From Paraspadella gotoi (Eukaryota; Animalia; Chaetognatha), in the NCBI GenBank assembly GCA_051294375.1, contig CM119269.1, positions 11,638,883 to 11,702,882 on the forward strand: DNA of 64,000 bases. The letters run 5' to 3'. The translations under genes were made by a program, and so were the position numbers. Each line of letters starts with the position of its first letter. The stretch's first letter is position 1. Shown one piece after another: positions 1-64,000 of this stretch. A model generated the notes under the pieces. That model did not search any database. It worked only from the letters and a program-made list of their open reading frames with translations, and was not told where the DNA came from.

Positions 1-81
1 ACACAAGGTCCCGAACTTTGGATCGGGCTGTAGTCCGTCACTAAAGGTGGGTTAGACGCTCCATCCCGCTTTTACTTGTGT
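1..81 (-). ncRNA. Type-P5 twister ribozyme-like motif (family B, 3' LTR)
   Basis: Minus strand reads ACACAAG..GCGG GA TGG AGCGTC TAA CCC AC [P3] CCCGA TCCAAAGT TCGGG..CTTGTGT. Pseudoknots CCA/TGG and AC/GT; P5 ACACAAG/CTTGTGT. Confidence 0.7.
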
Positions 82-500
82 GAATCAGCAGGGCGCGAAC
101 CCAAGTCCTTTGGGTTGGGAGGAGTTCGTGCTACCTCCAGCGCCATAGGTGCTGCTGATTCTCAGACGAGTAACGGGGTATGAAATACTACCGCTACCCA
201 TCCCCCCCTAGGCATCACACACCCGCGCAAGTATGATGGCTATGATGCACGCGTTGTGCCCGAGCACTCTAGAAGGGGCTGCCTATTCCTGCTCCCGTCT
301 TCACACACGATGGTCGAGGGCAGAGGTGTGTTAACATGCCCGGGCAGAGGTGTATTAACGTGCCAGCGTGTTCGTGTGGTCTCACCAATGTGAAAGACGA
401 TGCCGCGAGCAATTTACCGTCCGTTGCACACAAGGTCCCGAACTTTGGATCGGGCTGTAGTCCGTCACTACACTACGCCCCGTCCCGCTTTTACTTGTGT

Positions 501-580
501 GAATCAGCAGGGTGCGAACCCGAGTCCTTTGGGTTGGGAGGAGTTCGTGCTACCTCCGGCGCCATCGGTGCTGCTGATTC
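501..580 (-). promoter_or_regulatory. tRNA-derived segment (A/B box-like) in family B LTR
   Basis: Minus strand TGGCGCCGGAGG ... CTCCCAA ... GGGTTCGCACCC, closed by the perfect 10-bp stem GAATCAGCAG/CTGCTGATTC. Confidence 0.55.
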
Positions 581-924
581 TCGGACGAGTAACGGGGTAT
601 GAAATACTACCGCTACAATCATGAATTAAAAATCTTGATGAATAGTTTTGTTGTTTTTTTGGGGGGACTCCATAATTCACTAAGTAGGTCTGTTGGTCAC
701 TGCCCATTATTTGTTTGGTGATTTATTTAATTCCTCTTTGAACAGCAAATTATGAATGTTTTTTTTTTTAATTATGTCTCTCTGTATCAGTTCATCAGTA
801 TGTCCTTCAAACAAAAGAGAGAAAAGGGTTACCCCCAGGGGCAGACTTTTTAGAGCCACCCCGCGGGGCGGAGGATTTGGGAGATAACTTTTCTCAAATT
901 TATGATAAAATTATTAATCTATTT

Positions 925-1720
925 TCTTCTCTCCCTCCTTTCCTCAATTCTTACTTTTTTCAATCTTTAGATCCTCTCTGGATTACTTCTTTCCATGCTA
1001 TCTTCCTCCTTCTTTCCTTGCTCTTTTCCTTTCCTTACTCCCTTCCCTTCCTTTTCTCCCTTTCTTTTCTCCTTTTTCTTCCATTCCTACCTTTCCTTCC
1101 ACCCTCCTTTCCTCCCTCCCATTCCTTCCTTTCCTCCCTCCCATTCTTCCCTTTCCTGTTTCCCATTCCTCCCTTTCCTCCCTCCCATTTCTCCCTTTCC
1201 TTCTTCCAATTCCTCCCTTTCCTTCTTCCCATTCCTCTCTTTCCTCCCTCCCATTCTCCCCTTTCCTTCTTCTCATTCCTCCCTTTTCTCCCTCCCATTC
1301 TTCCCTTTCCTTCTTCTCATTCCTCCCATTCCTCCTTCCCATTCATCTCTTTCCTTCTTCCCATTCCTCCCTTTCCTCCCTTTCCTCCCTCCCATTCCTC
1401 TCTTTCCTTCTTCCCTTTCATTTTTTCTCTTTTTTCTTTCCTCTCAATTTTAATGCTTCTTTTCCTCCACAGACTCCGGCTCGTCATCAAGGGGCGTGGC
1501 CTCTCCCAAACTCGCTTGAGAAACAATGAAAGAAATGGGTGAAGAAGAAGAGGAAAGGGACAGGGAGATTAGGGGGAGGAGGATGAGGAGGAAGGGGAGA
1601 GAGAGAAAAGGGGAAGGAGGAAGAGGAGGGGGAGAAAATGGAGAGGGAGAGTAGGGGAGGAGGAAGTGGAGGAAGAGAGAGGGGAGAGGAGGAGGAGGAG
1701 AAGGAAGAGAAAGATTAGAA
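925..1720. repeat. Pyrimidine-rich then purine-rich low-complexity tandem repeats
   Basis: Reiterated CCCATTCCTCCCTTTCCT-type units followed by GGAGGA-type units; these generate the spurious F/P/S and E/G/R ORFs. Confidence 0.8.
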
Positions 1721-1940
1721 AATAGGGATTTAGGAGAAGATTAATTGAAGACCGGAGTGTGGAAGAAGTGTTGAAGAAGGAGTGTGATAATGGGAGAAAT
1801 GTGAGAATACAAGTTTAATAATGGGTAAAGCGTGGAAGAAATCTGAGTTGGGATAAGTACAGAAGGAATGTGAGAGTGGCAGATAAGCGGAAAGAGTAGG
1901 ATAATGTGAGCGAGCTAAAAAACAAGTTTGAAAGAAAGAA

Positions 1941-2207
1941 TGTAGTCGGGCATTGCAAAGTTCACCCCGCCTCTAAGCATGGCACCTTCAGTCGTGACCG
2001 GTGGCTCATTGAGTAAAGCCATCAGCTCATGACCCATAGGTACCGGGTTCAATCCCAACCCGGTACCTACTCTGCGGGAAATGTGAGGACGGCCGACGAA
2101 CCTGGGGGGCGTCGAAAACCCTCAAGCCTTTCCAAGCCCATAGCTGCTAGAGGGGGTTAAAGAAGTTACGGATAGTCATCTTCAGCCCACTGAGCGCCTT
2201 ATCCACA
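1941..2207 (+). mobile_element. Solo LTR, family C (tRNA-Met-like head, degenerate twister)
   Basis: TGTAGTCGGG...ATCCACA, homologous to 19053-19298. Contains TGGCTCATTGAG (A box), CTCATGA loop and GGTTCAATCC (B box). No perfect TSD. Confidence 0.65.
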
Positions 2208-2577
2208 GAGAAGTGTTGAAGTGTGATAATCTGAGATGTGTGAAAGGAGTTTAAAGAGGGAGAAGTGTGGAAATGTTAGGAGAGTTAAAAAATATGAAGT
2301 AGGAAGAAGTGTTAACGAGTGTGGAACATATAACAAAAGAATTAGTTGGAGGAGGAGAAAAAAATATAGTGAGGAGAAGAAGATGAAGACATAAGAAGTT
2401 GATTGTAGAAGAGGAGGAGAAGAAGAAGAAGAATAAAAAAAGAAAAGAAAAAAGGAAAAGAAAATCAAAAAGAAAATAAAAAGAAAAAGTACAATAAAAA
2501 AAATAAGAGCATGTAAAAAAAAGAAACAGGAAAAGGAGGAAAAGGAAAAAAGAGCAAAAAAAGAAAAGGGAAAATAA

Positions 2578-4580
2578 TAAAACAAGTTTGAGCAAACAAT
2601 GCCGGATCTGCCCACGATCACTCGCGGTAAGCAGCTAATCAGATAATTAATTAATTAATTAATTAATTAATATTATTTTTTTTATTTGTGTCAAAATCGT
2701 TTTCCACTTTGTCTCGCCTCTCAATCACCAAACAACAATCTCGATCACAAAATTAAATAATAATTTATTAATGCAGCTTGAATTTACATTTAATATAAAA
2801 AACTAACAAGTTTGAGCAAACAATGTCGGATCTGCCTACGATAATTAAGCGGTAATAAGCTAATCCGATGATAAATCATGGTAATTTTTCTGATTCTTAA
2901 TTTGTGATTATAACAAATCATAACAGACTACTTAATAAATCTATGAAAAAATCTATAAATCAATTGATCTATCAATCATTACCAGTAGCTGTGCCAATAC
3001 CAACTTGCATAATTTGGTCAACTTTCATAATTTAATCAACTTGCATAATTAAATCTACTGGCATAATTTGATCAATTGTCGTAATTTAGTCAACTGGCAT
3101 AATTTTAGTCAACTGACATAATTTGCTCAACTGCAAAATTTGGTCAACCGGCGTAATTGGGTCTATTAGAATAATTTGGTCAATCAATCAGAGAGAGATA
3201 GAACGAAACATTTAAAAATTGACATAAATGTGTCTTTTCGTTATCTGTTTTAAACTCTTTTCCACTCCAACGATTCCATCAAAAACTTATATCCAGCTTA
3301 ATGTCATAGTTTACTACCCACACACAAAATTTCCTTTTAATTTATTTATCCAATTTTTAATAAATATAATAATTATTAGTAAGTATAAGTAAAAATGCTT
3401 CAAGTAAATATAAATTTTGTTTTTATTCGGATCTGCTTATCAGCAGATCTCGACTCTATAATTCACTTTGTCGGTCCGCCCCCTCAATCTTGTTGGCATT
3501 CACTTATATCATGTCAGAACATTGAATTATGATAAATTATGCAAAAAGAACGATGACCGTCCGTTCGTCTGTCTGTCTGTCTGTCTGTCCGTCCATCCCA
3601 CCTTAGCAAAAAACACCAATTACTCGTGATTGGATAAATGGATTGGAATAAAATTTGGTGTGTGGGTAGGGAAGTGTGTGATTGAGCTGGATATAAAGTT
3701 TCGATGGAATCGTGTGAGTGGAAATGAGTTTAAATGGAAAAAATATAGATATATTTCACTATTTGAACACCAATTACTCATGAATAGAAGGGGCGATTGA
3801 CTTAGAATTTTGTATTTGGATAGAAAAGTGTGTGATTAAATGGAAAACAAGTTTTGATGGAATCGTTTTTAAATGTAAATGCAAGATGTATTAATTCATC
3901 AAATAATTAATCAGTTATTTAATCAATTAGTCAATTAATTATTCAATTAGTCAATTAATTAATCAATAATTAATTAATCAGTCAATATTGCCTAATTAAT
4001 TAAATAATTAACTTGAATAAATTATTATTAATTAAATTAATTAATTAACTTAAATAAATTAATTATTATTAATTAACTTGAATTAATTAATTATAATTAA
4101 TTAATTTCTATTTAAACTCATTTCACTCACACGATCAGTAGCGGTAGTTAAATAATAAATTAATTAATTTGATCCGAAATGTTTGTTTTTAGGTCTTTTC
4201 ATCACTTACCATGACAAAAGCAACGTCGACGATGATGGCGAAGACGACAATAATGCCAATAACGATTGATTAAATAATTATTTAATTGATAAATAAATTG
4301 ATTGATTGAATAGATAATTAATATATAAATAATTGATTGATTTAATAATTAATTGATTGATTAACTGACTGATTAATTAATTATTGATTATTTAATTAAC
4401 TAATTGATTAATTAACTGATTAATTATTTGATTATTCAATACATCTTGCATTTACATTTAATATAAAAATAAAAAGAAGCATAATCAATTAGTGAAACAG
4501 GTTTTTTGCTTTTTCCATTTCCATCGATACTTGGTTTCCAGCTTAATCACACACTTTCCTATCCACATACAAAATTTCAA
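2578..4580. repeat. Cluster of Helentron/DINE-1-like non-autonomous repeat fragments
   Basis: Family ends AACAAGTTTGAGCAAACAATGYCGGATCTGC and CGGATCTGCTTATMAGCAGATC hairpin, GTCT/GTCC microsatellite, internal CAACTTGCATAATTTGGT repeats. Confidence 0.55.
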
Positions 4581-5555
4581 GTCAAGCGCTGAGTATAAAT
4601 ACAAAACATGAAAAATCTAACTTCGAGTCCTCTTGATTTTTTGACATAGACATAAACTTATTACCTAGGGTATGAAAAACTAAAATTTGATTGCCCAGTT
4701 TTCCCGTCCGAGCCTGTTTATAATACGACCGAAAGTCAAAAATTGCCAAAAAATCAACAATATGCGGCCAATCGAGCCTTTTGTTTGCCAAAACTAAAGT
4801 AAATCGTTCGCCGATAAAAGACTCACTAATCTGTACTTTTGCTCATCAACTGTTATCTTTATTGATTTGTCCTCTGAAAGAATTCAGACTGGTTTTGACT
4901 CTTGAAATAATAAAAGTGTTCCTACTACAAATTGAATTAGTTTTACTTCTTTTATCTCAATGTAATTAAGTACATTATCAAACAAAGAGAAACTCTACAT
5001 TTATACTAAAACTATTTCACAACAAATCAATTCAAGAAAACAAGTCAATTGATAGATAAACGCTGTGCCTTCCCTGCGAAACTCTCCAGCCAAAGATGCT
5101 TCAATATCAACTATCTTAGAACCCCAGCGTTCAGTTGACAAGCTATTCGGCAATGATATTGGACCCTCTATACCTTGCCACACTTGGTAAGCCCGACGAC
5201 GAATCCAACCAACCTTCAAGCAAGCGGGGTTCAAGAGGAATCCAACTATCTCTCAGGTAAGATTGGATGACATTGGAAAATTAAGCGAATTCATCCAATT
5301 TCGCTAACGCTTTTTCCATCAACCCCATTTACCCCGCGATCAACCTCACGACGCCACCGCGGCTAGGAGCAACGCTACCGACTCAGATCCACTCAAAGAG
5401 ACGCCGACGAGCAACGGGCGGAAGCAGCCACTCTCCAGGTTCCATTTGGCTTTGGACGAGGGCGGCGATCAAGATCTACATCTCCCAACTACGCCGACGT
5501 CACTCAAATTTTCGAATTCCAAGGAATCAGCGCCGCCAACTTCGAAAACGCCGTC

Positions 5556-6227
5556 ATGGCGACCGGCGGCGACGCCGAGAGGGAGCTGCGCGGCGAAAAT
5601 GAGGAACTTCGCGCCGCCGCAGCAACTCGAGCACTCGAACGAGCGTCAAACAGGAAGCTGGATTTACCCGACTTCGACACGACGAACATCGAGGTGTGGA
5701 TTAAGCGGGTAGAAGCCGCTTACACCCGCGCCGGGATAACGGCGCCGAAAAACAAGTTTGCCCATCTAGAATCAAAGATCGGCGTCAACGTCGATCCTCA
5801 GATAAACCAATACCTGTTCGGCGAAACCACGGAGGCGACATGGAGTCAATTTCTGCAATATTTAAGAAAGGAGTACGGCCTATCGCGTCGACAGCAGGCT
5901 GCGCACCTCCTCGACACCCTCGACATCGATGGCATCAAACCGTCGAAAATGTTAGCTCAACTTGAGGAGAAGACGAGGACCCTCACTGTCGACGATATTA
6001 GAAAAGAGAAAATTCTAAGGGAAGTACGCCGCCAACTTGAAGACAAGGCGGAAGAATTGTCAGCCAGTGACCTCTGTAAATTGGCGGATCATCACTACAA
6101 CCATGAAGGCCAGCTCAAAATCCGCCAAACGGCCTCACTAGTCAGCAACGTCGACCACTGTCAACGAGATTGTCAACCATCGTCATCTGACGACGACGAC
6201 GGCATTAACGCCCTGATCCAAAAATAA
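5556..6227 (+). CDS. gag: Gypsy Gag (C-terminally truncated)
   Basis: LPDFDTTNIEVWIKRVEA...GIT...KFAH motif typical of Gypsy Gag N-termini; lies between PBS and pol. Confidence 0.8.
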   Translation: MATGGDAERELRGENEELRAAAATRALERASNRKLDLPDFDTTNIEVWIKRVEAAYTRAGITAPKNKFAHLESKIGVNVDPQINQYLFGETTEATWSQFLQYLRKEYGLSRRQQAAHLLDTLDIDGIKPSKMLAQLEEKTRTLTVDDIRKEKILREVRRQLEDKAEELSASDLCKLADHHYNHEGQLKIRQTASLVSNVDHCQRDCQPSSSDDDDGINALIQK

Positions 6228-6283
6228 AACTCCAAGCGGCTAACGGATCTCCTATTAGCTGCTACGGAACAGAAAATAAAATC

Positions 6284-9200
6284 GTGACGCTCGGCAAGCG
6301 CCAATTTCACTACGAATTCATCGTCGCCGATGTCATTCAGCATATTCTCGGCGCCGACTTCTTGGCGGAAAACTTTCTGGCGCCAAATCACCGAGACGGT
6401 TTGTTAATGGATCTACAGGACTACTCGACAATAGCAGCGTCGACAGCGTCTGAAATCACCACGCACGTGAGCTTCATCGATCGAAAGGGAGAAAAGTTTT
6501 ATAAACTTTTAGAATCGTTCCCTTCTCTCTCGACGCCAACGTTCGAATTAAAAACACCAAAACATGGCGTCACTCACTCCATACCGACGGAGGGGCGTCC
6601 TTGTCAGTCTCGAGCTCGGCGTCTCGACCCGGAGAAGTTGGCAGTGGCAAAAAGAGAATTAGAGAGAATGGTCTCGCTAGGCATCGCCAAACGTGGGAAA
6701 TCGGAGTGGTCATCGCCGCTACACGTAGTGGCGAAGCCGGACGGCGGCTGGCGCTGCTGCGGGGACTACAGGCGCCTCAACACCCAGACCATTGACGACC
6801 GATATCCTGTAAAGCTACTCACGGACTTTAACGCGCAGCTGGAAGGGAAGACAATCTTCTCGAAGATTGATCTTCTTAAGGGTTATCATCAAATCCCAGT
6901 TAACCCAGTTGACGTGAAGAAGACCGCCGTCATCACCCCCTTCGGCTTGTACGTGTTCCCACGATGCCCCTTTGGATTAAAAAACGCTGGACAAGATTTC
7001 CAGCGTTTGATGGATGAAATCCTGGGGGAAATTCCACATACGTTCGTCTACTTAGACGATATTCTGGTGGCGTCGTCATCTCCGGAAGAACACCTACAGG
7101 ACCTGGAACGGGTCTTCAAGGCCCTCGACGCCAACGGTTTGGTGGTCAACACCAAGAAGTGTCTCCTTGGACAGGAATCATTAGAATTCCTCGGTTTTCT
7201 GGTTGACAAACATGGAGTTCGACCACTCCCGGAACGAGTCCAAACTCTCCGCGAAACCTCGAGGCCAACTACTGTCAAGGAACTCCAAAGATTTTTAGGA
7301 ATGATTAACTATTATCGACGATTCATTTCTAAAGTTGCTCATCGATGCGCACCGCTGTATGAAGCGTTGAGCGGCAAGCCAAAGGTTTTGAAATGGACAG
7401 AGGACTGTGAAAACGCCTTTGAATCCATTAAACAAGGCTTAATTGAGGCAGCACTGCTACACCATCCTAGAACCGGCGCGCAGCTGTGCATAACCACAGA
7501 TGCCTCAGACAACGCAGTCGGAGCCGCGTTGGAACAACGAGGACCCAAGGGATGGGAACCGTTAGCATTCTTCTCAGCCAAACTGGCGAAAAATCAAAGA
7601 TTATGGCCGCAATTTGATCGAGAACTATTTGGAGCCTTCAAAGCCGTGCGCCACTTCCGCCACTGGATAGAGGGCCGCAGCTTTACAATATACACGGACC
7701 ATCAGAGCCTTATCCCCGCCATCAAAAAGAAAGCCGAACCGCAAACTGCTCGTCAAGCATATCAATTATCTGTAATCGCTGAATTTACAACTGATATTCG
7801 ATATTTGAAAGGGAAAGCAAACGTCGTTGCCGACGCCCTCTCTCGTCCGAATAATCCGCCGGCAACGTCGACGACGCAGCAGCAGCAGCAACAGCAGCAG
7901 CAACAGCAGCAGCAGCATCAGCAGCCGGCCGCGACGGAAAACAAAGCAAAAATGTCGACGATCAACAGCGACGCAGACAACAACAATTCGGCCTCAAATG
8001 ATCAGGTCGATGAACGACTTGAAGAAAAGAAGGAAAAACAAATCAAGGTCGATCGCCTCGAAGACGCCAAGGCAGTAATCGCCTCGTTATCGACGTTCAA
8101 AGTAGATTTTGAACAAATGGCTCGAGAACAAAGCCTTGATCCCGACTATCAAAAAATCGCTGAAGAAGCCAGGTCGGGTCTAACCTTCAGGAAAATTCAA
8201 GTCGGCAATGAGCAACTTCTAGCGGACATATCGAACGGCCCTGCCCGCCCGTTCGTCCCTGCAGCATGGCGAAAAAGAATTTTCGACATAATACATGGCC
8301 TCGGACATCCGGGAATCGACGCAACTCGAAAAGCAGTAGCATCGAAGTTCGTCTGGATGAACATGAAGCAGGACGTCACCAAATGGGCCAGAAACTGCAT
8401 AGATTGTCAGAGAGCGAAGATAACGAGGCACGTGATACCTGAAATCGGCGAATTCAAGGTACCTCCACGAAGATTTCAGCATGTAAATCTTGACCTCGTC
8501 AAAATGCCAACCTCCAACGGCTTCAAGCATCTGCTCACGGTAGTTGACCGATTCTCAAGATGGCCGACAGCTATCCCCATCAAGGATACACTTACTTCAA
8601 CAGTTCTTGACGCCCTCAGCCACGACTGGATCAGTAATTTCGGAATTCCAGCCGTTATCACAACTGATCGCGGGACTCAATTCAATTCGGCGCTCTGGCG
8701 GCAATTGACGAGGCAATGGGGAATAAAGCATCAGACAACCACAGCCTATCACCCCCAGGCCAATGGCCTCGTTGAAAGATTTCATAGACGACTCAAGGAA
8801 TCCCTTAGAGCTTTAGCAAAGGATGACAGAGAAAATTGGTATTGGAAACTGCCGTTAACGCTTCTCGCTATCAGGACGACGGTGAAGGAAGACATTGGCG
8901 CTTCAGCAGCCGACCTGGTCTTTGGAGAAGGTCTCAGCGTCCCAGGCAGCGTACTCGGCAACAGCCAGAATGATGATGCAAATCTTCACCGTCAACGTCA
9001 AAACCAATTGGCGAGTTTGCGAGTCGAAGTCGCCCGTCTTCAGTCGACAGCAACTTCGGCACACCACCAACCAATGGTACACCTCCCAGCCAACCTCAAC
9101 TCTGCACAGTACGTATTCGTTCGGCGAGGAGGCGTGCAACCACCTCTGGTCCCACCCTACGAGGGACCATACAGAGTCGTCAATCGAAATGGACTAAATA

Positions 9201-9793
9201 TGACGATTGAAATTCCAAGCGTCGGCAGAGAGACAATTAACATCGCACGAATCAAGCCAGCTTGGATCAGCGATGACGTACTGGAGTTTAATGAGTCGGA
9301 GACCCGTCAGCGACGTCGTCCAGGCCGTCAACCAGGGATTCGAACCCGAACGCCAGCTCCGACGACAAGAATGACGAGATCGGCGACTCTGCGCGCCGCT
9401 CCTCTGCCACCTCCTCCCTCCTCAACCTCCTTCCCCACCCACCCCCCAACACCCTCACCCCCCCTCCAACCCATTCCCACGCCACTCCCATCTTCAAATT
9501 CTCCGAGCCTTCTCCGCTCGACATCTACAATCTCAAAAGAAAAAGAAATAAATAATAACAACAACAACAACGCGAGCGAGATAGAGCCAACGTGGAGATT
9601 TCCGAAGCCGACAGCAGAGAACTCTTCGAACAGAGGGATACGACAGACGGACCAGGAACAAAAAGACAACTCAAATAACATCGGCGACAAATACAACAAC
9701 AACAACAACAATCGTCCAACCTATTCGGTCGTGTTAAAAGAAATGCTCCGCCGACAGGAAAAAGAAAACGACTGTCGACAACTATATTTATAA
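6284..9793 (+). CDS. pol: Gypsy Pol (protease C-half, RT, RNase H, integrase)
   Basis: ILGADFL; RT motifs GDYRRLN, KIDLLKGYHQI, YLDDIL; RNase H TDAS and ADALSR; integrase H-x3-H..C-x2-C, TDRG, ERFHR, GPY. Confidence 0.97.
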   Translation: MTLGKRQFHYEFIVADVIQHILGADFLAENFLAPNHRDGLLMDLQDYSTIAASTASEITTHVSFIDRKGEKFYKLLESFPSLSTPTFELKTPKHGVTHSIPTEGRPCQSRARRLDPEKLAVAKRELERMVSLGIAKRGKSEWSSPLHVVAKPDGGWRCCGDYRRLNTQTIDDRYPVKLLTDFNAQLEGKTIFSKIDLLKGYHQIPVNPVDVKKTAVITPFGLYVFPRCPFGLKNAGQDFQRLMDEILGEIPHTFVYLDDILVASSSPEEHLQDLERVFKALDANGLVVNTKKCLLGQESLEFLGFLVDKHGVRPLPERVQTLRETSRPTTVKELQRFLGMINYYRRFISKVAHRCAPLYEALSGKPKVLKWTEDCENAFESIKQGLIEAALLHHPRTGAQLCITTDASDNAVGAALEQRGPKGWEPLAFFSAKLAKNQRLWPQFDRELFGAFKAVRHFRHWIEGRSFTIYTDHQSLIPAIKKKAEPQTARQAYQLSVIAEFTTDIRYLKGKANVVADALSRPNNPPATSTTQQQQQQQQQQQQQHQQPAATENKAKMSTINSDADNNNSASNDQVDERLEEKKEKQIKVDRLEDAKAVIASLSTFKVDFEQMAREQSLDPDYQKIAEEARSGLTFRKIQVGNEQLLADISNGPARPFVPAAWRKRIFDIIHGLGHPGIDATRKAVASKFVWMNMKQDVTKWARNCIDCQRAKITRHVIPEIGEFKVPPRRFQHVNLDLVKMPTSNGFKHLLTVVDRFSRWPTAIPIKDTLTSTVLDALSHDWISNFGIPAVITTDRGTQFNSALWRQLTRQWGIKHQTTTAYHPQANGLVERFHRRLKESLRALAKDDRENWYWKLPLTLLAIRTTVKEDIGASAADLVFGEGLSVPGSVLGNSQNDDANLHRQRQNQLASLRVEVARLQSTATSAHHQPMVHLPANLNSAQYVFVRRGGVQPPLVPPYEGPYRVVNRNGLNMTIEIPSVGRETINIARIKPAWISDDVLEFNESETRQRRRPGRQPGIRTRTPAPTTRMTRSATLRAAPLPPPPSSTSFPTHPPTPSPPLQPIPTPLPSSNSPSLLRSTSTISKEKEINNNNNNNASEIEPTWRFPKPTAENSSNRGIRQTDQEQKDNSNNIGDKYNNNNNNRPTYSVVLKEMLRRQEKENDCRQLYL

Positions 9794-11786
9794 TATTTAA
9801 AATTTTAAGCATTTCATATTTCGATTTTTCGAATTTTTTGTATTTTACGATTTTTGTCGTAATTTTACTTTTGAACGTTTTATGGAATCAGTCAGTAGTC
9901 AATTTTTCATTTTGTATTTACCCGTATATATATATTAGAAATTAAATTATTGCACAAACATACAATCACTCGATGGACGACGCCCCTTTTTTGAAATATA
10001 TGGGTAATATAATTCAAAACTAAAGTAAATCGTTCGCCGATAAAAGACTCACTAATCTGTACTTTTGCTTATCAACTGTTATCTTTATTGATTTGTCCTC
10101 TGAAAGAATTCAGACTGGTTTTGACTCTTGAAATAATAAAAGTGTTCCTACTACAAATTGAATTAGTTTTACTTCTTTTATCTCAATGTAATTAAGTACA
10201 TTATCAAACAAAGAGAAACTCTACATTTATACTAAAACTATTTCACAACAAATCAATTCAAGAAAACAAGTCAATTGATAGATAAACGCTGTGCCTTCCC
10301 TGCGAAACTCTCCAGCCAAAGATGCTTCAATATCAACTATCTTAGAACCCCAGCGTTCAGTTGACAAGCTATTCGGCAATGATATTGGACCCTCGATACC
10401 TTGCCACAAATATATGAAATTAAAGATATCGGCTTTAATTAATAATTTTTCATATATTATTACTAAAATTAAAGTAATATTGACAGATTTTATGATTTAA
10501 AACATAAAATATTGATATTATAAAAAAATTTCAGTTTTTTAAATTATGAATTATTCTATTAAAAAGCCGACAAATTGAGCAAAATAGAAAAAAATTGCGC
10601 CCCTAAATAAATTATGCTTAAAACTTTGAAATGAAGACAAAAAATGTTATTTTGTATAAAATAAAATGATTGTCATAAGAAACAAGTAATATTTGTTGGG
10701 AGACATGATAAAAACCTCTGAAAATGATAAAAATACTTGTTTTACTTCTTCTGTATTGAGCTAACAATCATAGATGGTTTAAGATGACTATCATTATTTC
10801 TTTTTAATAATGAGGAATTAAAGCAGTCAAATGTTAACAGTTCTTATAACAATATTAGTAAAATCATTTAGGCACCATTGTTGGGCAGAACTTCCAGGGC
10901 TCAACTCGTTAAACGGAAAAAAAATAATATAAATAAACTTTGCTTTAAGAATTAGATCAATTTTTGACAGATCTGATAAACTAATAACTTGATACAAAAA
11001 GCACCATAAAACTTTTTTAAAACATGTTGCTAATAAGGCACTATAAAAATATCTTGAAGAATTCACAAGCAGCTTTCCAGCGCCATGTCACCAACAAGGA
11101 AATACAGACTACCACCCAGGCGCCATAAAAAAACTTGTGGGATTCACAGGCAAATTTTTATTTAAGGCTATGATACCCACAAAATAACAGTAAGTAACAT
11201 AATAATTTATTTCATTTAGCGGTCAGCACAATAAATAAAGTCATTAAATTATATATTTATTATTTTGATGAAATATTTTTTTGTATCTGCTTCGGGAACC
11301 GCTGTATGAGAAGAAATTCTTTCTCAAATGTAACCATTATGGTGGATTAACATCCACCAACCGTTCATCAGCGGCCATTGGTGCCGGAGGCAAGTCATTC
11401 CCCTCCCAACCCAAAGGTCCGGGGTTCTAGCCCGGTGGTCGCCTGGCAGTTAAGAGGGACGGGGCGCTTAACCCGTAATATGATGTTACAGCCTGATCCG
11501 AAGCTCAGGGACTGCTTATATTGAACGGTTCTGTCACTAACACATAACAATAATTACTGTCTCTTCATTAGTGAGCCCGATTTCCGAACACCACAGCAAC
11601 AACAGCACTTTCAGGTGACATGCCTCAACCTGGCGATGCACTTTCCGCCCACAACACATCAGGCGACATGCCTCAACTTGGTGACAAACTTTCCACCAAG
11701 AACAACAAATCACTGAAGAGACGCAAGACTTCTCCCTACGGGAGGGGGGGATGTATGGTGGACTAAAATCCACCAACCGTTCATCA

Positions 11787-11858
11787 GCGGCCATTGGTGC
11801 CGGAGGCAAGTCATTCGCCTCCCAACCCAAAGGTCCGGGGTTCTAGCCCAGTGGTCGC
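11787..11858 (+). promoter_or_regulatory. tRNA(Gly-CCC)-like segment with A/B boxes inside family A LTR
   Basis: Acceptor-like stem GCGGCCA/TGGTCGC, TGGTGCCGGAGG, CTCCCAA loop, GGTTCTAGCCC. Anticodon stem does not pair. Confidence 0.6.
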
Positions 11859-11861
11859 CTG

Positions 11862-11935
11862 GTAGTTAAGAGGGACGGGGCCCTTAACCCGCCTGTAATA
11901 TGGTGTTACAGCCTGATCCGAAGCTCAGGGACTGC
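11862..11935 (+). ncRNA. Type-P5 twister ribozyme-like motif (family A, 3' LTR)
   Basis: GTAGTT..GAGG GA CGG GGCCCT TAA CCC GC CTGTAA..TTACAG CCTGA TCCGAAGC TCAGG GACTGC. Predicted cut 11885/11886. Confidence 0.75.
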
Positions 11936-13285
11936 TTATATAGAACGGTTCTGTCACTAACACATAACAATAATTACTGTCTCTTCACCATCTCTATTAT
12001 TAAAACCAGAAACCTGAGTAACAATATCAGTTATATCTCTTATTAAACATTCAACCAATTGAGTATGACTTGGAAATGTAGGAAGTATAAGCTTTTCTTT
12101 TTCAATATTTTTAAGCTCTGACAGTTCTGCCTTGGGAATTTTATTTTCCCGTGGGCAAGAGCACTCAGTATGCGCTTTTTCCACGCAATTTTCATCACAT
12201 TCAACGGTTTCATCATCACAGCTTTAAATGAAACACAGCGGAGTACATTAAATAAACACTTCAAGCGATAATCAAAACATTTTTTCGAAATTCCATTCTT
12301 TAGAAATCCAGAGACAAACAGAATCTTCGTTCATAACAGCAAGAGAAGTATTAGTTTTTTTGGCATAGCGCAATAATTTCACTTGACAAGCTAAAAAAAC
12401 AGATCCAGTATTCTACCTTCTTTCCTAAATTAAATAAATATCTCATATTTTAATAATATAATTTATGATGTATTAAGCTGCTGGTTATTTTTTTTTTAAA
12501 TCACTTTTGAGAGATAAACTGTAACTGTTGAACCTTTTTATACAAATAATACTTAAATCGTCCCCAAAAAATCTTATTTAGTTAAATATTAATAAAACGT
12601 TTATCAAAAATATATTAAAATACTAATGTAATTATAACACTGGATAAACAACGATATTACTCCTTGTTTTAAAAGACATGCATCAAATAATGGTAAATCA
12701 AAACTTGGCGAAGGTTTGGAAGATACAATAACTGGATTAATGGGTAATCTTAGAGTTTTTTTAACTTTCGGCATTATGAGCTACAGTTATATACAAACTA
12801 TGAAGAAATAAATGTCTTACGTAATATTCATAGTAAAAAAATTCAAGGTTTAAGAGTATCGCTGCATACGTCGGAGGAGTAAACTTGAATCCGCGATTCT
12901 CAGATTTCGACCAATCAGAAACCTCGATCGAGTCGGAGATTTAAGCAGACGACAAACACAGAGGACTCGGAATTTCAATGTTGGATTATAACCTTCGTGA
13001 CGTTTTTACGTGAACAGAATCGGTTAGCGATTAAAATTGTTTGGAAATCGGTTGATTAGATTAAAAAATAGTAAAACCAAAATATTAAGAGGACTCGAAA
13101 TAGTTTAATTCAAATTATGTACTTATAATCCGCGCTAATAATCAATTAGTGAAACAGGTTTTTAGTCGGATCTGCTTATAAGCAGATCTCGACTCTATAA
13201 TTCAATTTGTCGGTCCGTCGGTCCGTCCCCTCAATCTTGTCGGCCATTGACATATATCAAGTCAGAATATCGATTTATGATAAAT

Positions 13286-13519
13286 TGAAGAGACATTAAT
13301 TATTTATAAGTGTTAATTACAGAACCGTTCAATGTAAGCAGTCCCTGAGCTTCGGATCAGGCTGTAACACTGTGTTACAGGCGGGTTAAGCGCCCCGTCC
13401 CTCTTAACTGCTAGGCGGCCACCGGGCTAGAACCCCGGACCTTTGGGTTGGGAGGCGAATGACTTGCCTCCGGCACCAATGGCCGCTGATGAACGGTTGG
13501 TGGATTTTAGTCCACCATA
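13286..13519 (-). mobile_element. Solo LTR, family A
   Basis: Reverse complement of the 11754-11987 LTR with identical boundaries; AAAT TSD at 13282-13285 and 13520-13523. Confidence 0.9.
13338..13411 (-). ncRNA. Type-P5 twister ribozyme-like motif (intact copy)
   Basis: Minus strand GCAGTTAAGAGGGACGGGGCGCTTAACCCGCCTGTAACACAGTGTTACAGCCTGATCCGAAGCTCAGGGACTGC. Confidence 0.78.
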
Positions 13520-13614
13520 AAATTATGCATTGTGATTAACCTTTGTTTCGTTGTGTTTTAAGATGTTTGAAATTAAAGACAAAGACTTGATACATCAACG
13601 ATTTTATTTTTATT

Positions 13615-13668
13615 GTTCAGACAAGTTTCGGCTTTCATTCAAGCCTCATCAGTGCTTTGAAATTCACA
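13615..13668 (-). ncRNA. Minimal type I hammerhead ribozyme
   Basis: Minus strand CTGATGA GGCTT gaatga AAGCC GAAAC TTGTC. Confidence 0.75.
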
Positions 13669-13715
13669 ATTTTCATGTTTTCCAAATTGACTTTGGGGGG
13701 GAGAGAGAGAGAGAG

Positions 13716-13773
<58 letters not shown>

Positions 13774-13832
13774 AATTACCAACTAAGATGTGAGACAGGA
13801 CAGTGGTGAAATGTGAGGACAGGTTTAAGTTG

Positions 13833-13874
<42 letters not shown>

Positions 13875-14265
13875 TGAGGGAAAGAAAATAAAAGAAAATA
13901 ACTATCCCTCAACATCTTTATTTCCATTTCATCTAAATTTCACTTCTTATCATTTAATCTGAATTAATTTAAATATTTTAGTTTGTTTAAGTCTGTTTAC
14001 TTATTTATTAAATTTACTATTGTTGTACATTATCTAATGTAATTTTTCTTACAAATGTTAACCTCTGCTTCTCTGTCTCTCTCTCTCTCTCTCTCTACCA
14101 ACTTTAAACCTGCTCTACATTTCACCACTGTTCCTATCTCACATCTTTGTTGGCCATTTCTTCTCTCTCTCTCTCTCTCTCTCTCTGGCCTCGTTCTTCC
14201 CTCTCTCTCTCTCTCTCTCTCTCTCCCAAAGTCAATTTGGAAAGCATAAAAATTGTGAATTTTCA

Positions 14266-14309
14266 AAGCACTGATGAAGGCTTGAATGAAAGCCGAAACT
14301 TGTCTGAAC
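14266..14309 (+). ncRNA. Minimal type I hammerhead ribozyme
   Basis: CTGATGA A GGCTT gaatga AAGCC GAAAC TTGTC; stem I weak. Confidence 0.7.
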
Positions 14310-14337
14310 AATAAAAGACTTTGTCTTTAATTTCAAA

Positions 14338-16742
14338 GATAAATTATGCAAAAAAAAGATGTCCGTCCATCCGTCTGTCTGTCTGTTGGTCCGTCTGTCT
14401 GTCTGTTCATCTGTCTATCTGTTTGTCCGTCCATCCCACCTTAGCAAAAAACTCCAATTACTCGTGATTGGATGGATGGATTGGAATTAATTATTCAATC
14501 TATCAATTTATTTATCAATTAATTAATTATTTAATAAATAAATCAATACAGTCAATCGTTATCAGCTTTATTGTCATCGTCGCCATCATCGTCGTCGTTG
14601 CTTTTGTCATTGTAAGTGACGAAAAGACCTAAAAACAAACATTTCAGATCAATTTGATTAATATTTATATTTATATATGATTATACATGACATCGTGGAT
14701 ATTTAATCAGTGACTTACTTAATAGTTTGAAGGCTACTTGACTGGCTTCTTGGTAAGACTAATGAACTAGAGAGTATAGACCTATGAAAAGATAGCAATT
14801 ACATGTTATTATCTTAATGAGTGCTAAACCTAAGTGTTTAGCTAGCAAGGGCATAGTGGTTAAAACCGACCTTTGTAATCCTAGCTGACTAAGGGATAAT
14901 TCTCTGAGAATATATTTCTCTTACTAAACATAGAAAAGTCAGCTGGAATCACAAGAATAATTGAAGTAGTAAACTAGCATTTATGATAATTAAATCATTA
15001 ATTATTTAGCTATTAATTGAAACACAAATAAACATGATCATTTACTAATGTAAGATATTAATACTTATTAAAAATAAATATTTATAAATATAAATATATT
15101 TATATTAATATTAATTAATTACCGCTAATGATTGTGCGAGTGGAAATAAGTTTAAATGGAAAAAACAAAAGTCATATTTACTTGAAGCATTTTTATTTAT
15201 ATTTACTCATAATTATTATATTAATTAAAAATTGGATAGATAAATTGAAATGAAATTTTGTGGGTGGGTAGGAAACTATTAAGCTGGATATAAGTTTTTG
15301 ATGGAATGATAGGAGTTTAAAACAGAAAACCAAAAGACACATTTATATCAATTTTTAAAAGTTTCTCTCTATCTCTCTCTATCTCTCTCTGATTGATTGA
15401 TTGACTGATTGATTGATTGACCTAATTATGCCAATTGACCAAAATATGCCAATTGACCAAATTATGCCGGTTGACCAAATTTTGCAGTTGAGCAAATTAT
15501 GTCAGTTGACCAAATTATGCTAGTTGACCATATTATGTCAGTTGACCAAATTATGCAAGTTGGTATTGGCACAGCTACTGGTAATGATTGATGGATCAAT
15601 TGATTTATAATTTTTTTCATAGATTTATTAAGAAGTCTGTTATGATTTTTTATAATCACAAATTAAGAATCAGAAAAATTACCATGATATATCATCGGAT
15701 TAGCTTATTACCGCTTAATTATCGTAGGCAGATCCGACATTGTTTGCTCAAACTTGTTTTTTTCCATTTAAACTCATTTTCATTTAGATGATTCTATCGA
15801 AACTTGATTTCCAGCTTAATCACACACTTTCCTACCCACATACAAAATTTCAAGTCAATCGTCCCATTCACTCATGGCGTTCAAATAGTGAAATATATTT
15901 TTTTGTTTTTTCCATTTAAACTCATTTCCACTTGCACGATTCCATCGAAACTTCATATCTATCTCAATCACGCTCTTCCCTAGCCACACACAAAATTTCA
16001 TTCCAATCCTCGATCCTCATCCTCCTCTTCCCCTCCCTCTCCCGAGGATCCGTCCTTTTTAGTCCACTCAATAAACATTACCGTTGCGATATATGTCTTT
16101 TTCTTCAGCAATCCATCCATCCAATTAGAGTAATTGGAGTTTTTTGCTAAGGTGGGACAGACAGACGGACGGACAGACAGACGGACGGACATCGTTTATT
16201 TTGCATAATTTATCATAATTCGATGTTCTGACATGATATAATTATATGTGAATGCCCAACAAGATTGAGGGGGCAGACCGACGGACCGACAAAGTGAATT
16301 ATAGAGTCGGGATCTGCTTATAAGCAGATCCGACTAAAAAACATAATCAAATAGTGAAATATATTTTTTTTCCCCATTTTAATTCATTTCCACTTGGACG
16401 ATTCCGTCGAAACTTTATTACCTGCTCAATCACACACTTTCCTACCCATAATAAAAGAAATTGAAGTCAATCGCACCATTCACTCATGAGTAATTGGTGT
16501 TCGAATAGTGAAATATATGTTTTTGTTTTTTCCAGCTCAATCACACACTTTCCTACCCACACACAAAATTTCATTCCTGTCCATCCATCAAATCACGAGT
16601 AATTGGTGTTTTTTGCTAAGGTGGGACGGACGGACAGAAAGACAGACAGACAGACGGACATCATTTTTTTCCATAATTTATCATAATTCGATGTTCTGAC
16701 ATGATATAAGTGAGTGCCCGACAAGATTGAGGGGGCGGACCG
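14338..16742. repeat. Helentron/DINE-1-like repeat copies in both orientations
   Basis: Same terminal motifs (GCAGATCCGACATTGTTTGCTCAAACTTGTT; GGATCTGCTTATAAGCAGATCC) and GACG/GACA microsatellites as at 2578-4580. Confidence 0.55.
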
Positions 16743-17517
16743 TTATTAGATCATAATCAAAATCAAAATCACTTTTGACTACGAACCTTTGATCCAATCA
16801 ATTGAGATTAATCAATATCCATGGAATTTGTATGATCAATGTAAAATTTATTCATACAATTAAGATAGTAATCAAGATATTGTAAAACTAATTATCTTAT
16901 TTTTAAAAGAAAAATAATCTATGATAATAATAATAATCATAGTTCCGACTCAGGAACTTTGTTTCTACTGATATTACTTCCGACATCAAACACCCAGGGG
17001 GAGCCGGAGCCGCAGCAAGGACCGCCGATGCGGCAGCGCCGTAACAGTTGATGAAAGCCACGCCCACTCGAGCTGCAGCTTTGGTGTCTAATTCACTTAC
17101 ATCACTTCTTAACACAAGAAAAGAAAAAGAAAAAAGAATTCTTTCATTTTTTCTTTTTGGTGGCGAAGCGCCGCAGCGGAGCAGCAGTGGAGCCGCAGCG
17201 GAGCAGCGGCGCAGCGCCCTCTCCATCGTCATTAGGCAAAAAACTTTGTCATGACAAAAGATCAATTCTGAGACGAAGGAATCATTAAAATAGAAAAAGT
17301 CAATTATGTCCCGCTTTAACAGAGTCTCTCTTCTCTCTTTCTCTTCTCTCTCTCTCTCTCCTCTCCTCTCTTCCTCTCTCTCTCCTCTCTCTTCTCTCTC
17401 TCTATTTCCTTCTCTTTCTGTCTCTCTCTCTGTCGACTCTCTTAAACTCATATCGAATTCCTTCCATATTTTTCTCCCATCATCTTTCTCTCGCTTTTCT
17501 TCCTTTTCCTATCTCTC

Positions 17518-17580
<63 letters not shown>

Positions 17581-18471
17581 CTCTCCTCCCTCTCTCTCTC
17601 TCTCACTCTGCTTAAACCCGTCTGGCCGCCCATTTCTTGTTTTATTTGCCCCGTCGCCATGGCAACTCGGCAACGCCGCCCACTCCTCCTCCCCCTTCCC
17701 GGCGTCGAGCCACGCCCACATTCCCGGCGTGAGTCGGCGTCATTGCAGTCTTCGTTCGGGTCGGCGTCGTCGTCATCGTCGTCGTCGTCGTCGTCTCTGT
17801 CCAACTCGGCATCTCCAAGTCGTCGTCGTTCACGTTGTCCTTGACGTCTTCGTCGTCTTCATTATCGTCGTCTTCATCATCGTCGTCATAATATCCGTCG
17901 CTTTGATCGTCATCGTTGTCTTTGTTATTGTCGTCGTCTTCTTCGTCGTCGCCATGGTCGTCATCGTTGTCGTCACATTCCTCATCGTCGTCTTCATCAT
18001 CATCGTCGTCGTCTTGGTCACTATGATGTCATAATCTTCTTCTCTCAAGGACGAACAGCCAGCGTTTGACGAACTCATTGACTGGGCAGTGGACACCCGG
18101 GGTTCGACTGGGTTTGTGTCCCCGTTCCGGCGTTGGGAGTTCGCAACGTTGGGATGAACAAACCTTTCCATCGTAGATTGTGAAGAAGTTCTTGTAATCA
18201 TTGTGGATTTTAGTCGTCAACTTCTTGATCGACATCATCATAGTTGTAATTGTCGTCATGATCATTGTTGTCATCTTCGTTATGACCGACATTGTCATCA
18301 TCATCATCATCATTTTCGTCTTCAGCGTCGGTATTTACGTCTTTAATTTTGTCAACATCATTGTCATCGTGTCATCGTCAAACTGTCATCGTTAGCAAAG
18401 TCTTTCCTGTCATTGTCTTCGTCTTCGTAGGCGTCATCATCGGTAGGAAGTTTGTGGGAGGGGGAAATGGC

Positions 18472-18598
<127 letters not shown>

Positions 18599-19052
18599 CG
18601 CGGAGACGGGAAACTCACTGACGGAAGAACGAGGGGCGTGGTCCGGACGGAGGAGGAGGAAGAGGAGTAGGAGGGGAGGAGAAAAAAAAGAGATGGAAAA
18701 AGAAGACGCCCACTTCGAAGCCAACTACCGGGATGAGAGAAGAATAAGGAAAAAAAGAAAGAAAATAAGGATAAAAAGAAAAGAAATAAAGGAAATAAAT
18801 ATGACCTGATATATGAAGATGAAAATGTAATAAGGAGAAAATTCGGAGCGGAATCAAATCGGTTTATCATTAGAGTTTCTCACCAGATTCTGTCCAAAGT
18901 CAGGAGTCGAGATAAAAGCTTATTTATTGAATGAATTAGTTACTTTTTATTATTTGTACCAATTTTATGACAGAGCAGAGTACAATATGATTCCACGACC
19001 TAATAGTTAAAGGTGTATTTTTTTTATATAGTTTTAACAGTTTATAAATATA

Positions 19053-19298
19053 TGTAGTCGGGCATTGCCTAGGTTCACCCCACTGAGTAAAGCCATCAGC
19101 TCATGACCACTAGGTACCGAGTTCAATCCCAATCTGATACCTACCCTGCGGGAAGCGTGAGGACGGCCGTAAACCGCCTTGAGGGCGTGGAAAACCCTCA
19201 AGCCTGGTTCCAAGCCCAGGACCCGTTCCATGGCTGATAGAGGGGGTTAAAGAAGTTGCGGATAGCACTCTTCAGCCCCACTTAGCGCCTTTTCCACA
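19053..19298 (+). mobile_element. Solo LTR, family C
   Basis: TGTAGTC...TTCCACA with TATA TSD (19049-19052, 19299-19302); B box AGTTCAATCC; deletion across the A-box region relative to 1941-2207. Confidence 0.85.
19148..19226 (+). ncRNA. Type-P5 twister ribozyme-like motif (family C)
   Basis: GCGGG..GCGT GA GGA CGGCCG TAA ACC GC CTTGAGGG..CCCTCAAG CCTGG TTCCAAGC CCAGG ACCCGT. Predicted cut 19170/19171. Confidence 0.75.
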
Positions 19299-19979
19299 TA
19301 TACTATACCACGACATTGATGGGGCGCTATCAGAGGAAGTCTCAAAATATCCCCCAAGTTATTCGAGCCACATCTTATGACGTCCATTGAGTCATTAACT
19401 TGTCCGGATTAAAATTTAACGAAAATAATTTAAATTTCTTCGTCTGCAAAACTCGATTATAACTTTGGCCGCCGCCGCAGCCACAGGCGCCGCCGCAACC
19501 GCCAACGCAGCCGACGCGGCAGGCGCCAAGGCCTCCACAACCGAGTCACATATCAATATCATCTTCTCCAACACCGTCCATAGTTTATCATTATAATCAT
19601 TATCATCATTATCATCATTATCACCTTAATCATCATCTCCATCCCAAGATTTGATCGCCAATTAAATTATTTAGAGAAACAAAAGGATGATGGATTAGTC
19701 GCCCAGTTGTAATATGTAGTAGTAATAGTAATAGTAATATTACACTGCTGACATATTACTACTCGCCCCTAAACTGAATTGGTTCTAATTTTGGAAACAG
19801 AGACAAATAACTAAAACTACGAAAACCCCAAGTTAGAGGATAGTCAAGGATAGTCAAAGATAGTCAAAGTCTCATTAAATCGACAAGAAATGATCATACT
19901 TGGAATACGAGACGGCATATTTTTTGTCCAAAGTTTATTTTTATAACCATCATCCATAAATATAACTGAGGGATAATTA

Positions 19980-20939
19980 CATGGTGACAATTTTACAAGC
20001 GCCGGTAGAAATACGCTGTCATTTGCTAACCAGTGGTTATTTCATTGATTTTTAAATTTAGTTGGGTAGAAAATACTGAAACTATTTATGTGTTAAAATT
20101 TTATATTGATCAGTTAAGATATGCCTTGACAATGAGTAGAGAAAGTTGGCAAATAAAATCGGGTTTTATTTTCCAACTCACTGTTTTTAGATTCAATTTT
20201 TTTCTCTTACTTTCAGTAAGTTTTCTGAAGAAATTTGAAATAAAATAATATTAATTTTATTATCTTCTGAAAGCCCTTTCAAATCTAAAAAGAATGACGT
20301 ACTTACAAATACTGTAGTATAAAATTTAACTGGCCCAGCTTTAATTTAATTAGGATACTCAAAAACGAGACATCTTTTTAAAAATCAATAGCTGGAGAGT
20401 AAATTTATGATATTTATCAAATTGTGATTGGCTATCTTAAATCTTTTTTCTCAGGCTCTTTCATGATACTTATATAAATAATAATATTTTGTGTTATAAT
20501 ACTTTAAACAGGTCATATATTTTGAAAAAAGATTTAAAATTTTAAATAATTCACTTTTGACACTCTTAATTGAACCAAGGTTGGGCAGTTCACTTTTTAT
20601 GTTAGAGCTTTTGTAAGTATATCATTCTCTTCATATTTTTAGGGGCTTTCTGAGGATATTAATATTGTTAATATTTTAATAAATACTTTGTTTAAAAAGT
20701 GCTAAAAGTTTTAAAAAAATTGAATTTAAAAACAGTGAGTTGGATAAAAAAAAAACCCGATTTTACAAGCCAACTTTCTCCACTCATTGTCAAGGCATAT
20801 CTTAACTGATCAATATAAAATTTTAACACATAAATAGTTTTAGTATTTTCTACTCAACTAATATTTAAAATCAATGAAATAACCACTGGTTTGCAAATGA
20901 CAGCATATTTCTACCGGCGCTTGTAAAATTGTCACCATG
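19980..20939. mobile_element. MITE with long TIRs
   Basis: CATGGTGACAATTTTACAAGCGCCGGTAGAAAT...ATTTCTACCGGCGCTTGTAAAATTGTCACCATG, more than 200 bp of inverted arms, TA flanks. Confidence 0.85.
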
Positions 20940-21093
20940 TAATTTCTCTTCTCAACACAGTTGTTTCCAAATTTGATCTTTCTTTTTTTTTCTTTCTTTT
21001 TTTTTTTCTTCAGAGAAGAAAAGTTAAATGCAAAAAGTCTATTTCTTTCATACAAGTTTTTTCTTTCTTTTTTTACTTTCTTCTGTAATATTT

Positions 21094-21148
<55 letters not shown>

Positions 21149-21613
21149 CTCCTTATTTCTTTCTTTCTTTCTTTCTCTCTTCCTTTCTTTTAGCCCTTAT
21201 TTTTCTCCCCATCTCTTTTTTGGATTTTTCCTCTTTTTCACTCTCTTTTTCTTATTCTTTCTTTCTCTCTTTCTTTCTTTCCTTCTTTCTTTCTTTCTCT
21301 CCTTCTTCCTTTTTCTTTCTGTTTCTTTCTCTCCTTCTTTCTTTTTCTTTATCCTTCTTTCTCCCATCGAGTTCTTTCCCTCCGAACCGAGAATCATTAT
21401 CTCTTTTCCTTTTACCTTGATGTCGTCTTGGTCACGTGGTTCTTCCTTGACACGCCCCCTTTGGTGGGCGTGGCTGCCTTCGACGCTCAGACCGGAAGTG
21501 GCGTTCGGAGCCAAGCAACTGGCGGAAGAGGAGCCAGCGTTGGGGGCGGGGCACATGGCACAGAGAGATAGAGAGCGAGAGATGGGAGGGAACGAAGAGA
21601 GAACGCTGAGAGA

Positions 21614-21676
<63 letters not shown>

Positions 21677-22754
21677 TTTTTTTTTAAATGGAGATGATCC
21701 TTGGAGGAAAAAAAAGAGAATCTAATGTTTATAGCGACAAAGAAGAAGTTGCACAAATAATGTATTTCATTACTATATACTAAATTTTTTCACAGTCAAG
21801 TTTAATTTAGTAGCTGAGAAATTGTAAAAATATAGCAAAGAATTGTGTAGCTCAGTTAAATGCAGCATCAAAGCCAAACGAGCAATTCAAAAGAAAGAAA
21901 ATGAAATAAACATATTCACAATTATAAATGTCTGAAATTCTCACTATGGAACAAATAATTTTCTCCTTTCCAAATTTGACGATAAAACCCCAAAGTAAAA
22001 TCAATAAAAAGTTCGCTTGTTATTCGAGGACTCGAAGTAAAAATCGCGTTTATTTATTTATTATTTTGTTAAGTTAGTCACCGGATTTTCACAAAGTCTT
22101 TCTCGTCAGACGCAGAAAAATGCAGAGCGAATCGAATCTCAATTTCGCGGCGCGGATTTGGCGGAAAAGGCGCTCGAATGACGACGACGAAGACGACGAT
22201 GACGATGACGACCACGACGAAAAAAACGGAAGAGGCGCCGCGTTGCGTCGAACGGCGCTCACCTCGACGCCGCGAAACAAATAACAACGAAAAAACGACG
22301 AACGTTAATTGGTCGAAACCTTTTTCCCTTCCGCTCATTGGTTGGAAAGCGCGTTAACAATTCGAATCTGATTGGTCGACGTAAAAGATTACCGCTGACT
22401 GAAAGAACGAATGAAAGATTTTGATTGGATAAAATTAAAAGAAAGTTGTCTCGAGCAGAACTATTAAATTTTACGATTATGTTTAGCTATGATATATATT
22501 TTTGATCCTTTTATAGAAAAACTCGAGAAGCATTATTAAGTCGTTCACAAGTCATAAAGACCGTTTTAATAATATTATTTTTTATTTTTTAAACTAACGA
22601 AGTAGTCGGCAATTTTATGCCTTCGAGATGCGAGGTTATCCAAAAAAATATCTCGTTTCAACTGAAAACTCGATACTTTGAAATTCGAACCCACAACGCT
22701 GCGAATATTGATAACACAATAACGTGGGGAGAGGGGAGTTGGGAGAGAAAGAGA

Positions 22755-22825
<71 letters not shown>

Positions 22826-23673
22826 AATCGTTACAATAACTCACCATATTAACCGTATTAACCATAATATTTATACTGGTAAAGGTGTTTAACGTTAATA
22901 ACTTCATTTATAATGACAGACAATTAAAGATTAACGACGTTTAACGACAAAGCATACTAATTCTTTTTTTTTAATGAAAGGCGGAAAAAAATGTAAAATA
23001 GGAAACCTGGTGTCATCACAGTTATTCACATATATCACACCCTTCATAGGCAATGAACAAGTCTTATTCACATCAGATAATTTCTAAACTAGTCAACAAG
23101 TCAATTTTTGAAGATGTCATATTCATATAAATCATTTTATATCAATTTAGTATAAGCCAAATTTCTATCTTTCATCTTTAAAAACAGTGGTTTCTCTGCT
23201 TTTGTTTTTTCGACTGTGAGGTACTTATTTTTTTTAAGAGGGCATTACTATCAAGATTAAAAAAAAACAAAAGGCTAAACTAATATAGATCCATGAAAAA
23301 ATTAAGACTTAGAAGTTTCTTGCATCTCTTAGTGCTCTTGTTTTCACGGTTCTGAAACCAAAACGCTAAATAAGAAATACTTCGTTAAACTATATCTAAC
23401 TCTATACAATTTGATTAGCTCTTCATACCCAAAAATAATAAACTAATAGCACAGAGGAGAATTGTAATTAATGATCAATGCAAAGAGATACTTAAACATC
23501 AAACATGAAGAATGATATTCAAAAATCTTTAAACGATAGCAAAATATTTAAAATGAATTCTATAAACAGGAGTCGTTGGTAAAAATTATATTTAAGGTCA
23601 AGATTAACAAAAAGTATGATTCGGCGACTGTTTAAATAAAAACCTTAACTAAAAACCTTATCGTTCAATGAAT

Positions 23674-25049
23674 AAACAAGTTTGAGCAAACAATGCCGGA
23701 TCTCCCCACGATCATTAGTGGTAAGCTGCTGATCAGGTAATTAATTAATTAATATTAATTTTTTTTATTCGTGCCAAAATCGTTTTCCACTTTGTCTCGC
23801 CTCTCAATCATAAAACGACAATCTCGATCACGAAATTAATTAATTAATTACTTATTTATTAATAATTAATTAATGCAGCTTGAATTTATATTTAATATAA
23901 AAATAATAAAAGCATAATCAAATAGTGAAATAGATTTTTTCATTTTAACTCATTTCCACTCGGACGATTCCATCGAAACTTTATTTCCTACTCAATCACA
24001 CACTTTCCTACCCACTAAGGCGTAGTGAAAGTTACATACGAAAATTCTAAAAATCAAGAATGAACAACATACCATCAGTGAACATTAATTTATAAAAAAA
24101 ATTAATTTTATGTTTTTTAATTTTCGCAGTAGGCTATATTTATATATAGTACTATCCTTATAAAATCGAAAAATTTCAAAATAAGCTTTTCTTAATTTTG
24201 ATTGCAGATTTGAATTTCTAGTCTAAAGTTGATGAAAGAAAATATAAATCATTTGTAAAAATTATTTCATTAAGTGGATTAAAAATTAAAAAAACCATAT
24301 TTAATATATAAAAAATTATTTTTCAGCTTAAAATATAGCTTTTTCTAATTTTTGACCCACTTAATGAAGGAATTTTTCAAAAAGAGTTATATTTCTTTTT
24401 ATCAACTTTTTATGACAAATCCAAATCTGCCAAAAAATCTTAGAAAAAACTGTTTTGAAATTTTAACATTTATTGGTTTAGTACTAGTATAAATATGGCC
24501 TACTGCGTAAATTGTAAAATTTATTTTAAATTTTTTTTATGCATAAATGTTCATAAGTATAATGTTGTTCGTTCCTCACTTTTAGATTTTTAATTAAAGT
24601 TAAACTTAGGAATTTTACTACGCCTTACTACCCACATACAAAATTTGAAGTCAATCGCCTTATTCACTCATGAGTAATTGTCGTTCAAAACTTCAAATAG
24701 TGAAATATATGTTTTTGTTTTTTCCATTTTAACTCTTCTTCACTTGGACGATTCCAACAAAACTTGAATTATAGCTCAATCACACACTTTCCTATCCACA
24801 CACAAAATTTCAATCCAATCCATCCATCAAATCACGAATAATTGGTGTTTTTTGCTCAGTTGGGACGGACGGACGGACGGACAGACAGACAGACAGAGAG
24901 ACAGACGGACGGACATCATTTTTTTTGCCTAATTTATCATAATTCGATGTTCTGACATGATATAAGTGAATGCCCGACATGATTGGGAGGGCGGACCGAC
25001 AGACAGAATTATAGAGCCGGATTCTGCTGTAAGCAGACCCGGCTAAAAA
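23674..25049 (+). mobile_element. Full-length Helentron/DINE-1-like non-autonomous element
   Basis: Both family termini present; interrupted by the MITE at 24016-24627. Confidence 0.6.
24016..24627. mobile_element. MITE with 8-bp TSD (hAT-like)
   Basis: TIR TAAGGCGTAGTGAAA / TTTTACTACGCCTTA; TSD CTACCCAC at 24008-24015 and 24628-24635. Confidence 0.85.
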
Positions 25050-25152
25050 CGTGTTACTTATGTATCGCTTTTTGAAGATGGTTTCTGATTTCTATCATTG
25101 TCACATCACAGATGAATGAAACCCGGAAACAGAGGAAAAGATTAAGGAAATA

Positions 25153-25194
<42 letters not shown>

Positions 25195-25464
25195 TTAATA
25201 AATTCCACTTTTGGTTTCATGCTGAAATCCCTGTCTTCTTACTTAAATGGTCAATAAAAGAAATGATAAATAATTGTAATTTAAAACTTGAGATTAACCA
25301 AAAGACCAAAATGAGAGTTTTTTCTTTGAACAGTTATGTAGAAACATACTTAATTATCTTAAGTTTAATTCTTTTACGTTGATGGCTTGGCTTTTGAAAA
25401 TGTACAACGAGGATTGAAAATCAAGCATTCTATTTTCAGGAGAGTATTTCTTTTTATTCCCGGT

Positions 25465-25565
25465 ATTGATGCGGTATTATACACACATTGATGCGGTATT
25501 ATACACACATTGATGCGGTATTATACACACATTGATGCGGTACTATACACACATTGATGCGGTAT
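25465..25565. repeat. 22-bp minisatellite
   Basis: ATTGATGCGGTATTATACACAC, about 4.5 copies. Confidence 0.9.
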
Positions 25566-26506
25566 AGTTAATCTCAAACGATCTGAGACTTAAAAAACTG
25601 TTTATCAAGTAAAATTTATTGATATGTTGTGCAATATATAAGCTCCGCATCAATTCAAGATTTGAAAAATAAATTTAAAAACTGCAAAATTAAACTTACT
25701 TCATAAGAAATATAGGAGAGGCACATGAAGTAAATTAGGCCGAGTTCCAGCTGATAATGTTATGAAACATAAGACATAATACCGATACACTAACTGCAAA
25801 GAACAATTTTATATTTTAAAATTTAGTTTTTCTAGCTGGATCAGGGAGTACATGAATAAAAAAATTAAAAAAATGTTTTAATGCTACCCAGTAGGATAAA
25901 CTAAACCTTTAGATATGTTTGGTAAAGGCAGTACAAAAAATCATTAGAGGTGGTTCTATAAAAAAAACCGCACCAAGCAAATTCCTGTGGCCAATGTTGT
26001 TTATGGTAATTAGTGTAAAAATTGACGTCTTTTTCAATGCCCCCCAACTTTTTTTTTCAACAAAAACAGCGATTTAAATTTTGAGTAGAAGGCGTTATAC
26101 ATATATATGAACAAAGGGTAAAAAGGTAAAGATTAAAAAAGAGAGAAAACTTGGAAATAGTCACGAATTTTTATGATTTTTGTATCATTTAACAAATAAT
26201 GATCGCTTTTCGTTAAATCCGAGGAAAAAAAGAACATCGAAGAAATTTTCGATTTAAAAAAAGAACAAATATTAATATTATTAATTATATTTGCGACGGG
26301 AAAAGTTAAAAAAAACAATAACAACAACAAAAAAAAGAAACAACTTTGACTTCGACGAGAAAACATCACTTGATCATCGTAAATTTGAATCTCACAAAAA
26401 AAATTAAAAATTCGTTGGTATAAATGAAAATATTGCTTGGATTAGCATCAGCGTTGGATGGAGTTTCGTAACGTAGAACAAGGAGAATTAGCGATTATGC
26501 GTGTGT

Positions 26507-26564
<58 letters not shown>

Positions 26565-27638
26565 TCACACTTTACTTAGGTGTAAAGGACAAACATCAGG
26601 ATTAAAGCCTATAAATAAATTTAATAAATAGAATTCTGGGAAAAGGAATTAAATATTTGTCAAAAGCGCTGAGGCCGTCGAGAGTCACAAATCGGTTGTA
26701 ATCGAGAAAAAAAACTGATTTTCACAGAATTTTTTAATGTCACGTCTCACAGTCTATAGAAAAAATAGGGTGAGGTAAAAAAAAAAGACATTCGGCTTTT
26801 ATAAGTTCACATTTCTTTTTCAAAATTCACTATTTTTTGCACGAAATTCGCAAAAAAATTGAAATCGGGAGGATAAAATAATATAATAAATAAATATAAT
26901 CAATTCAATATTAAACAAGTGAAGGAAAAAGTTAAAAATTAATAGCGAGAATTTTAAACTGCTGCTTTAAATTAAAATTTTAAGTAAAACGCGTTTTATA
27001 GTTAAAAGTTTTTAAAATTTGACATGTTTCAAATTAAATGTTAATATTTGTTTATCCTTAAAAAATTCGATTTCAACTTTAAGTAATTAGAAATATTGCA
27101 TAGAAGCTTAAGCTTATATTGCATAAGCTTAAGCTCAACTAAAGTGACCTTAACGATTGAGATTTGTAAGAGCTGCCGAGTCGGACTTAGCACGTCGGTA
27201 AAAAACGGAGATAGTTTAAAAATATAGAAATAAAACGGTGATAGTTTAAAAATATAGAAATAGAAAGATAAAAAGAAAGAAAAAAAAGAAAGAAAGAAAA
27301 AAATTTAAAAAAAATAATATTGCAGCAGCTGACGCAAATCGCGATCACAATCTTTTGCTCTTTTCTAAGTACAATAAAATTAGCATACAATATTTTCAAA
27401 AATGTATCATACATGTATGTAATTTATACTTAACTTTTTTCAGCTCTAAAAAAGCTTTCAAAAACTCAAATAATTCCTGTAATTAAAAGTTATAAGTTAT
27501 TCTCAGTAAATTAAATTTTTAAGTTATTTATTATTAAAAATCACGACAGCATCATTGGACAATGAATTTTTTTTGCAAAAAAAGCGAATGTAAAATGTAA
27601 TGCAAAGAAAGTAGGGGGCGTTTATGTAATAGAAAATT

Positions 27639-27675
<37 letters not shown>

Positions 27676-27693
27676 TAGAGAGAGAAGAGAGAG

Positions 27694-27732
<39 letters not shown>

Positions 27733-27735
<3 letters not shown>

Positions 27736-30700
27736 CGGAGGCCGCGATGATCTCTGAGTCGCGACATCAAAAGACTTGCTGAGCATCACTGGACCGGGTC
27801 GTCCGGATGTTCCCGCGGACGTGAGAGGTGATTTCGAATCTGATAAAAAGATAAACAAATGTTAATAACGATAAGCAAATGATAAAAATTAAAAATTAGT
27901 TAAATTATAAAATTATAAATATATATTTCCCTTTTTACTAATTTTCAAGACTTCGTTCCGCCTAAATAAAATTAATACTTAAATTGATATGAGATTTATA
28001 TGAATCACGCTTCTCATGCTGTGAATGTGCAGACTATTTATTTGTGCGTTTAAACTCGAAAAGAAAAAAAAACCTAAAAAAATAAACTAGATATTATATA
28101 TATACTATATATTATATCCAATTTATACAAGCACGAGATACTTTACAAATGTCTCGATGAGAAGAAGTCTCTTATAAGTGATTAGTGAATCATGAGTGAA
28201 TTATCGGTAATTGTTCGTTAAATATGTTCAGTGAGTGAAAATTATATTTAGTTTTTATTGCAAACTTGGACGTACTAGTCTCTACTTCTTTGGGTATTTT
28301 TGCGTAAATAACAACATTCTGTACCTCATAAAATAAAAGCTTTTAATTATATATATATTTTTTAAAGTTAACAAAACTTAATACTCATCAAAATGATAAA
28401 TGCATTCATGGAACGGTGAAAAGTTAGAAAGTGTCGAAAAAATTTAAACTAAAATTTAACCTCTCTCTCTCTCTCTCCCTTCTCTCCTGTGGTTCTCATA
28501 AAGAAGTAAAATCTTAAAAATATTATAGTATGTATTTTTAATAAAATAATTGTTATTATCACGCCCAATTTACGGGAATCACTCTGTTAGTATAAATTAC
28601 GAGTGCGCTTAAATTACAAATATCATATAAATATCTACTTACGAGGCCTTAAACAGTGAACGTTCCTAAAATACAAATCACAATCGAAAAAATAATTCAC
28701 TTCGTTAAAAAAATGGCTTAGTCAAAAAACCAAACAAAAATATTTTTCTCATAAGCGAAAGAGAGAAAAACGGAGAGTCCCTCGGACAATCAATCGCCCG
28801 TAGCAGACGTAGCAGACGTAGCAGACGTGGTGGCAGACGTGAGTGACAGCTGCGCAAGATTTCTAGATTCTAAATCGAACTGAGGACCAATCTCTTCTTG
28901 CTTTACCGACCTCGAATCTGACAGCTATTCCCGCCAAAATGATTTTCCCAGCGTTACAATGACAAAATTTTTTTTTTAAATACAGACAAAAGGTTAACAT
29001 AAACAAACAAAAAAATCTTACCGTTCAAATTGAGATCGGGAACTTGAAATTCTTTCGTCGATCCGATGGCTCCTTCTGGAGAAAGGATCGTCGGCTCTGT
29101 AAAGTAATAAATAAACCAGTGGCTGCGCCAATACATGTAAATCGCTTTCAAAGGCTTAAACTGAATTGTTACTGCGGCAATAATAATATTTTTTTAAATT
29201 TGCATCATTTTTTAACTTTTTCATTTTTTCAACTTGTATTACTTTTCAGCTTGTATCAGTTTTTTAGCTTGTATTATTTTTTTAGCTTTTATCATTTTTT
29301 TAGCGTTTATCATTTTTTCAACTTGCATCATTTTTCAACTTGCATATTTTTTTCAACTTGCATATTTTTTTCAACTTGCATACTTTTTTCAACTTGCATA
29401 CTTTTTTCAACTTGCATAATTTTTTCAACTTGCATAATTTTTCAACTTGTATAATTTTTTCATTTTGCATAATTTTTTCAACTTGCATAATTTTTTCAAC
29501 TTGCATAATTTTTTCAACTTGCATAATTTTTTCAACATGTATAATTTTTTTAACTTGCATTATTTTTTCAACTTGTAAAATTTTTTTAACTTGCATAATT
29601 TTTTCAACTTGCAGCATTTTTTAAACTTTCAACTATCGAGTTATCAAGTTCCATTAGTGAGGCAGTGAGGAAGTTAAAATGTGTGTCCATTTTTTTGTTT
29701 CATATCGATTCAAATATTTTTATTTGAATTTCCATTTAATAATGATTTACTGCGATATGCAAATTAGATTATAATACTTTTTATTAATTTTTTTGGTAGT
29801 AAGGTCTGGCGAGATCATTATACTTTTAAGATTATGTTGCATGCAGCAAAAGAAGGCCATTTACAATGCAAGCAGCAAGAAAATAATAAAACAGGTAATT
29901 TTGCATATTTTTATATTTTGCAAAAATATAAAAAAAAATTATTTTTAAAAATATTTACAATAAAGAAATCGAAAAAAACACTTGCTATTTTGTTGAAGAG
30001 CAGGTGCAAGTGAAGATCTAGTGGGTGCAGATAAAAATTTTTGAATGTTCCTTTGTCTTACAAAAGGCCTCCTGTTTTGTAAAGCCCTCTAGCAGAATAG
30101 GGTGAAAATACAAAGAAGATTTAATAGGACTGTTCTTTTGTTTCAGAAAAAATATACTAAAACTAAATTTCATTGCTATTTTGTTTTAAAAACGCTCTTT
30201 TGTTTGTGGAGCCATCTGGTTTATTAAGACCAAAACAAGCAAAAATTTGCTATTTTGTGAAAAGCAATGCAAGTGAAGATCTAGTGGGTGCAGACAGAAG
30301 AGCAAATTTCTATAAAAAGTAAAGGGAAAATGCTCATAGTAGAAAAAGTAAGAGACAAATCCCCATAGTAGGTAGAAAAAGTTACAAAGAAGACGGAAAA
30401 AAAAATTGGAAAAAAATATTGGGAATATTGGGAGAAAAAAATTTTCAGGGGGTAAGTAAATAATGAAGTAATAAAATGATGAAATAATGAAATATTGAAA
30501 TAATGAAATATAGAAATAGAGAAATAAAAAATAAAGAATTTTAAAAAAATCATAAATAAATAATATAATTAGCAGTTTCAAAAGTATATTAGATAAAATT
30601 TATATCATTATTTAGCAAGTTATGCCCTCGCTTTCTTTTTTGACCTCACCTTGTCTGATTCTCGTTTTTAAACCTATTCCCCACCTTTCGATACATTTCC

Positions 30701-33700
30701 TCTACTAAATCTAATCTCTCGTTAACACTTCTGCCAAGGGGCCGCCCCTAAATGCTAAAAAAAATTACCCCTAAGTGTACAGTTTTTTCCCACCCCAGGA
30801 GGCTATCCCTAGATATGACCGCCCGGAGTCGCCCCTAGACTAGGCTTTTATTCTGACGGTATACTTGAAAAGATTAAGCGAGTTAACAATATTTTTTTGC
30901 TGCCTCCATATATGTAATTAAAGAAAATCATGCCTCTTTAAAAAAAAATTTAGCATAACAATAATATCCTGTAATAATATCCTTATNNNNNNNNNNTTAC
31001 TTGAATCTTTATATTAAAAATGATGCAAGTTAAAAAAATCTTAAAAGCATAAAGCAATTGCATAAAAAGTGAGAGAGAGAGAGAGAGAGAGAGACAAGGA
31101 GACATAAAATAAAATAAAGGATATTTGTTTGTTTTGATAAAATGTAAACAAAACATATTTAATAACTGTCCTAACCCAATTTTAAGGACATCGATGATGA
31201 TAAGTTGAATATAAATTTAAAATTAATTATTACATATTAAAATTAATTAATTAATTATTCGATTAATTAATTAATTAATTAATCCGACATTGTTTGCTCA
31301 AACTTGTTTTTTTAAATTTTACTAACAGATTCGGATTCGTCAGAAAAAAATAAGAAACTTTTGCGAGCTCCATGAAAGAAGATGGGCCAACCCGGCCAGA
31401 CCCAACATGATGATGTAAGGATGAGAAAAGCCCGCCCCCATTTTTGTAGCAGAGGTAAGGAAATCGCCAGACGTTGCCCAGGCGACGGCGTAAGAGACGC
31501 AAGTAAGATGAACTCGATCTGGTTGCCCCAATTTCCGCGTTCCGGTCCTTAACCTCTGTGGAGAGGAGAGGTCATAGAGTGGTCACAGGGGGTAATTTTT
31601 TTGAAAGTTATAAGGAGGGGAGGGTTATAAAAAATGCTTGGCAATATCGTTCAAGTTCGAGTAGTTTTATTGTCATAAAATACAAAAACAAGATAAGACA
31701 AGACAATGATAATTGATATAGATTATGCAGAGAAGAGGCAGTAAATAATGCTGCTTTGATTCACTCTGCCTCTTCACTATTTTCTGAGGACTAAATTTAT
31801 TTCTTAAATACCTAAAATTAAAGATATAACATATTATAATAAAATTTCGTATTAAATTCATTATATTACGACTCCTTTCTTTTCGTTACGTTTAGAGTTT
31901 TAATGAAAAGGTTTGAATTAGTTCTGTAACGATTTATTTAGTACAAAACGGACATGTTACGGCTTGTTTTTAAACCTCCATCCTCCATGTCCGTTTGTAC
32001 TAAAATAAATTGGTTACAGAAACTATTCAAACCTTTCATTAAATTCGTAATAAATTCTAATATTTCGATATTTACTGAAAGAAAGACATTTGGCGAGTCG
32101 ATTAAAAAAATAACAATTGTTAAATTAGATATTTTTAAAAAAAAAATATATATTTTGCCTTTACGATATAAACAGATAAAAAAATACGAATCACAGACTG
32201 ACCGACCGAAAAAGTCTTTTTTAGAGACGCTGCCTATCGGCGACTTTCAAAAGACGAACGAATCTGGCGGAAGGAATGTCATTGACCTTGAATGTGTTTT
32301 GACCTTGAATGTGTTTGACTTTATGTGTTTGACCTTGAATATGTTTGACCTTGAACAGTACAAGAATCGAGACGCGAAACTCTACAGTCGGCAGTTGCTT
32401 TCGCCAATGGACGGATGGACGGACAGAAGAATGTACTGATAGACTGGCGAATATAGTGAAAAAATCTTAAAGAATAGGAATCTCGCCTACCTTCAATGAT
32501 AACCAAAGATTGATGCGATGATAACCAAATGATTTATGCGATGATAATCAAATATTGATGCGATGAATACCAAAGGATTGATGCGATGATAATCAAAATA
32601 TTGATGCGATGATAACCAATATTGATGCGATGATAACCAAATGATCGATGTGATGATAACCAAATGATTGATGTGATAACAACCAAAATGATTGATGCGA
32701 TGATACCAATAATTGATGCGATGATAACCAAATGATCGATGTGATGAATAACCAAATGATGATGTGATAATAACCAAATGATTGATGCGATGATAGTCAT
32801 TCATGATGTAATGATTATCATTTATGATACGATGATAGATCATTCATTGATGCGATATAGTCATTCCATTTGACGAAAGAATCATTCATCATAAATAAAA
32901 CAAACAAATGCGTGTATGAGTGAAAGAGAGAGAGAAGAGAGAGAGAGAGAGAAGAAAGAGAGAGAGAAAGAAAAGAGATAAATGCACTAAAATTTCGTAT
33001 GTAAATTTGGATTTTGGCATGAGAAAAAAGCGCAGAATAAATGGCGATAATAAAAGTTTTTAAAAGGAAAAAAATAATCAAAATTTTTCAAAAAACGATC
33101 ACGCAAGAGATCGTAAGAGAGAGGAGAGAGACAGAGACACAGAGAGAGAGAGACAGAGAGAGACAGAAAGAGAAAGAAAGAGACAGACAGAGACAGAGAG
33201 AGAAAGAGAGAAAGCTGGACGGCCGCTGGAAGCAGTTGTACAATCACTGCAGAGCCTGAACGTCGTTTTTAAAGGTTCAGAAGAAGCAGCAACTGACAAA
33301 AATAGGAAGAAAAATACATACGTATATAATTTAAAGAAATAAAAGAAAGAAAAAATGTTACAATTGTTTACAATTGGAAATTGTTACAATTTTTTGCCAA
33401 TCATAGCTTTGTTAAAAGATTTTCTTTTTATTTGTATTAAAATTAGATAAACTTCTCATTAAAAAGGTCTTTGATTTCCATTTTATTATAGAAATTTAAA
33501 TTTTTTTTCTTTGAATTTCATCTTCAATATTATATACTGCAATATGTAAATTAGATTAAAGCATTTCTATATACTAATTTGGATATTATAATGAGTCTAT
33601 AATCTCATTTGCATATTACAGTAAATCATAATGAAGTGGAAATTCAAACAAATAATACTTAAATCCAAAATGTAATAAGAAAATATCAAAGCTATTTCAA

Positions 33701-33887
33701 AGATGAGAAGCCATTGTGGTATAATCCTTTCTTTCGTTGTGTAATAATTATTAGAAAATTTTGAAATGAATTTCAACAACGATTTTATTTTTAATAAAAA
33801 ACGGACATGTTTCGCTTAACTACAAGCCTTCATCAGCATTAAAAAAGTTAGTGAATTTGAAACAATTATGTGCATAAAGAAAGAGGT

Positions 33888-33919
<32 letters not shown>

Positions 33920-36103
33920 AGGCAAAGTTTCCAACACAGAGTTAGAAAGGGATAGTGGTCAATTGTGAGGACAGATTTAAGGCTGAAACAAATAGAGCCA
34001 GTTTGTGAAAAGAAATTGAAATGGTGAGCAGAGAGAGAGAGAGAGAGAGAGAAGAGAGAGACGGAGAGAGTGAGGAGAACTGAAAATAATACATTGTGCA
34101 ATGTACAACAAAGATTAAATATTGGTTTAAACTTAATGATCAGTGTTAACAATTAACTTACTGTGAATAAATAAGTTAGTGAGATGAATTGTGAATTTGA
34201 AATGTGAAGGAAATAGAGGTGAGGATAGTTAAGACAAAGGGTCTTCAATTCAAACTTTCAAAATAGGTCAAAATGGAGTACAAATTCAGAAAGCTGAGCT
34301 CCTGGCGATTCCGAACAATGTATTCACTTTAATATTTGATGCATTCTACCCATTTTATATCGGTTTAATTATAATATACAAATTAAAAGAAACCTATCTG
34401 AAGAGTTGCAGGTCAAAACGAAAAAGGCCAATCCATTAATTTTTTATGAATTTTTATTAGTGAATTGAAAAATGTAATAGAGAGACATTTTTAAATTTCA
34501 ACTTGTATCCTTGAAAATGAAACGTTTTTAAACTTTAACCCTGATTCTTTCTAACTGGAACACATTATCAAAATGTCTCTTATAACTTTTCCAAATGTTT
34601 TTAAGATGCTAATCAAATTTTTTAAATCAATATTATTGCAATCTTTAGGCTGCAACTCTTAATGATCAGTTAAATTCAGTGTAGATCGATTTCTTTACCA
34701 TCTATTTAACTAAAGATTTTGTTTAAAGACTGGAAAACCAACAGAGTAACAGAATATAATTGATTAACTTTCCCCTTCTAAATTTGCCTTTATCGTGTTT
34801 TTAACTTCTTACCTAAATTTTTTGACAACCAGATGAAAAACACGAATCTTTAAAAAATGTGCTTACCGATTTAATTTACAATTTTTGTTATTTACGATTT
34901 TAAAAAAAAATATATGTAAAACAGATGTTTTACATATAATAAAAACTTTTTTTGGTGATTACTGGTGATTACGATGTATTTCTCGAGTATTTGCTCTTAG
35001 ATACATCAAAGATTACGATTTGTTAAAGTTGAATGACCTTTCCTCTTAAGCAATTATTATTATAGTTGAAGTATAGAGTTAAGAGAGAGCTCAAAGTGAT
35101 GCCCGCGGTCATACTTGTCGTCTGTAGCGAGCATACGGTAAATACTGGCCATGTATTTAGAGAAAGCGACTGTCTCGTGCTGATCCATGACCCGAAAACT
35201 GGTTCTCAAAGAGGTATTAGAGAGGCAATATACATCAAAGCCCTCGAGCCCTCTTTGATCGTGATGGAGGACGCATTCGACCTCCTCCAAGCTATGATTC
35301 GCTTATCAACACAGCGTGGTGGAGGCCCCGTTCTCCACCACGTCCGCACAATGACTCCCCTGTCTCCAACTCAACGCAGACAGGCGGAGACCCATCTGCG
35401 CAGGCAATGGGCTGACGAGCCTCCTCACTCTGAGAATCCACCTTTCTCTGTGGAGTGAGCGCCGCCCAAGCGACGGCCTGCAGGAGGCCAGCGGCAGTCC
35501 ACTCCCTGTCAGCAAAAGCGGCAAGATGGAAGCGACCCCACCTCGTCAGCAGGCGAGAAGAGGGCAGTCGGCAGGCGTACCAGGCAGAGAGACATCAGAG
35601 TAGCCTTGGGTATCTTCCCGCAAGGAAGCCTCCCTAACGCCGCACACATAGGCTCACGATTTTGTCCTCACAGCCACTGACAGTCATGACCCGACCAATC
35701 GATCAGGCCTTTCATTTGCACAAGCAAGGGGCGCAGCTCCACTTTGAGCTCTATCTTAACTCTTATACTCACTATAATAATAATTTGCTTAACTATCCCT
35801 CACCTCTATTTTCCTTTCACATTTCAAATTTCACAATTTCAATCTTCCACTAACTTATTTATTTCACAGTAGTTTAAATGTTAACACTGATCATTAAGTT
35901 TTAAAACACAATATTTACTTGTTGTACATTGCACAATGTATTATTTTTCAGTTCTCTCACTCTCTCTCTCTCCTTCTCTCTTCTCTCTCTCTTCTCTCTC
36001 ACCATTTCAATTTCTTTTCACAAACTGGCTCTATTTGTTTCACCTTAAATCTGTCCTCACAATTGACCACTATCCCTTCTCAACTCTGTGTTTGGAAACT
36101 TTG

Positions 36104-36144
<41 letters not shown>

Positions 36145-37919
36145 ACTCTTTTTATGCACATAATTTGTTTCAAATTCACTAACTTTTTAATGCTGATGAA
36201 GGCTTGTAGTTAAGCCGAAACATGTCCGTTTTTATTAAAAATAAAATCGTTGTGAAAATTCATTTCAAACTTTTCTAATAGATGAGAAGCCATATCTAAT
36301 TTTTAACTTACTATGATCGCACACTTTTGTAAACTTTATCATAATTCATAATAATTTTTATTTAAAAATTTTATTTAAATTTTTATTAAAAAAAAACGGT
36401 AAGTCCCAGCCAAACCTAGTAGATTTATCGAGCCTACGGCGAAGCCGGTTCAGGCTCGATATTGATTCAGTTCAGCTTCTTTGTGCCGTCGTCGTCGTCG
36501 TCATCGTCGTCGTTGTCGGCGTCACGCTGTTTTTATATAAAAACTACTACGCTTTTATAGGTTTGGCTGGGACTTACCGTTTTTTTTAAATAAAAATTTT
36601 AAATAATAGACAAAAGACCGACGAAACACGATTGACTGACCGACTAACAAATGAATGGACTAATGATGCTAACACCTCACCGCCCTCTGCGCGACTCTGT
36701 TCTCGATCGTGACGCGTCTCGATTTTCCGCCATCTTTGTTTTCCGTCGATTCTATGGACGACGGTGGCGCGCCGACGTCGACGGCGGAACGAGAGACACG
36801 CGAAGTTGCGATTCTTCGTAAGAAGGCGGTGAGGATTTGGAGTCGTCGTTGTTGCTGAGTGAGGAAAAAATAAAAGGACATCATAATATCGATGCTATTT
36901 TCCAAAATCGCCTTTTTTCTGTTCTTAATCCTTAACGTCATTTTAATCTTAATGTCAAACCGGAATTCTTAACCTCATAACCTAATAATCTTAAACCCTA
37001 AACCTAAGCCTTTCCCTTAAACTCTGATATAATATACCTAACCATCTTACCCTAACCCAATCCCGACCCTAACCCTTACTAATCGTTATATTCCTAATAA
37101 TTAATCTATTTTAAATTCAAGCTGAAAATGGGCGTTTTTGGAAAATGTTATCAAAATGGGGAAAAAAACATTTTTGGTTGTTTTGCGAGGTTGAAGTCGC
37201 ACAAGCTTACTTTTCCACCGAAATGGCTGCTTCTTCCATTTTATTTTTTTTTTCAGTCATTTATATTTTTTTATCGAAATTCGTCGCGAAAAAGTAACTT
37301 TAACAGTTTAAATAAATGAGGCTCAAGATTTTTTTTCTATCTCCTTTTTTTGCCTCATCAAATCGAAGAGAGAAAACGTCGCAAACTTTCGTTAAAAAGT
37401 AATTTTTTTAACAAAAAAAAAAGAAAAACTTTTAATAAGATTAAAAGAAAGGCAGGGACGAAAGAAAAAAAATCATTTAAGGGAAAATGATCGATTGGAC
37501 AACTCGTTGAATGAAACTTTGTTTAGTTTTAGACTATTTTTTTGTAATGACAAATATCTTTAGAAGTAAAATTTAAAAAAGAAATAAATAAATAAAAAAC
37601 AGTTTTTCCAATTGATATTTTGAGTAATCGTTTAATTTTCAAAAAAAAAAAAAAAATTACCAAAATTATCATTTTTAATTATAAAAACGTAAATTAACTA
37701 GTGTTCTGATATGGTCTGAGAGGTTTTACATATGATATTTTCTTAAAATTGTTCTAAGCAGTAAATTCACGTGAGCAAAAGAAATTTGAGAAAAAAAAGC
37801 AGAAACCAGTTTCTCCCAAAAAAAGTCATTAAATTGTATCTTAAAACGTAAAGTCGGCCAGAAGAAATAAGCGGTGATACGGTGTGAGAGATGAAGATAT
37901 CCAAAATTTTTGAGAGAGG

Positions 37920-37997
<78 letters not shown>

Positions 37998-40900
37998 CTT
38001 TCCCATTTTGGCGCGGGATCGTTCTTCTGCGTTCATAATTAGATTATTTCTCCGAACTCTTTAAGGACTCGTTCTCGTTCTAGAGAATTCTTTTTATTTC
38101 ATTTCCCCGACAATCTAGCGACGCTTAACGATCGGACTTCCTTCAAAAGCGTTACGCCTTTGGGTTCAACGAAAGGGTGGGAAAACGGTTTTCGACGACC
38201 GATTTGGAAGTCATCGTTTTCTCGTTCCCCGATCGGTTGAATTTCGTTTCTTCGTTCCCGATCGGCTTAATTCGGTCATCGTCGTTATCGTCGATGTGAG
38301 AAATTTGGAAGGCGTGAGAGGAGAGAGAAAAAAACCAGCTTACCTTGCTTGGTTTTGTTTTGTCTTTAAACTTGTTTGACTCTAGTTTTGTTTTTGTCCT
38401 GTTTTTGCTGTTGTTTTAATTTGTCTTAGTTTTGTTTTATTTTGGTTCTATTTTCGTTTTGAGATTGTCTTATAAATGTTTTGTTCATAGTTCTTTTTCT
38501 GATTTTGTTAAATGATGTTCTGGTTAATTCTGGTTGTTGTTTTGTTGTTTTGGTTGGATTCCGGTTGGGCTTTCCATAATACTTTCATCAGTGAATCAAT
38601 TCTAACGATCGGTTAAAAAAAATTGTACGAAGGTGTGTGAAATTCTATGTTCATGATTTCAACTTTTAAAGTTCGAACTTAATTTTTACATCAGACGGAG
38701 CAAATATATTATCTTTTGCCTTGTGATTGTATTAAGGTGGACACTCAAGATAGGACGTCCTTTGGACTGGAGAAAAAGATCCGTTTACCACCCTTGATCG
38801 AGAAAAAAATGAGAGAGAGAGAGCCGAGAGAGAGAGAGAGAGAGAGAGAGTCGTTATATTACGTAAAAGTTTTAGTTTGAAATTTAAAGTATTTTTAGTC
38901 GGATCTGCTTATCAGCAGATCCCGACTCTATAATATTCACTTTGTCGGTCCGTCGGTCCACCCCCTCAATCTTATCGGGCATTCACTTATATCATGTCAG
39001 AACATTGAATTTTGAATAAACTATGCAAGTTTTTGAAATTTTTACAACAATTTTATTTGTAAATCGTTGTAAAAAATTCAAAAAATTTGCTAATCTCTTA
39101 CAACAGAAGGATTATATTATGATAAATTATGCGGTCCGTCCGTCGAAAGTGTGTAATTGTAGAATTGTGGAATTGTGCGCGTGAAATGAGTCGAAATGGA
39201 AAAAAAAAAAAAAAAAAAAAAAAATTATTATTTGAACGCCAAATTACGCACGAGTGGATAGGGCGATTGACTTATATTTTTGTATGTGGATAGGAAAGTG
39301 TGTGATTAAGCTGGAACCAAGTATCGATGGAATCGTCTGAGTGGAAATGAGTTTAAATGGAAAAATCAAAAAACTGTTTCACTAATTGATTATGCTTCTT
39401 TTTTCTTTCTATATGAAATATAAATGCTATGTATTATAATCAAATAATTTAATCACGTAATTAATCAAATTAGTAATTAAATTAATCAATAATAGTCAAT
39501 AATAATTAATCAATAATCAGTCAATTTATTATTCAATAATTCAATTCTTTATACTATTACTAAATTATTCAATCAATTTATTTATCATTAATTAATATTC
39601 AATCCATCAATTTATTTATCAATTAATTAATTCTTCAATCAATCAATCAATCAAGTCGTTGGTCACTGACGAAAAGGACCTAAAAAAAACATTTTTGGCG
39701 ATCAATTAATTATTAATGCCTAATTAATTAGTTACCTTAAATTAATTAATAAATTAATTAATAAATTATAGTTAAATTAATTAATTAATTAATTAAACAA
39801 TTTAATTAATAATTTAAATTATTTATTAATTAATAAATTAAATAATTACTGCTAATGATCGTGGGCAGATCCGACATTGTTTGCTCAAACTTGTTTTTTA
39901 TCAGACACTTTTAATTTAAAAATTTCATGTACCACGGGAAAACCATGTTTAAAGATGGGTTAAATATATATATATAACATAAGGTCATGTTTTAATGCGT
40001 CACTAAAAATGACCAAAAAAGCACTTAATAAAAAGATGACAGCTGCTCGTTCTCATTTGAAGTGTTTAGACTTTGCCGACTCACTATTAAAATGTTCCTT
40101 TCCCACGATGAGGTGTGTTTTTATAATATTTGTAAACCTATTGCATGGGGGGAAAATAGTTCTTTAATTCGAAATAGTACTCTTGACTCAACATATGAAA
40201 CTAAAATTTAATTATCACCATGATTTTTTCAATTTTTAACACAGACGTGATTTCGAAATTTCATGCGGAATTGTGAATATCCTATTTTTTGAAAATTTAA
40301 ACTTCTTTTACCTTTTAACTTTTTAAACTTTTTCTCCAGCTGATTTTTAGCTACTGTTTTGGGGCGATTCGCCTATTTTACTACCCTGTAAAAAAAAATA
40401 AAACTAGACGGAAAGAGATTAGGACGACGACTACGAGTTAAAACAACATCGTTCAACAATCCTTTTAAAAGCTTTTTTCCTACATAAAAAAAAAGTAAAC
40501 CTGGACGTAAAATTTCTTTGACATGTTTTTCAATTTTTCCTTTTTCAGATTTCACAACAAACAGGTCTACTTTCAAATGGGCTTGAAAAAACTCGTTCAT
40601 CGGCCAGACGGGAAAGGATTTAAGGAAGGACATCCTGGTCAGTTTTTCTATACGTTTTTGATTGCATTGCCATATTTCCAAAAGTGCCCTATCCAAGATT
40701 AAAATTAGAATTTTAAGTAAGTTTATAAGGTAAAAAAAACAAGATCGGTTCATCCAATGTGTTGCGCCGCAGTAACTTTATTTCCATTTAATATAAATGA
40801 TATGACATGACAATAAAATCTTTTGAGCCCGTATATATATAACATGCACTGCCATCGAAATTCTATTTTTTATTCCTTATAATTTTAGAATTTCATGAAA

Positions 40901-43900
40901 GAGGTGCTAGCAGTCCCTTAGATTTATGGTTTTTTGCTCTTAATAAATGAGCCACCAATATAAGCAAATTAAGCATTTTAATGCAAGTGGGATAGACCGA
41001 TGGACAGACATACGATAGACTGACAGACCGTCTGACCAACCGACCGCTATTACTCGCGGCATTTAGTTATAACTAAAAAGATTTGGAGTTAGTTTAAGGT
41101 TAATAATTGAGTTAAGTTAAGTTAAGACATTAGGAACAGAAATTAACCTCTTTCAGAAAATAGTGCCTATTTTTGGACCGAAATTTTTATTCTTAAATCC
41201 AGAAAGTCTCTTTCACACTGTTAACTTTCCCCCGCCTTGTCATATTTACAAAAAAAAACATCGAATCTCTCACAAATGCATATTCCACCCACACACATAC
41301 CAAACCATTCTCACACAGATGAAGGTGGACGATAAAAAAATCGATCTGCCTCCAGTAGAAGAATCATAATTCTCAACATCTTGTCTTGGGCTTCTGGGTG
41401 CCAACCCTTGGCGGACCAGGGGAAGACGACCATTTCGAAGGTGAGTTGGTTCAGTGTGTTATCCTTTTTTGAGAAAACATAATCTTGGATGTAAGAATAA
41501 TAAGTACTTAAGGTCGACTTTAAAATGTAAACTACATTTCGAAGCACTTTTTGGGTTTTCTTTGTCAACGGAAAATACTTTTTTTTTTGCGTATGAACAC
41601 TTCCTGCTTAAATAGATTAACAGTGCAAAATCAAAATTATGTTTTCTTGAAACAAAAAAATTCATTATTTCCTACCTTAATTAATTATAACTAACGAAAT
41701 TTAAAAAATCACCATTAAAATCGGCCCAAATAATTGTAAAAATTTTAAAAATTGTAAATTTATACGAACATCGTTGATTTTAAAACTACTGTAAACTTTA
41801 GTAAACCAGCTTTGTCTTCGTCTTTGTCTCGTTCCTCGCCGCTTCATCGTCCTTTGTCCTCTGTTAATCTGTAAATGTCTATTGTCATTTTGCTTACTAT
41901 TTTCTCTCTCCCTACTACCGCCCTCTTCAGCCGAATCACTACGACGGTTAAATTCGAAATCGTGGAGTCAATTGGCGTAATTCACATGGGAGGAATTAAA
42001 AGTAGACTCAGTTCCGGCGTCAGGATCGCGCAGGGCGGAACACGTTAGTTATTCTATTCTATTTTTATATTGTTTCATCTTTGTATGATAGAATGAATTG
42101 ATAATCAATCTATTTAACGAAAACCCGTGTAATTAAAGTACTAATTACTTATTATTTAAAAAAGGCCGAACACATAACTTTAAAATTTTTTTTTTAAAAA
42201 CTAAAGCTAATCAAATTCGCAATCAATTCATGAAGGAAAATAACTCGTTAAATTAAACTGTGAAAAATTTATTCAATAAATTTATTAAATCGAAATCATA
42301 AAACCAAATGTACAAATGAAAATCTCAATATTAATTCTAGCTTTTTTGGAAACAATCGTTTTTATCCTCCATCGATTGATAGAAAAGTATATGTAGTTGA
42401 TCTATAGTTGGTCTATATATAAAATAATATCTGCAAAGTTCCCCCCTACAAACTTCAGCTCCACATCCATTCCTGACCGAGGTTCCCGGTCCAAGTTGAC
42501 GGTGAACCCTGGACTCAGCCGCAAGGTTACGTGACCATCGCGAGGACGCCACTTTGCGCCACCATGTGAAAAAGCCCAAGAAGAGGATGAGAAGACGGAA
42601 TACGGGTGAATTTGGGGGGGGGGTGGAGAGAAGAAGGGTGGATGGGAATGAGGCTTGCATCTGAGAATATGAATAAGTATGATCAGATGAACAGATTTGA
42701 GTCAATTAACAATAATAATTTTATGCGAGATGGTTATGATTATTGAATAAAAAATATTTTGTTAATATTGTTTCGGGATCAGAAAAGCGAAAATACAATA
42801 TATTTATAGTGTTATCTTAATAAAATAAGATATTTCAAAAAGCATTTTTTTAAAATTTTTATTACAGATTCAGATTTCTCATTTAAAAGTTAGACCAAAA
42901 ATTAAAACATGTTATCATAAATTTATTTGTCTTTAGTGTCAAAATTGGAAAAAAAGGTCAAAATTCTTAACTTTTTAACTCCTGTCGTAGGAAACTATTA
43001 TATGATAAACCGTTTTTATCGTTTTTGAAGCTTTTAACATTAAAATATCATATAACATATTTTATANNNNNNNNNNNNNNNNNNNNNNNNNAAAAGTTAA
43101 GAATTTTGACCTTTTTTCCAATTTTGACACTAAAGACAAATAAATTTATGATAACATGTTTTATATTTTTGGTCTAACTTTNNNNNNNNNNNNNNNNNNN
43201 NNNNNNAGAGAGATAAAACCTTAAAAAATTATCATCATCATCATTATTGGCTGAAATTTATTTTTTAAATTTCATTTAATAAACAAAAAAAAAAAGTTGT
43301 ATTAATAACCTTTATCTAACTTTTAAGCTCTATCAAGAATCTATAAAAAAATTGATAAGCAAATTTTAAAAATTATTTTCATTTTCATATTATTTAATAG
43401 TCGCTTACCATTAACCATTAACCATTTGAGAGAACTTTTAGTTTTCAACCTGTTCCGGCCTAATATCTAGCCAAAAATGAACACTTTTTATAATCCTAGT
43501 TCTCTTTAAAAATTTTTTTTCCTTTATCACTACTAATCGATTTTCAATGTAACTTTTTGATTTAGTTCATTGGGTTGTTGCACTGAAGCTTTTAAATATT
43601 TATTAATATATAATAATTATATAAAGTTTTGACGGAATTGTGCAGTGGAATGAAGTTTAGATGGAAAAACATAAGTCACATTTACTTGAATCTTTATATT
43701 AAAATGATGCAAGTTAAAAAAATCTTAAAAGCATAAAGCAATTGCATAAAAAGTGAGAGAGAGAGAGAGAGAGAGAGACAAGGAGACATAAAATAAAATA
43801 AAAGGATATTTGTTTGTTTTGATAAAATGTAAACAAAACATATTTAATAACTGTCCTAACCCAATTTTAAAGGACATCGATGATGATAAGTTGAATATAA

Positions 43901-46900
43901 ATTTAAAATTAATTATTACATATTAAAATTAATTAATTAATTATTCGATTAATTAATTAAATTAATTATAATCCGACATTGTTTTGCTCAAACTTGTTTT
44001 TTAAATTTTACTAACAGATTCGATTGTCAGAAAAAAATAAGAAACTTTTTATAAAATATGTTATATGATATTTTAATGTTAAAGCTTCAAAAAACGATAA
44101 AAACGGTTTATCATATAATAGTTTCCTACGACAGGAGTTAAAAAGTTAAGAATTTTGACCTTTTTTCCAATTTTGACACTAAAGACAAATAAATTTATGA
44201 TAACATGTTTTAATTTTTGGTCTAACTTTTATGAGAAATCTGAATCTGTAATAAAAATTTTAAAAAAATGCTTTTTGAAATATCTTATTTTATAAGGATA
44301 ACACTATAAATATATTGTATTTCGCTTTTCTGATCCCGAAACAATATTAACAAAATATTTTTTATTCAATATATCATAACCATCTCGCATAAAATTATTA
44401 TTGTTAATTGACTCAAATCTGTTCATCTGATCATACTTATTCATATTCTCAGATGCAAGCCTCATTCCCATCCACCTTCTCCTCTCCCACCCCCCCCCCC
44501 CAAATTCACCCGTATTCCGTCTTCTCATCCTCTTCTTGGGCTTTTTCAACATGGTGGCGCAAAGTGGCGTCCTCGCGATGGTCACGTAACCTTGCGGCTG
44601 AGTCCAGGGTTCACCGTCAACTTGGACCGGGACCTCGGTCAGGAATTGGATGTGGAGCTGAAGTTTGTAGGGGGGACTTTGCAGATATTATTTTATATAT
44701 AGACCAACTAGATCAACTACATATACTTTTCTATCAATCGATGGAGGATAAAACGATTGTTTCCAAAAAAGCTAGAATTAAATATTGAGATTTTCATTTG
44801 TACATTTGGTTTTATGATTCGATTTAATAAATTTATTGAATAAATTTTTCACAGTTAATTTAACCGAGTTATTTTCCTTCATGAATTGATTGCGAATTTG
44901 ATTAGCTTAGTTTTTAAAAAAAATTATTAAAGTTATGTAGTTCGGCCTTTTTTTAATAATAAGTAATTACGTACTTTAATTACACGGGTTTTCGTTAAAT
45001 AGATTGATTTATCAATTCATTCTATCATACAAAGATGAAACAATATAAAAATAGAATAGAATAACTAACGTGTCCGCCCTGCGCGATCCTGACGCCGGAA
45101 CTGAGTCTACTTTTAATTCCTCCCATGTGAATTACGCCATTGACTCCCACGATTTCGAATTTACCGTCGTAGTGATTCGGCTGAAGAGGGCGGTAGTAGG
45201 GAGAGAGAATAGTAAGCAAAATGACAATAGACATTTACAGATTAACAGAGGACAAAGGACGATGAAGCGGCGAGGAACGAGACAAAGACGAAGACAAAGC
45301 TGGTTTACTAAGTTTACAGTAGTTTTAAAATCAACGATGTTCGTATAAATTTACAATTTTTAAAATTTTTACAATTATTTGGGCCGATTTTAATGGTGAT
45401 TTTTTAAATTTCGTTAGTTATAATTAAATTAAGGTAGGAATAATGAATTTTTTTGTTCAAGAAAACATAATTTTATGATTTTGCACTGTTAATCTATTTA
45501 AGCAGGAGAGTGTTCATACGCAAAAAAAAAAGTATTTCCCGTTGACAAAGAAAACCCAAAAGTGCTTCCGAAATGTAGTTTACATTTTAAAGTCGACCTT
45601 AAGTACTTATTATTCTTAACATCCAAGATTATGTTTCTCAAAAAAGGGATAACACACTGAACCAACTCACCTTCGAGAAATGGTCGTCTTCCCCTGGTCC
45701 CCAAGGGTTGGCACCAGAAGCCCAAGACAAGATGTTGAGAATTATGATTCCTTCTACTGGAGGCAGATCGATTTTTTTATCGTCCACCTTCATCTGTGTG
45801 AGAATGGTTTGGTATGTGTGTGTGGTGGATATGCATTTGTGAGAGATTCGATGTGTTTTTTTGTAAATATGACAAGGCGGGGGAAAGTTACAGTGTGAAA
45901 GAGACTTTCTGGATTTGAAGAAAAAAAATTTCGGTCCAAAAATAGGCACTATTTTCTGAAAGAGGTTAATTTCTGTTCCTAATGTCTTAACTTAACTTAA
46001 CTCAATTATTAACCTTAAACTAACTCCAAATCTTTTTAGTTATAACTAAATGCCGCGGAGTAATAGCGTCGGTTGGTCAGACGGTCTGTCAGTCTATCGG
46101 TATGTCTGTCCATCGGTCTATCCCACTTGCATTAAAATTGCTTAATTTGCTTATATTTGGTGGCTCATTTATTAAGACAAAAAACCATAAATCTAAGGGA
46201 CTGCTAGCACCTCTTTCATGAAATTCTAAAATTATAAGGAATAAAAAATAGAATTTCGATGCAGTGCATGTTATATATATACGGGCTCAAAATTTTATTG
46301 TCATGTCATATCATTTATAATTAAATGGAAATAAAGTTACTGCGGCGCAACACATTGGATGAACTTTTTTTACCTTATAAACTTACTTAATTCTAATTTT
46401 AATCTTGGATAGGGCACTTTTGGAAAATATGGCCAAAATGCATCAAAAACGTATAGAAAAACTGACCAGGATGTCCTTCCTTAAATCCTTTCCCGTCTGG
46501 CGATGAACGAGTTTTTTCAAGCCCATTTGAAAGTAGACCTGTTTGTTGTGAAATCTGAAAAAGGAAAAATGAAAAACATGTCAAAGAAATTTTTACGTCC
46601 AGGTTTACTTTTTTTTATGTAGGAAAAAAAGCTTTTAAAGGATTGTTGAACGATGTTGTTTTAACTCGTAGTCGTCGTCCTAATCTCTTTTCCAGTCTAG
46701 TTTTATTTTTTTTTACAGGGTAGTAAAATAGGCGAATCGCCCCAAAACAGTAGCTAAAAATCAGCTGGAGAAAAAAGTTTAAAAAGTTAAAAGGTAAAAG
46801 AAGTTTAAATTTTCAAAAATAGGATATTCACAATTTCCGCATGAAATTTCGAAATCACGTCTGTGTTAAAAATGAAAAAATCATGGTGATAATTAAATTT

Positions 46901-49900
46901 TAGTTTCATATGTTGAGTCAAGAGTACTATTTCGAATTAAAGAACTATTTCCATGCAATAGGTTTACAAATATTATAAAAACACACCTCATCGTGGGAAA
47001 GGAACCATTTTAATAGTGAGTCGGCAAAGTCTAAACACTTCAAATGAGAACGCAGCTGTCATCTTTTTATTAAGTGCTTTTTTGTCATTTTTAGTGACGC
47101 ATTTAAAACATGACCTTATGTTATATATATATATTTAACCCATCTTTAAACATGGTTTTCCCGTTGGTACATGAAATTTTTATATTAAAAGTGTCTGACT
47201 AAAAAACAAGTTTGAGCAAACAATGTCGGATCTGCCCACGATCATTAGCAGTAATTATTTAATTTATTAATTAATAAATAATTTAAATTATTAATTAATT
47301 GTTTAATTAATTAATTAATTAATTAATTTAACAAATAATTTATTAATTAATTTATTAATTAATTTAAGGTAACTAATTAATTAGGCAATTAATTAATTAA
47401 TTTGATCCAAAATGTTTGTTTTTAGGTCTTTTCGTCAGTGACCACGACTTGATTGATTGATTGATTGAAGAATTAATTAATTGATAAATAAATTGATGGA
47501 TTGAATAATTAATTAATGATAAATAAATTGATTGAATAATTTAGTAATAGATAAATGAATTGAATTATTGAATAATAAATTGACTGATTATTGATTAATT
47601 ATTATTGACTAATTATTGATTAATTAATTGACTAATTGATTAATTACGTGATTAATTATTTGATTAATAATACATAGCATTTATATTTCATATAGAAAGA
47701 AAAAGAAGCATAATCAATTAGTGAAACAGGTTTTTTGATTTTTCCATTTAAACTCATTTCCACTCAGACGATTCCATCGATACTTGGTTTCCAGCTTAAT
47801 CACACACTTTCCTATCCACATACAAAATATCAAGTCAATCGCCCTATCCACTCGTGCGTAATTGGCGTTCAAATAATAATTTTTTTTTTTTTTTTTTTTT
47901 TTTTCCATTTCGACTCATTTCCACGCGCACAATTCCACAATTCTACAATTACACACTTCGGACGGACGGACGCATAATTTATCATAATATAATCCTTTCT
48001 GTTGTAAGAGATTAGCAAATTTTTTGAATTTTTTACAACGATTTACAAATAAAATTGTTGTAAAAATTTCAAAAACTTTGCATAGTTTATCAAAATTCAA
48101 TGTTCTGACATGATATAAGTGAATGCCCGATAAGATTGAGGGGGTGGACCGACGGACCGACAAAGTGAATTATAGAGTCGGGATCTGCTGATAAGCAGAT
48201 CCGACTAAAAAAAATACTTTTAAATTTCAACTAAAACCTTTTACGTAATATAACGACTCTCTCTCTCTCTCTCTCTCTCTCGCTCTCTCTCTCTCATTTT
48301 TTTCTCGATCAGGGTGGTAAACGGATCTTTTTCTCCGTCCAAAGGACGTCCTATCTTGAGTGTCACCTTAATACAATCACAAGGCAAAAGATAATACTAT
48401 TTGCTCCGTCTGATAGTAAAAATTAAGTTCGAACTTTAAAGTTGAAATCATGAAACATAGAATTTCACACACCTTCGTACAATTTTTTTTTAACCGATCG
48501 TTAGAATTGATTCACTGATGAAAGTATTATGGAAAGCCCAACCGGAATCCCAACCAAAACAAAACAACAAAACCAGAATTAAACCAGAACATCATTTAAC
48601 AAAATCAGAAAAAGAACTATGACAAAACATTTATAAGACAATCTCAAAACGAAAATAGAACCAAAATAAAACAAAACTAAGACAAATTAAAACAACAGCA
48701 AAAACAGGACAAAAACAAAACTAGAGTCAAACAAGTTTAAAGACAAAACAAAACCAAGCAAGGTAGCTGGTTTTTTTTCTCTTCCTCTCACGCCTTCCAA
48801 ATTTCTCACATCGACGATAACGACGATGACCGAATTCAGCCGATCGGGAACGAAGAAACGAATTCAACCGATCGGGGAACGAAGAAAACGATGACTTCCA
48901 AATCGGTCGTCGAAACCGTTTTCCCACCCTTTCGTTGAACCCAAAGGCGTAACGCTTTTGAAGGAAGTCCGATCGTTAAGCGTCGCTAGAATTGTCGGGG
49001 AAATGAAATAAAAAGAATTCTCTAGAACGAGAACGAGTCCTTAAAGAGTTCGGAGAAATAATCTAATTATGAACGCAGAAGATGACGATCCCGCGCCAAA
49101 ATTGGGAAGAGACTCTCTCTCTCTCTCTCTCTCTCTTCTCTCCTCTCTCTCTCTCTCTTCTCTCCTCCCTCTCCAAAAATTTTGGATATCTTCATCTCTC
49201 ACACCGTATCACCGCTTTATTTCTTCTGGCCGACTTTACGTTTTAAGATACAATTTAATGACTTTTTTTGGAGAAACTGGTTTCTGCTTTTTTTTCTCAA
49301 ATTTCTTTTGCTCACGTGAATTTACTGCTTAGAACAATTTTTAAGAAAATATCATATGTAAAACCTCTCAGACCATATCAGAACACTAGTTAATTTACGT
49401 TTTTTATAATTAAAAATGATAATTTGTGGTAATTTTTTTTTTTTTTTGAAAATTAAACGATTACTCAAAATATCAATTGGAAAAACTGTTTTTTATTTAT
49501 TTATTTCTTTTTTAAATTTTACTTCTAAAGATATTTGTCATTACAAAAAATATAGTCTAAAACTAAACAAAGTTTCATTCAACGAGTTGTCCAAATCGAT
49601 CATTTTCCCTTAAATGATTTTTTTTCTTTCGTCCCTGCCTTTCTTTTAATCTTATTAAAAGTTTTTCTTTTTTTTTGTTTAAAGAAAATTACTTTTTAAC
49701 GAAAGTTTGCGACGTTTTCTCTCTTCGATTTGATGAGGCAAAAAAAAGGAGATAGAAAAAAAATCTTGAGCCTCATTTATTTAAACTGTTAAAGTTACTT
49801 TTTTCCGACGAATTTCGGATTAAAAAAATATAAATGAACTGAAAAAAAAAATAAAATGGAAGAAGCAGCCATTTCGGTGGAAAAGTAAGCTTGTGCGACT

Positions 49901-51581
49901 TCAACCTCGCAAAACAACCAAAAATGTTTTTTTCCCCATTTTGATAACATTTTCCAAAAACGCCCCATTTTCAGCTTGAATTTAAAATAAGATTAATTAT
50001 TAGGAATAAACGATTAGGTTAAGGGTTAGGGTCGGGATTGGGTTAGGGTAGATGGTTAGGTATATTATATCAGAGTTAAGGGAAAGGCTTAGGTTTAGGG
50101 TTTAAGATTATTAGGTTATGAGGTTAAGAATTCGGTTTGACATTAAGATTAAAATGACGTTTAAGGATTAAGAAACAGAAAAAAGGCGATTTTGGAAAAT
50201 AGCATCGAATATTATGATGTCCTTTTATTTTTTCCTCACTCAGCAACAACGACGACTCCAAATCCTCACCGCCTTCTTACGAAGAATCGCAACTTCGCGT
50301 GTCTCTCGTTCCGCCGTCGACGTCGGCGGCGCCACCGTCGTCCATAGAATCGACGGAAAACAAAGATGGCGGAAAATCGAGACGCGTCACGATCGAGAAC
50401 AGAGTCGCGCCAGAGGGCGGTGAGTGTTAGCATCAATTAGTCCATTCATTTGTTAGTCGGTCAGTCAATCCGTGTTTCGTCGGTCTTTTGTCTATTATTT
50501 AAAATTTTTATTTAAAAAAAACGGTAAGTCCCAGCCAAACCTATAAAAGCGTAGTAGTTTTTATATAAAAACAGCGTGACGCCGACAACGACGACGATGA
50601 CGACGACGACGACGGCACAAAGAAGCTGAACTGAATCAATATCGAGCCTGAACCGGCTTCGCCGGTAGGCTCGATAAAATCTACTAGGTTTGGCTGGGAC
50701 TTACCGTTTTTTTTTAATAAAAATTTTAAATAAAATTTTTAAATAAAAATTATTATGAATTATGATAAAGTTTTACAAAAGTGTGCGATCATAGTAAGTT
50801 AAAAATTTAGATATGGCTTCTCATCTTGAAATAGCTTTGATATTTTCTTATTACATTTGGATTTAAGTATTATTTGTTTGAATTTCCACTTCATTATGAT
50901 TTACTGTAATATGCAAATGAGATTATAGTACTCATTATAATATCCAAATTAGTATATAGAAATGCTTTAATCTAATTTACATATTGCAGTATATAATATT
51001 GAAGATGAAATTCAAAGAAAAAAAATTTTAAATCTATAATAAAAATGGGAAATCAAAGGACCTTTTTAATGAGAAGTTATATCTTAATTTTAATACAAAT
51101 AAAAAGAAAATCTTTTACAAGCTATGATTGGAAAAAAATTGTAACAATTTCCAATTGTAAACAATTGTAACATTTTTTTTCCTTTCTTTTATTTCTTTAA
51201 ATTATATACGTATGTATTTTTCTTCCTATTTTTGTCAGTTGCTGCTTCTTCTGAACCCTTTAAAAACGAGTTCAGGCTCTGCAGTGATTGTACAACTGCC
51301 TTCCAGCGGCCGTCCAGCTTTCTCTCTTTCTCTCTCTGTCTCTGTCTGTCTCTTTCTTTCTCTTTCTGTCTCTCTCTGTCTCTCTCTCTCTGTCTCTGTC
51401 TCTCTCCCTCTCTCTGTACGATCTCTTGCGTGATCGTTTTTTGAAAAATTTTGATTATTTTTTTCCTTTTAAAAACTTTTATTATCGCCATTTATTCTGC
51501 GCTTTTTTCTCAATGCAAAATCCCAAATTTACATACGAAATTTTAGTGCATTTATTCTCTTTCTTTCTCTCTCTCTTTCTT

Positions 51582-51613
<32 letters not shown>

Positions 51614-54600
51614 ACTCATACACGCATTTGTTTGTTTTATTTATGATGAATGATTCTTTGCGTCAATGAATGACTATCATCGCATCAATGAATGACTATC
51701 ATCGTATCAATGAATGATAATCATTACATCAATGAATGACTATCATCGCATCAATCATTTGGTTATTATCACATCAATCATTTGGTTATCATCACATCGA
51801 TCATTTGGTTATCATCGCATCAATTATTGGTTATCATCGCATCAATATTTGATTATCATCGCATAAATCATTTTGTTATCATCGCATCAATCCTTTGGTT
51901 ATCATCGCATCAATATTTGATTATCATCGCATAAATCATTTGGTTATCATCGCATCAATCCTTTGGTTATCATTGAAGGTAGGCGAGATCCTATTCTTTT
52001 AAGATTTTTTCACTATATTCGCCAGTCTATCAGTACATTCTTCTGTCCGTCCATCCGTCCATTGGCGAAAGCAACTGCCGACTGTAGAGTTTCGCGTCTC
52101 GATTCTTGTACTGTTCAAGGTCAAACATATTCAAGGTCAAACACATTAAAAGTCAAACACATTCAAGGTCAAACACATTCAAGGTCAATGACATTCCTTC
52201 CCGCCAGATTCGTTCGTCTTTTGAAAGTCGCCGATAGCAGCGTCTCTAAAAAGACTTTTTTCGGTCGGTCAGTCTGTGATTCGTATTTTTTATCTGTTTA
52301 TATCGTAAAGGCAAAATATATATTTTTTTTAAAAATATTCTAATTTAACAATTGTTATTTTTTTAATCGACTCGCCAAATGTCTTTCTTTCAGTAAATAT
52401 CGAAATATTAGAATTTATTACGATTTAATGAAAAGGTTTGAATTAGTTTCTGTAACCAATTTATTTTAGTACAAAACGGACATGGAGGATGGAGGCTTTA
52501 AAAACCAAAGCCGTAACATGTCCGTTTTGTACTAAAATAAATTCGTTACAGAAACTAATTCAAACCTTTTCATTAAAACTCTAAACGTAACGAAAAGAAA
52601 GGATCGTAATATAATGAATTTAATACGAAATTTTTTTATAATATGTTATATCTTTAATTTTAGGTATTTAAGAAATAAATTTTAGTCTCAGAAAATAGTG
52701 AAGAGGCAGAGTGAATCAAAGCAGCATTATTTACTGCCTCTTCTCTGCATAATCTATATCAATTATCATTGTCTTGTCTTATCTTGTTTTGTATTTTATG
52801 ACAATAAAACTACTCGAACTTGAACGATATTGCCAAGCATTTTTTATAACCCTCCCCTCCTTATAACTTTCAAAAAAATTACCCCCTGTGACCACTCTAT
52901 GACCTCTCCTCTCCACAGAGGTTAAGGGACCGGAACGCGGAAATTGGGGCAACCAGATCGAGTTCATCCTTACTTGCGTCTCTTACGCCGTCGGCCTGGG
53001 CAACGTCTGGCGATTTCCTTACCTCTGCTACAAAAATGGGGGCGGGGCTTTTCTCATCCCTTACATCATCATGTTGGGTCTGGCCGGGTTGCCCATCTTC
53101 TTCATGGAGCTCGCCTTCGGACAGGTTGGTTCATTAGTGGGCGTGGCGCTTGGGAAAGATCGAGAACGAGGCTCGAATAAAAACCGAGTGTTCTTTTGTT
53201 TTCTAGTTCGCTTCCTTGGGGCCAATCACGATATGGAAATGTTGTCCGATGATGAAGGGTCTTGGATACGGTATGTACTCAATTCATGTAATACATACAA
53301 TATATCGTTTATTCAAACGTACGGGGTAAAAAAATAAAATTTCGGTGTTTTTTTTTCTCAAGAATGTATTAACCTAAAATATTACCGATTTTTTTAGGCG
53401 TTTTCACTGGAATCAGGAATATTTGAAAAATTAATTAGTAATTAGTAATTAGTGTAACAATATTACTAATTAGTATTTTCTCATTGGTGCAATTCCTCGT
53501 GGATTTACTACTACTAGAGCCAAACTTTGTCAATGGGGTGGGTCAGAAGTTTGATTTGGGAACCTTTCCAAATGAAACTACATACATTTCTGAGGAAACT
53601 TTCAATGGACCAAAATTTTCTAAAATAGCTAGAAGCATTAGTAATTAATTTTTTAATATTTATTTATAGATAAGAAATGTAAAAAAAACTTTTTTTCATT
53701 TTTTATTTTTAAAAGCAGATTCAAACAGCTTATGCAAAGTTATCTGCACAAAGTATAATTCTTTTTTCAATATTTTGATGATAAGTGGGTTAAAATTGGG
53801 AAAGACCTTAAAAAATCATTATCATCATTATCAGACGATAATTTTAGCAGTTTTTACTATTTTTTAGTAATAAAACATGACAATTTTAAAAACTTTTTAA
53901 GCTCTATCAGAATCAATTAAAAAAACTTAAAATATCCAAAAAAAATTTTTGACATTATATATAAATATAATAATATTAATTAGCGAATTACTCATGGTTC
54001 GGAACATTTTTGCCAAAAAATATTTTAACACAATAATTAAAACCAATAATGGATTAGTTTAATGCTGTTCCCATTAAAATTTGAATTCGGTCCCCTAACT
54101 AGCATTTCTAAATAATTTTTTAAGTCCTTGTAAAACCATTACAAATTGCTTAATAAAAATCATCTAAATCCAGTACAAGAGATAATTTTTCAACATCGTC
54201 ATTATTCTTATAATTTATTATTTTGGTGATAACGTTGTTATTTATTTTTATCATTATCATTTAATATGATCAACCTCCCCACAAAAACCACCCAGGAATG
54301 GTGACAGTGAGTTGGTACATCTGCATCTACTTCGCTGTCCTCATTTCTTACATCCTCTTCTTCTTCTTCGCATCCTTGACATCCGAGGTCCCCTGGTCAT
54401 CTTGCAACAACACTTGGAACTCCGTCAACTGCGCCGTCTCCAGACGCAACGCCTCCGACGTCGCGGCGTTCAGCGGCGCCACGCCCACCACGCCATCTCA
54501 CGAGTTTTATTATCGAAACGTGCTCAACCTTAGCGACGGTTCGGAAAGAGATGATTTTTGTTTTTTGTGGTTTTTTTTAGCTGTTTTCGTTTTCTTGTAA

Positions 54601-54886
54601 TTTTAAATCGTAATTTGTTTGATTTTTTTTTACTTTTATTTTTAAACAATGTCTAAAGTTAGGGGCAAGCATTAAAAAAATGGATAATATTATATTGGTT
54701 ATACACTTTTTATAAAGTTAGATATACAAAATTACAAATTAGAGCTCATTTTATAAGAGCATGACGTAAATTTTGAAGCACCTTTATTAGTCATCATTTC
54801 TTCGTCTTTTTATTTTTTGATAATGTTTTTTATGACTTGATTATTAAGCTATAATTGAAACCTTTTTCTTCTTAATTTTCTTTCCT

Positions 54887-54953
<67 letters not shown>

Positions 54954-56761
54954 CTCAGAAATCGGAGACCTCGGCGCACCAGAGTGGCGGTTGACTCTCC
55001 TTCTCATTTTGTGTTGGACCATCGTTTGTCTCGGGCTTATCAAGGGGGTTCAGAGCCTCGGAAAGGTCTCTTACTTTACGGCCATTTTCCCTTATTTTCT
55101 TATCACTGTTCTTGTGATTAGGGGATCCATGCTTGATGGTAGGATATTTGGATGAATGTGATAAGTGAATAATGTGATAAGGGACAAATATGAAACCTAA
55201 GGATGTAATGTTAAGCAATAAATGAATTTGGATTAACGACTATTTTCCAATATTCATCTATTTTTATATTCCTATAATTCATTTGTGAAAATTTATTATT
55301 TTCTAGTAATATTTATCTACTCATTTATCTATTTGTTTATTCATTTCTTTATTTATCTAAATAGGGGCGATTGATGGAATAAAGTTCTACATCGAACCAA
55401 AATTCGAAAAATTGCTGGATCCCCAAGTTTGGGCCGACGCGGCAGTTCAGATATTTTATTCGTTAGGTTAGTTTAAAAACTTCAAATCATTCATCGAAAA
55501 TAATAAATGAGCAAACGTTTGATTTTAAATTTTAAATTCCCCTTCATCTTTCAGGACCGTGTATGGGAACGCTAATCACGATGTCATCTTTTAACACTTT
55601 CAAGAACAATTGTTTAAGAAACGCCATAACTGTGGCATTGATTAATTGTTGCACTTCTATCTACGGTGGATTCGCAATCTTTTCCGTCGTTGGGTTCATG
55701 GCGTTTCAGGTATCATTGTATTAGATGCATAGTTGGGAAAAACTTGTCAGATAAGTACATAATTGGAGAGAACCGTAATTGGTTTCGGACCCTCGGTGAC
55801 TCGCCTTTTGTCTCTGACATAAATAAACTGGTCCCGTCTCGTTTAGGTAAGATACAAGAACACCCAGGGATCGACATAGGGACTCACGGTTAAGACGAAG
55901 TAACTTAGCCAACACCAATACAATCTCATGTTCGGTTCCACCCTAAATTAGGCAGGAGTTCCCATAGCGGAGGTGGCGTCGGCTGGACCAGGTCTCGCCT
56001 TTGTGGTCTATCCCGAAGGCCTCGCACAAATGCCCATCGCTCCTTTGTGGTCAGCTCTTTTTTTCTTCATGATGTTCACCATTGGAATGGGTTCGATGCT
56101 GTCTCAGGTGAGAGGTTCTCTTCTTGGTTGTGAAGTGATCGTTTTGCGGGAAATGTGAATGTGAACAAGGTAATACATATTACGGTCATAGAAGGATTTA
56201 ATGAATAAATAAAGTAAGTGTAACTTAATTAAACATTTTTGAAGTAGCAGTAAAAAAGTTTTAAAAAAAGGTAATTTTAGCATCTCGAACAGAAAGGTGA
56301 AATATCATAATGATTACAGATCAATTTTGATCGTACATAGTACATACAATATTCTAAACCATGTTATAACAAATATCCACGTTATTCTACGGTTACAGCT
56401 CGAAACCGTAATTTCCGCTCTGCTGGATGAACTTCCCGTCTTTAGAACGAAAAGGAAAATTTGGAAATTCAATGTAGACATGAGTATCATATTTCGAATT
56501 GGTATCTGCGTTTTCGGATTCTTTTTGGGCATTCCGCAGGTACTAATTTAAAACTCCTAAAAATGTTTAGCGAGATTGGGAATTGCTACGATGTAATAAA
56601 TTTAAAACCTTGAAACGAATAAGTTGCTTGGAGGGTTTCAGCCGGCGTTTTTCTCTGTGGGACAAATTCTCATTCGCCGGTTTTCTGATACTTCGATCGT
56701 TCATCATTTTTTTAAACGTCTCGCTTTCTTGTAATTTCATTATTCACTATTAGTTGTAAAG

Positions 56762-56822
<61 letters not shown>

Positions 56823-58607
56823 AATTATTTTCGAAAGGTTTAATTTCGGTCTTTTTCTTTCTTATCTTTTTTCTTTTTTTTCTTCTTCTCATTCTTCAAA
56901 ACGTTTTAGTTATATTTATGAGTAATAAATGTTTGTTTTGATGACATTTGACATTTTGTTATTTTTCCCTCGGTATCGTAAAAGTCCTCAAGTTAATAGA
57001 TTATTTAGAACAAGGAACGGTTATTACAAGGTCTTGCGCCGCATTATTTTTCTTTTTACTTTCTTAATATTTCATGATATATACTTTGTATTTATGTTAC
57101 AAAAACAAGAACGGTAATTCAAATGTGTTGCGCTGCAGTGACTGCCTTATTACGTGTATTTTTTGTGACATGACATGACAGGACATGACGTGAAGTAACA
57201 CGACTACATGACTACAATAACTTCTTAAGCCCGTTTATTTATGACATGCACTGTCTTTTATTTTATTTTAGTTTTAGGATTTCCTGAAGGTGGCGCTTGC
57301 AGTCACTTAGATTTGAGGTTTTTTTTAGTCTCAACAAAAGAGCAACCAACTATAAGGAAATAATTATGCATTTTTATCGTAAGTGGGACAAACTAACGGA
57401 CAGACCGACCGATAGACCAACCGAAAAGTAACTTATAAAGTTGTTCCGCGAGTACTCGCGGCGCAAATAAAAACAAAAGGCGGCGCTAGTAGTTACTTAG
57501 ATTTGAGGTTTTTTCCTGTTTCAACAAATAAGCAACTAACTATAGGCATATTTTAAGCATTTTTAACGTAAGTAAGACAGACTGATGGACAGACATACAG
57601 ACTGACGGACCAACAGTCCGACCGACAGACCGACCGAAAAGTTGCTCCCCGAATACTCGCGGCGCACCTAAAAATCAGATTTAATTAAATCAACCAGTAG
57701 TCAGGAAGTTTATGAAATGATTCATACATTCTTTATTGGATTTTTTAATTGGATATTTTAGAATTTAGATAATGCTTAAAGTATGTATAAATAGATTATT
57801 ACGTATGTATAATTGCCATGATCATCATTATATAGCTAGACTGAAAATAATTATTTCTTTTTATATCAGGTGACGAGAGGAGGATTTTATTTGCTCAATT
57901 TGATGGACAACTACGTCGGTGGCATCAACTTGTTAATCTTGGGTTTTTTCGAAATTGTAACCATCATGTATATTTATGGATACGACTATTTCGCGCAGGA
58001 CATTGAACTTATGCTCGGCAAAAAACCCAATATTTATTGGAAGGTTAAAAATATCCCTAAGAAAATATTCTAATTTAAGAATATATAAATTTAAACAATT
58101 TTAGACAAAAATTAAAGAATTTAAGATATATTGATTCTATAAATTAGTATTCAGATATATATAAAAAAAATTTACTACATAAATTAATTCAAATTAAATT
58201 TTGAATTTATAATTTTCTTAAACAGATCTGCTGGAAATTCTTGACTCTCTTGGCTTTATTCTTCATCATCGTTTTCTTGATAATCAAGTATGTTCCTCCG
58301 ACTTGCGGAGATTACGTCTATCCCAGTTGGGCAATCTCCATGGGTTGGCTCATTTCTATCTCCTCAATCATCTGGCTGCCATTGTTGGCGATGAAGGTGA
58401 GACTTTAGTTCACGTCCCAAAGTCGAACACATCATTTCCTTCTCCAGAACTTTTTAGGAATTTTTCATAAGTTATTAACCTTTATTATTTTCTTTACGAT
58501 AAAATCTTTGATCTGAGATGAAAGTTTTACTTTCATTTGAACGTTTTTTCTCTCGCCCTGTCTTTCCTTCTATATTTCCCTCTTTTTTGTTCCTTTCTTT
58601 TTGTTTT

Positions 58608-58663
<56 letters not shown>

Positions 58664-59044
58664 ATACCTATTTCTTATACTTTTTCCTTTATTCTTTCTT
58701 TTCTTCTTTCTTTTTTCTATCTCTTTCTGTTTTCTCTCTGCCTCCATCTCTCTCTTTCTCTACCTCTACCCCATTTCTCTTTCTCTCACTCTCCCCCCCG
58801 ATCTATCTCTCTCCCCACCTCCCTCTCTCTCTCCCTCAGGTCTACTGCCAGCGTAGCGGGATGTGGCAACAAGTCAAAGAGATGTGTCACGCTGACGGAG
58901 ATTGGGGTCCAGCGCACGAAGAGGATCGATTAGGACGATACGCGGGACCTGGATTCGATCAGGTGAGAAACCCGGTTGTGATTTTAAAACCTGATGGGTA
59001 TTGCTATTTTATTATTATTACTATTACTAGTTTTCTACTACCAT

Positions 59045-59088
<44 letters not shown>

Positions 59089-59537
59089 TTATTATTATTA
59101 GCTATTACTAGAAACTTATGCACAATAGGTCAAAAGACTTGAATACGATTGATCAATTAAACCCAACACTATTGGGAAAAAGACCTGTATGTGATGAGTG
59201 ATTTGTTACTGAATGCATTGAGTCAAGAGATCAAGTCACAACTGCTTTTAAAAGATGGAAACATTATGTGATTACGATAAATTCTATAATTAAATAACAA
59301 TCTATAATTAAAGTAAAACAAACAATAAATATTAATAATCCTTTCACAGGAGGAAGTTGATTGCAGCACAGAAACGGAACGAGAAGAAGTACTGGTCGAT
59401 TTAAAAAGACGAGCGCCGATTCCAAAACAAGTTCTTTGAGAAAAAAATCAACACAAACTCGCCAAAGAGGAAAAACCAACGCCAAAAATATGTTTGTAAT
59501 TAAATGTACAAAAACCTAGTCCCGTTGTTACTGTTGT

Positions 59538-59568
<31 letters not shown>

Positions 59569-61615
59569 CATGGCTAAACACTTCCTTCTTTTTTTCTTTT
59601 TGATGTGTGACAATTTTACAAGCGCCGGTAGAAATACGCTGTCGTTTGCAAACCAGTGGTTATTTCATTGATTTTAAAATTTAGTTGAGTAGAAAATACT
59701 AAAACTATTTATGTGTTAAAATTTTATATTGATCAGTTAAGATATTCCTTAACAATGAATGGAGAAAGTTGACTTTTCAAATCGGGTTTCATTTTTTTCC
59801 AACTCACTGTTTTTAAATTCCATTTTTTTTGGGAACTTTTAGTACTTTTTTAAACAAACTATTTATTAAAATATTAACAATATTAATATACTCAGAAAGC
59901 CCTTAAAAATATGAAGAGAATTATATACTTACGAATACTGTAGTATAAAATTTAACTTCTCCAGCTTTAATAATTAGGATATTCAAAAACGAGACATCTT
60001 TTTAAAAATCAATAGCTGGAGAGTAAATTTATAATTTTTATCAAATTGTGATTGGCTATCTTAAATCTTTTTTTTCAGGCTCTTTCATGTTACTTATATA
60101 AAAATAATATTTTTTGTTATAATAATTTAAACAGGTCATATANNNNNNNNNNNNNNNNNNNNNNNNNAAAAAGAGAGAAGATTATATATATATATATATA
60201 GAAAAAACATGCTAAACACCCTTTTTTTTTTTCTTTTTGATGTGTGCCGACAATTTGACAAATTGACAAGCGCCGGTAAGAAATTACGCTGTCGTTGCAA
60301 ACCATGTGCGTTATTTTCATTGATTTAAAATTTAGTTGAGTAGAAAAATACCTAAAACTATTTATGTGTTAAAATTTTATATTCGATCAGTTAAGATATT
60401 CCTTGCAATGAATGGACGAAAGTTGACTTTTCAAATCGGGTTTCATTTTTTCCAACTCACTCGTTTTTAAATTCAATTTTTTGGGGGAACTTTAGTTACT
60501 TTTTAAACAAAGTATTTATTAAAATATAACAATATTAATATACTCAGAAACCCTTAAAAATATGAAGAGATTATATACTTACGAATACTGTTAGTATAAA
60601 ATTAACTGTCCAGCTTATATATTAGGCATATTCAAAAACGAGACATCTTTTTAAAAATCAATAGCTGGAGAGTAATTTATAATTTTTATCAATTGTGATT
60701 GGCTATATCTTAATCTTTTTTTTCGGCTCTTTCATGTTACTTATATAAAAAATAATATTTTTGTTAATAATTATAATTTGGTAATCCTTTTTGTGTTCGC
60801 GGTTTACGGAAAAAAAGTTGTGCTAATTTATTATATAAAAATTTGACGTTCACTACAGTGTGAAGACTAATATTTTCGTATATTTTAAAGTCAAATTTTA
60901 AAAAATAACATCTTGACACTCTTAATTGAAACCAAAGGCTGGGCAGCTACTTTTTAGAGGCTTTCGAAAGTATATCACTCTTCATATTTTTAAGCGGCTT
61001 TCCTGGAGGATATTATATTGTTAACTATTTAAATATTTTAATAAATACCTTGTTTAAAAAAGTGCTAAAAGTTTTAAAAAAAATTGAATTTAAAAACAGT
61101 GAGTTGTAAATTGAAGCCCGATTTGAAAAGCCAACTTTCTCCACTCATTGTCAAGGCATATCTTAACTGATAAATATAAAATTTTAACACATAAATAGTT
61201 TTAGTATTTTCTACTCAACTAATTTTTAAAATTATTGAAATAACCACTGGTTTGCAAATGACAGCATATTTCTACCGGCGCTTGTAAAATTGTCACCATG
61301 TTGTTTAAGAATTATTTAAACGCAACTTTTTTTGTCGAAAATTGTAAATAATTGTTTAACTTCCAAAAAACTTTAGAAATTTTACAAGAATTATCAAAAA
61401 CTTTCAAGAACATCAATAAACAGTCAAGAACTAACCAGAAATATTCTGAAATGTCATCACTGTCTTATCACTGCGTATTATCACAGCGTATCATCACAGC
61501 GTATCATCACTGACCTGCTGCTGAATTTCTGGGGATTCTCTTCCCTCGCGTGATGAAAATCCAAACACAAGTCAGCGTCGATCCCGATACCTACGTAATT
61601 GTTCATCACGAAAAT
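27733..61615 (-). CDS. DGKQ: Diacylglycerol kinase theta-like, 3' exons (accessory domain and C-terminus); 5' part lies outside the window
   Basis: Phase-compatible GT-AG exons: 61615-61515 ([26 protein letters not shown]), 46554-46467 ([14 protein letters not shown]), 45793-45671 ([23 protein letters not shown]), 45180-45070 ([20 protein letters not shown]), 44657-44510 ([19 protein letters not shown]), 29096-29022 (EPTILSP..), then last exon 28917-28790 or 27839-27733. Confidence 0.9.
29200..29622. repeat. ~21-bp tandem repeat
   Basis: TTTTTTCAACTTGCATAATTT units. Confidence 0.9.
32495..32860. repeat. ~23-bp tandem repeat (mirror copy at 51665-51975)
   Basis: GATGATAACCAAATGATTGATGC units. 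Confidence 0.9.
33800..33840 (-). ncRNA. Minimal type I hammerhead ribozyme (1-nt deletion in stem II)
   Basis: Minus strand AATG CTGATGA AGGCTTGTAGTTAAGC GAAACATGTC CGTT. Confidence 0.65.
34233..35045. mobile_element. Non-autonomous DNA transposon with TTAA TSD (Kolobok-like)
   Basis: TTAA at 34229-34232 and 35046-35049; imperfect TIR GACAAAGGGTC / GACCTTTCCTC; splits the left pLTR arm. Confidence 0.6.
35099..35300 (+). pseudogene. Penelope GIY-YIG endonuclease C-terminal remnant
   Basis: [11 protein letters not shown]...[16 protein letters not shown] matches the H..H..R.I.EAIYI...P.LN end of PLE endonucleases. Confidence 0.75.
36189..36230 (+). ncRNA. Minimal type I hammerhead ribozyme
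   Basis: Stem I AATG/CGTT, CTGATGA, stem II GGCTT/AAGCC, GAAACATGTC with palindromic ACATGT stem III. Confidence 0.85.
36390..36588. mobile_element. ~200-bp MITE-like element (mirror copy ~50515-50712)
   Basis: TIR AAAACGGTAAGTCCCAGCCAAACCTA / TAGGTTTGGCTGGGACTTACCGTTTT. Confidence 0.7.
47202..48212 (+). mobile_element. Full-length Helentron/DINE-1-like element (mirror copy 38893-39899)
   Basis: AACAAGTTTGAGCAAACAATGTCGGATCTGC ... GGATCTGCTGATAAGCAGATCCGACTAAAA; subterminal inverted repeat GTCGGATCTGC; A/T-run flanks, no TSD. Confidence 0.6.
50244..59439 (+). CDS. SLC6 (NSS) Na+-dependent amino-acid-type transporter; start exon not identified
   Basis: In-phase GT-AG exons 50244-50419, 52919-53124 ([33 protein letters not shown]), 53207-53270, 54296-54538 ([10 protein letters not shown]), 54959-55138, 55365-55466 ([14 protein letters not shown]), 55555-55709, 55952-56107 ([11 protein letters not shown]), 56399-56539, 57870-58043, 58226-58396, 58840-58962, 59350-59439 (stop). 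Confidence 0.93.
52424..52615. mobile_element. 190-bp palindromic remnant of a Penelope-like inverted pLTR (copies ~31860-32043, ~62490-62675)
   Basis: ~60-bp inverted arms ending in the hammerhead 3' part ACATGTCCGTTT; tail resembling AACGAAAGAAAGGAT; TSD GAATTTAWTACGA at 52411-52423 and 52616-52628. Confidence 0.6.
57120..57672. repeat. Second dispersed repeat family (also ~40757-41070 and ~46050-46360)
   Basis: Shared TGTGTTGCGC(C/T)GCAGT, GACATGAC, GACCGACC and TACTCGCGGC blocks. Confidence 0.5.
59606..61300. mobile_element. MITE, same family as 19980-20939, with a gap-associated internal duplication
   Basis: Same TIR sequence; 60168-60770 repeats ~59530-60142 with many indels after an N gap. 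Confidence 0.75.
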
Positions 61616-62067
61616 CTGAAATGTTTAATTTAAATACATTAATAAGCAATAAGCATTATTAAGAAGTGATGATGTGCAATTGTGTAGAGAATTAATTTGT
61701 GAATTATCTGAAATGAGAATGAGTTCCTCAATCTCACATGAGTCGAGTCTTCCTTTTCATTCGACGAGTCAGTGATGGTCACCTCTCTCTCTCTCTCTCT
61801 CTCTCACTCACATGAGTCGAGTCTCCTTTTCATTCGACGAGTCAGCGATGGTCACCTCTCTCTCTCTCTCACTCAAATGAGTCGAGTCTCCTTTTCATTC
61901 GACGATTCATGATGGTCACCTCTCTGTCTTTCTCTCTCTCACCCTCACTGAGTCGAGTCCTCCTTTTCCTACGCGAGTCGAGTCCTCCTATTTTCCTCAA
62001 GGAGTCAGCGAACGGTCAATTGTTCACGCATCCCTCTCTCTCNNNNNNNNNNNNNNNNNNNNNNNNN

Positions 62068-64000
62068 TCTATCAGTACATTCGTGTTCTGTCCGTCGCAT
62101 CGCGTCCATTGGTGGAAAAGAGCAACTTGCGGCGACTGTAGCAGTTTCGCGTTCTCGATCTGTTACTGTTCAAGATCAAACATATTCAGGTCAAACACAT
62201 AAAAGTCGAACAACACTTCAGGGTCAAACACAGTTCGAAGGTCAGAACACATTCCTTCCCGGCCAGATTGCGTCGTCTTTGAAAGTCGCCGATAAGCAGC
62301 GTCTCTAGAAAAGACTTTTTTTCGGTCGGGGTCAGTCTGTGATTCGTATTTTTTATCTGTTATATCGTAAAGGCAAAATATATATTTTTTAAAAAAAAAT
62401 TTCTAATTTAACAAATGTTATTTTTTTTAATCGACTCGCCAAATGTCTTCTCTTTCAGTAATTATGGGATATTAGAAATTTATTACGATTTTAATGTGAA
62501 AAGGTTTGAATTAGTTTCTGTAACCAATTTTTTTAGTACAAAACGACATGGAAGATGGAGGTTTAAAAAACCAAAAGCCGTAACATGTCCGTTTTGTACT
62601 AAAATAAATCGTTACAGAAACTATCAAACCTTTTCATTAAAACTCTAAACGTAACGAAAGAAAGGATCGAATAAATGAATTTAATACGAAAATTTTTATA
62701 ATATGTATATTCTTTAATTTGAGGTATTTAAAAATAATTTTAGTCTCAGAAAAACAGTGAAGGAGGCAGAGTGAATCAAAGCACATTATTTACTGCCTTT
62801 CTTCTCTGCTAATCTATATCATTATCATTTGGTCTTGTCTTATCTTGTCTTGTATTTTATTTACAAATAAAACTTACTCGAACTTGAACGTAATAAAACT
62901 ACCCCTCTTTGTTGAGTAAATATTGCCAAGCATTTGATAACCCTCCCCTCCTTATAACTTTTAAAAAAAAATTATTACCCCCTGTGACACCTCTATGACC
63001 TTTCCTCTACACAGAGGTTAAGGACCGGAACGCGAAGAAAATTTGGGGCAACCAGATAGAGTTTCATCCTTACTTGGGTCTCTTACGCCGTCGCCTGGGC
63101 AACTCTGGCGATTTCCTTCCTCTGCACAAAATGGGCGGCGGGCTTTCTACCCCCTTACATCATCATGTGTGGGTCTGGCCGGCGTTGCCCATCTTCTTTC
63201 ATGGAGTCGCCTTCGGACAGGTTGGTTCAGAGTGGGCGTGGGCGCTTGGGAAAGGAATCGAGAACGAGGCTCGAATAAAAAACCGAGTGTTTCTTTTTTT
63301 TCTAGTTTCGCTCCTCGGGGCCAATCACCGATATGGAAATGTGTCCGATGATGAAGGGTCTTGGATACGGCTATGTACTCAATTCATGTATACATTACAA
63401 TATATCGTTTATTCAAACGTACGGGGTAAAAAAATAAAATTTCGGTTCTTTTTTTTTTTTCTCAAGAATGTATAATTAAACTAAAATATTACCGAGTTTT
63501 TGTGAAAGGCGTTTTTATTGGTGCAATTTCCTCGTGGATTTACTACTACTAGAGCCAAACCTTTGTCAATGGGGCTGGTCAGAAGTTGATTGGGAACCTT
63601 TCCAAATGAAAACTACATACATTTCTGAGGAAACTTTCAATGACCAAAATTGCCAAAAAATATTTTAACCACAAATAATTAAAACCAATAATGGATTAGT
63701 TTAATGCTGTCCCATTAAAATTGAAATTCGGTCCGCAAACTAGCATTCTAAATAATTTTTTAAGATCCTTGTAAAACCATTACAAATTGCTAGTAAAAAT
63801 CATCTAAATCCAGTTACAAGAGATAATTTTTCAACATCGTCATTTATTCTATATAATTTATTATTTTGGTTATAACGTTGTTATTTATTTTATCATTATC
63901 ATTTAATATGATCAACCTCCCACAAAAACCACCCAGGAATGGTGACAGTGAGTTGGTACATCTGCATCTACTTTCGCTGTCCTCATTTCTTACATCCTCT
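62068..64000 (+). pseudogene. Indel-ridden direct duplicate of the SLC6 5' region (52026-54357), probably an assembly artefact
   Basis: Begins at an N gap; same introns and exons with dense 1-bp indels that frameshift the TM1 exon. Confidence 0.7.

What the first reader, a model, noticed from the sequence alone, without database searches (positions are those of the whole stretch)
11338..11987. Candidate new system: twister-ribozyme LTR 'retrozyme' with a tRNA-derived promoter
Seen: a 650-bp non-coding LTR-PBS-PPT-LTR element with a 4-bp TSD; removing it restores the interrupted transposase frame. Each LTR holds a tRNA-like A/B-box segment followed immediately by a type-P5 twister fold. Known: plant LTR retrozymes carry hammerheads in their LTRs and yield circular RNAs, Cassandra TRIMs carry 5S Pol III promoters in their LTRs, and animal twisters are mostly reported with non-LTR (RTE) elements. 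Inference: a Pol III transcript self-cleaves in both LTRs (11469/70 and 11885/86) to release a ~416-nt PBS+PPT-containing unit that could circularise and be copied by a Gypsy RT. I know of no description of this combination, but could not search.
Basis: partly seen in the sequence, partly recalled or inferred. Interest (0 to 1): 0.93.

Follow-up and report, generated by a model that had tools for sequence, protein, structure and literature searches.

The report
Animal mini-retrotransposon carrying twister ribozymes
A short, many-copy jumping element in what is likely an animal genome has two terminal repeats that each hold a tRNA-like stretch followed by a fold matching the self-cutting twister RNA; it likely cuts its own transcript twice and closes it into a circle for copying, a combination I found in no paper, though cutting and circles are untested and this copy is damaged.

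Summary
The element is real: LTR-PBS-PPT-LTR at 11338-11987, CCAT target duplication, sharp ends in over 150 contigs of one run. Two more families in the window share the tRNA-like-plus-twister LTR layout. Across the 4 intact LTR copies (of 7), 89 of 92 base-pair cells hold and 12 of 23 pairs change on both sides, both pseudoknots included. Rfam recognises only family C (Twister-P5, E 0.02, below cut-off).

The tRNA-bearing LTR part is published (Helenus, Kojima 2024). A twister in an LTR element and an animal LTR retrozyme were not found in ten literature searches.

New detail: P1 is replaced by a 6-base self-complementary linker, suggesting the two LTR ribozymes cut as a pair. That would release a unit RNA without terminal redundancy, so it would need to circularise. 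The primer site of most copies matches the neighbouring intact Gypsy at 12 of 13 bases.

Corrections: this copy's 5' ribozyme has a rare 4-base deletion, so undamaged units would be about 420 bases; P2 is one pair short; the host 'transposase' is unconfirmed. Cleavage, Pol III use and circles are untested.

The parts
11334..11337 (+). Left target-site duplication CCAT
   Evidence: LTR ends fixed by loose ends
11338..11567 (+). 5' LTR of family A (230 bp; starts TA, ends CA)
   Evidence: 169 contigs of run X1 leave the sequence at 11567
11371..11442 (+). tRNA-like segment: acceptor-like stem 11371-77 with 11436-42, degenerate A box 11379-90, B box 11423-33 (likely Pol III internal promoter)
   Evidence: sequence, folds; not called by ARAGORN or Rfam
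11445..11516 (+). Type-P5 twister fold of the 5' LTR, predicted cut 11469/70; 4 bases missing at the T2/P3 junction, likely inactive in this copy
   Evidence: X1 depth 6,984 at 11476 against 1,868,248 at 11899 shows the deleted form is rare
11569..11581 (+). Primer-binding site; 10 of 13 identical to the Gypsy PBS at 5185-5197 in this copy, 12 of 13 in most copies
   Evidence: 99.7% of X1 depth reads G at 11570 and 98% reads C at 11581
11568..11753 (+). Non-coding internal region (186 bp) with two 46-base imperfect repeats and a stretch near 11710-11725 complementary to the LTR end and PBS
11740..11751 (+). Polypurine tract, two bases before the 3' LTR
11754..11987 (+). 3' LTR of family A (234 bp)
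   Evidence: 157 contigs of X1 leave at 11754 and 31 at 11987
11787..11858 (+). tRNA-like segment of the 3' LTR
11861..11936 (+). Type-P5 twister fold of the 3' LTR: P5 11861-67/11930-36, general-base G 11874, T1 11876-78/11918-20, linker 11879-84, predicted cut 11885/86, P2 11888-90, T2 11891-92/11923-24, P3 11893-911, P4 11912-16/11925-29
11988..11991 (+). Right target-site duplication CCAT
13286..13519 (-). Solo LTR of family A with ATTT duplication; intact twister (predicted cut 13388/87) with self-complementary linker
1..617 (-). Family B element: LTR 617-389, PBS from 387, PPT 209-201, second LTR from 198 cut by the window edge; same tRNA-like plus twister layout
19053..19298 (+). Family C solo LTR (TG...CA, TATA duplication) with twister 19148-19226 (Rfam Twister-P5, 21.2 bits, E 0.02)
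1941..2207 (+). Second family C copy: canonical A and B boxes, decayed twister, no clean TSD
4790..10408 (+). Intact, young Gypsy element (LTRs 391 of 393 identical; gag-like 5367-6227, pol 6209-9793; PBS 5185-5197): candidate helper lineage

Best explanation
This is a non-coding miniature LTR retrotransposon (TRIM) whose LTRs each hold a tRNA-like segment and a type-P5 twister fold, and it likely works as an animal LTR retrozyme: a predicted Pol III transcript would be cut in both LTRs, likely by the two ribozymes pairing through their self-complementary 6-base linkers, and the released unit of about 420 bases would be ligated into a circle that a Gypsy reverse transcriptase likely copies. 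Shown: anatomy, TSDs, many insertions, conserved twister pairing across three families, primer-site match to the Gypsy. Inferred: each of the following steps. (1) Transcription starts near 11371 and, with no T4 run in the element, reads through both LTRs. (2) The linker of one LTR pairs with that of the other to make P1, so each active site joins the upstream half of one ribozyme to the downstream half of the other, as in double hammerheads. (3) Two cuts leave a unit with no terminal redundancy, its ends held together by P5, P2 and T1 and joinable by a host RtcB-type ligase. (4) The circle holds one ribozyme only and is thus spared from recutting. (5) tRNA-primed copying runs across the circle junction, rebuilds two LTRs, and Gypsy integrase inserts the DNA with a 4-bp duplication. 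The copy at 11338-11987 is itself probably defective.
For: Pairing: 89 of 92 cells paired and 12 of 23 pairs with changes on both sides in 4 copies from 3 families, 0 of 500 shuffles as high, slid controls at most 49% paired. T1 reads CCG/CGG, CCA/UGG and UCC/GGA; T2 reads GC/GC and AC/GU. The catalytic G-A, U/AA and L4 AA are invariant. Rfam Twister-P5 hits family C. Published testing of 1,948 natural twisters found P1 and P2 flaws tolerated and pseudoknot or catalytic changes harmful (PMC11662667 sections 32 and 38); the flaws here fall in P1 and P2. The linker is exactly 6 bases in all three families and fully self-complementary in A (5' LTR and solo) and C, with changes on both sides in 2 of 3 pairs; 29 of 694 LTR 6-mers have this property; 98% of X1 depth has the self-complementary form at 11882. 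Common variants in P5 (11861 G>A, 11863 T>C) and P3 (11899 T>C) turn wobbles into standard pairs. The PBS of most copies matches the Gypsy PBS at 12 of 13. Precedent: plant LTR retrozymes with hammerheads (PMC4918200) and dimer-dependent hammerheads in amphibian retrozymes (PMC7229834, PMC7761336).
Against: No cleavage, transcript or circle was observed. Rfam does not detect families A or B at E up to 5-10 and family C stays under the cut-off of 37.6 bits. P2 has 3 pairs and a bulge where the Rfam consensus has 4. Three of 7 LTR copies in the window have a damaged core and were left out of the pair count, among them this element's 5' LTR. The structure was fitted by hand and only three lineages stand behind it. 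Family B's T1 change rests on one copy (the other has a C-A mismatch) and its linker there pairs at 2 of 3 positions. Energy minimisation puts family A's P2 region in a slipped pairing that would block T1 and T2, and z-scores run only from -0.4 to -2.4. The predicted 416-base circle is 56% paired, below the 70% or more reported for retrozyme-type RNAs (PMC4918200). Family A and B promoter boxes each miss a canonical base. Lack of T4 is not significant (28% of shuffles also lack one). P1 is dispensable in some twisters, so monomer cutting is possible.
Confidence: 0.55

Rival explanations
1. The twister is active but serves only to trim the RNA. It cuts slowly or mainly in the 3' LTR, giving a Pol III read-through transcript a fixed 3' end. 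The RNA stays linear with a repeat of about 98 bases (LTR positions 34-132) and is copied by ordinary strand transfer, as assumed for Helenus and Cassandra.
For: Family A has no T4 terminator and the first lies at 12093 in the flank. Helenus and Cassandra move without known ribozymes. The predicted circle is only 56% paired.
Against: Both LTRs carry the same ribozyme, so nothing obvious spares the 5' site. The conserved self-complementary linker points to paired, two-site cutting. Family C has a T4 run at its LTR end and still keeps the twister.
Confidence: 0.2
2. The ribozymes cut as independent monomers (the 6-base linker acts as a loop and P1 is dispensable); the rest of the circle cycle is as in the best explanation.
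For: P1 flaws did not lower cleavage in CHiTA and P1 is called dispensable (PMC11662667); S. mansoni variants tolerate weak P1 (PMC8501958). Family B's intact copy has a poor palindrome.
Against: The central pair changes from C-G to G-C between families A and C while staying self-complementary; a hairpin with a 0-2 base loop cannot explain that.
Confidence: 0.12
3. The twister is a relic: a tRNA-headed SINE with a ribozyme-bearing body was captured into a TRIM LTR, and the fold is now inactive or kept only as a structural or packaging signal.
For: Kojima proposes SINE capture as the origin of Helenus. P2 is shortened, Rfam misses families A and B, and 3 of 7 copies are damaged. Unchecked earlier notes report similar palindromic P5 twisters in Naiad elements, a possible donor.
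Against: Three divergent families keep every catalytic base and compensate changes in both pseudoknots, which neutral decay would not do. The damaged forms in this copy are rare among other copies.
Confidence: 0.1
4. The repeats are not true LTRs; the element is a Penelope- or LINE-dependent repeat (pseudo-LTR or non-LTR retrozyme).
For: Family A starts with TA, not TG. Published animal retrozymes and twisters go with non-LTR elements.
Against: PBS, PPT, 4-bp TSDs at 3 of the 4 insertions with both flanks in view, solo LTRs, TG...CA ends in families B and C, and sharp ends at both LTR borders. Published animal retrozymes lack LTR, PBS and PPT.
Confidence: 0.03

Closest known systems
Helenus / TRIMp3 (Kojima 2024, PMC10886601; read parts 1-4 of 6 of the text, two motif searches in the supplement)
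   Same: Short non-coding LTR element, tRNA-like segment with A/B boxes in each LTR, PBS and PPT, 4-bp TSD as in animal Helenus, PBS shared with a Gypsy, solo LTRs.
   Different: No ribozyme is described: 'twister' occurs 0 times, 'ribozyme' once in a reference title. Eleven short motif searches of the supplement showed no twister-like context in the passages returned and no match to this family's tRNA-like core.
Plant LTR retrozymes (Cervera et al. 2016, PMC4918200; passages. Also PMC9695139; passages)
   Same: Non-autonomous LTR element with a self-cleaving motif in each LTR, 4-bp TSD, PBS and PPT like Gypsy, unit RNA between two cut sites, promoter upstream of the ribozyme.
   Different: Those carry type III hammerheads, a tRNA-Met PBS, 600-800-base highly paired circles and occur in plants; no tRNA-derived promoter appears in the passages I saw. 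Here a P5 twister, about 420 bases, 56% paired, likely animal host.
Type-P5 twister ribozyme (Rfam RF02684; Roth et al. 2014, not read)
   Same: Same order of strands, G-A and U/AA catalytic positions, L4 loop, both pseudoknots, P3, P4, P5.
   Different: P2 has 3 pairs plus a bulge; P1 is a 6-base self-complementary linker with no loop; families A and B are invisible to Rfam.
Twisters of RTE elements (S. mansoni Perere-3 T-variants, PMC8501958; passages)
   Same: Twister tied to retrotransposition, weak P1, similar P3 and P4 sequences.
   Different: Those are P1-type at the 5' end of non-LTR elements and cut once; here P5-type, internal to LTRs, two per element.
Animal non-LTR retrozymes and dimer-dependent hammerheads (PMC7229834, PMC7761336, bioRxiv 2026.07.22.740005; passages and part 1 of the preprint)
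   Same: Small circles of 170-400 bases released by paired ribozymes, ligated by RtcB-type enzymes; short helix that needs two copies.
   Different: Type I hammerheads, tandem repeats, no LTR, PBS or PPT, thought to use Penelope-like helpers.
Tornado synthetic circular-RNA system (bioRxiv 2023.07.11.548538; passages)
   Same: Two twisters flank an RNA, and RtcB joins the cut ends into a circle.
   Different: Engineered; not a mobile element.

Membership tests
Helenus (TRIMp3) | Short non-coding element with two LTRs, PBS and PPT | tested here: met
   650 bp
Helenus (TRIMp3) | tRNA-like sequence in the LTR with GGTTC in box B | tested here: met
   GGTTC at 11423 and 11839, also families B and C; acceptor-like stem
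Helenus (TRIMp3) | Box A with TRGCY and YGG (most families) | tested here: inconclusive
   Family A has the YGG but reads TGGTG; the family C copy at 1941 has TGGCT
Helenus (TRIMp3) | 4-bp TSD in animals | tested here: met
   CCAT, ATTT, TATA at 3 of 4 insertions with both flanks in view; LTR ends fixed
Helenus (TRIMp3) | PBS shared with an autonomous Gypsy | tested here: met
   10 of 13 in this copy, 12 of 13 in most copies; the tRNA itself (Trp-like) is recalled, not tested
Helenus (TRIMp3) | Transcription by Pol III | not testable with these tools
   Not validated for Helenus either
LTR retrozyme (plant type) | Type III hammerhead in each LTR | tested here: not met
   No hammerhead hit; a twister fold stands there instead
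LTR retrozyme (plant type) | LTRs, PBS, PPT, 4-bp TSD, no coding capacity | tested here: met
LTR retrozyme (plant type) | Highly self-paired unit RNA | tested here: not met
   56% paired; -127.1 against -106.2 +/- 7.5 kcal/mol in 30 shuffles
LTR retrozyme (plant type) | Circular RNA accumulates in cells | not testable with these tools
   Only contigs were available
Twister ribozyme, type P5 | Catalytic G and A, U/AA site, L4 with AA | tested here: met
   Invariant in 4 of 4 intact copies
Twister ribozyme, type P5 | Two pseudoknots T1 and T2 | tested here: met
   20 of 20 cells paired, 3 of 5 pairs with changes on both sides
Twister ribozyme, type P5 | P2 of four pairs as in the Rfam consensus | tested here: not met
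   Three pairs plus a bulge in all families; P2 flaws are tolerated in CHiTA
Twister ribozyme, type P5 | P1 closed as a hairpin | tested here: not met
   6-base linker with no loop
Twister ribozyme, type P5 | Rfam gathering score | tested here: not met
   Family C 21.2 of 37.6 bits; none for A or B
Twister ribozyme, type P5 | Site-specific self-cleavage | not testable with these tools
   Needs an in vitro assay

The most novel reading that the evidence does not exclude
A natural 'double twister' that fires only when both LTRs are in one transcript gates the release of a Pol III-made circular RNA genome, making these families the first animal LTR retrozymes, the first twister-based LTR elements and a natural counterpart of the engineered Tornado system; Rfam-blind relatives may be common in invertebrate repeat libraries.
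Probability: 0.38. Interest if true: 0.9.

Novelty: new variant of a known kind. Interest (0 to 1): 0.76.

Why it matters
If true, the retrozyme strategy (self-cut, circularise, borrow a Gypsy) arose again in animals with a different ribozyme and a different promoter, so it is a general solution and not a plant-and-hammerhead oddity. It would give twister a role in LTR elements, supply a natural twister that needs two copies to cut (known so far for hammerheads), and explain how a Pol III element sets its RNA ends without a terminator. It offers a short, testable system for the open question of whether a Gypsy RT copies a circular template. It also shows a twister variant that standard Rfam scans miss.

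Tried and rejected
Rfam scans of family A, family B and the whole window at gathering score gave no twister, hammerhead or tRNA; ARAGORN gave none. No whole genome is held, so no genome-wide copy or TSD census was possible. A twister pattern gave 0 matches in viral contigs and 1 in metagenome contigs; that locus, L001, looks like protein-coding DNA with no LTR and was rejected as chance. No RNA holder was listed with certainty; run X9 is only guessed to be RNA and consists of contigs, so it says nothing on expression. A profile from 7 LTR copies and a covariance model from 4 found no further family in the window; the model also missed the decayed copy at 1941. The host frame at 11993-12223 (minus) had no Pfam match, no homolog among longer or similar-length proteins and no atlas hit above 0.83; a deeper profile search was not obtained. 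The Gypsy pol search returned almost only unnamed metagenome proteins and did not place the host. A 5-bp TSD reading (both family A flanks have an A before the duplication) was rejected because contigs leave the element after the terminal A and family C has TG...CA with TATA. A P1-type reading was rejected because no P2 partner followed by G-A lies downstream of P4. A twister-sister reading was set aside because both pseudoknots covary. Absence of T4 runs is not significant. Variation among family B copies elsewhere in the genome was not obtained, so its T1 change rests on one copy. Earlier-findings look-ups by sequence, by genome and by the full word set were empty. Repbase and Dfam could not be searched.
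Full report
OBSERVATION. The element spans 11338-11987 on the plus strand. Its LTRs (11338-11567, 11754-11987) share 222 of 230 aligned bases and differ by one 4-base gap. CCAT flanks both ends. The 186-base interior starts with a primer-site-like stretch (11569-11581) and ends with a purine tract (11740-11751); the longest ATG-started frames are 48 and 85 codons. A solo LTR of the family lies at 13519-13286 with an ATTT duplication. Laying contigs of four public runs on 11250-12080 showed sharp borders: in run X1, 169 contigs leave at 11567, 157 at 11754 and 31 at 11987 into unlike flanks (agreement about 0.4); in X9 the counts are 47, 30 and 3. So this is a many-copy family with LTR-type ends, starting TA and ending CA. 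The tool's tables were cut (40 variant rows shown, 46 hidden), so I do not claim the core is invariant among copies. The claim of a restored transposase frame is weak: without the element the frame runs two more codons to a stop, and no search recognised it. Its resemblance to a transposase end is recalled only.

THE RIBOZYME. Rfam does not see family A. By hand the 3' LTR fits a type-P5 twister: P5, then G-A followed by the T1 strand, a 6-base linker, U/AA, P2, T2, P3, P4 with an 8-base L4, and the P5 partner. Energy minimisation recovers P3, P4 and P5 but pairs the P2 region in a slipped register; z-scores are -0.58 (3' LTR) and -2.40 (solo). The real test came from relatives in the same window. 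Family B (617-1, minus) is a second LTR-PBS-PPT-LTR element with the same tRNA-like and twister layout. A descriptor scan found family C at 19053-19298, a solo LTR with TG...CA ends and a TATA duplication; the scan gave 3 hits in the window against 2 in 30 simulated windows. Rfam scores family C as Twister-P5 at 21.2 bits, E 0.02, under the cut-off of 37.6. Of 7 LTR copies, 4 have an intact core; the 5' LTR of this element, the 5' LTR of B and the C copy at 1941 do not and were left out. In those 4, 89 of 92 cells pair and 12 of 23 pairs change on both sides (0 of 500 shuffles; slid controls 21-49% paired). Without the three linker pairs the figures are 79 of 80 cells and 10 of 20 pairs. Both pseudoknots covary (3 of 5 pairs), and the catalytic positions are invariant. 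The caveats are real: the structure was fitted by hand, three lineages are few, and B's T1 change rests on one copy.

TWO DEPARTURES FROM THE STANDARD FOLD. P2 has three pairs and a one-base bulge in all three families, where the Rfam consensus has four. P1 is not a hairpin but a 6-base linker. It is fully self-complementary in A (5' LTR and solo) and C and pairs at 2 of 3 positions in the intact B copy; 29 of 694 LTR 6-mers are self-complementary. Two of its three pairs change on both sides between families, including the central one, which only a duplex between two copies explains. This element's 3' LTR breaks the palindrome at 11882, but 98% of X1 depth and 99% of X9 depth read the palindromic base. 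CHiTA testing of natural twisters found flaws in P1 and P2 tolerated and flaws in the pseudoknots and catalytic bases harmful (PMC11662667, sections 32 and 38), so the departures fall where they are least likely to kill activity.

THIS COPY IS DAMAGED. The 5' LTR lacks 4 bases at the T2/P3 junction. That form is rare: X1 depth is 6,984 at 11476 against 1,868,248 at 11899. The cut-to-cut distance is 416 here and would be about 420 in undamaged copies. The PBS also departs from most copies at 11570 and 11581.

PROMOTER AND HELPER. Directly upstream of each twister lies a 72-base tRNA-like stretch with an acceptor-like stem, a degenerate A box and a GGTTC B box; neither ARAGORN nor Rfam calls a tRNA. 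The family C copy at 1941 has canonical boxes; A and B each miss one canonical base. Family A has no T4 run, but 28% of shuffles have none either. An intact Gypsy (RT, RNase H and integrase domains; LTRs 391 of 393 identical) lies at 4790-10408. Its PBS matches this copy's at 10 of 13 and the majority letters of other copies at 12 of 13. That points to a shared primer tRNA (Trp-like by recall) and makes this Gypsy lineage a fair candidate helper; nearness in the window is no evidence. The host is likely an animal, judged from spliced transporter-like exons at about 52.9-58.4 kb (family name recalled, not tested).

MECHANISM. Inferred from the anatomy: a Pol III transcript from about 11371 reads through both LTRs. 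The two linkers pair, building two hybrid active sites that cut both LTRs together. The released unit has no terminal repeat, so it can only be copied in full as a circle. Its two ends carry the two halves of one ribozyme, which hold them side by side for a host ligase, and the closed circle, with one linker only, would not recut. tRNA-primed copying across the junction rebuilds both LTRs. I put this at 0.55, and the twister being active in some form at about 0.85. The rivals are 3'-end trimming of a linear RNA (0.2), monomer cutting with the same circle cycle (0.12), a relic (0.1) and a non-LTR origin (0.03). Against the circle: the predicted unit is only 56% paired and no RNA evidence exists.

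COMPARISON WITH WHAT IS KNOWN. The tRNA-bearing TRIM is Helenus (PMC10886601; parts 1-4 of 6 read): animal families have 4-bp TSDs and Gypsy-like primer sites. That paper has no mention of twister, and 11 short motif searches of its supplement showed no twister context in the passages returned; I did not read the supplement whole, and line breaks can hide motifs. By anatomy the element qualifies as Helenus. It works like a plant LTR retrozyme (PMC4918200, PMC9695139; passages) but fails membership as defined, having no hammerhead. Published animal retrozymes lack LTR, PBS and PPT (PMC7229834, PMC7761336, PMC6765202; passages), and a July 2026 preprint still lists LTR retrozymes as primarily plant and hammerhead-based, with 0 mentions of twister (part 1 of 5 and passages; its supplements are closed). 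Published eukaryotic twisters in mobile elements are at RTE 5' ends (PMC8501958; passages). Naiad elements are described as lacking canonical hammerheads, with no mention of twister (PMC8557442; passages). I also saw passages of PMC6154101, PMC13725137, PMC10085705 and the Tornado preprint. Roth 2014, Lunse 2017, Forster 1988 and the Cassandra paper I saw only as references.

NOVELTY. Ten searches found no twister in an LTR element, no animal LTR retrozyme and no natural two-copy twister. The library lacks most subscription journals, and Repbase and Dfam were out of reach. Unchecked notes from this scan describe palindromic P5 twisters in Naiad elements of other genomes; they are leads on the origin of the module, not support, and I had noted the palindrome before seeing them. 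Verdict: a real feature and a new variant that joins two known kinds (Helenus promoter, retrozyme logic) through a third part new to both. Interest 0.76.

Noticed in passing
window 617-1 (minus): Family B: second tRNA-plus-twister TRIM, cut by the window edge; its 5' LTR has lost the cleavage site by an 8-base deletion.
   Followed up: yes
window 19053-19298 and 1941-2207: Family C LTRs with canonical A/B boxes; no internal region seen, so its being a full TRIM is inferred from TG...CA ends and a 4-bp duplication. The copy at 19053 has a T4 run at its end.
   Followed up: partly
window 4790-10408: Young, intact Gypsy element; the shared LTR sequence does not start with TG and no clear purine tract precedes the 3' LTR; the pol frame holds a long glutamine run between RNase H and integrase.
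   Followed up: partly
window 11557-11575 with 11709-11724; family B 412-381 with 319-256: The LTR end and PBS can pair with an internal stretch in both families (6 of 200 and 3 of 200 shuffles as strong), which may present the primer site.
   Followed up: partly
window 11567 to 11753/11754 joints in run X1: A few contigs join an LTR end straight to an LTR start: tandem LTRs or two-LTR circle junctions.
   Followed up: no
window 11507-11680 and 11871-11980: Two contigs from a second organism (run X10; 3 and 9 differences) and one from a metagenome (run X11; 5 differences) lie on the element, so the family may extend beyond one species.
   Followed up: partly
window 11338-11359: Family A LTRs begin with TA, not TG, followed by a short hairpin; a TG lies between the purine tract and the 3' LTR.
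   Followed up: partly
window about 10850-12420 (minus): Decayed coding-like host sequence into which the element inserted; it is itself repeated in the genome (flank depth in X1).
   Followed up: partly
window about 52900-58400 and 63000-63300: Exons of a sodium:neurotransmitter symporter-like gene (name recalled), with a frameshifted second copy of the first exon near the window end.
   Followed up: no
window 2574-4589, 13153-13286, 14338-16742, 23674-25055, 38892-39901, 47201-48227: Many interspersed copies of another internally repetitive element family.
   Followed up: no
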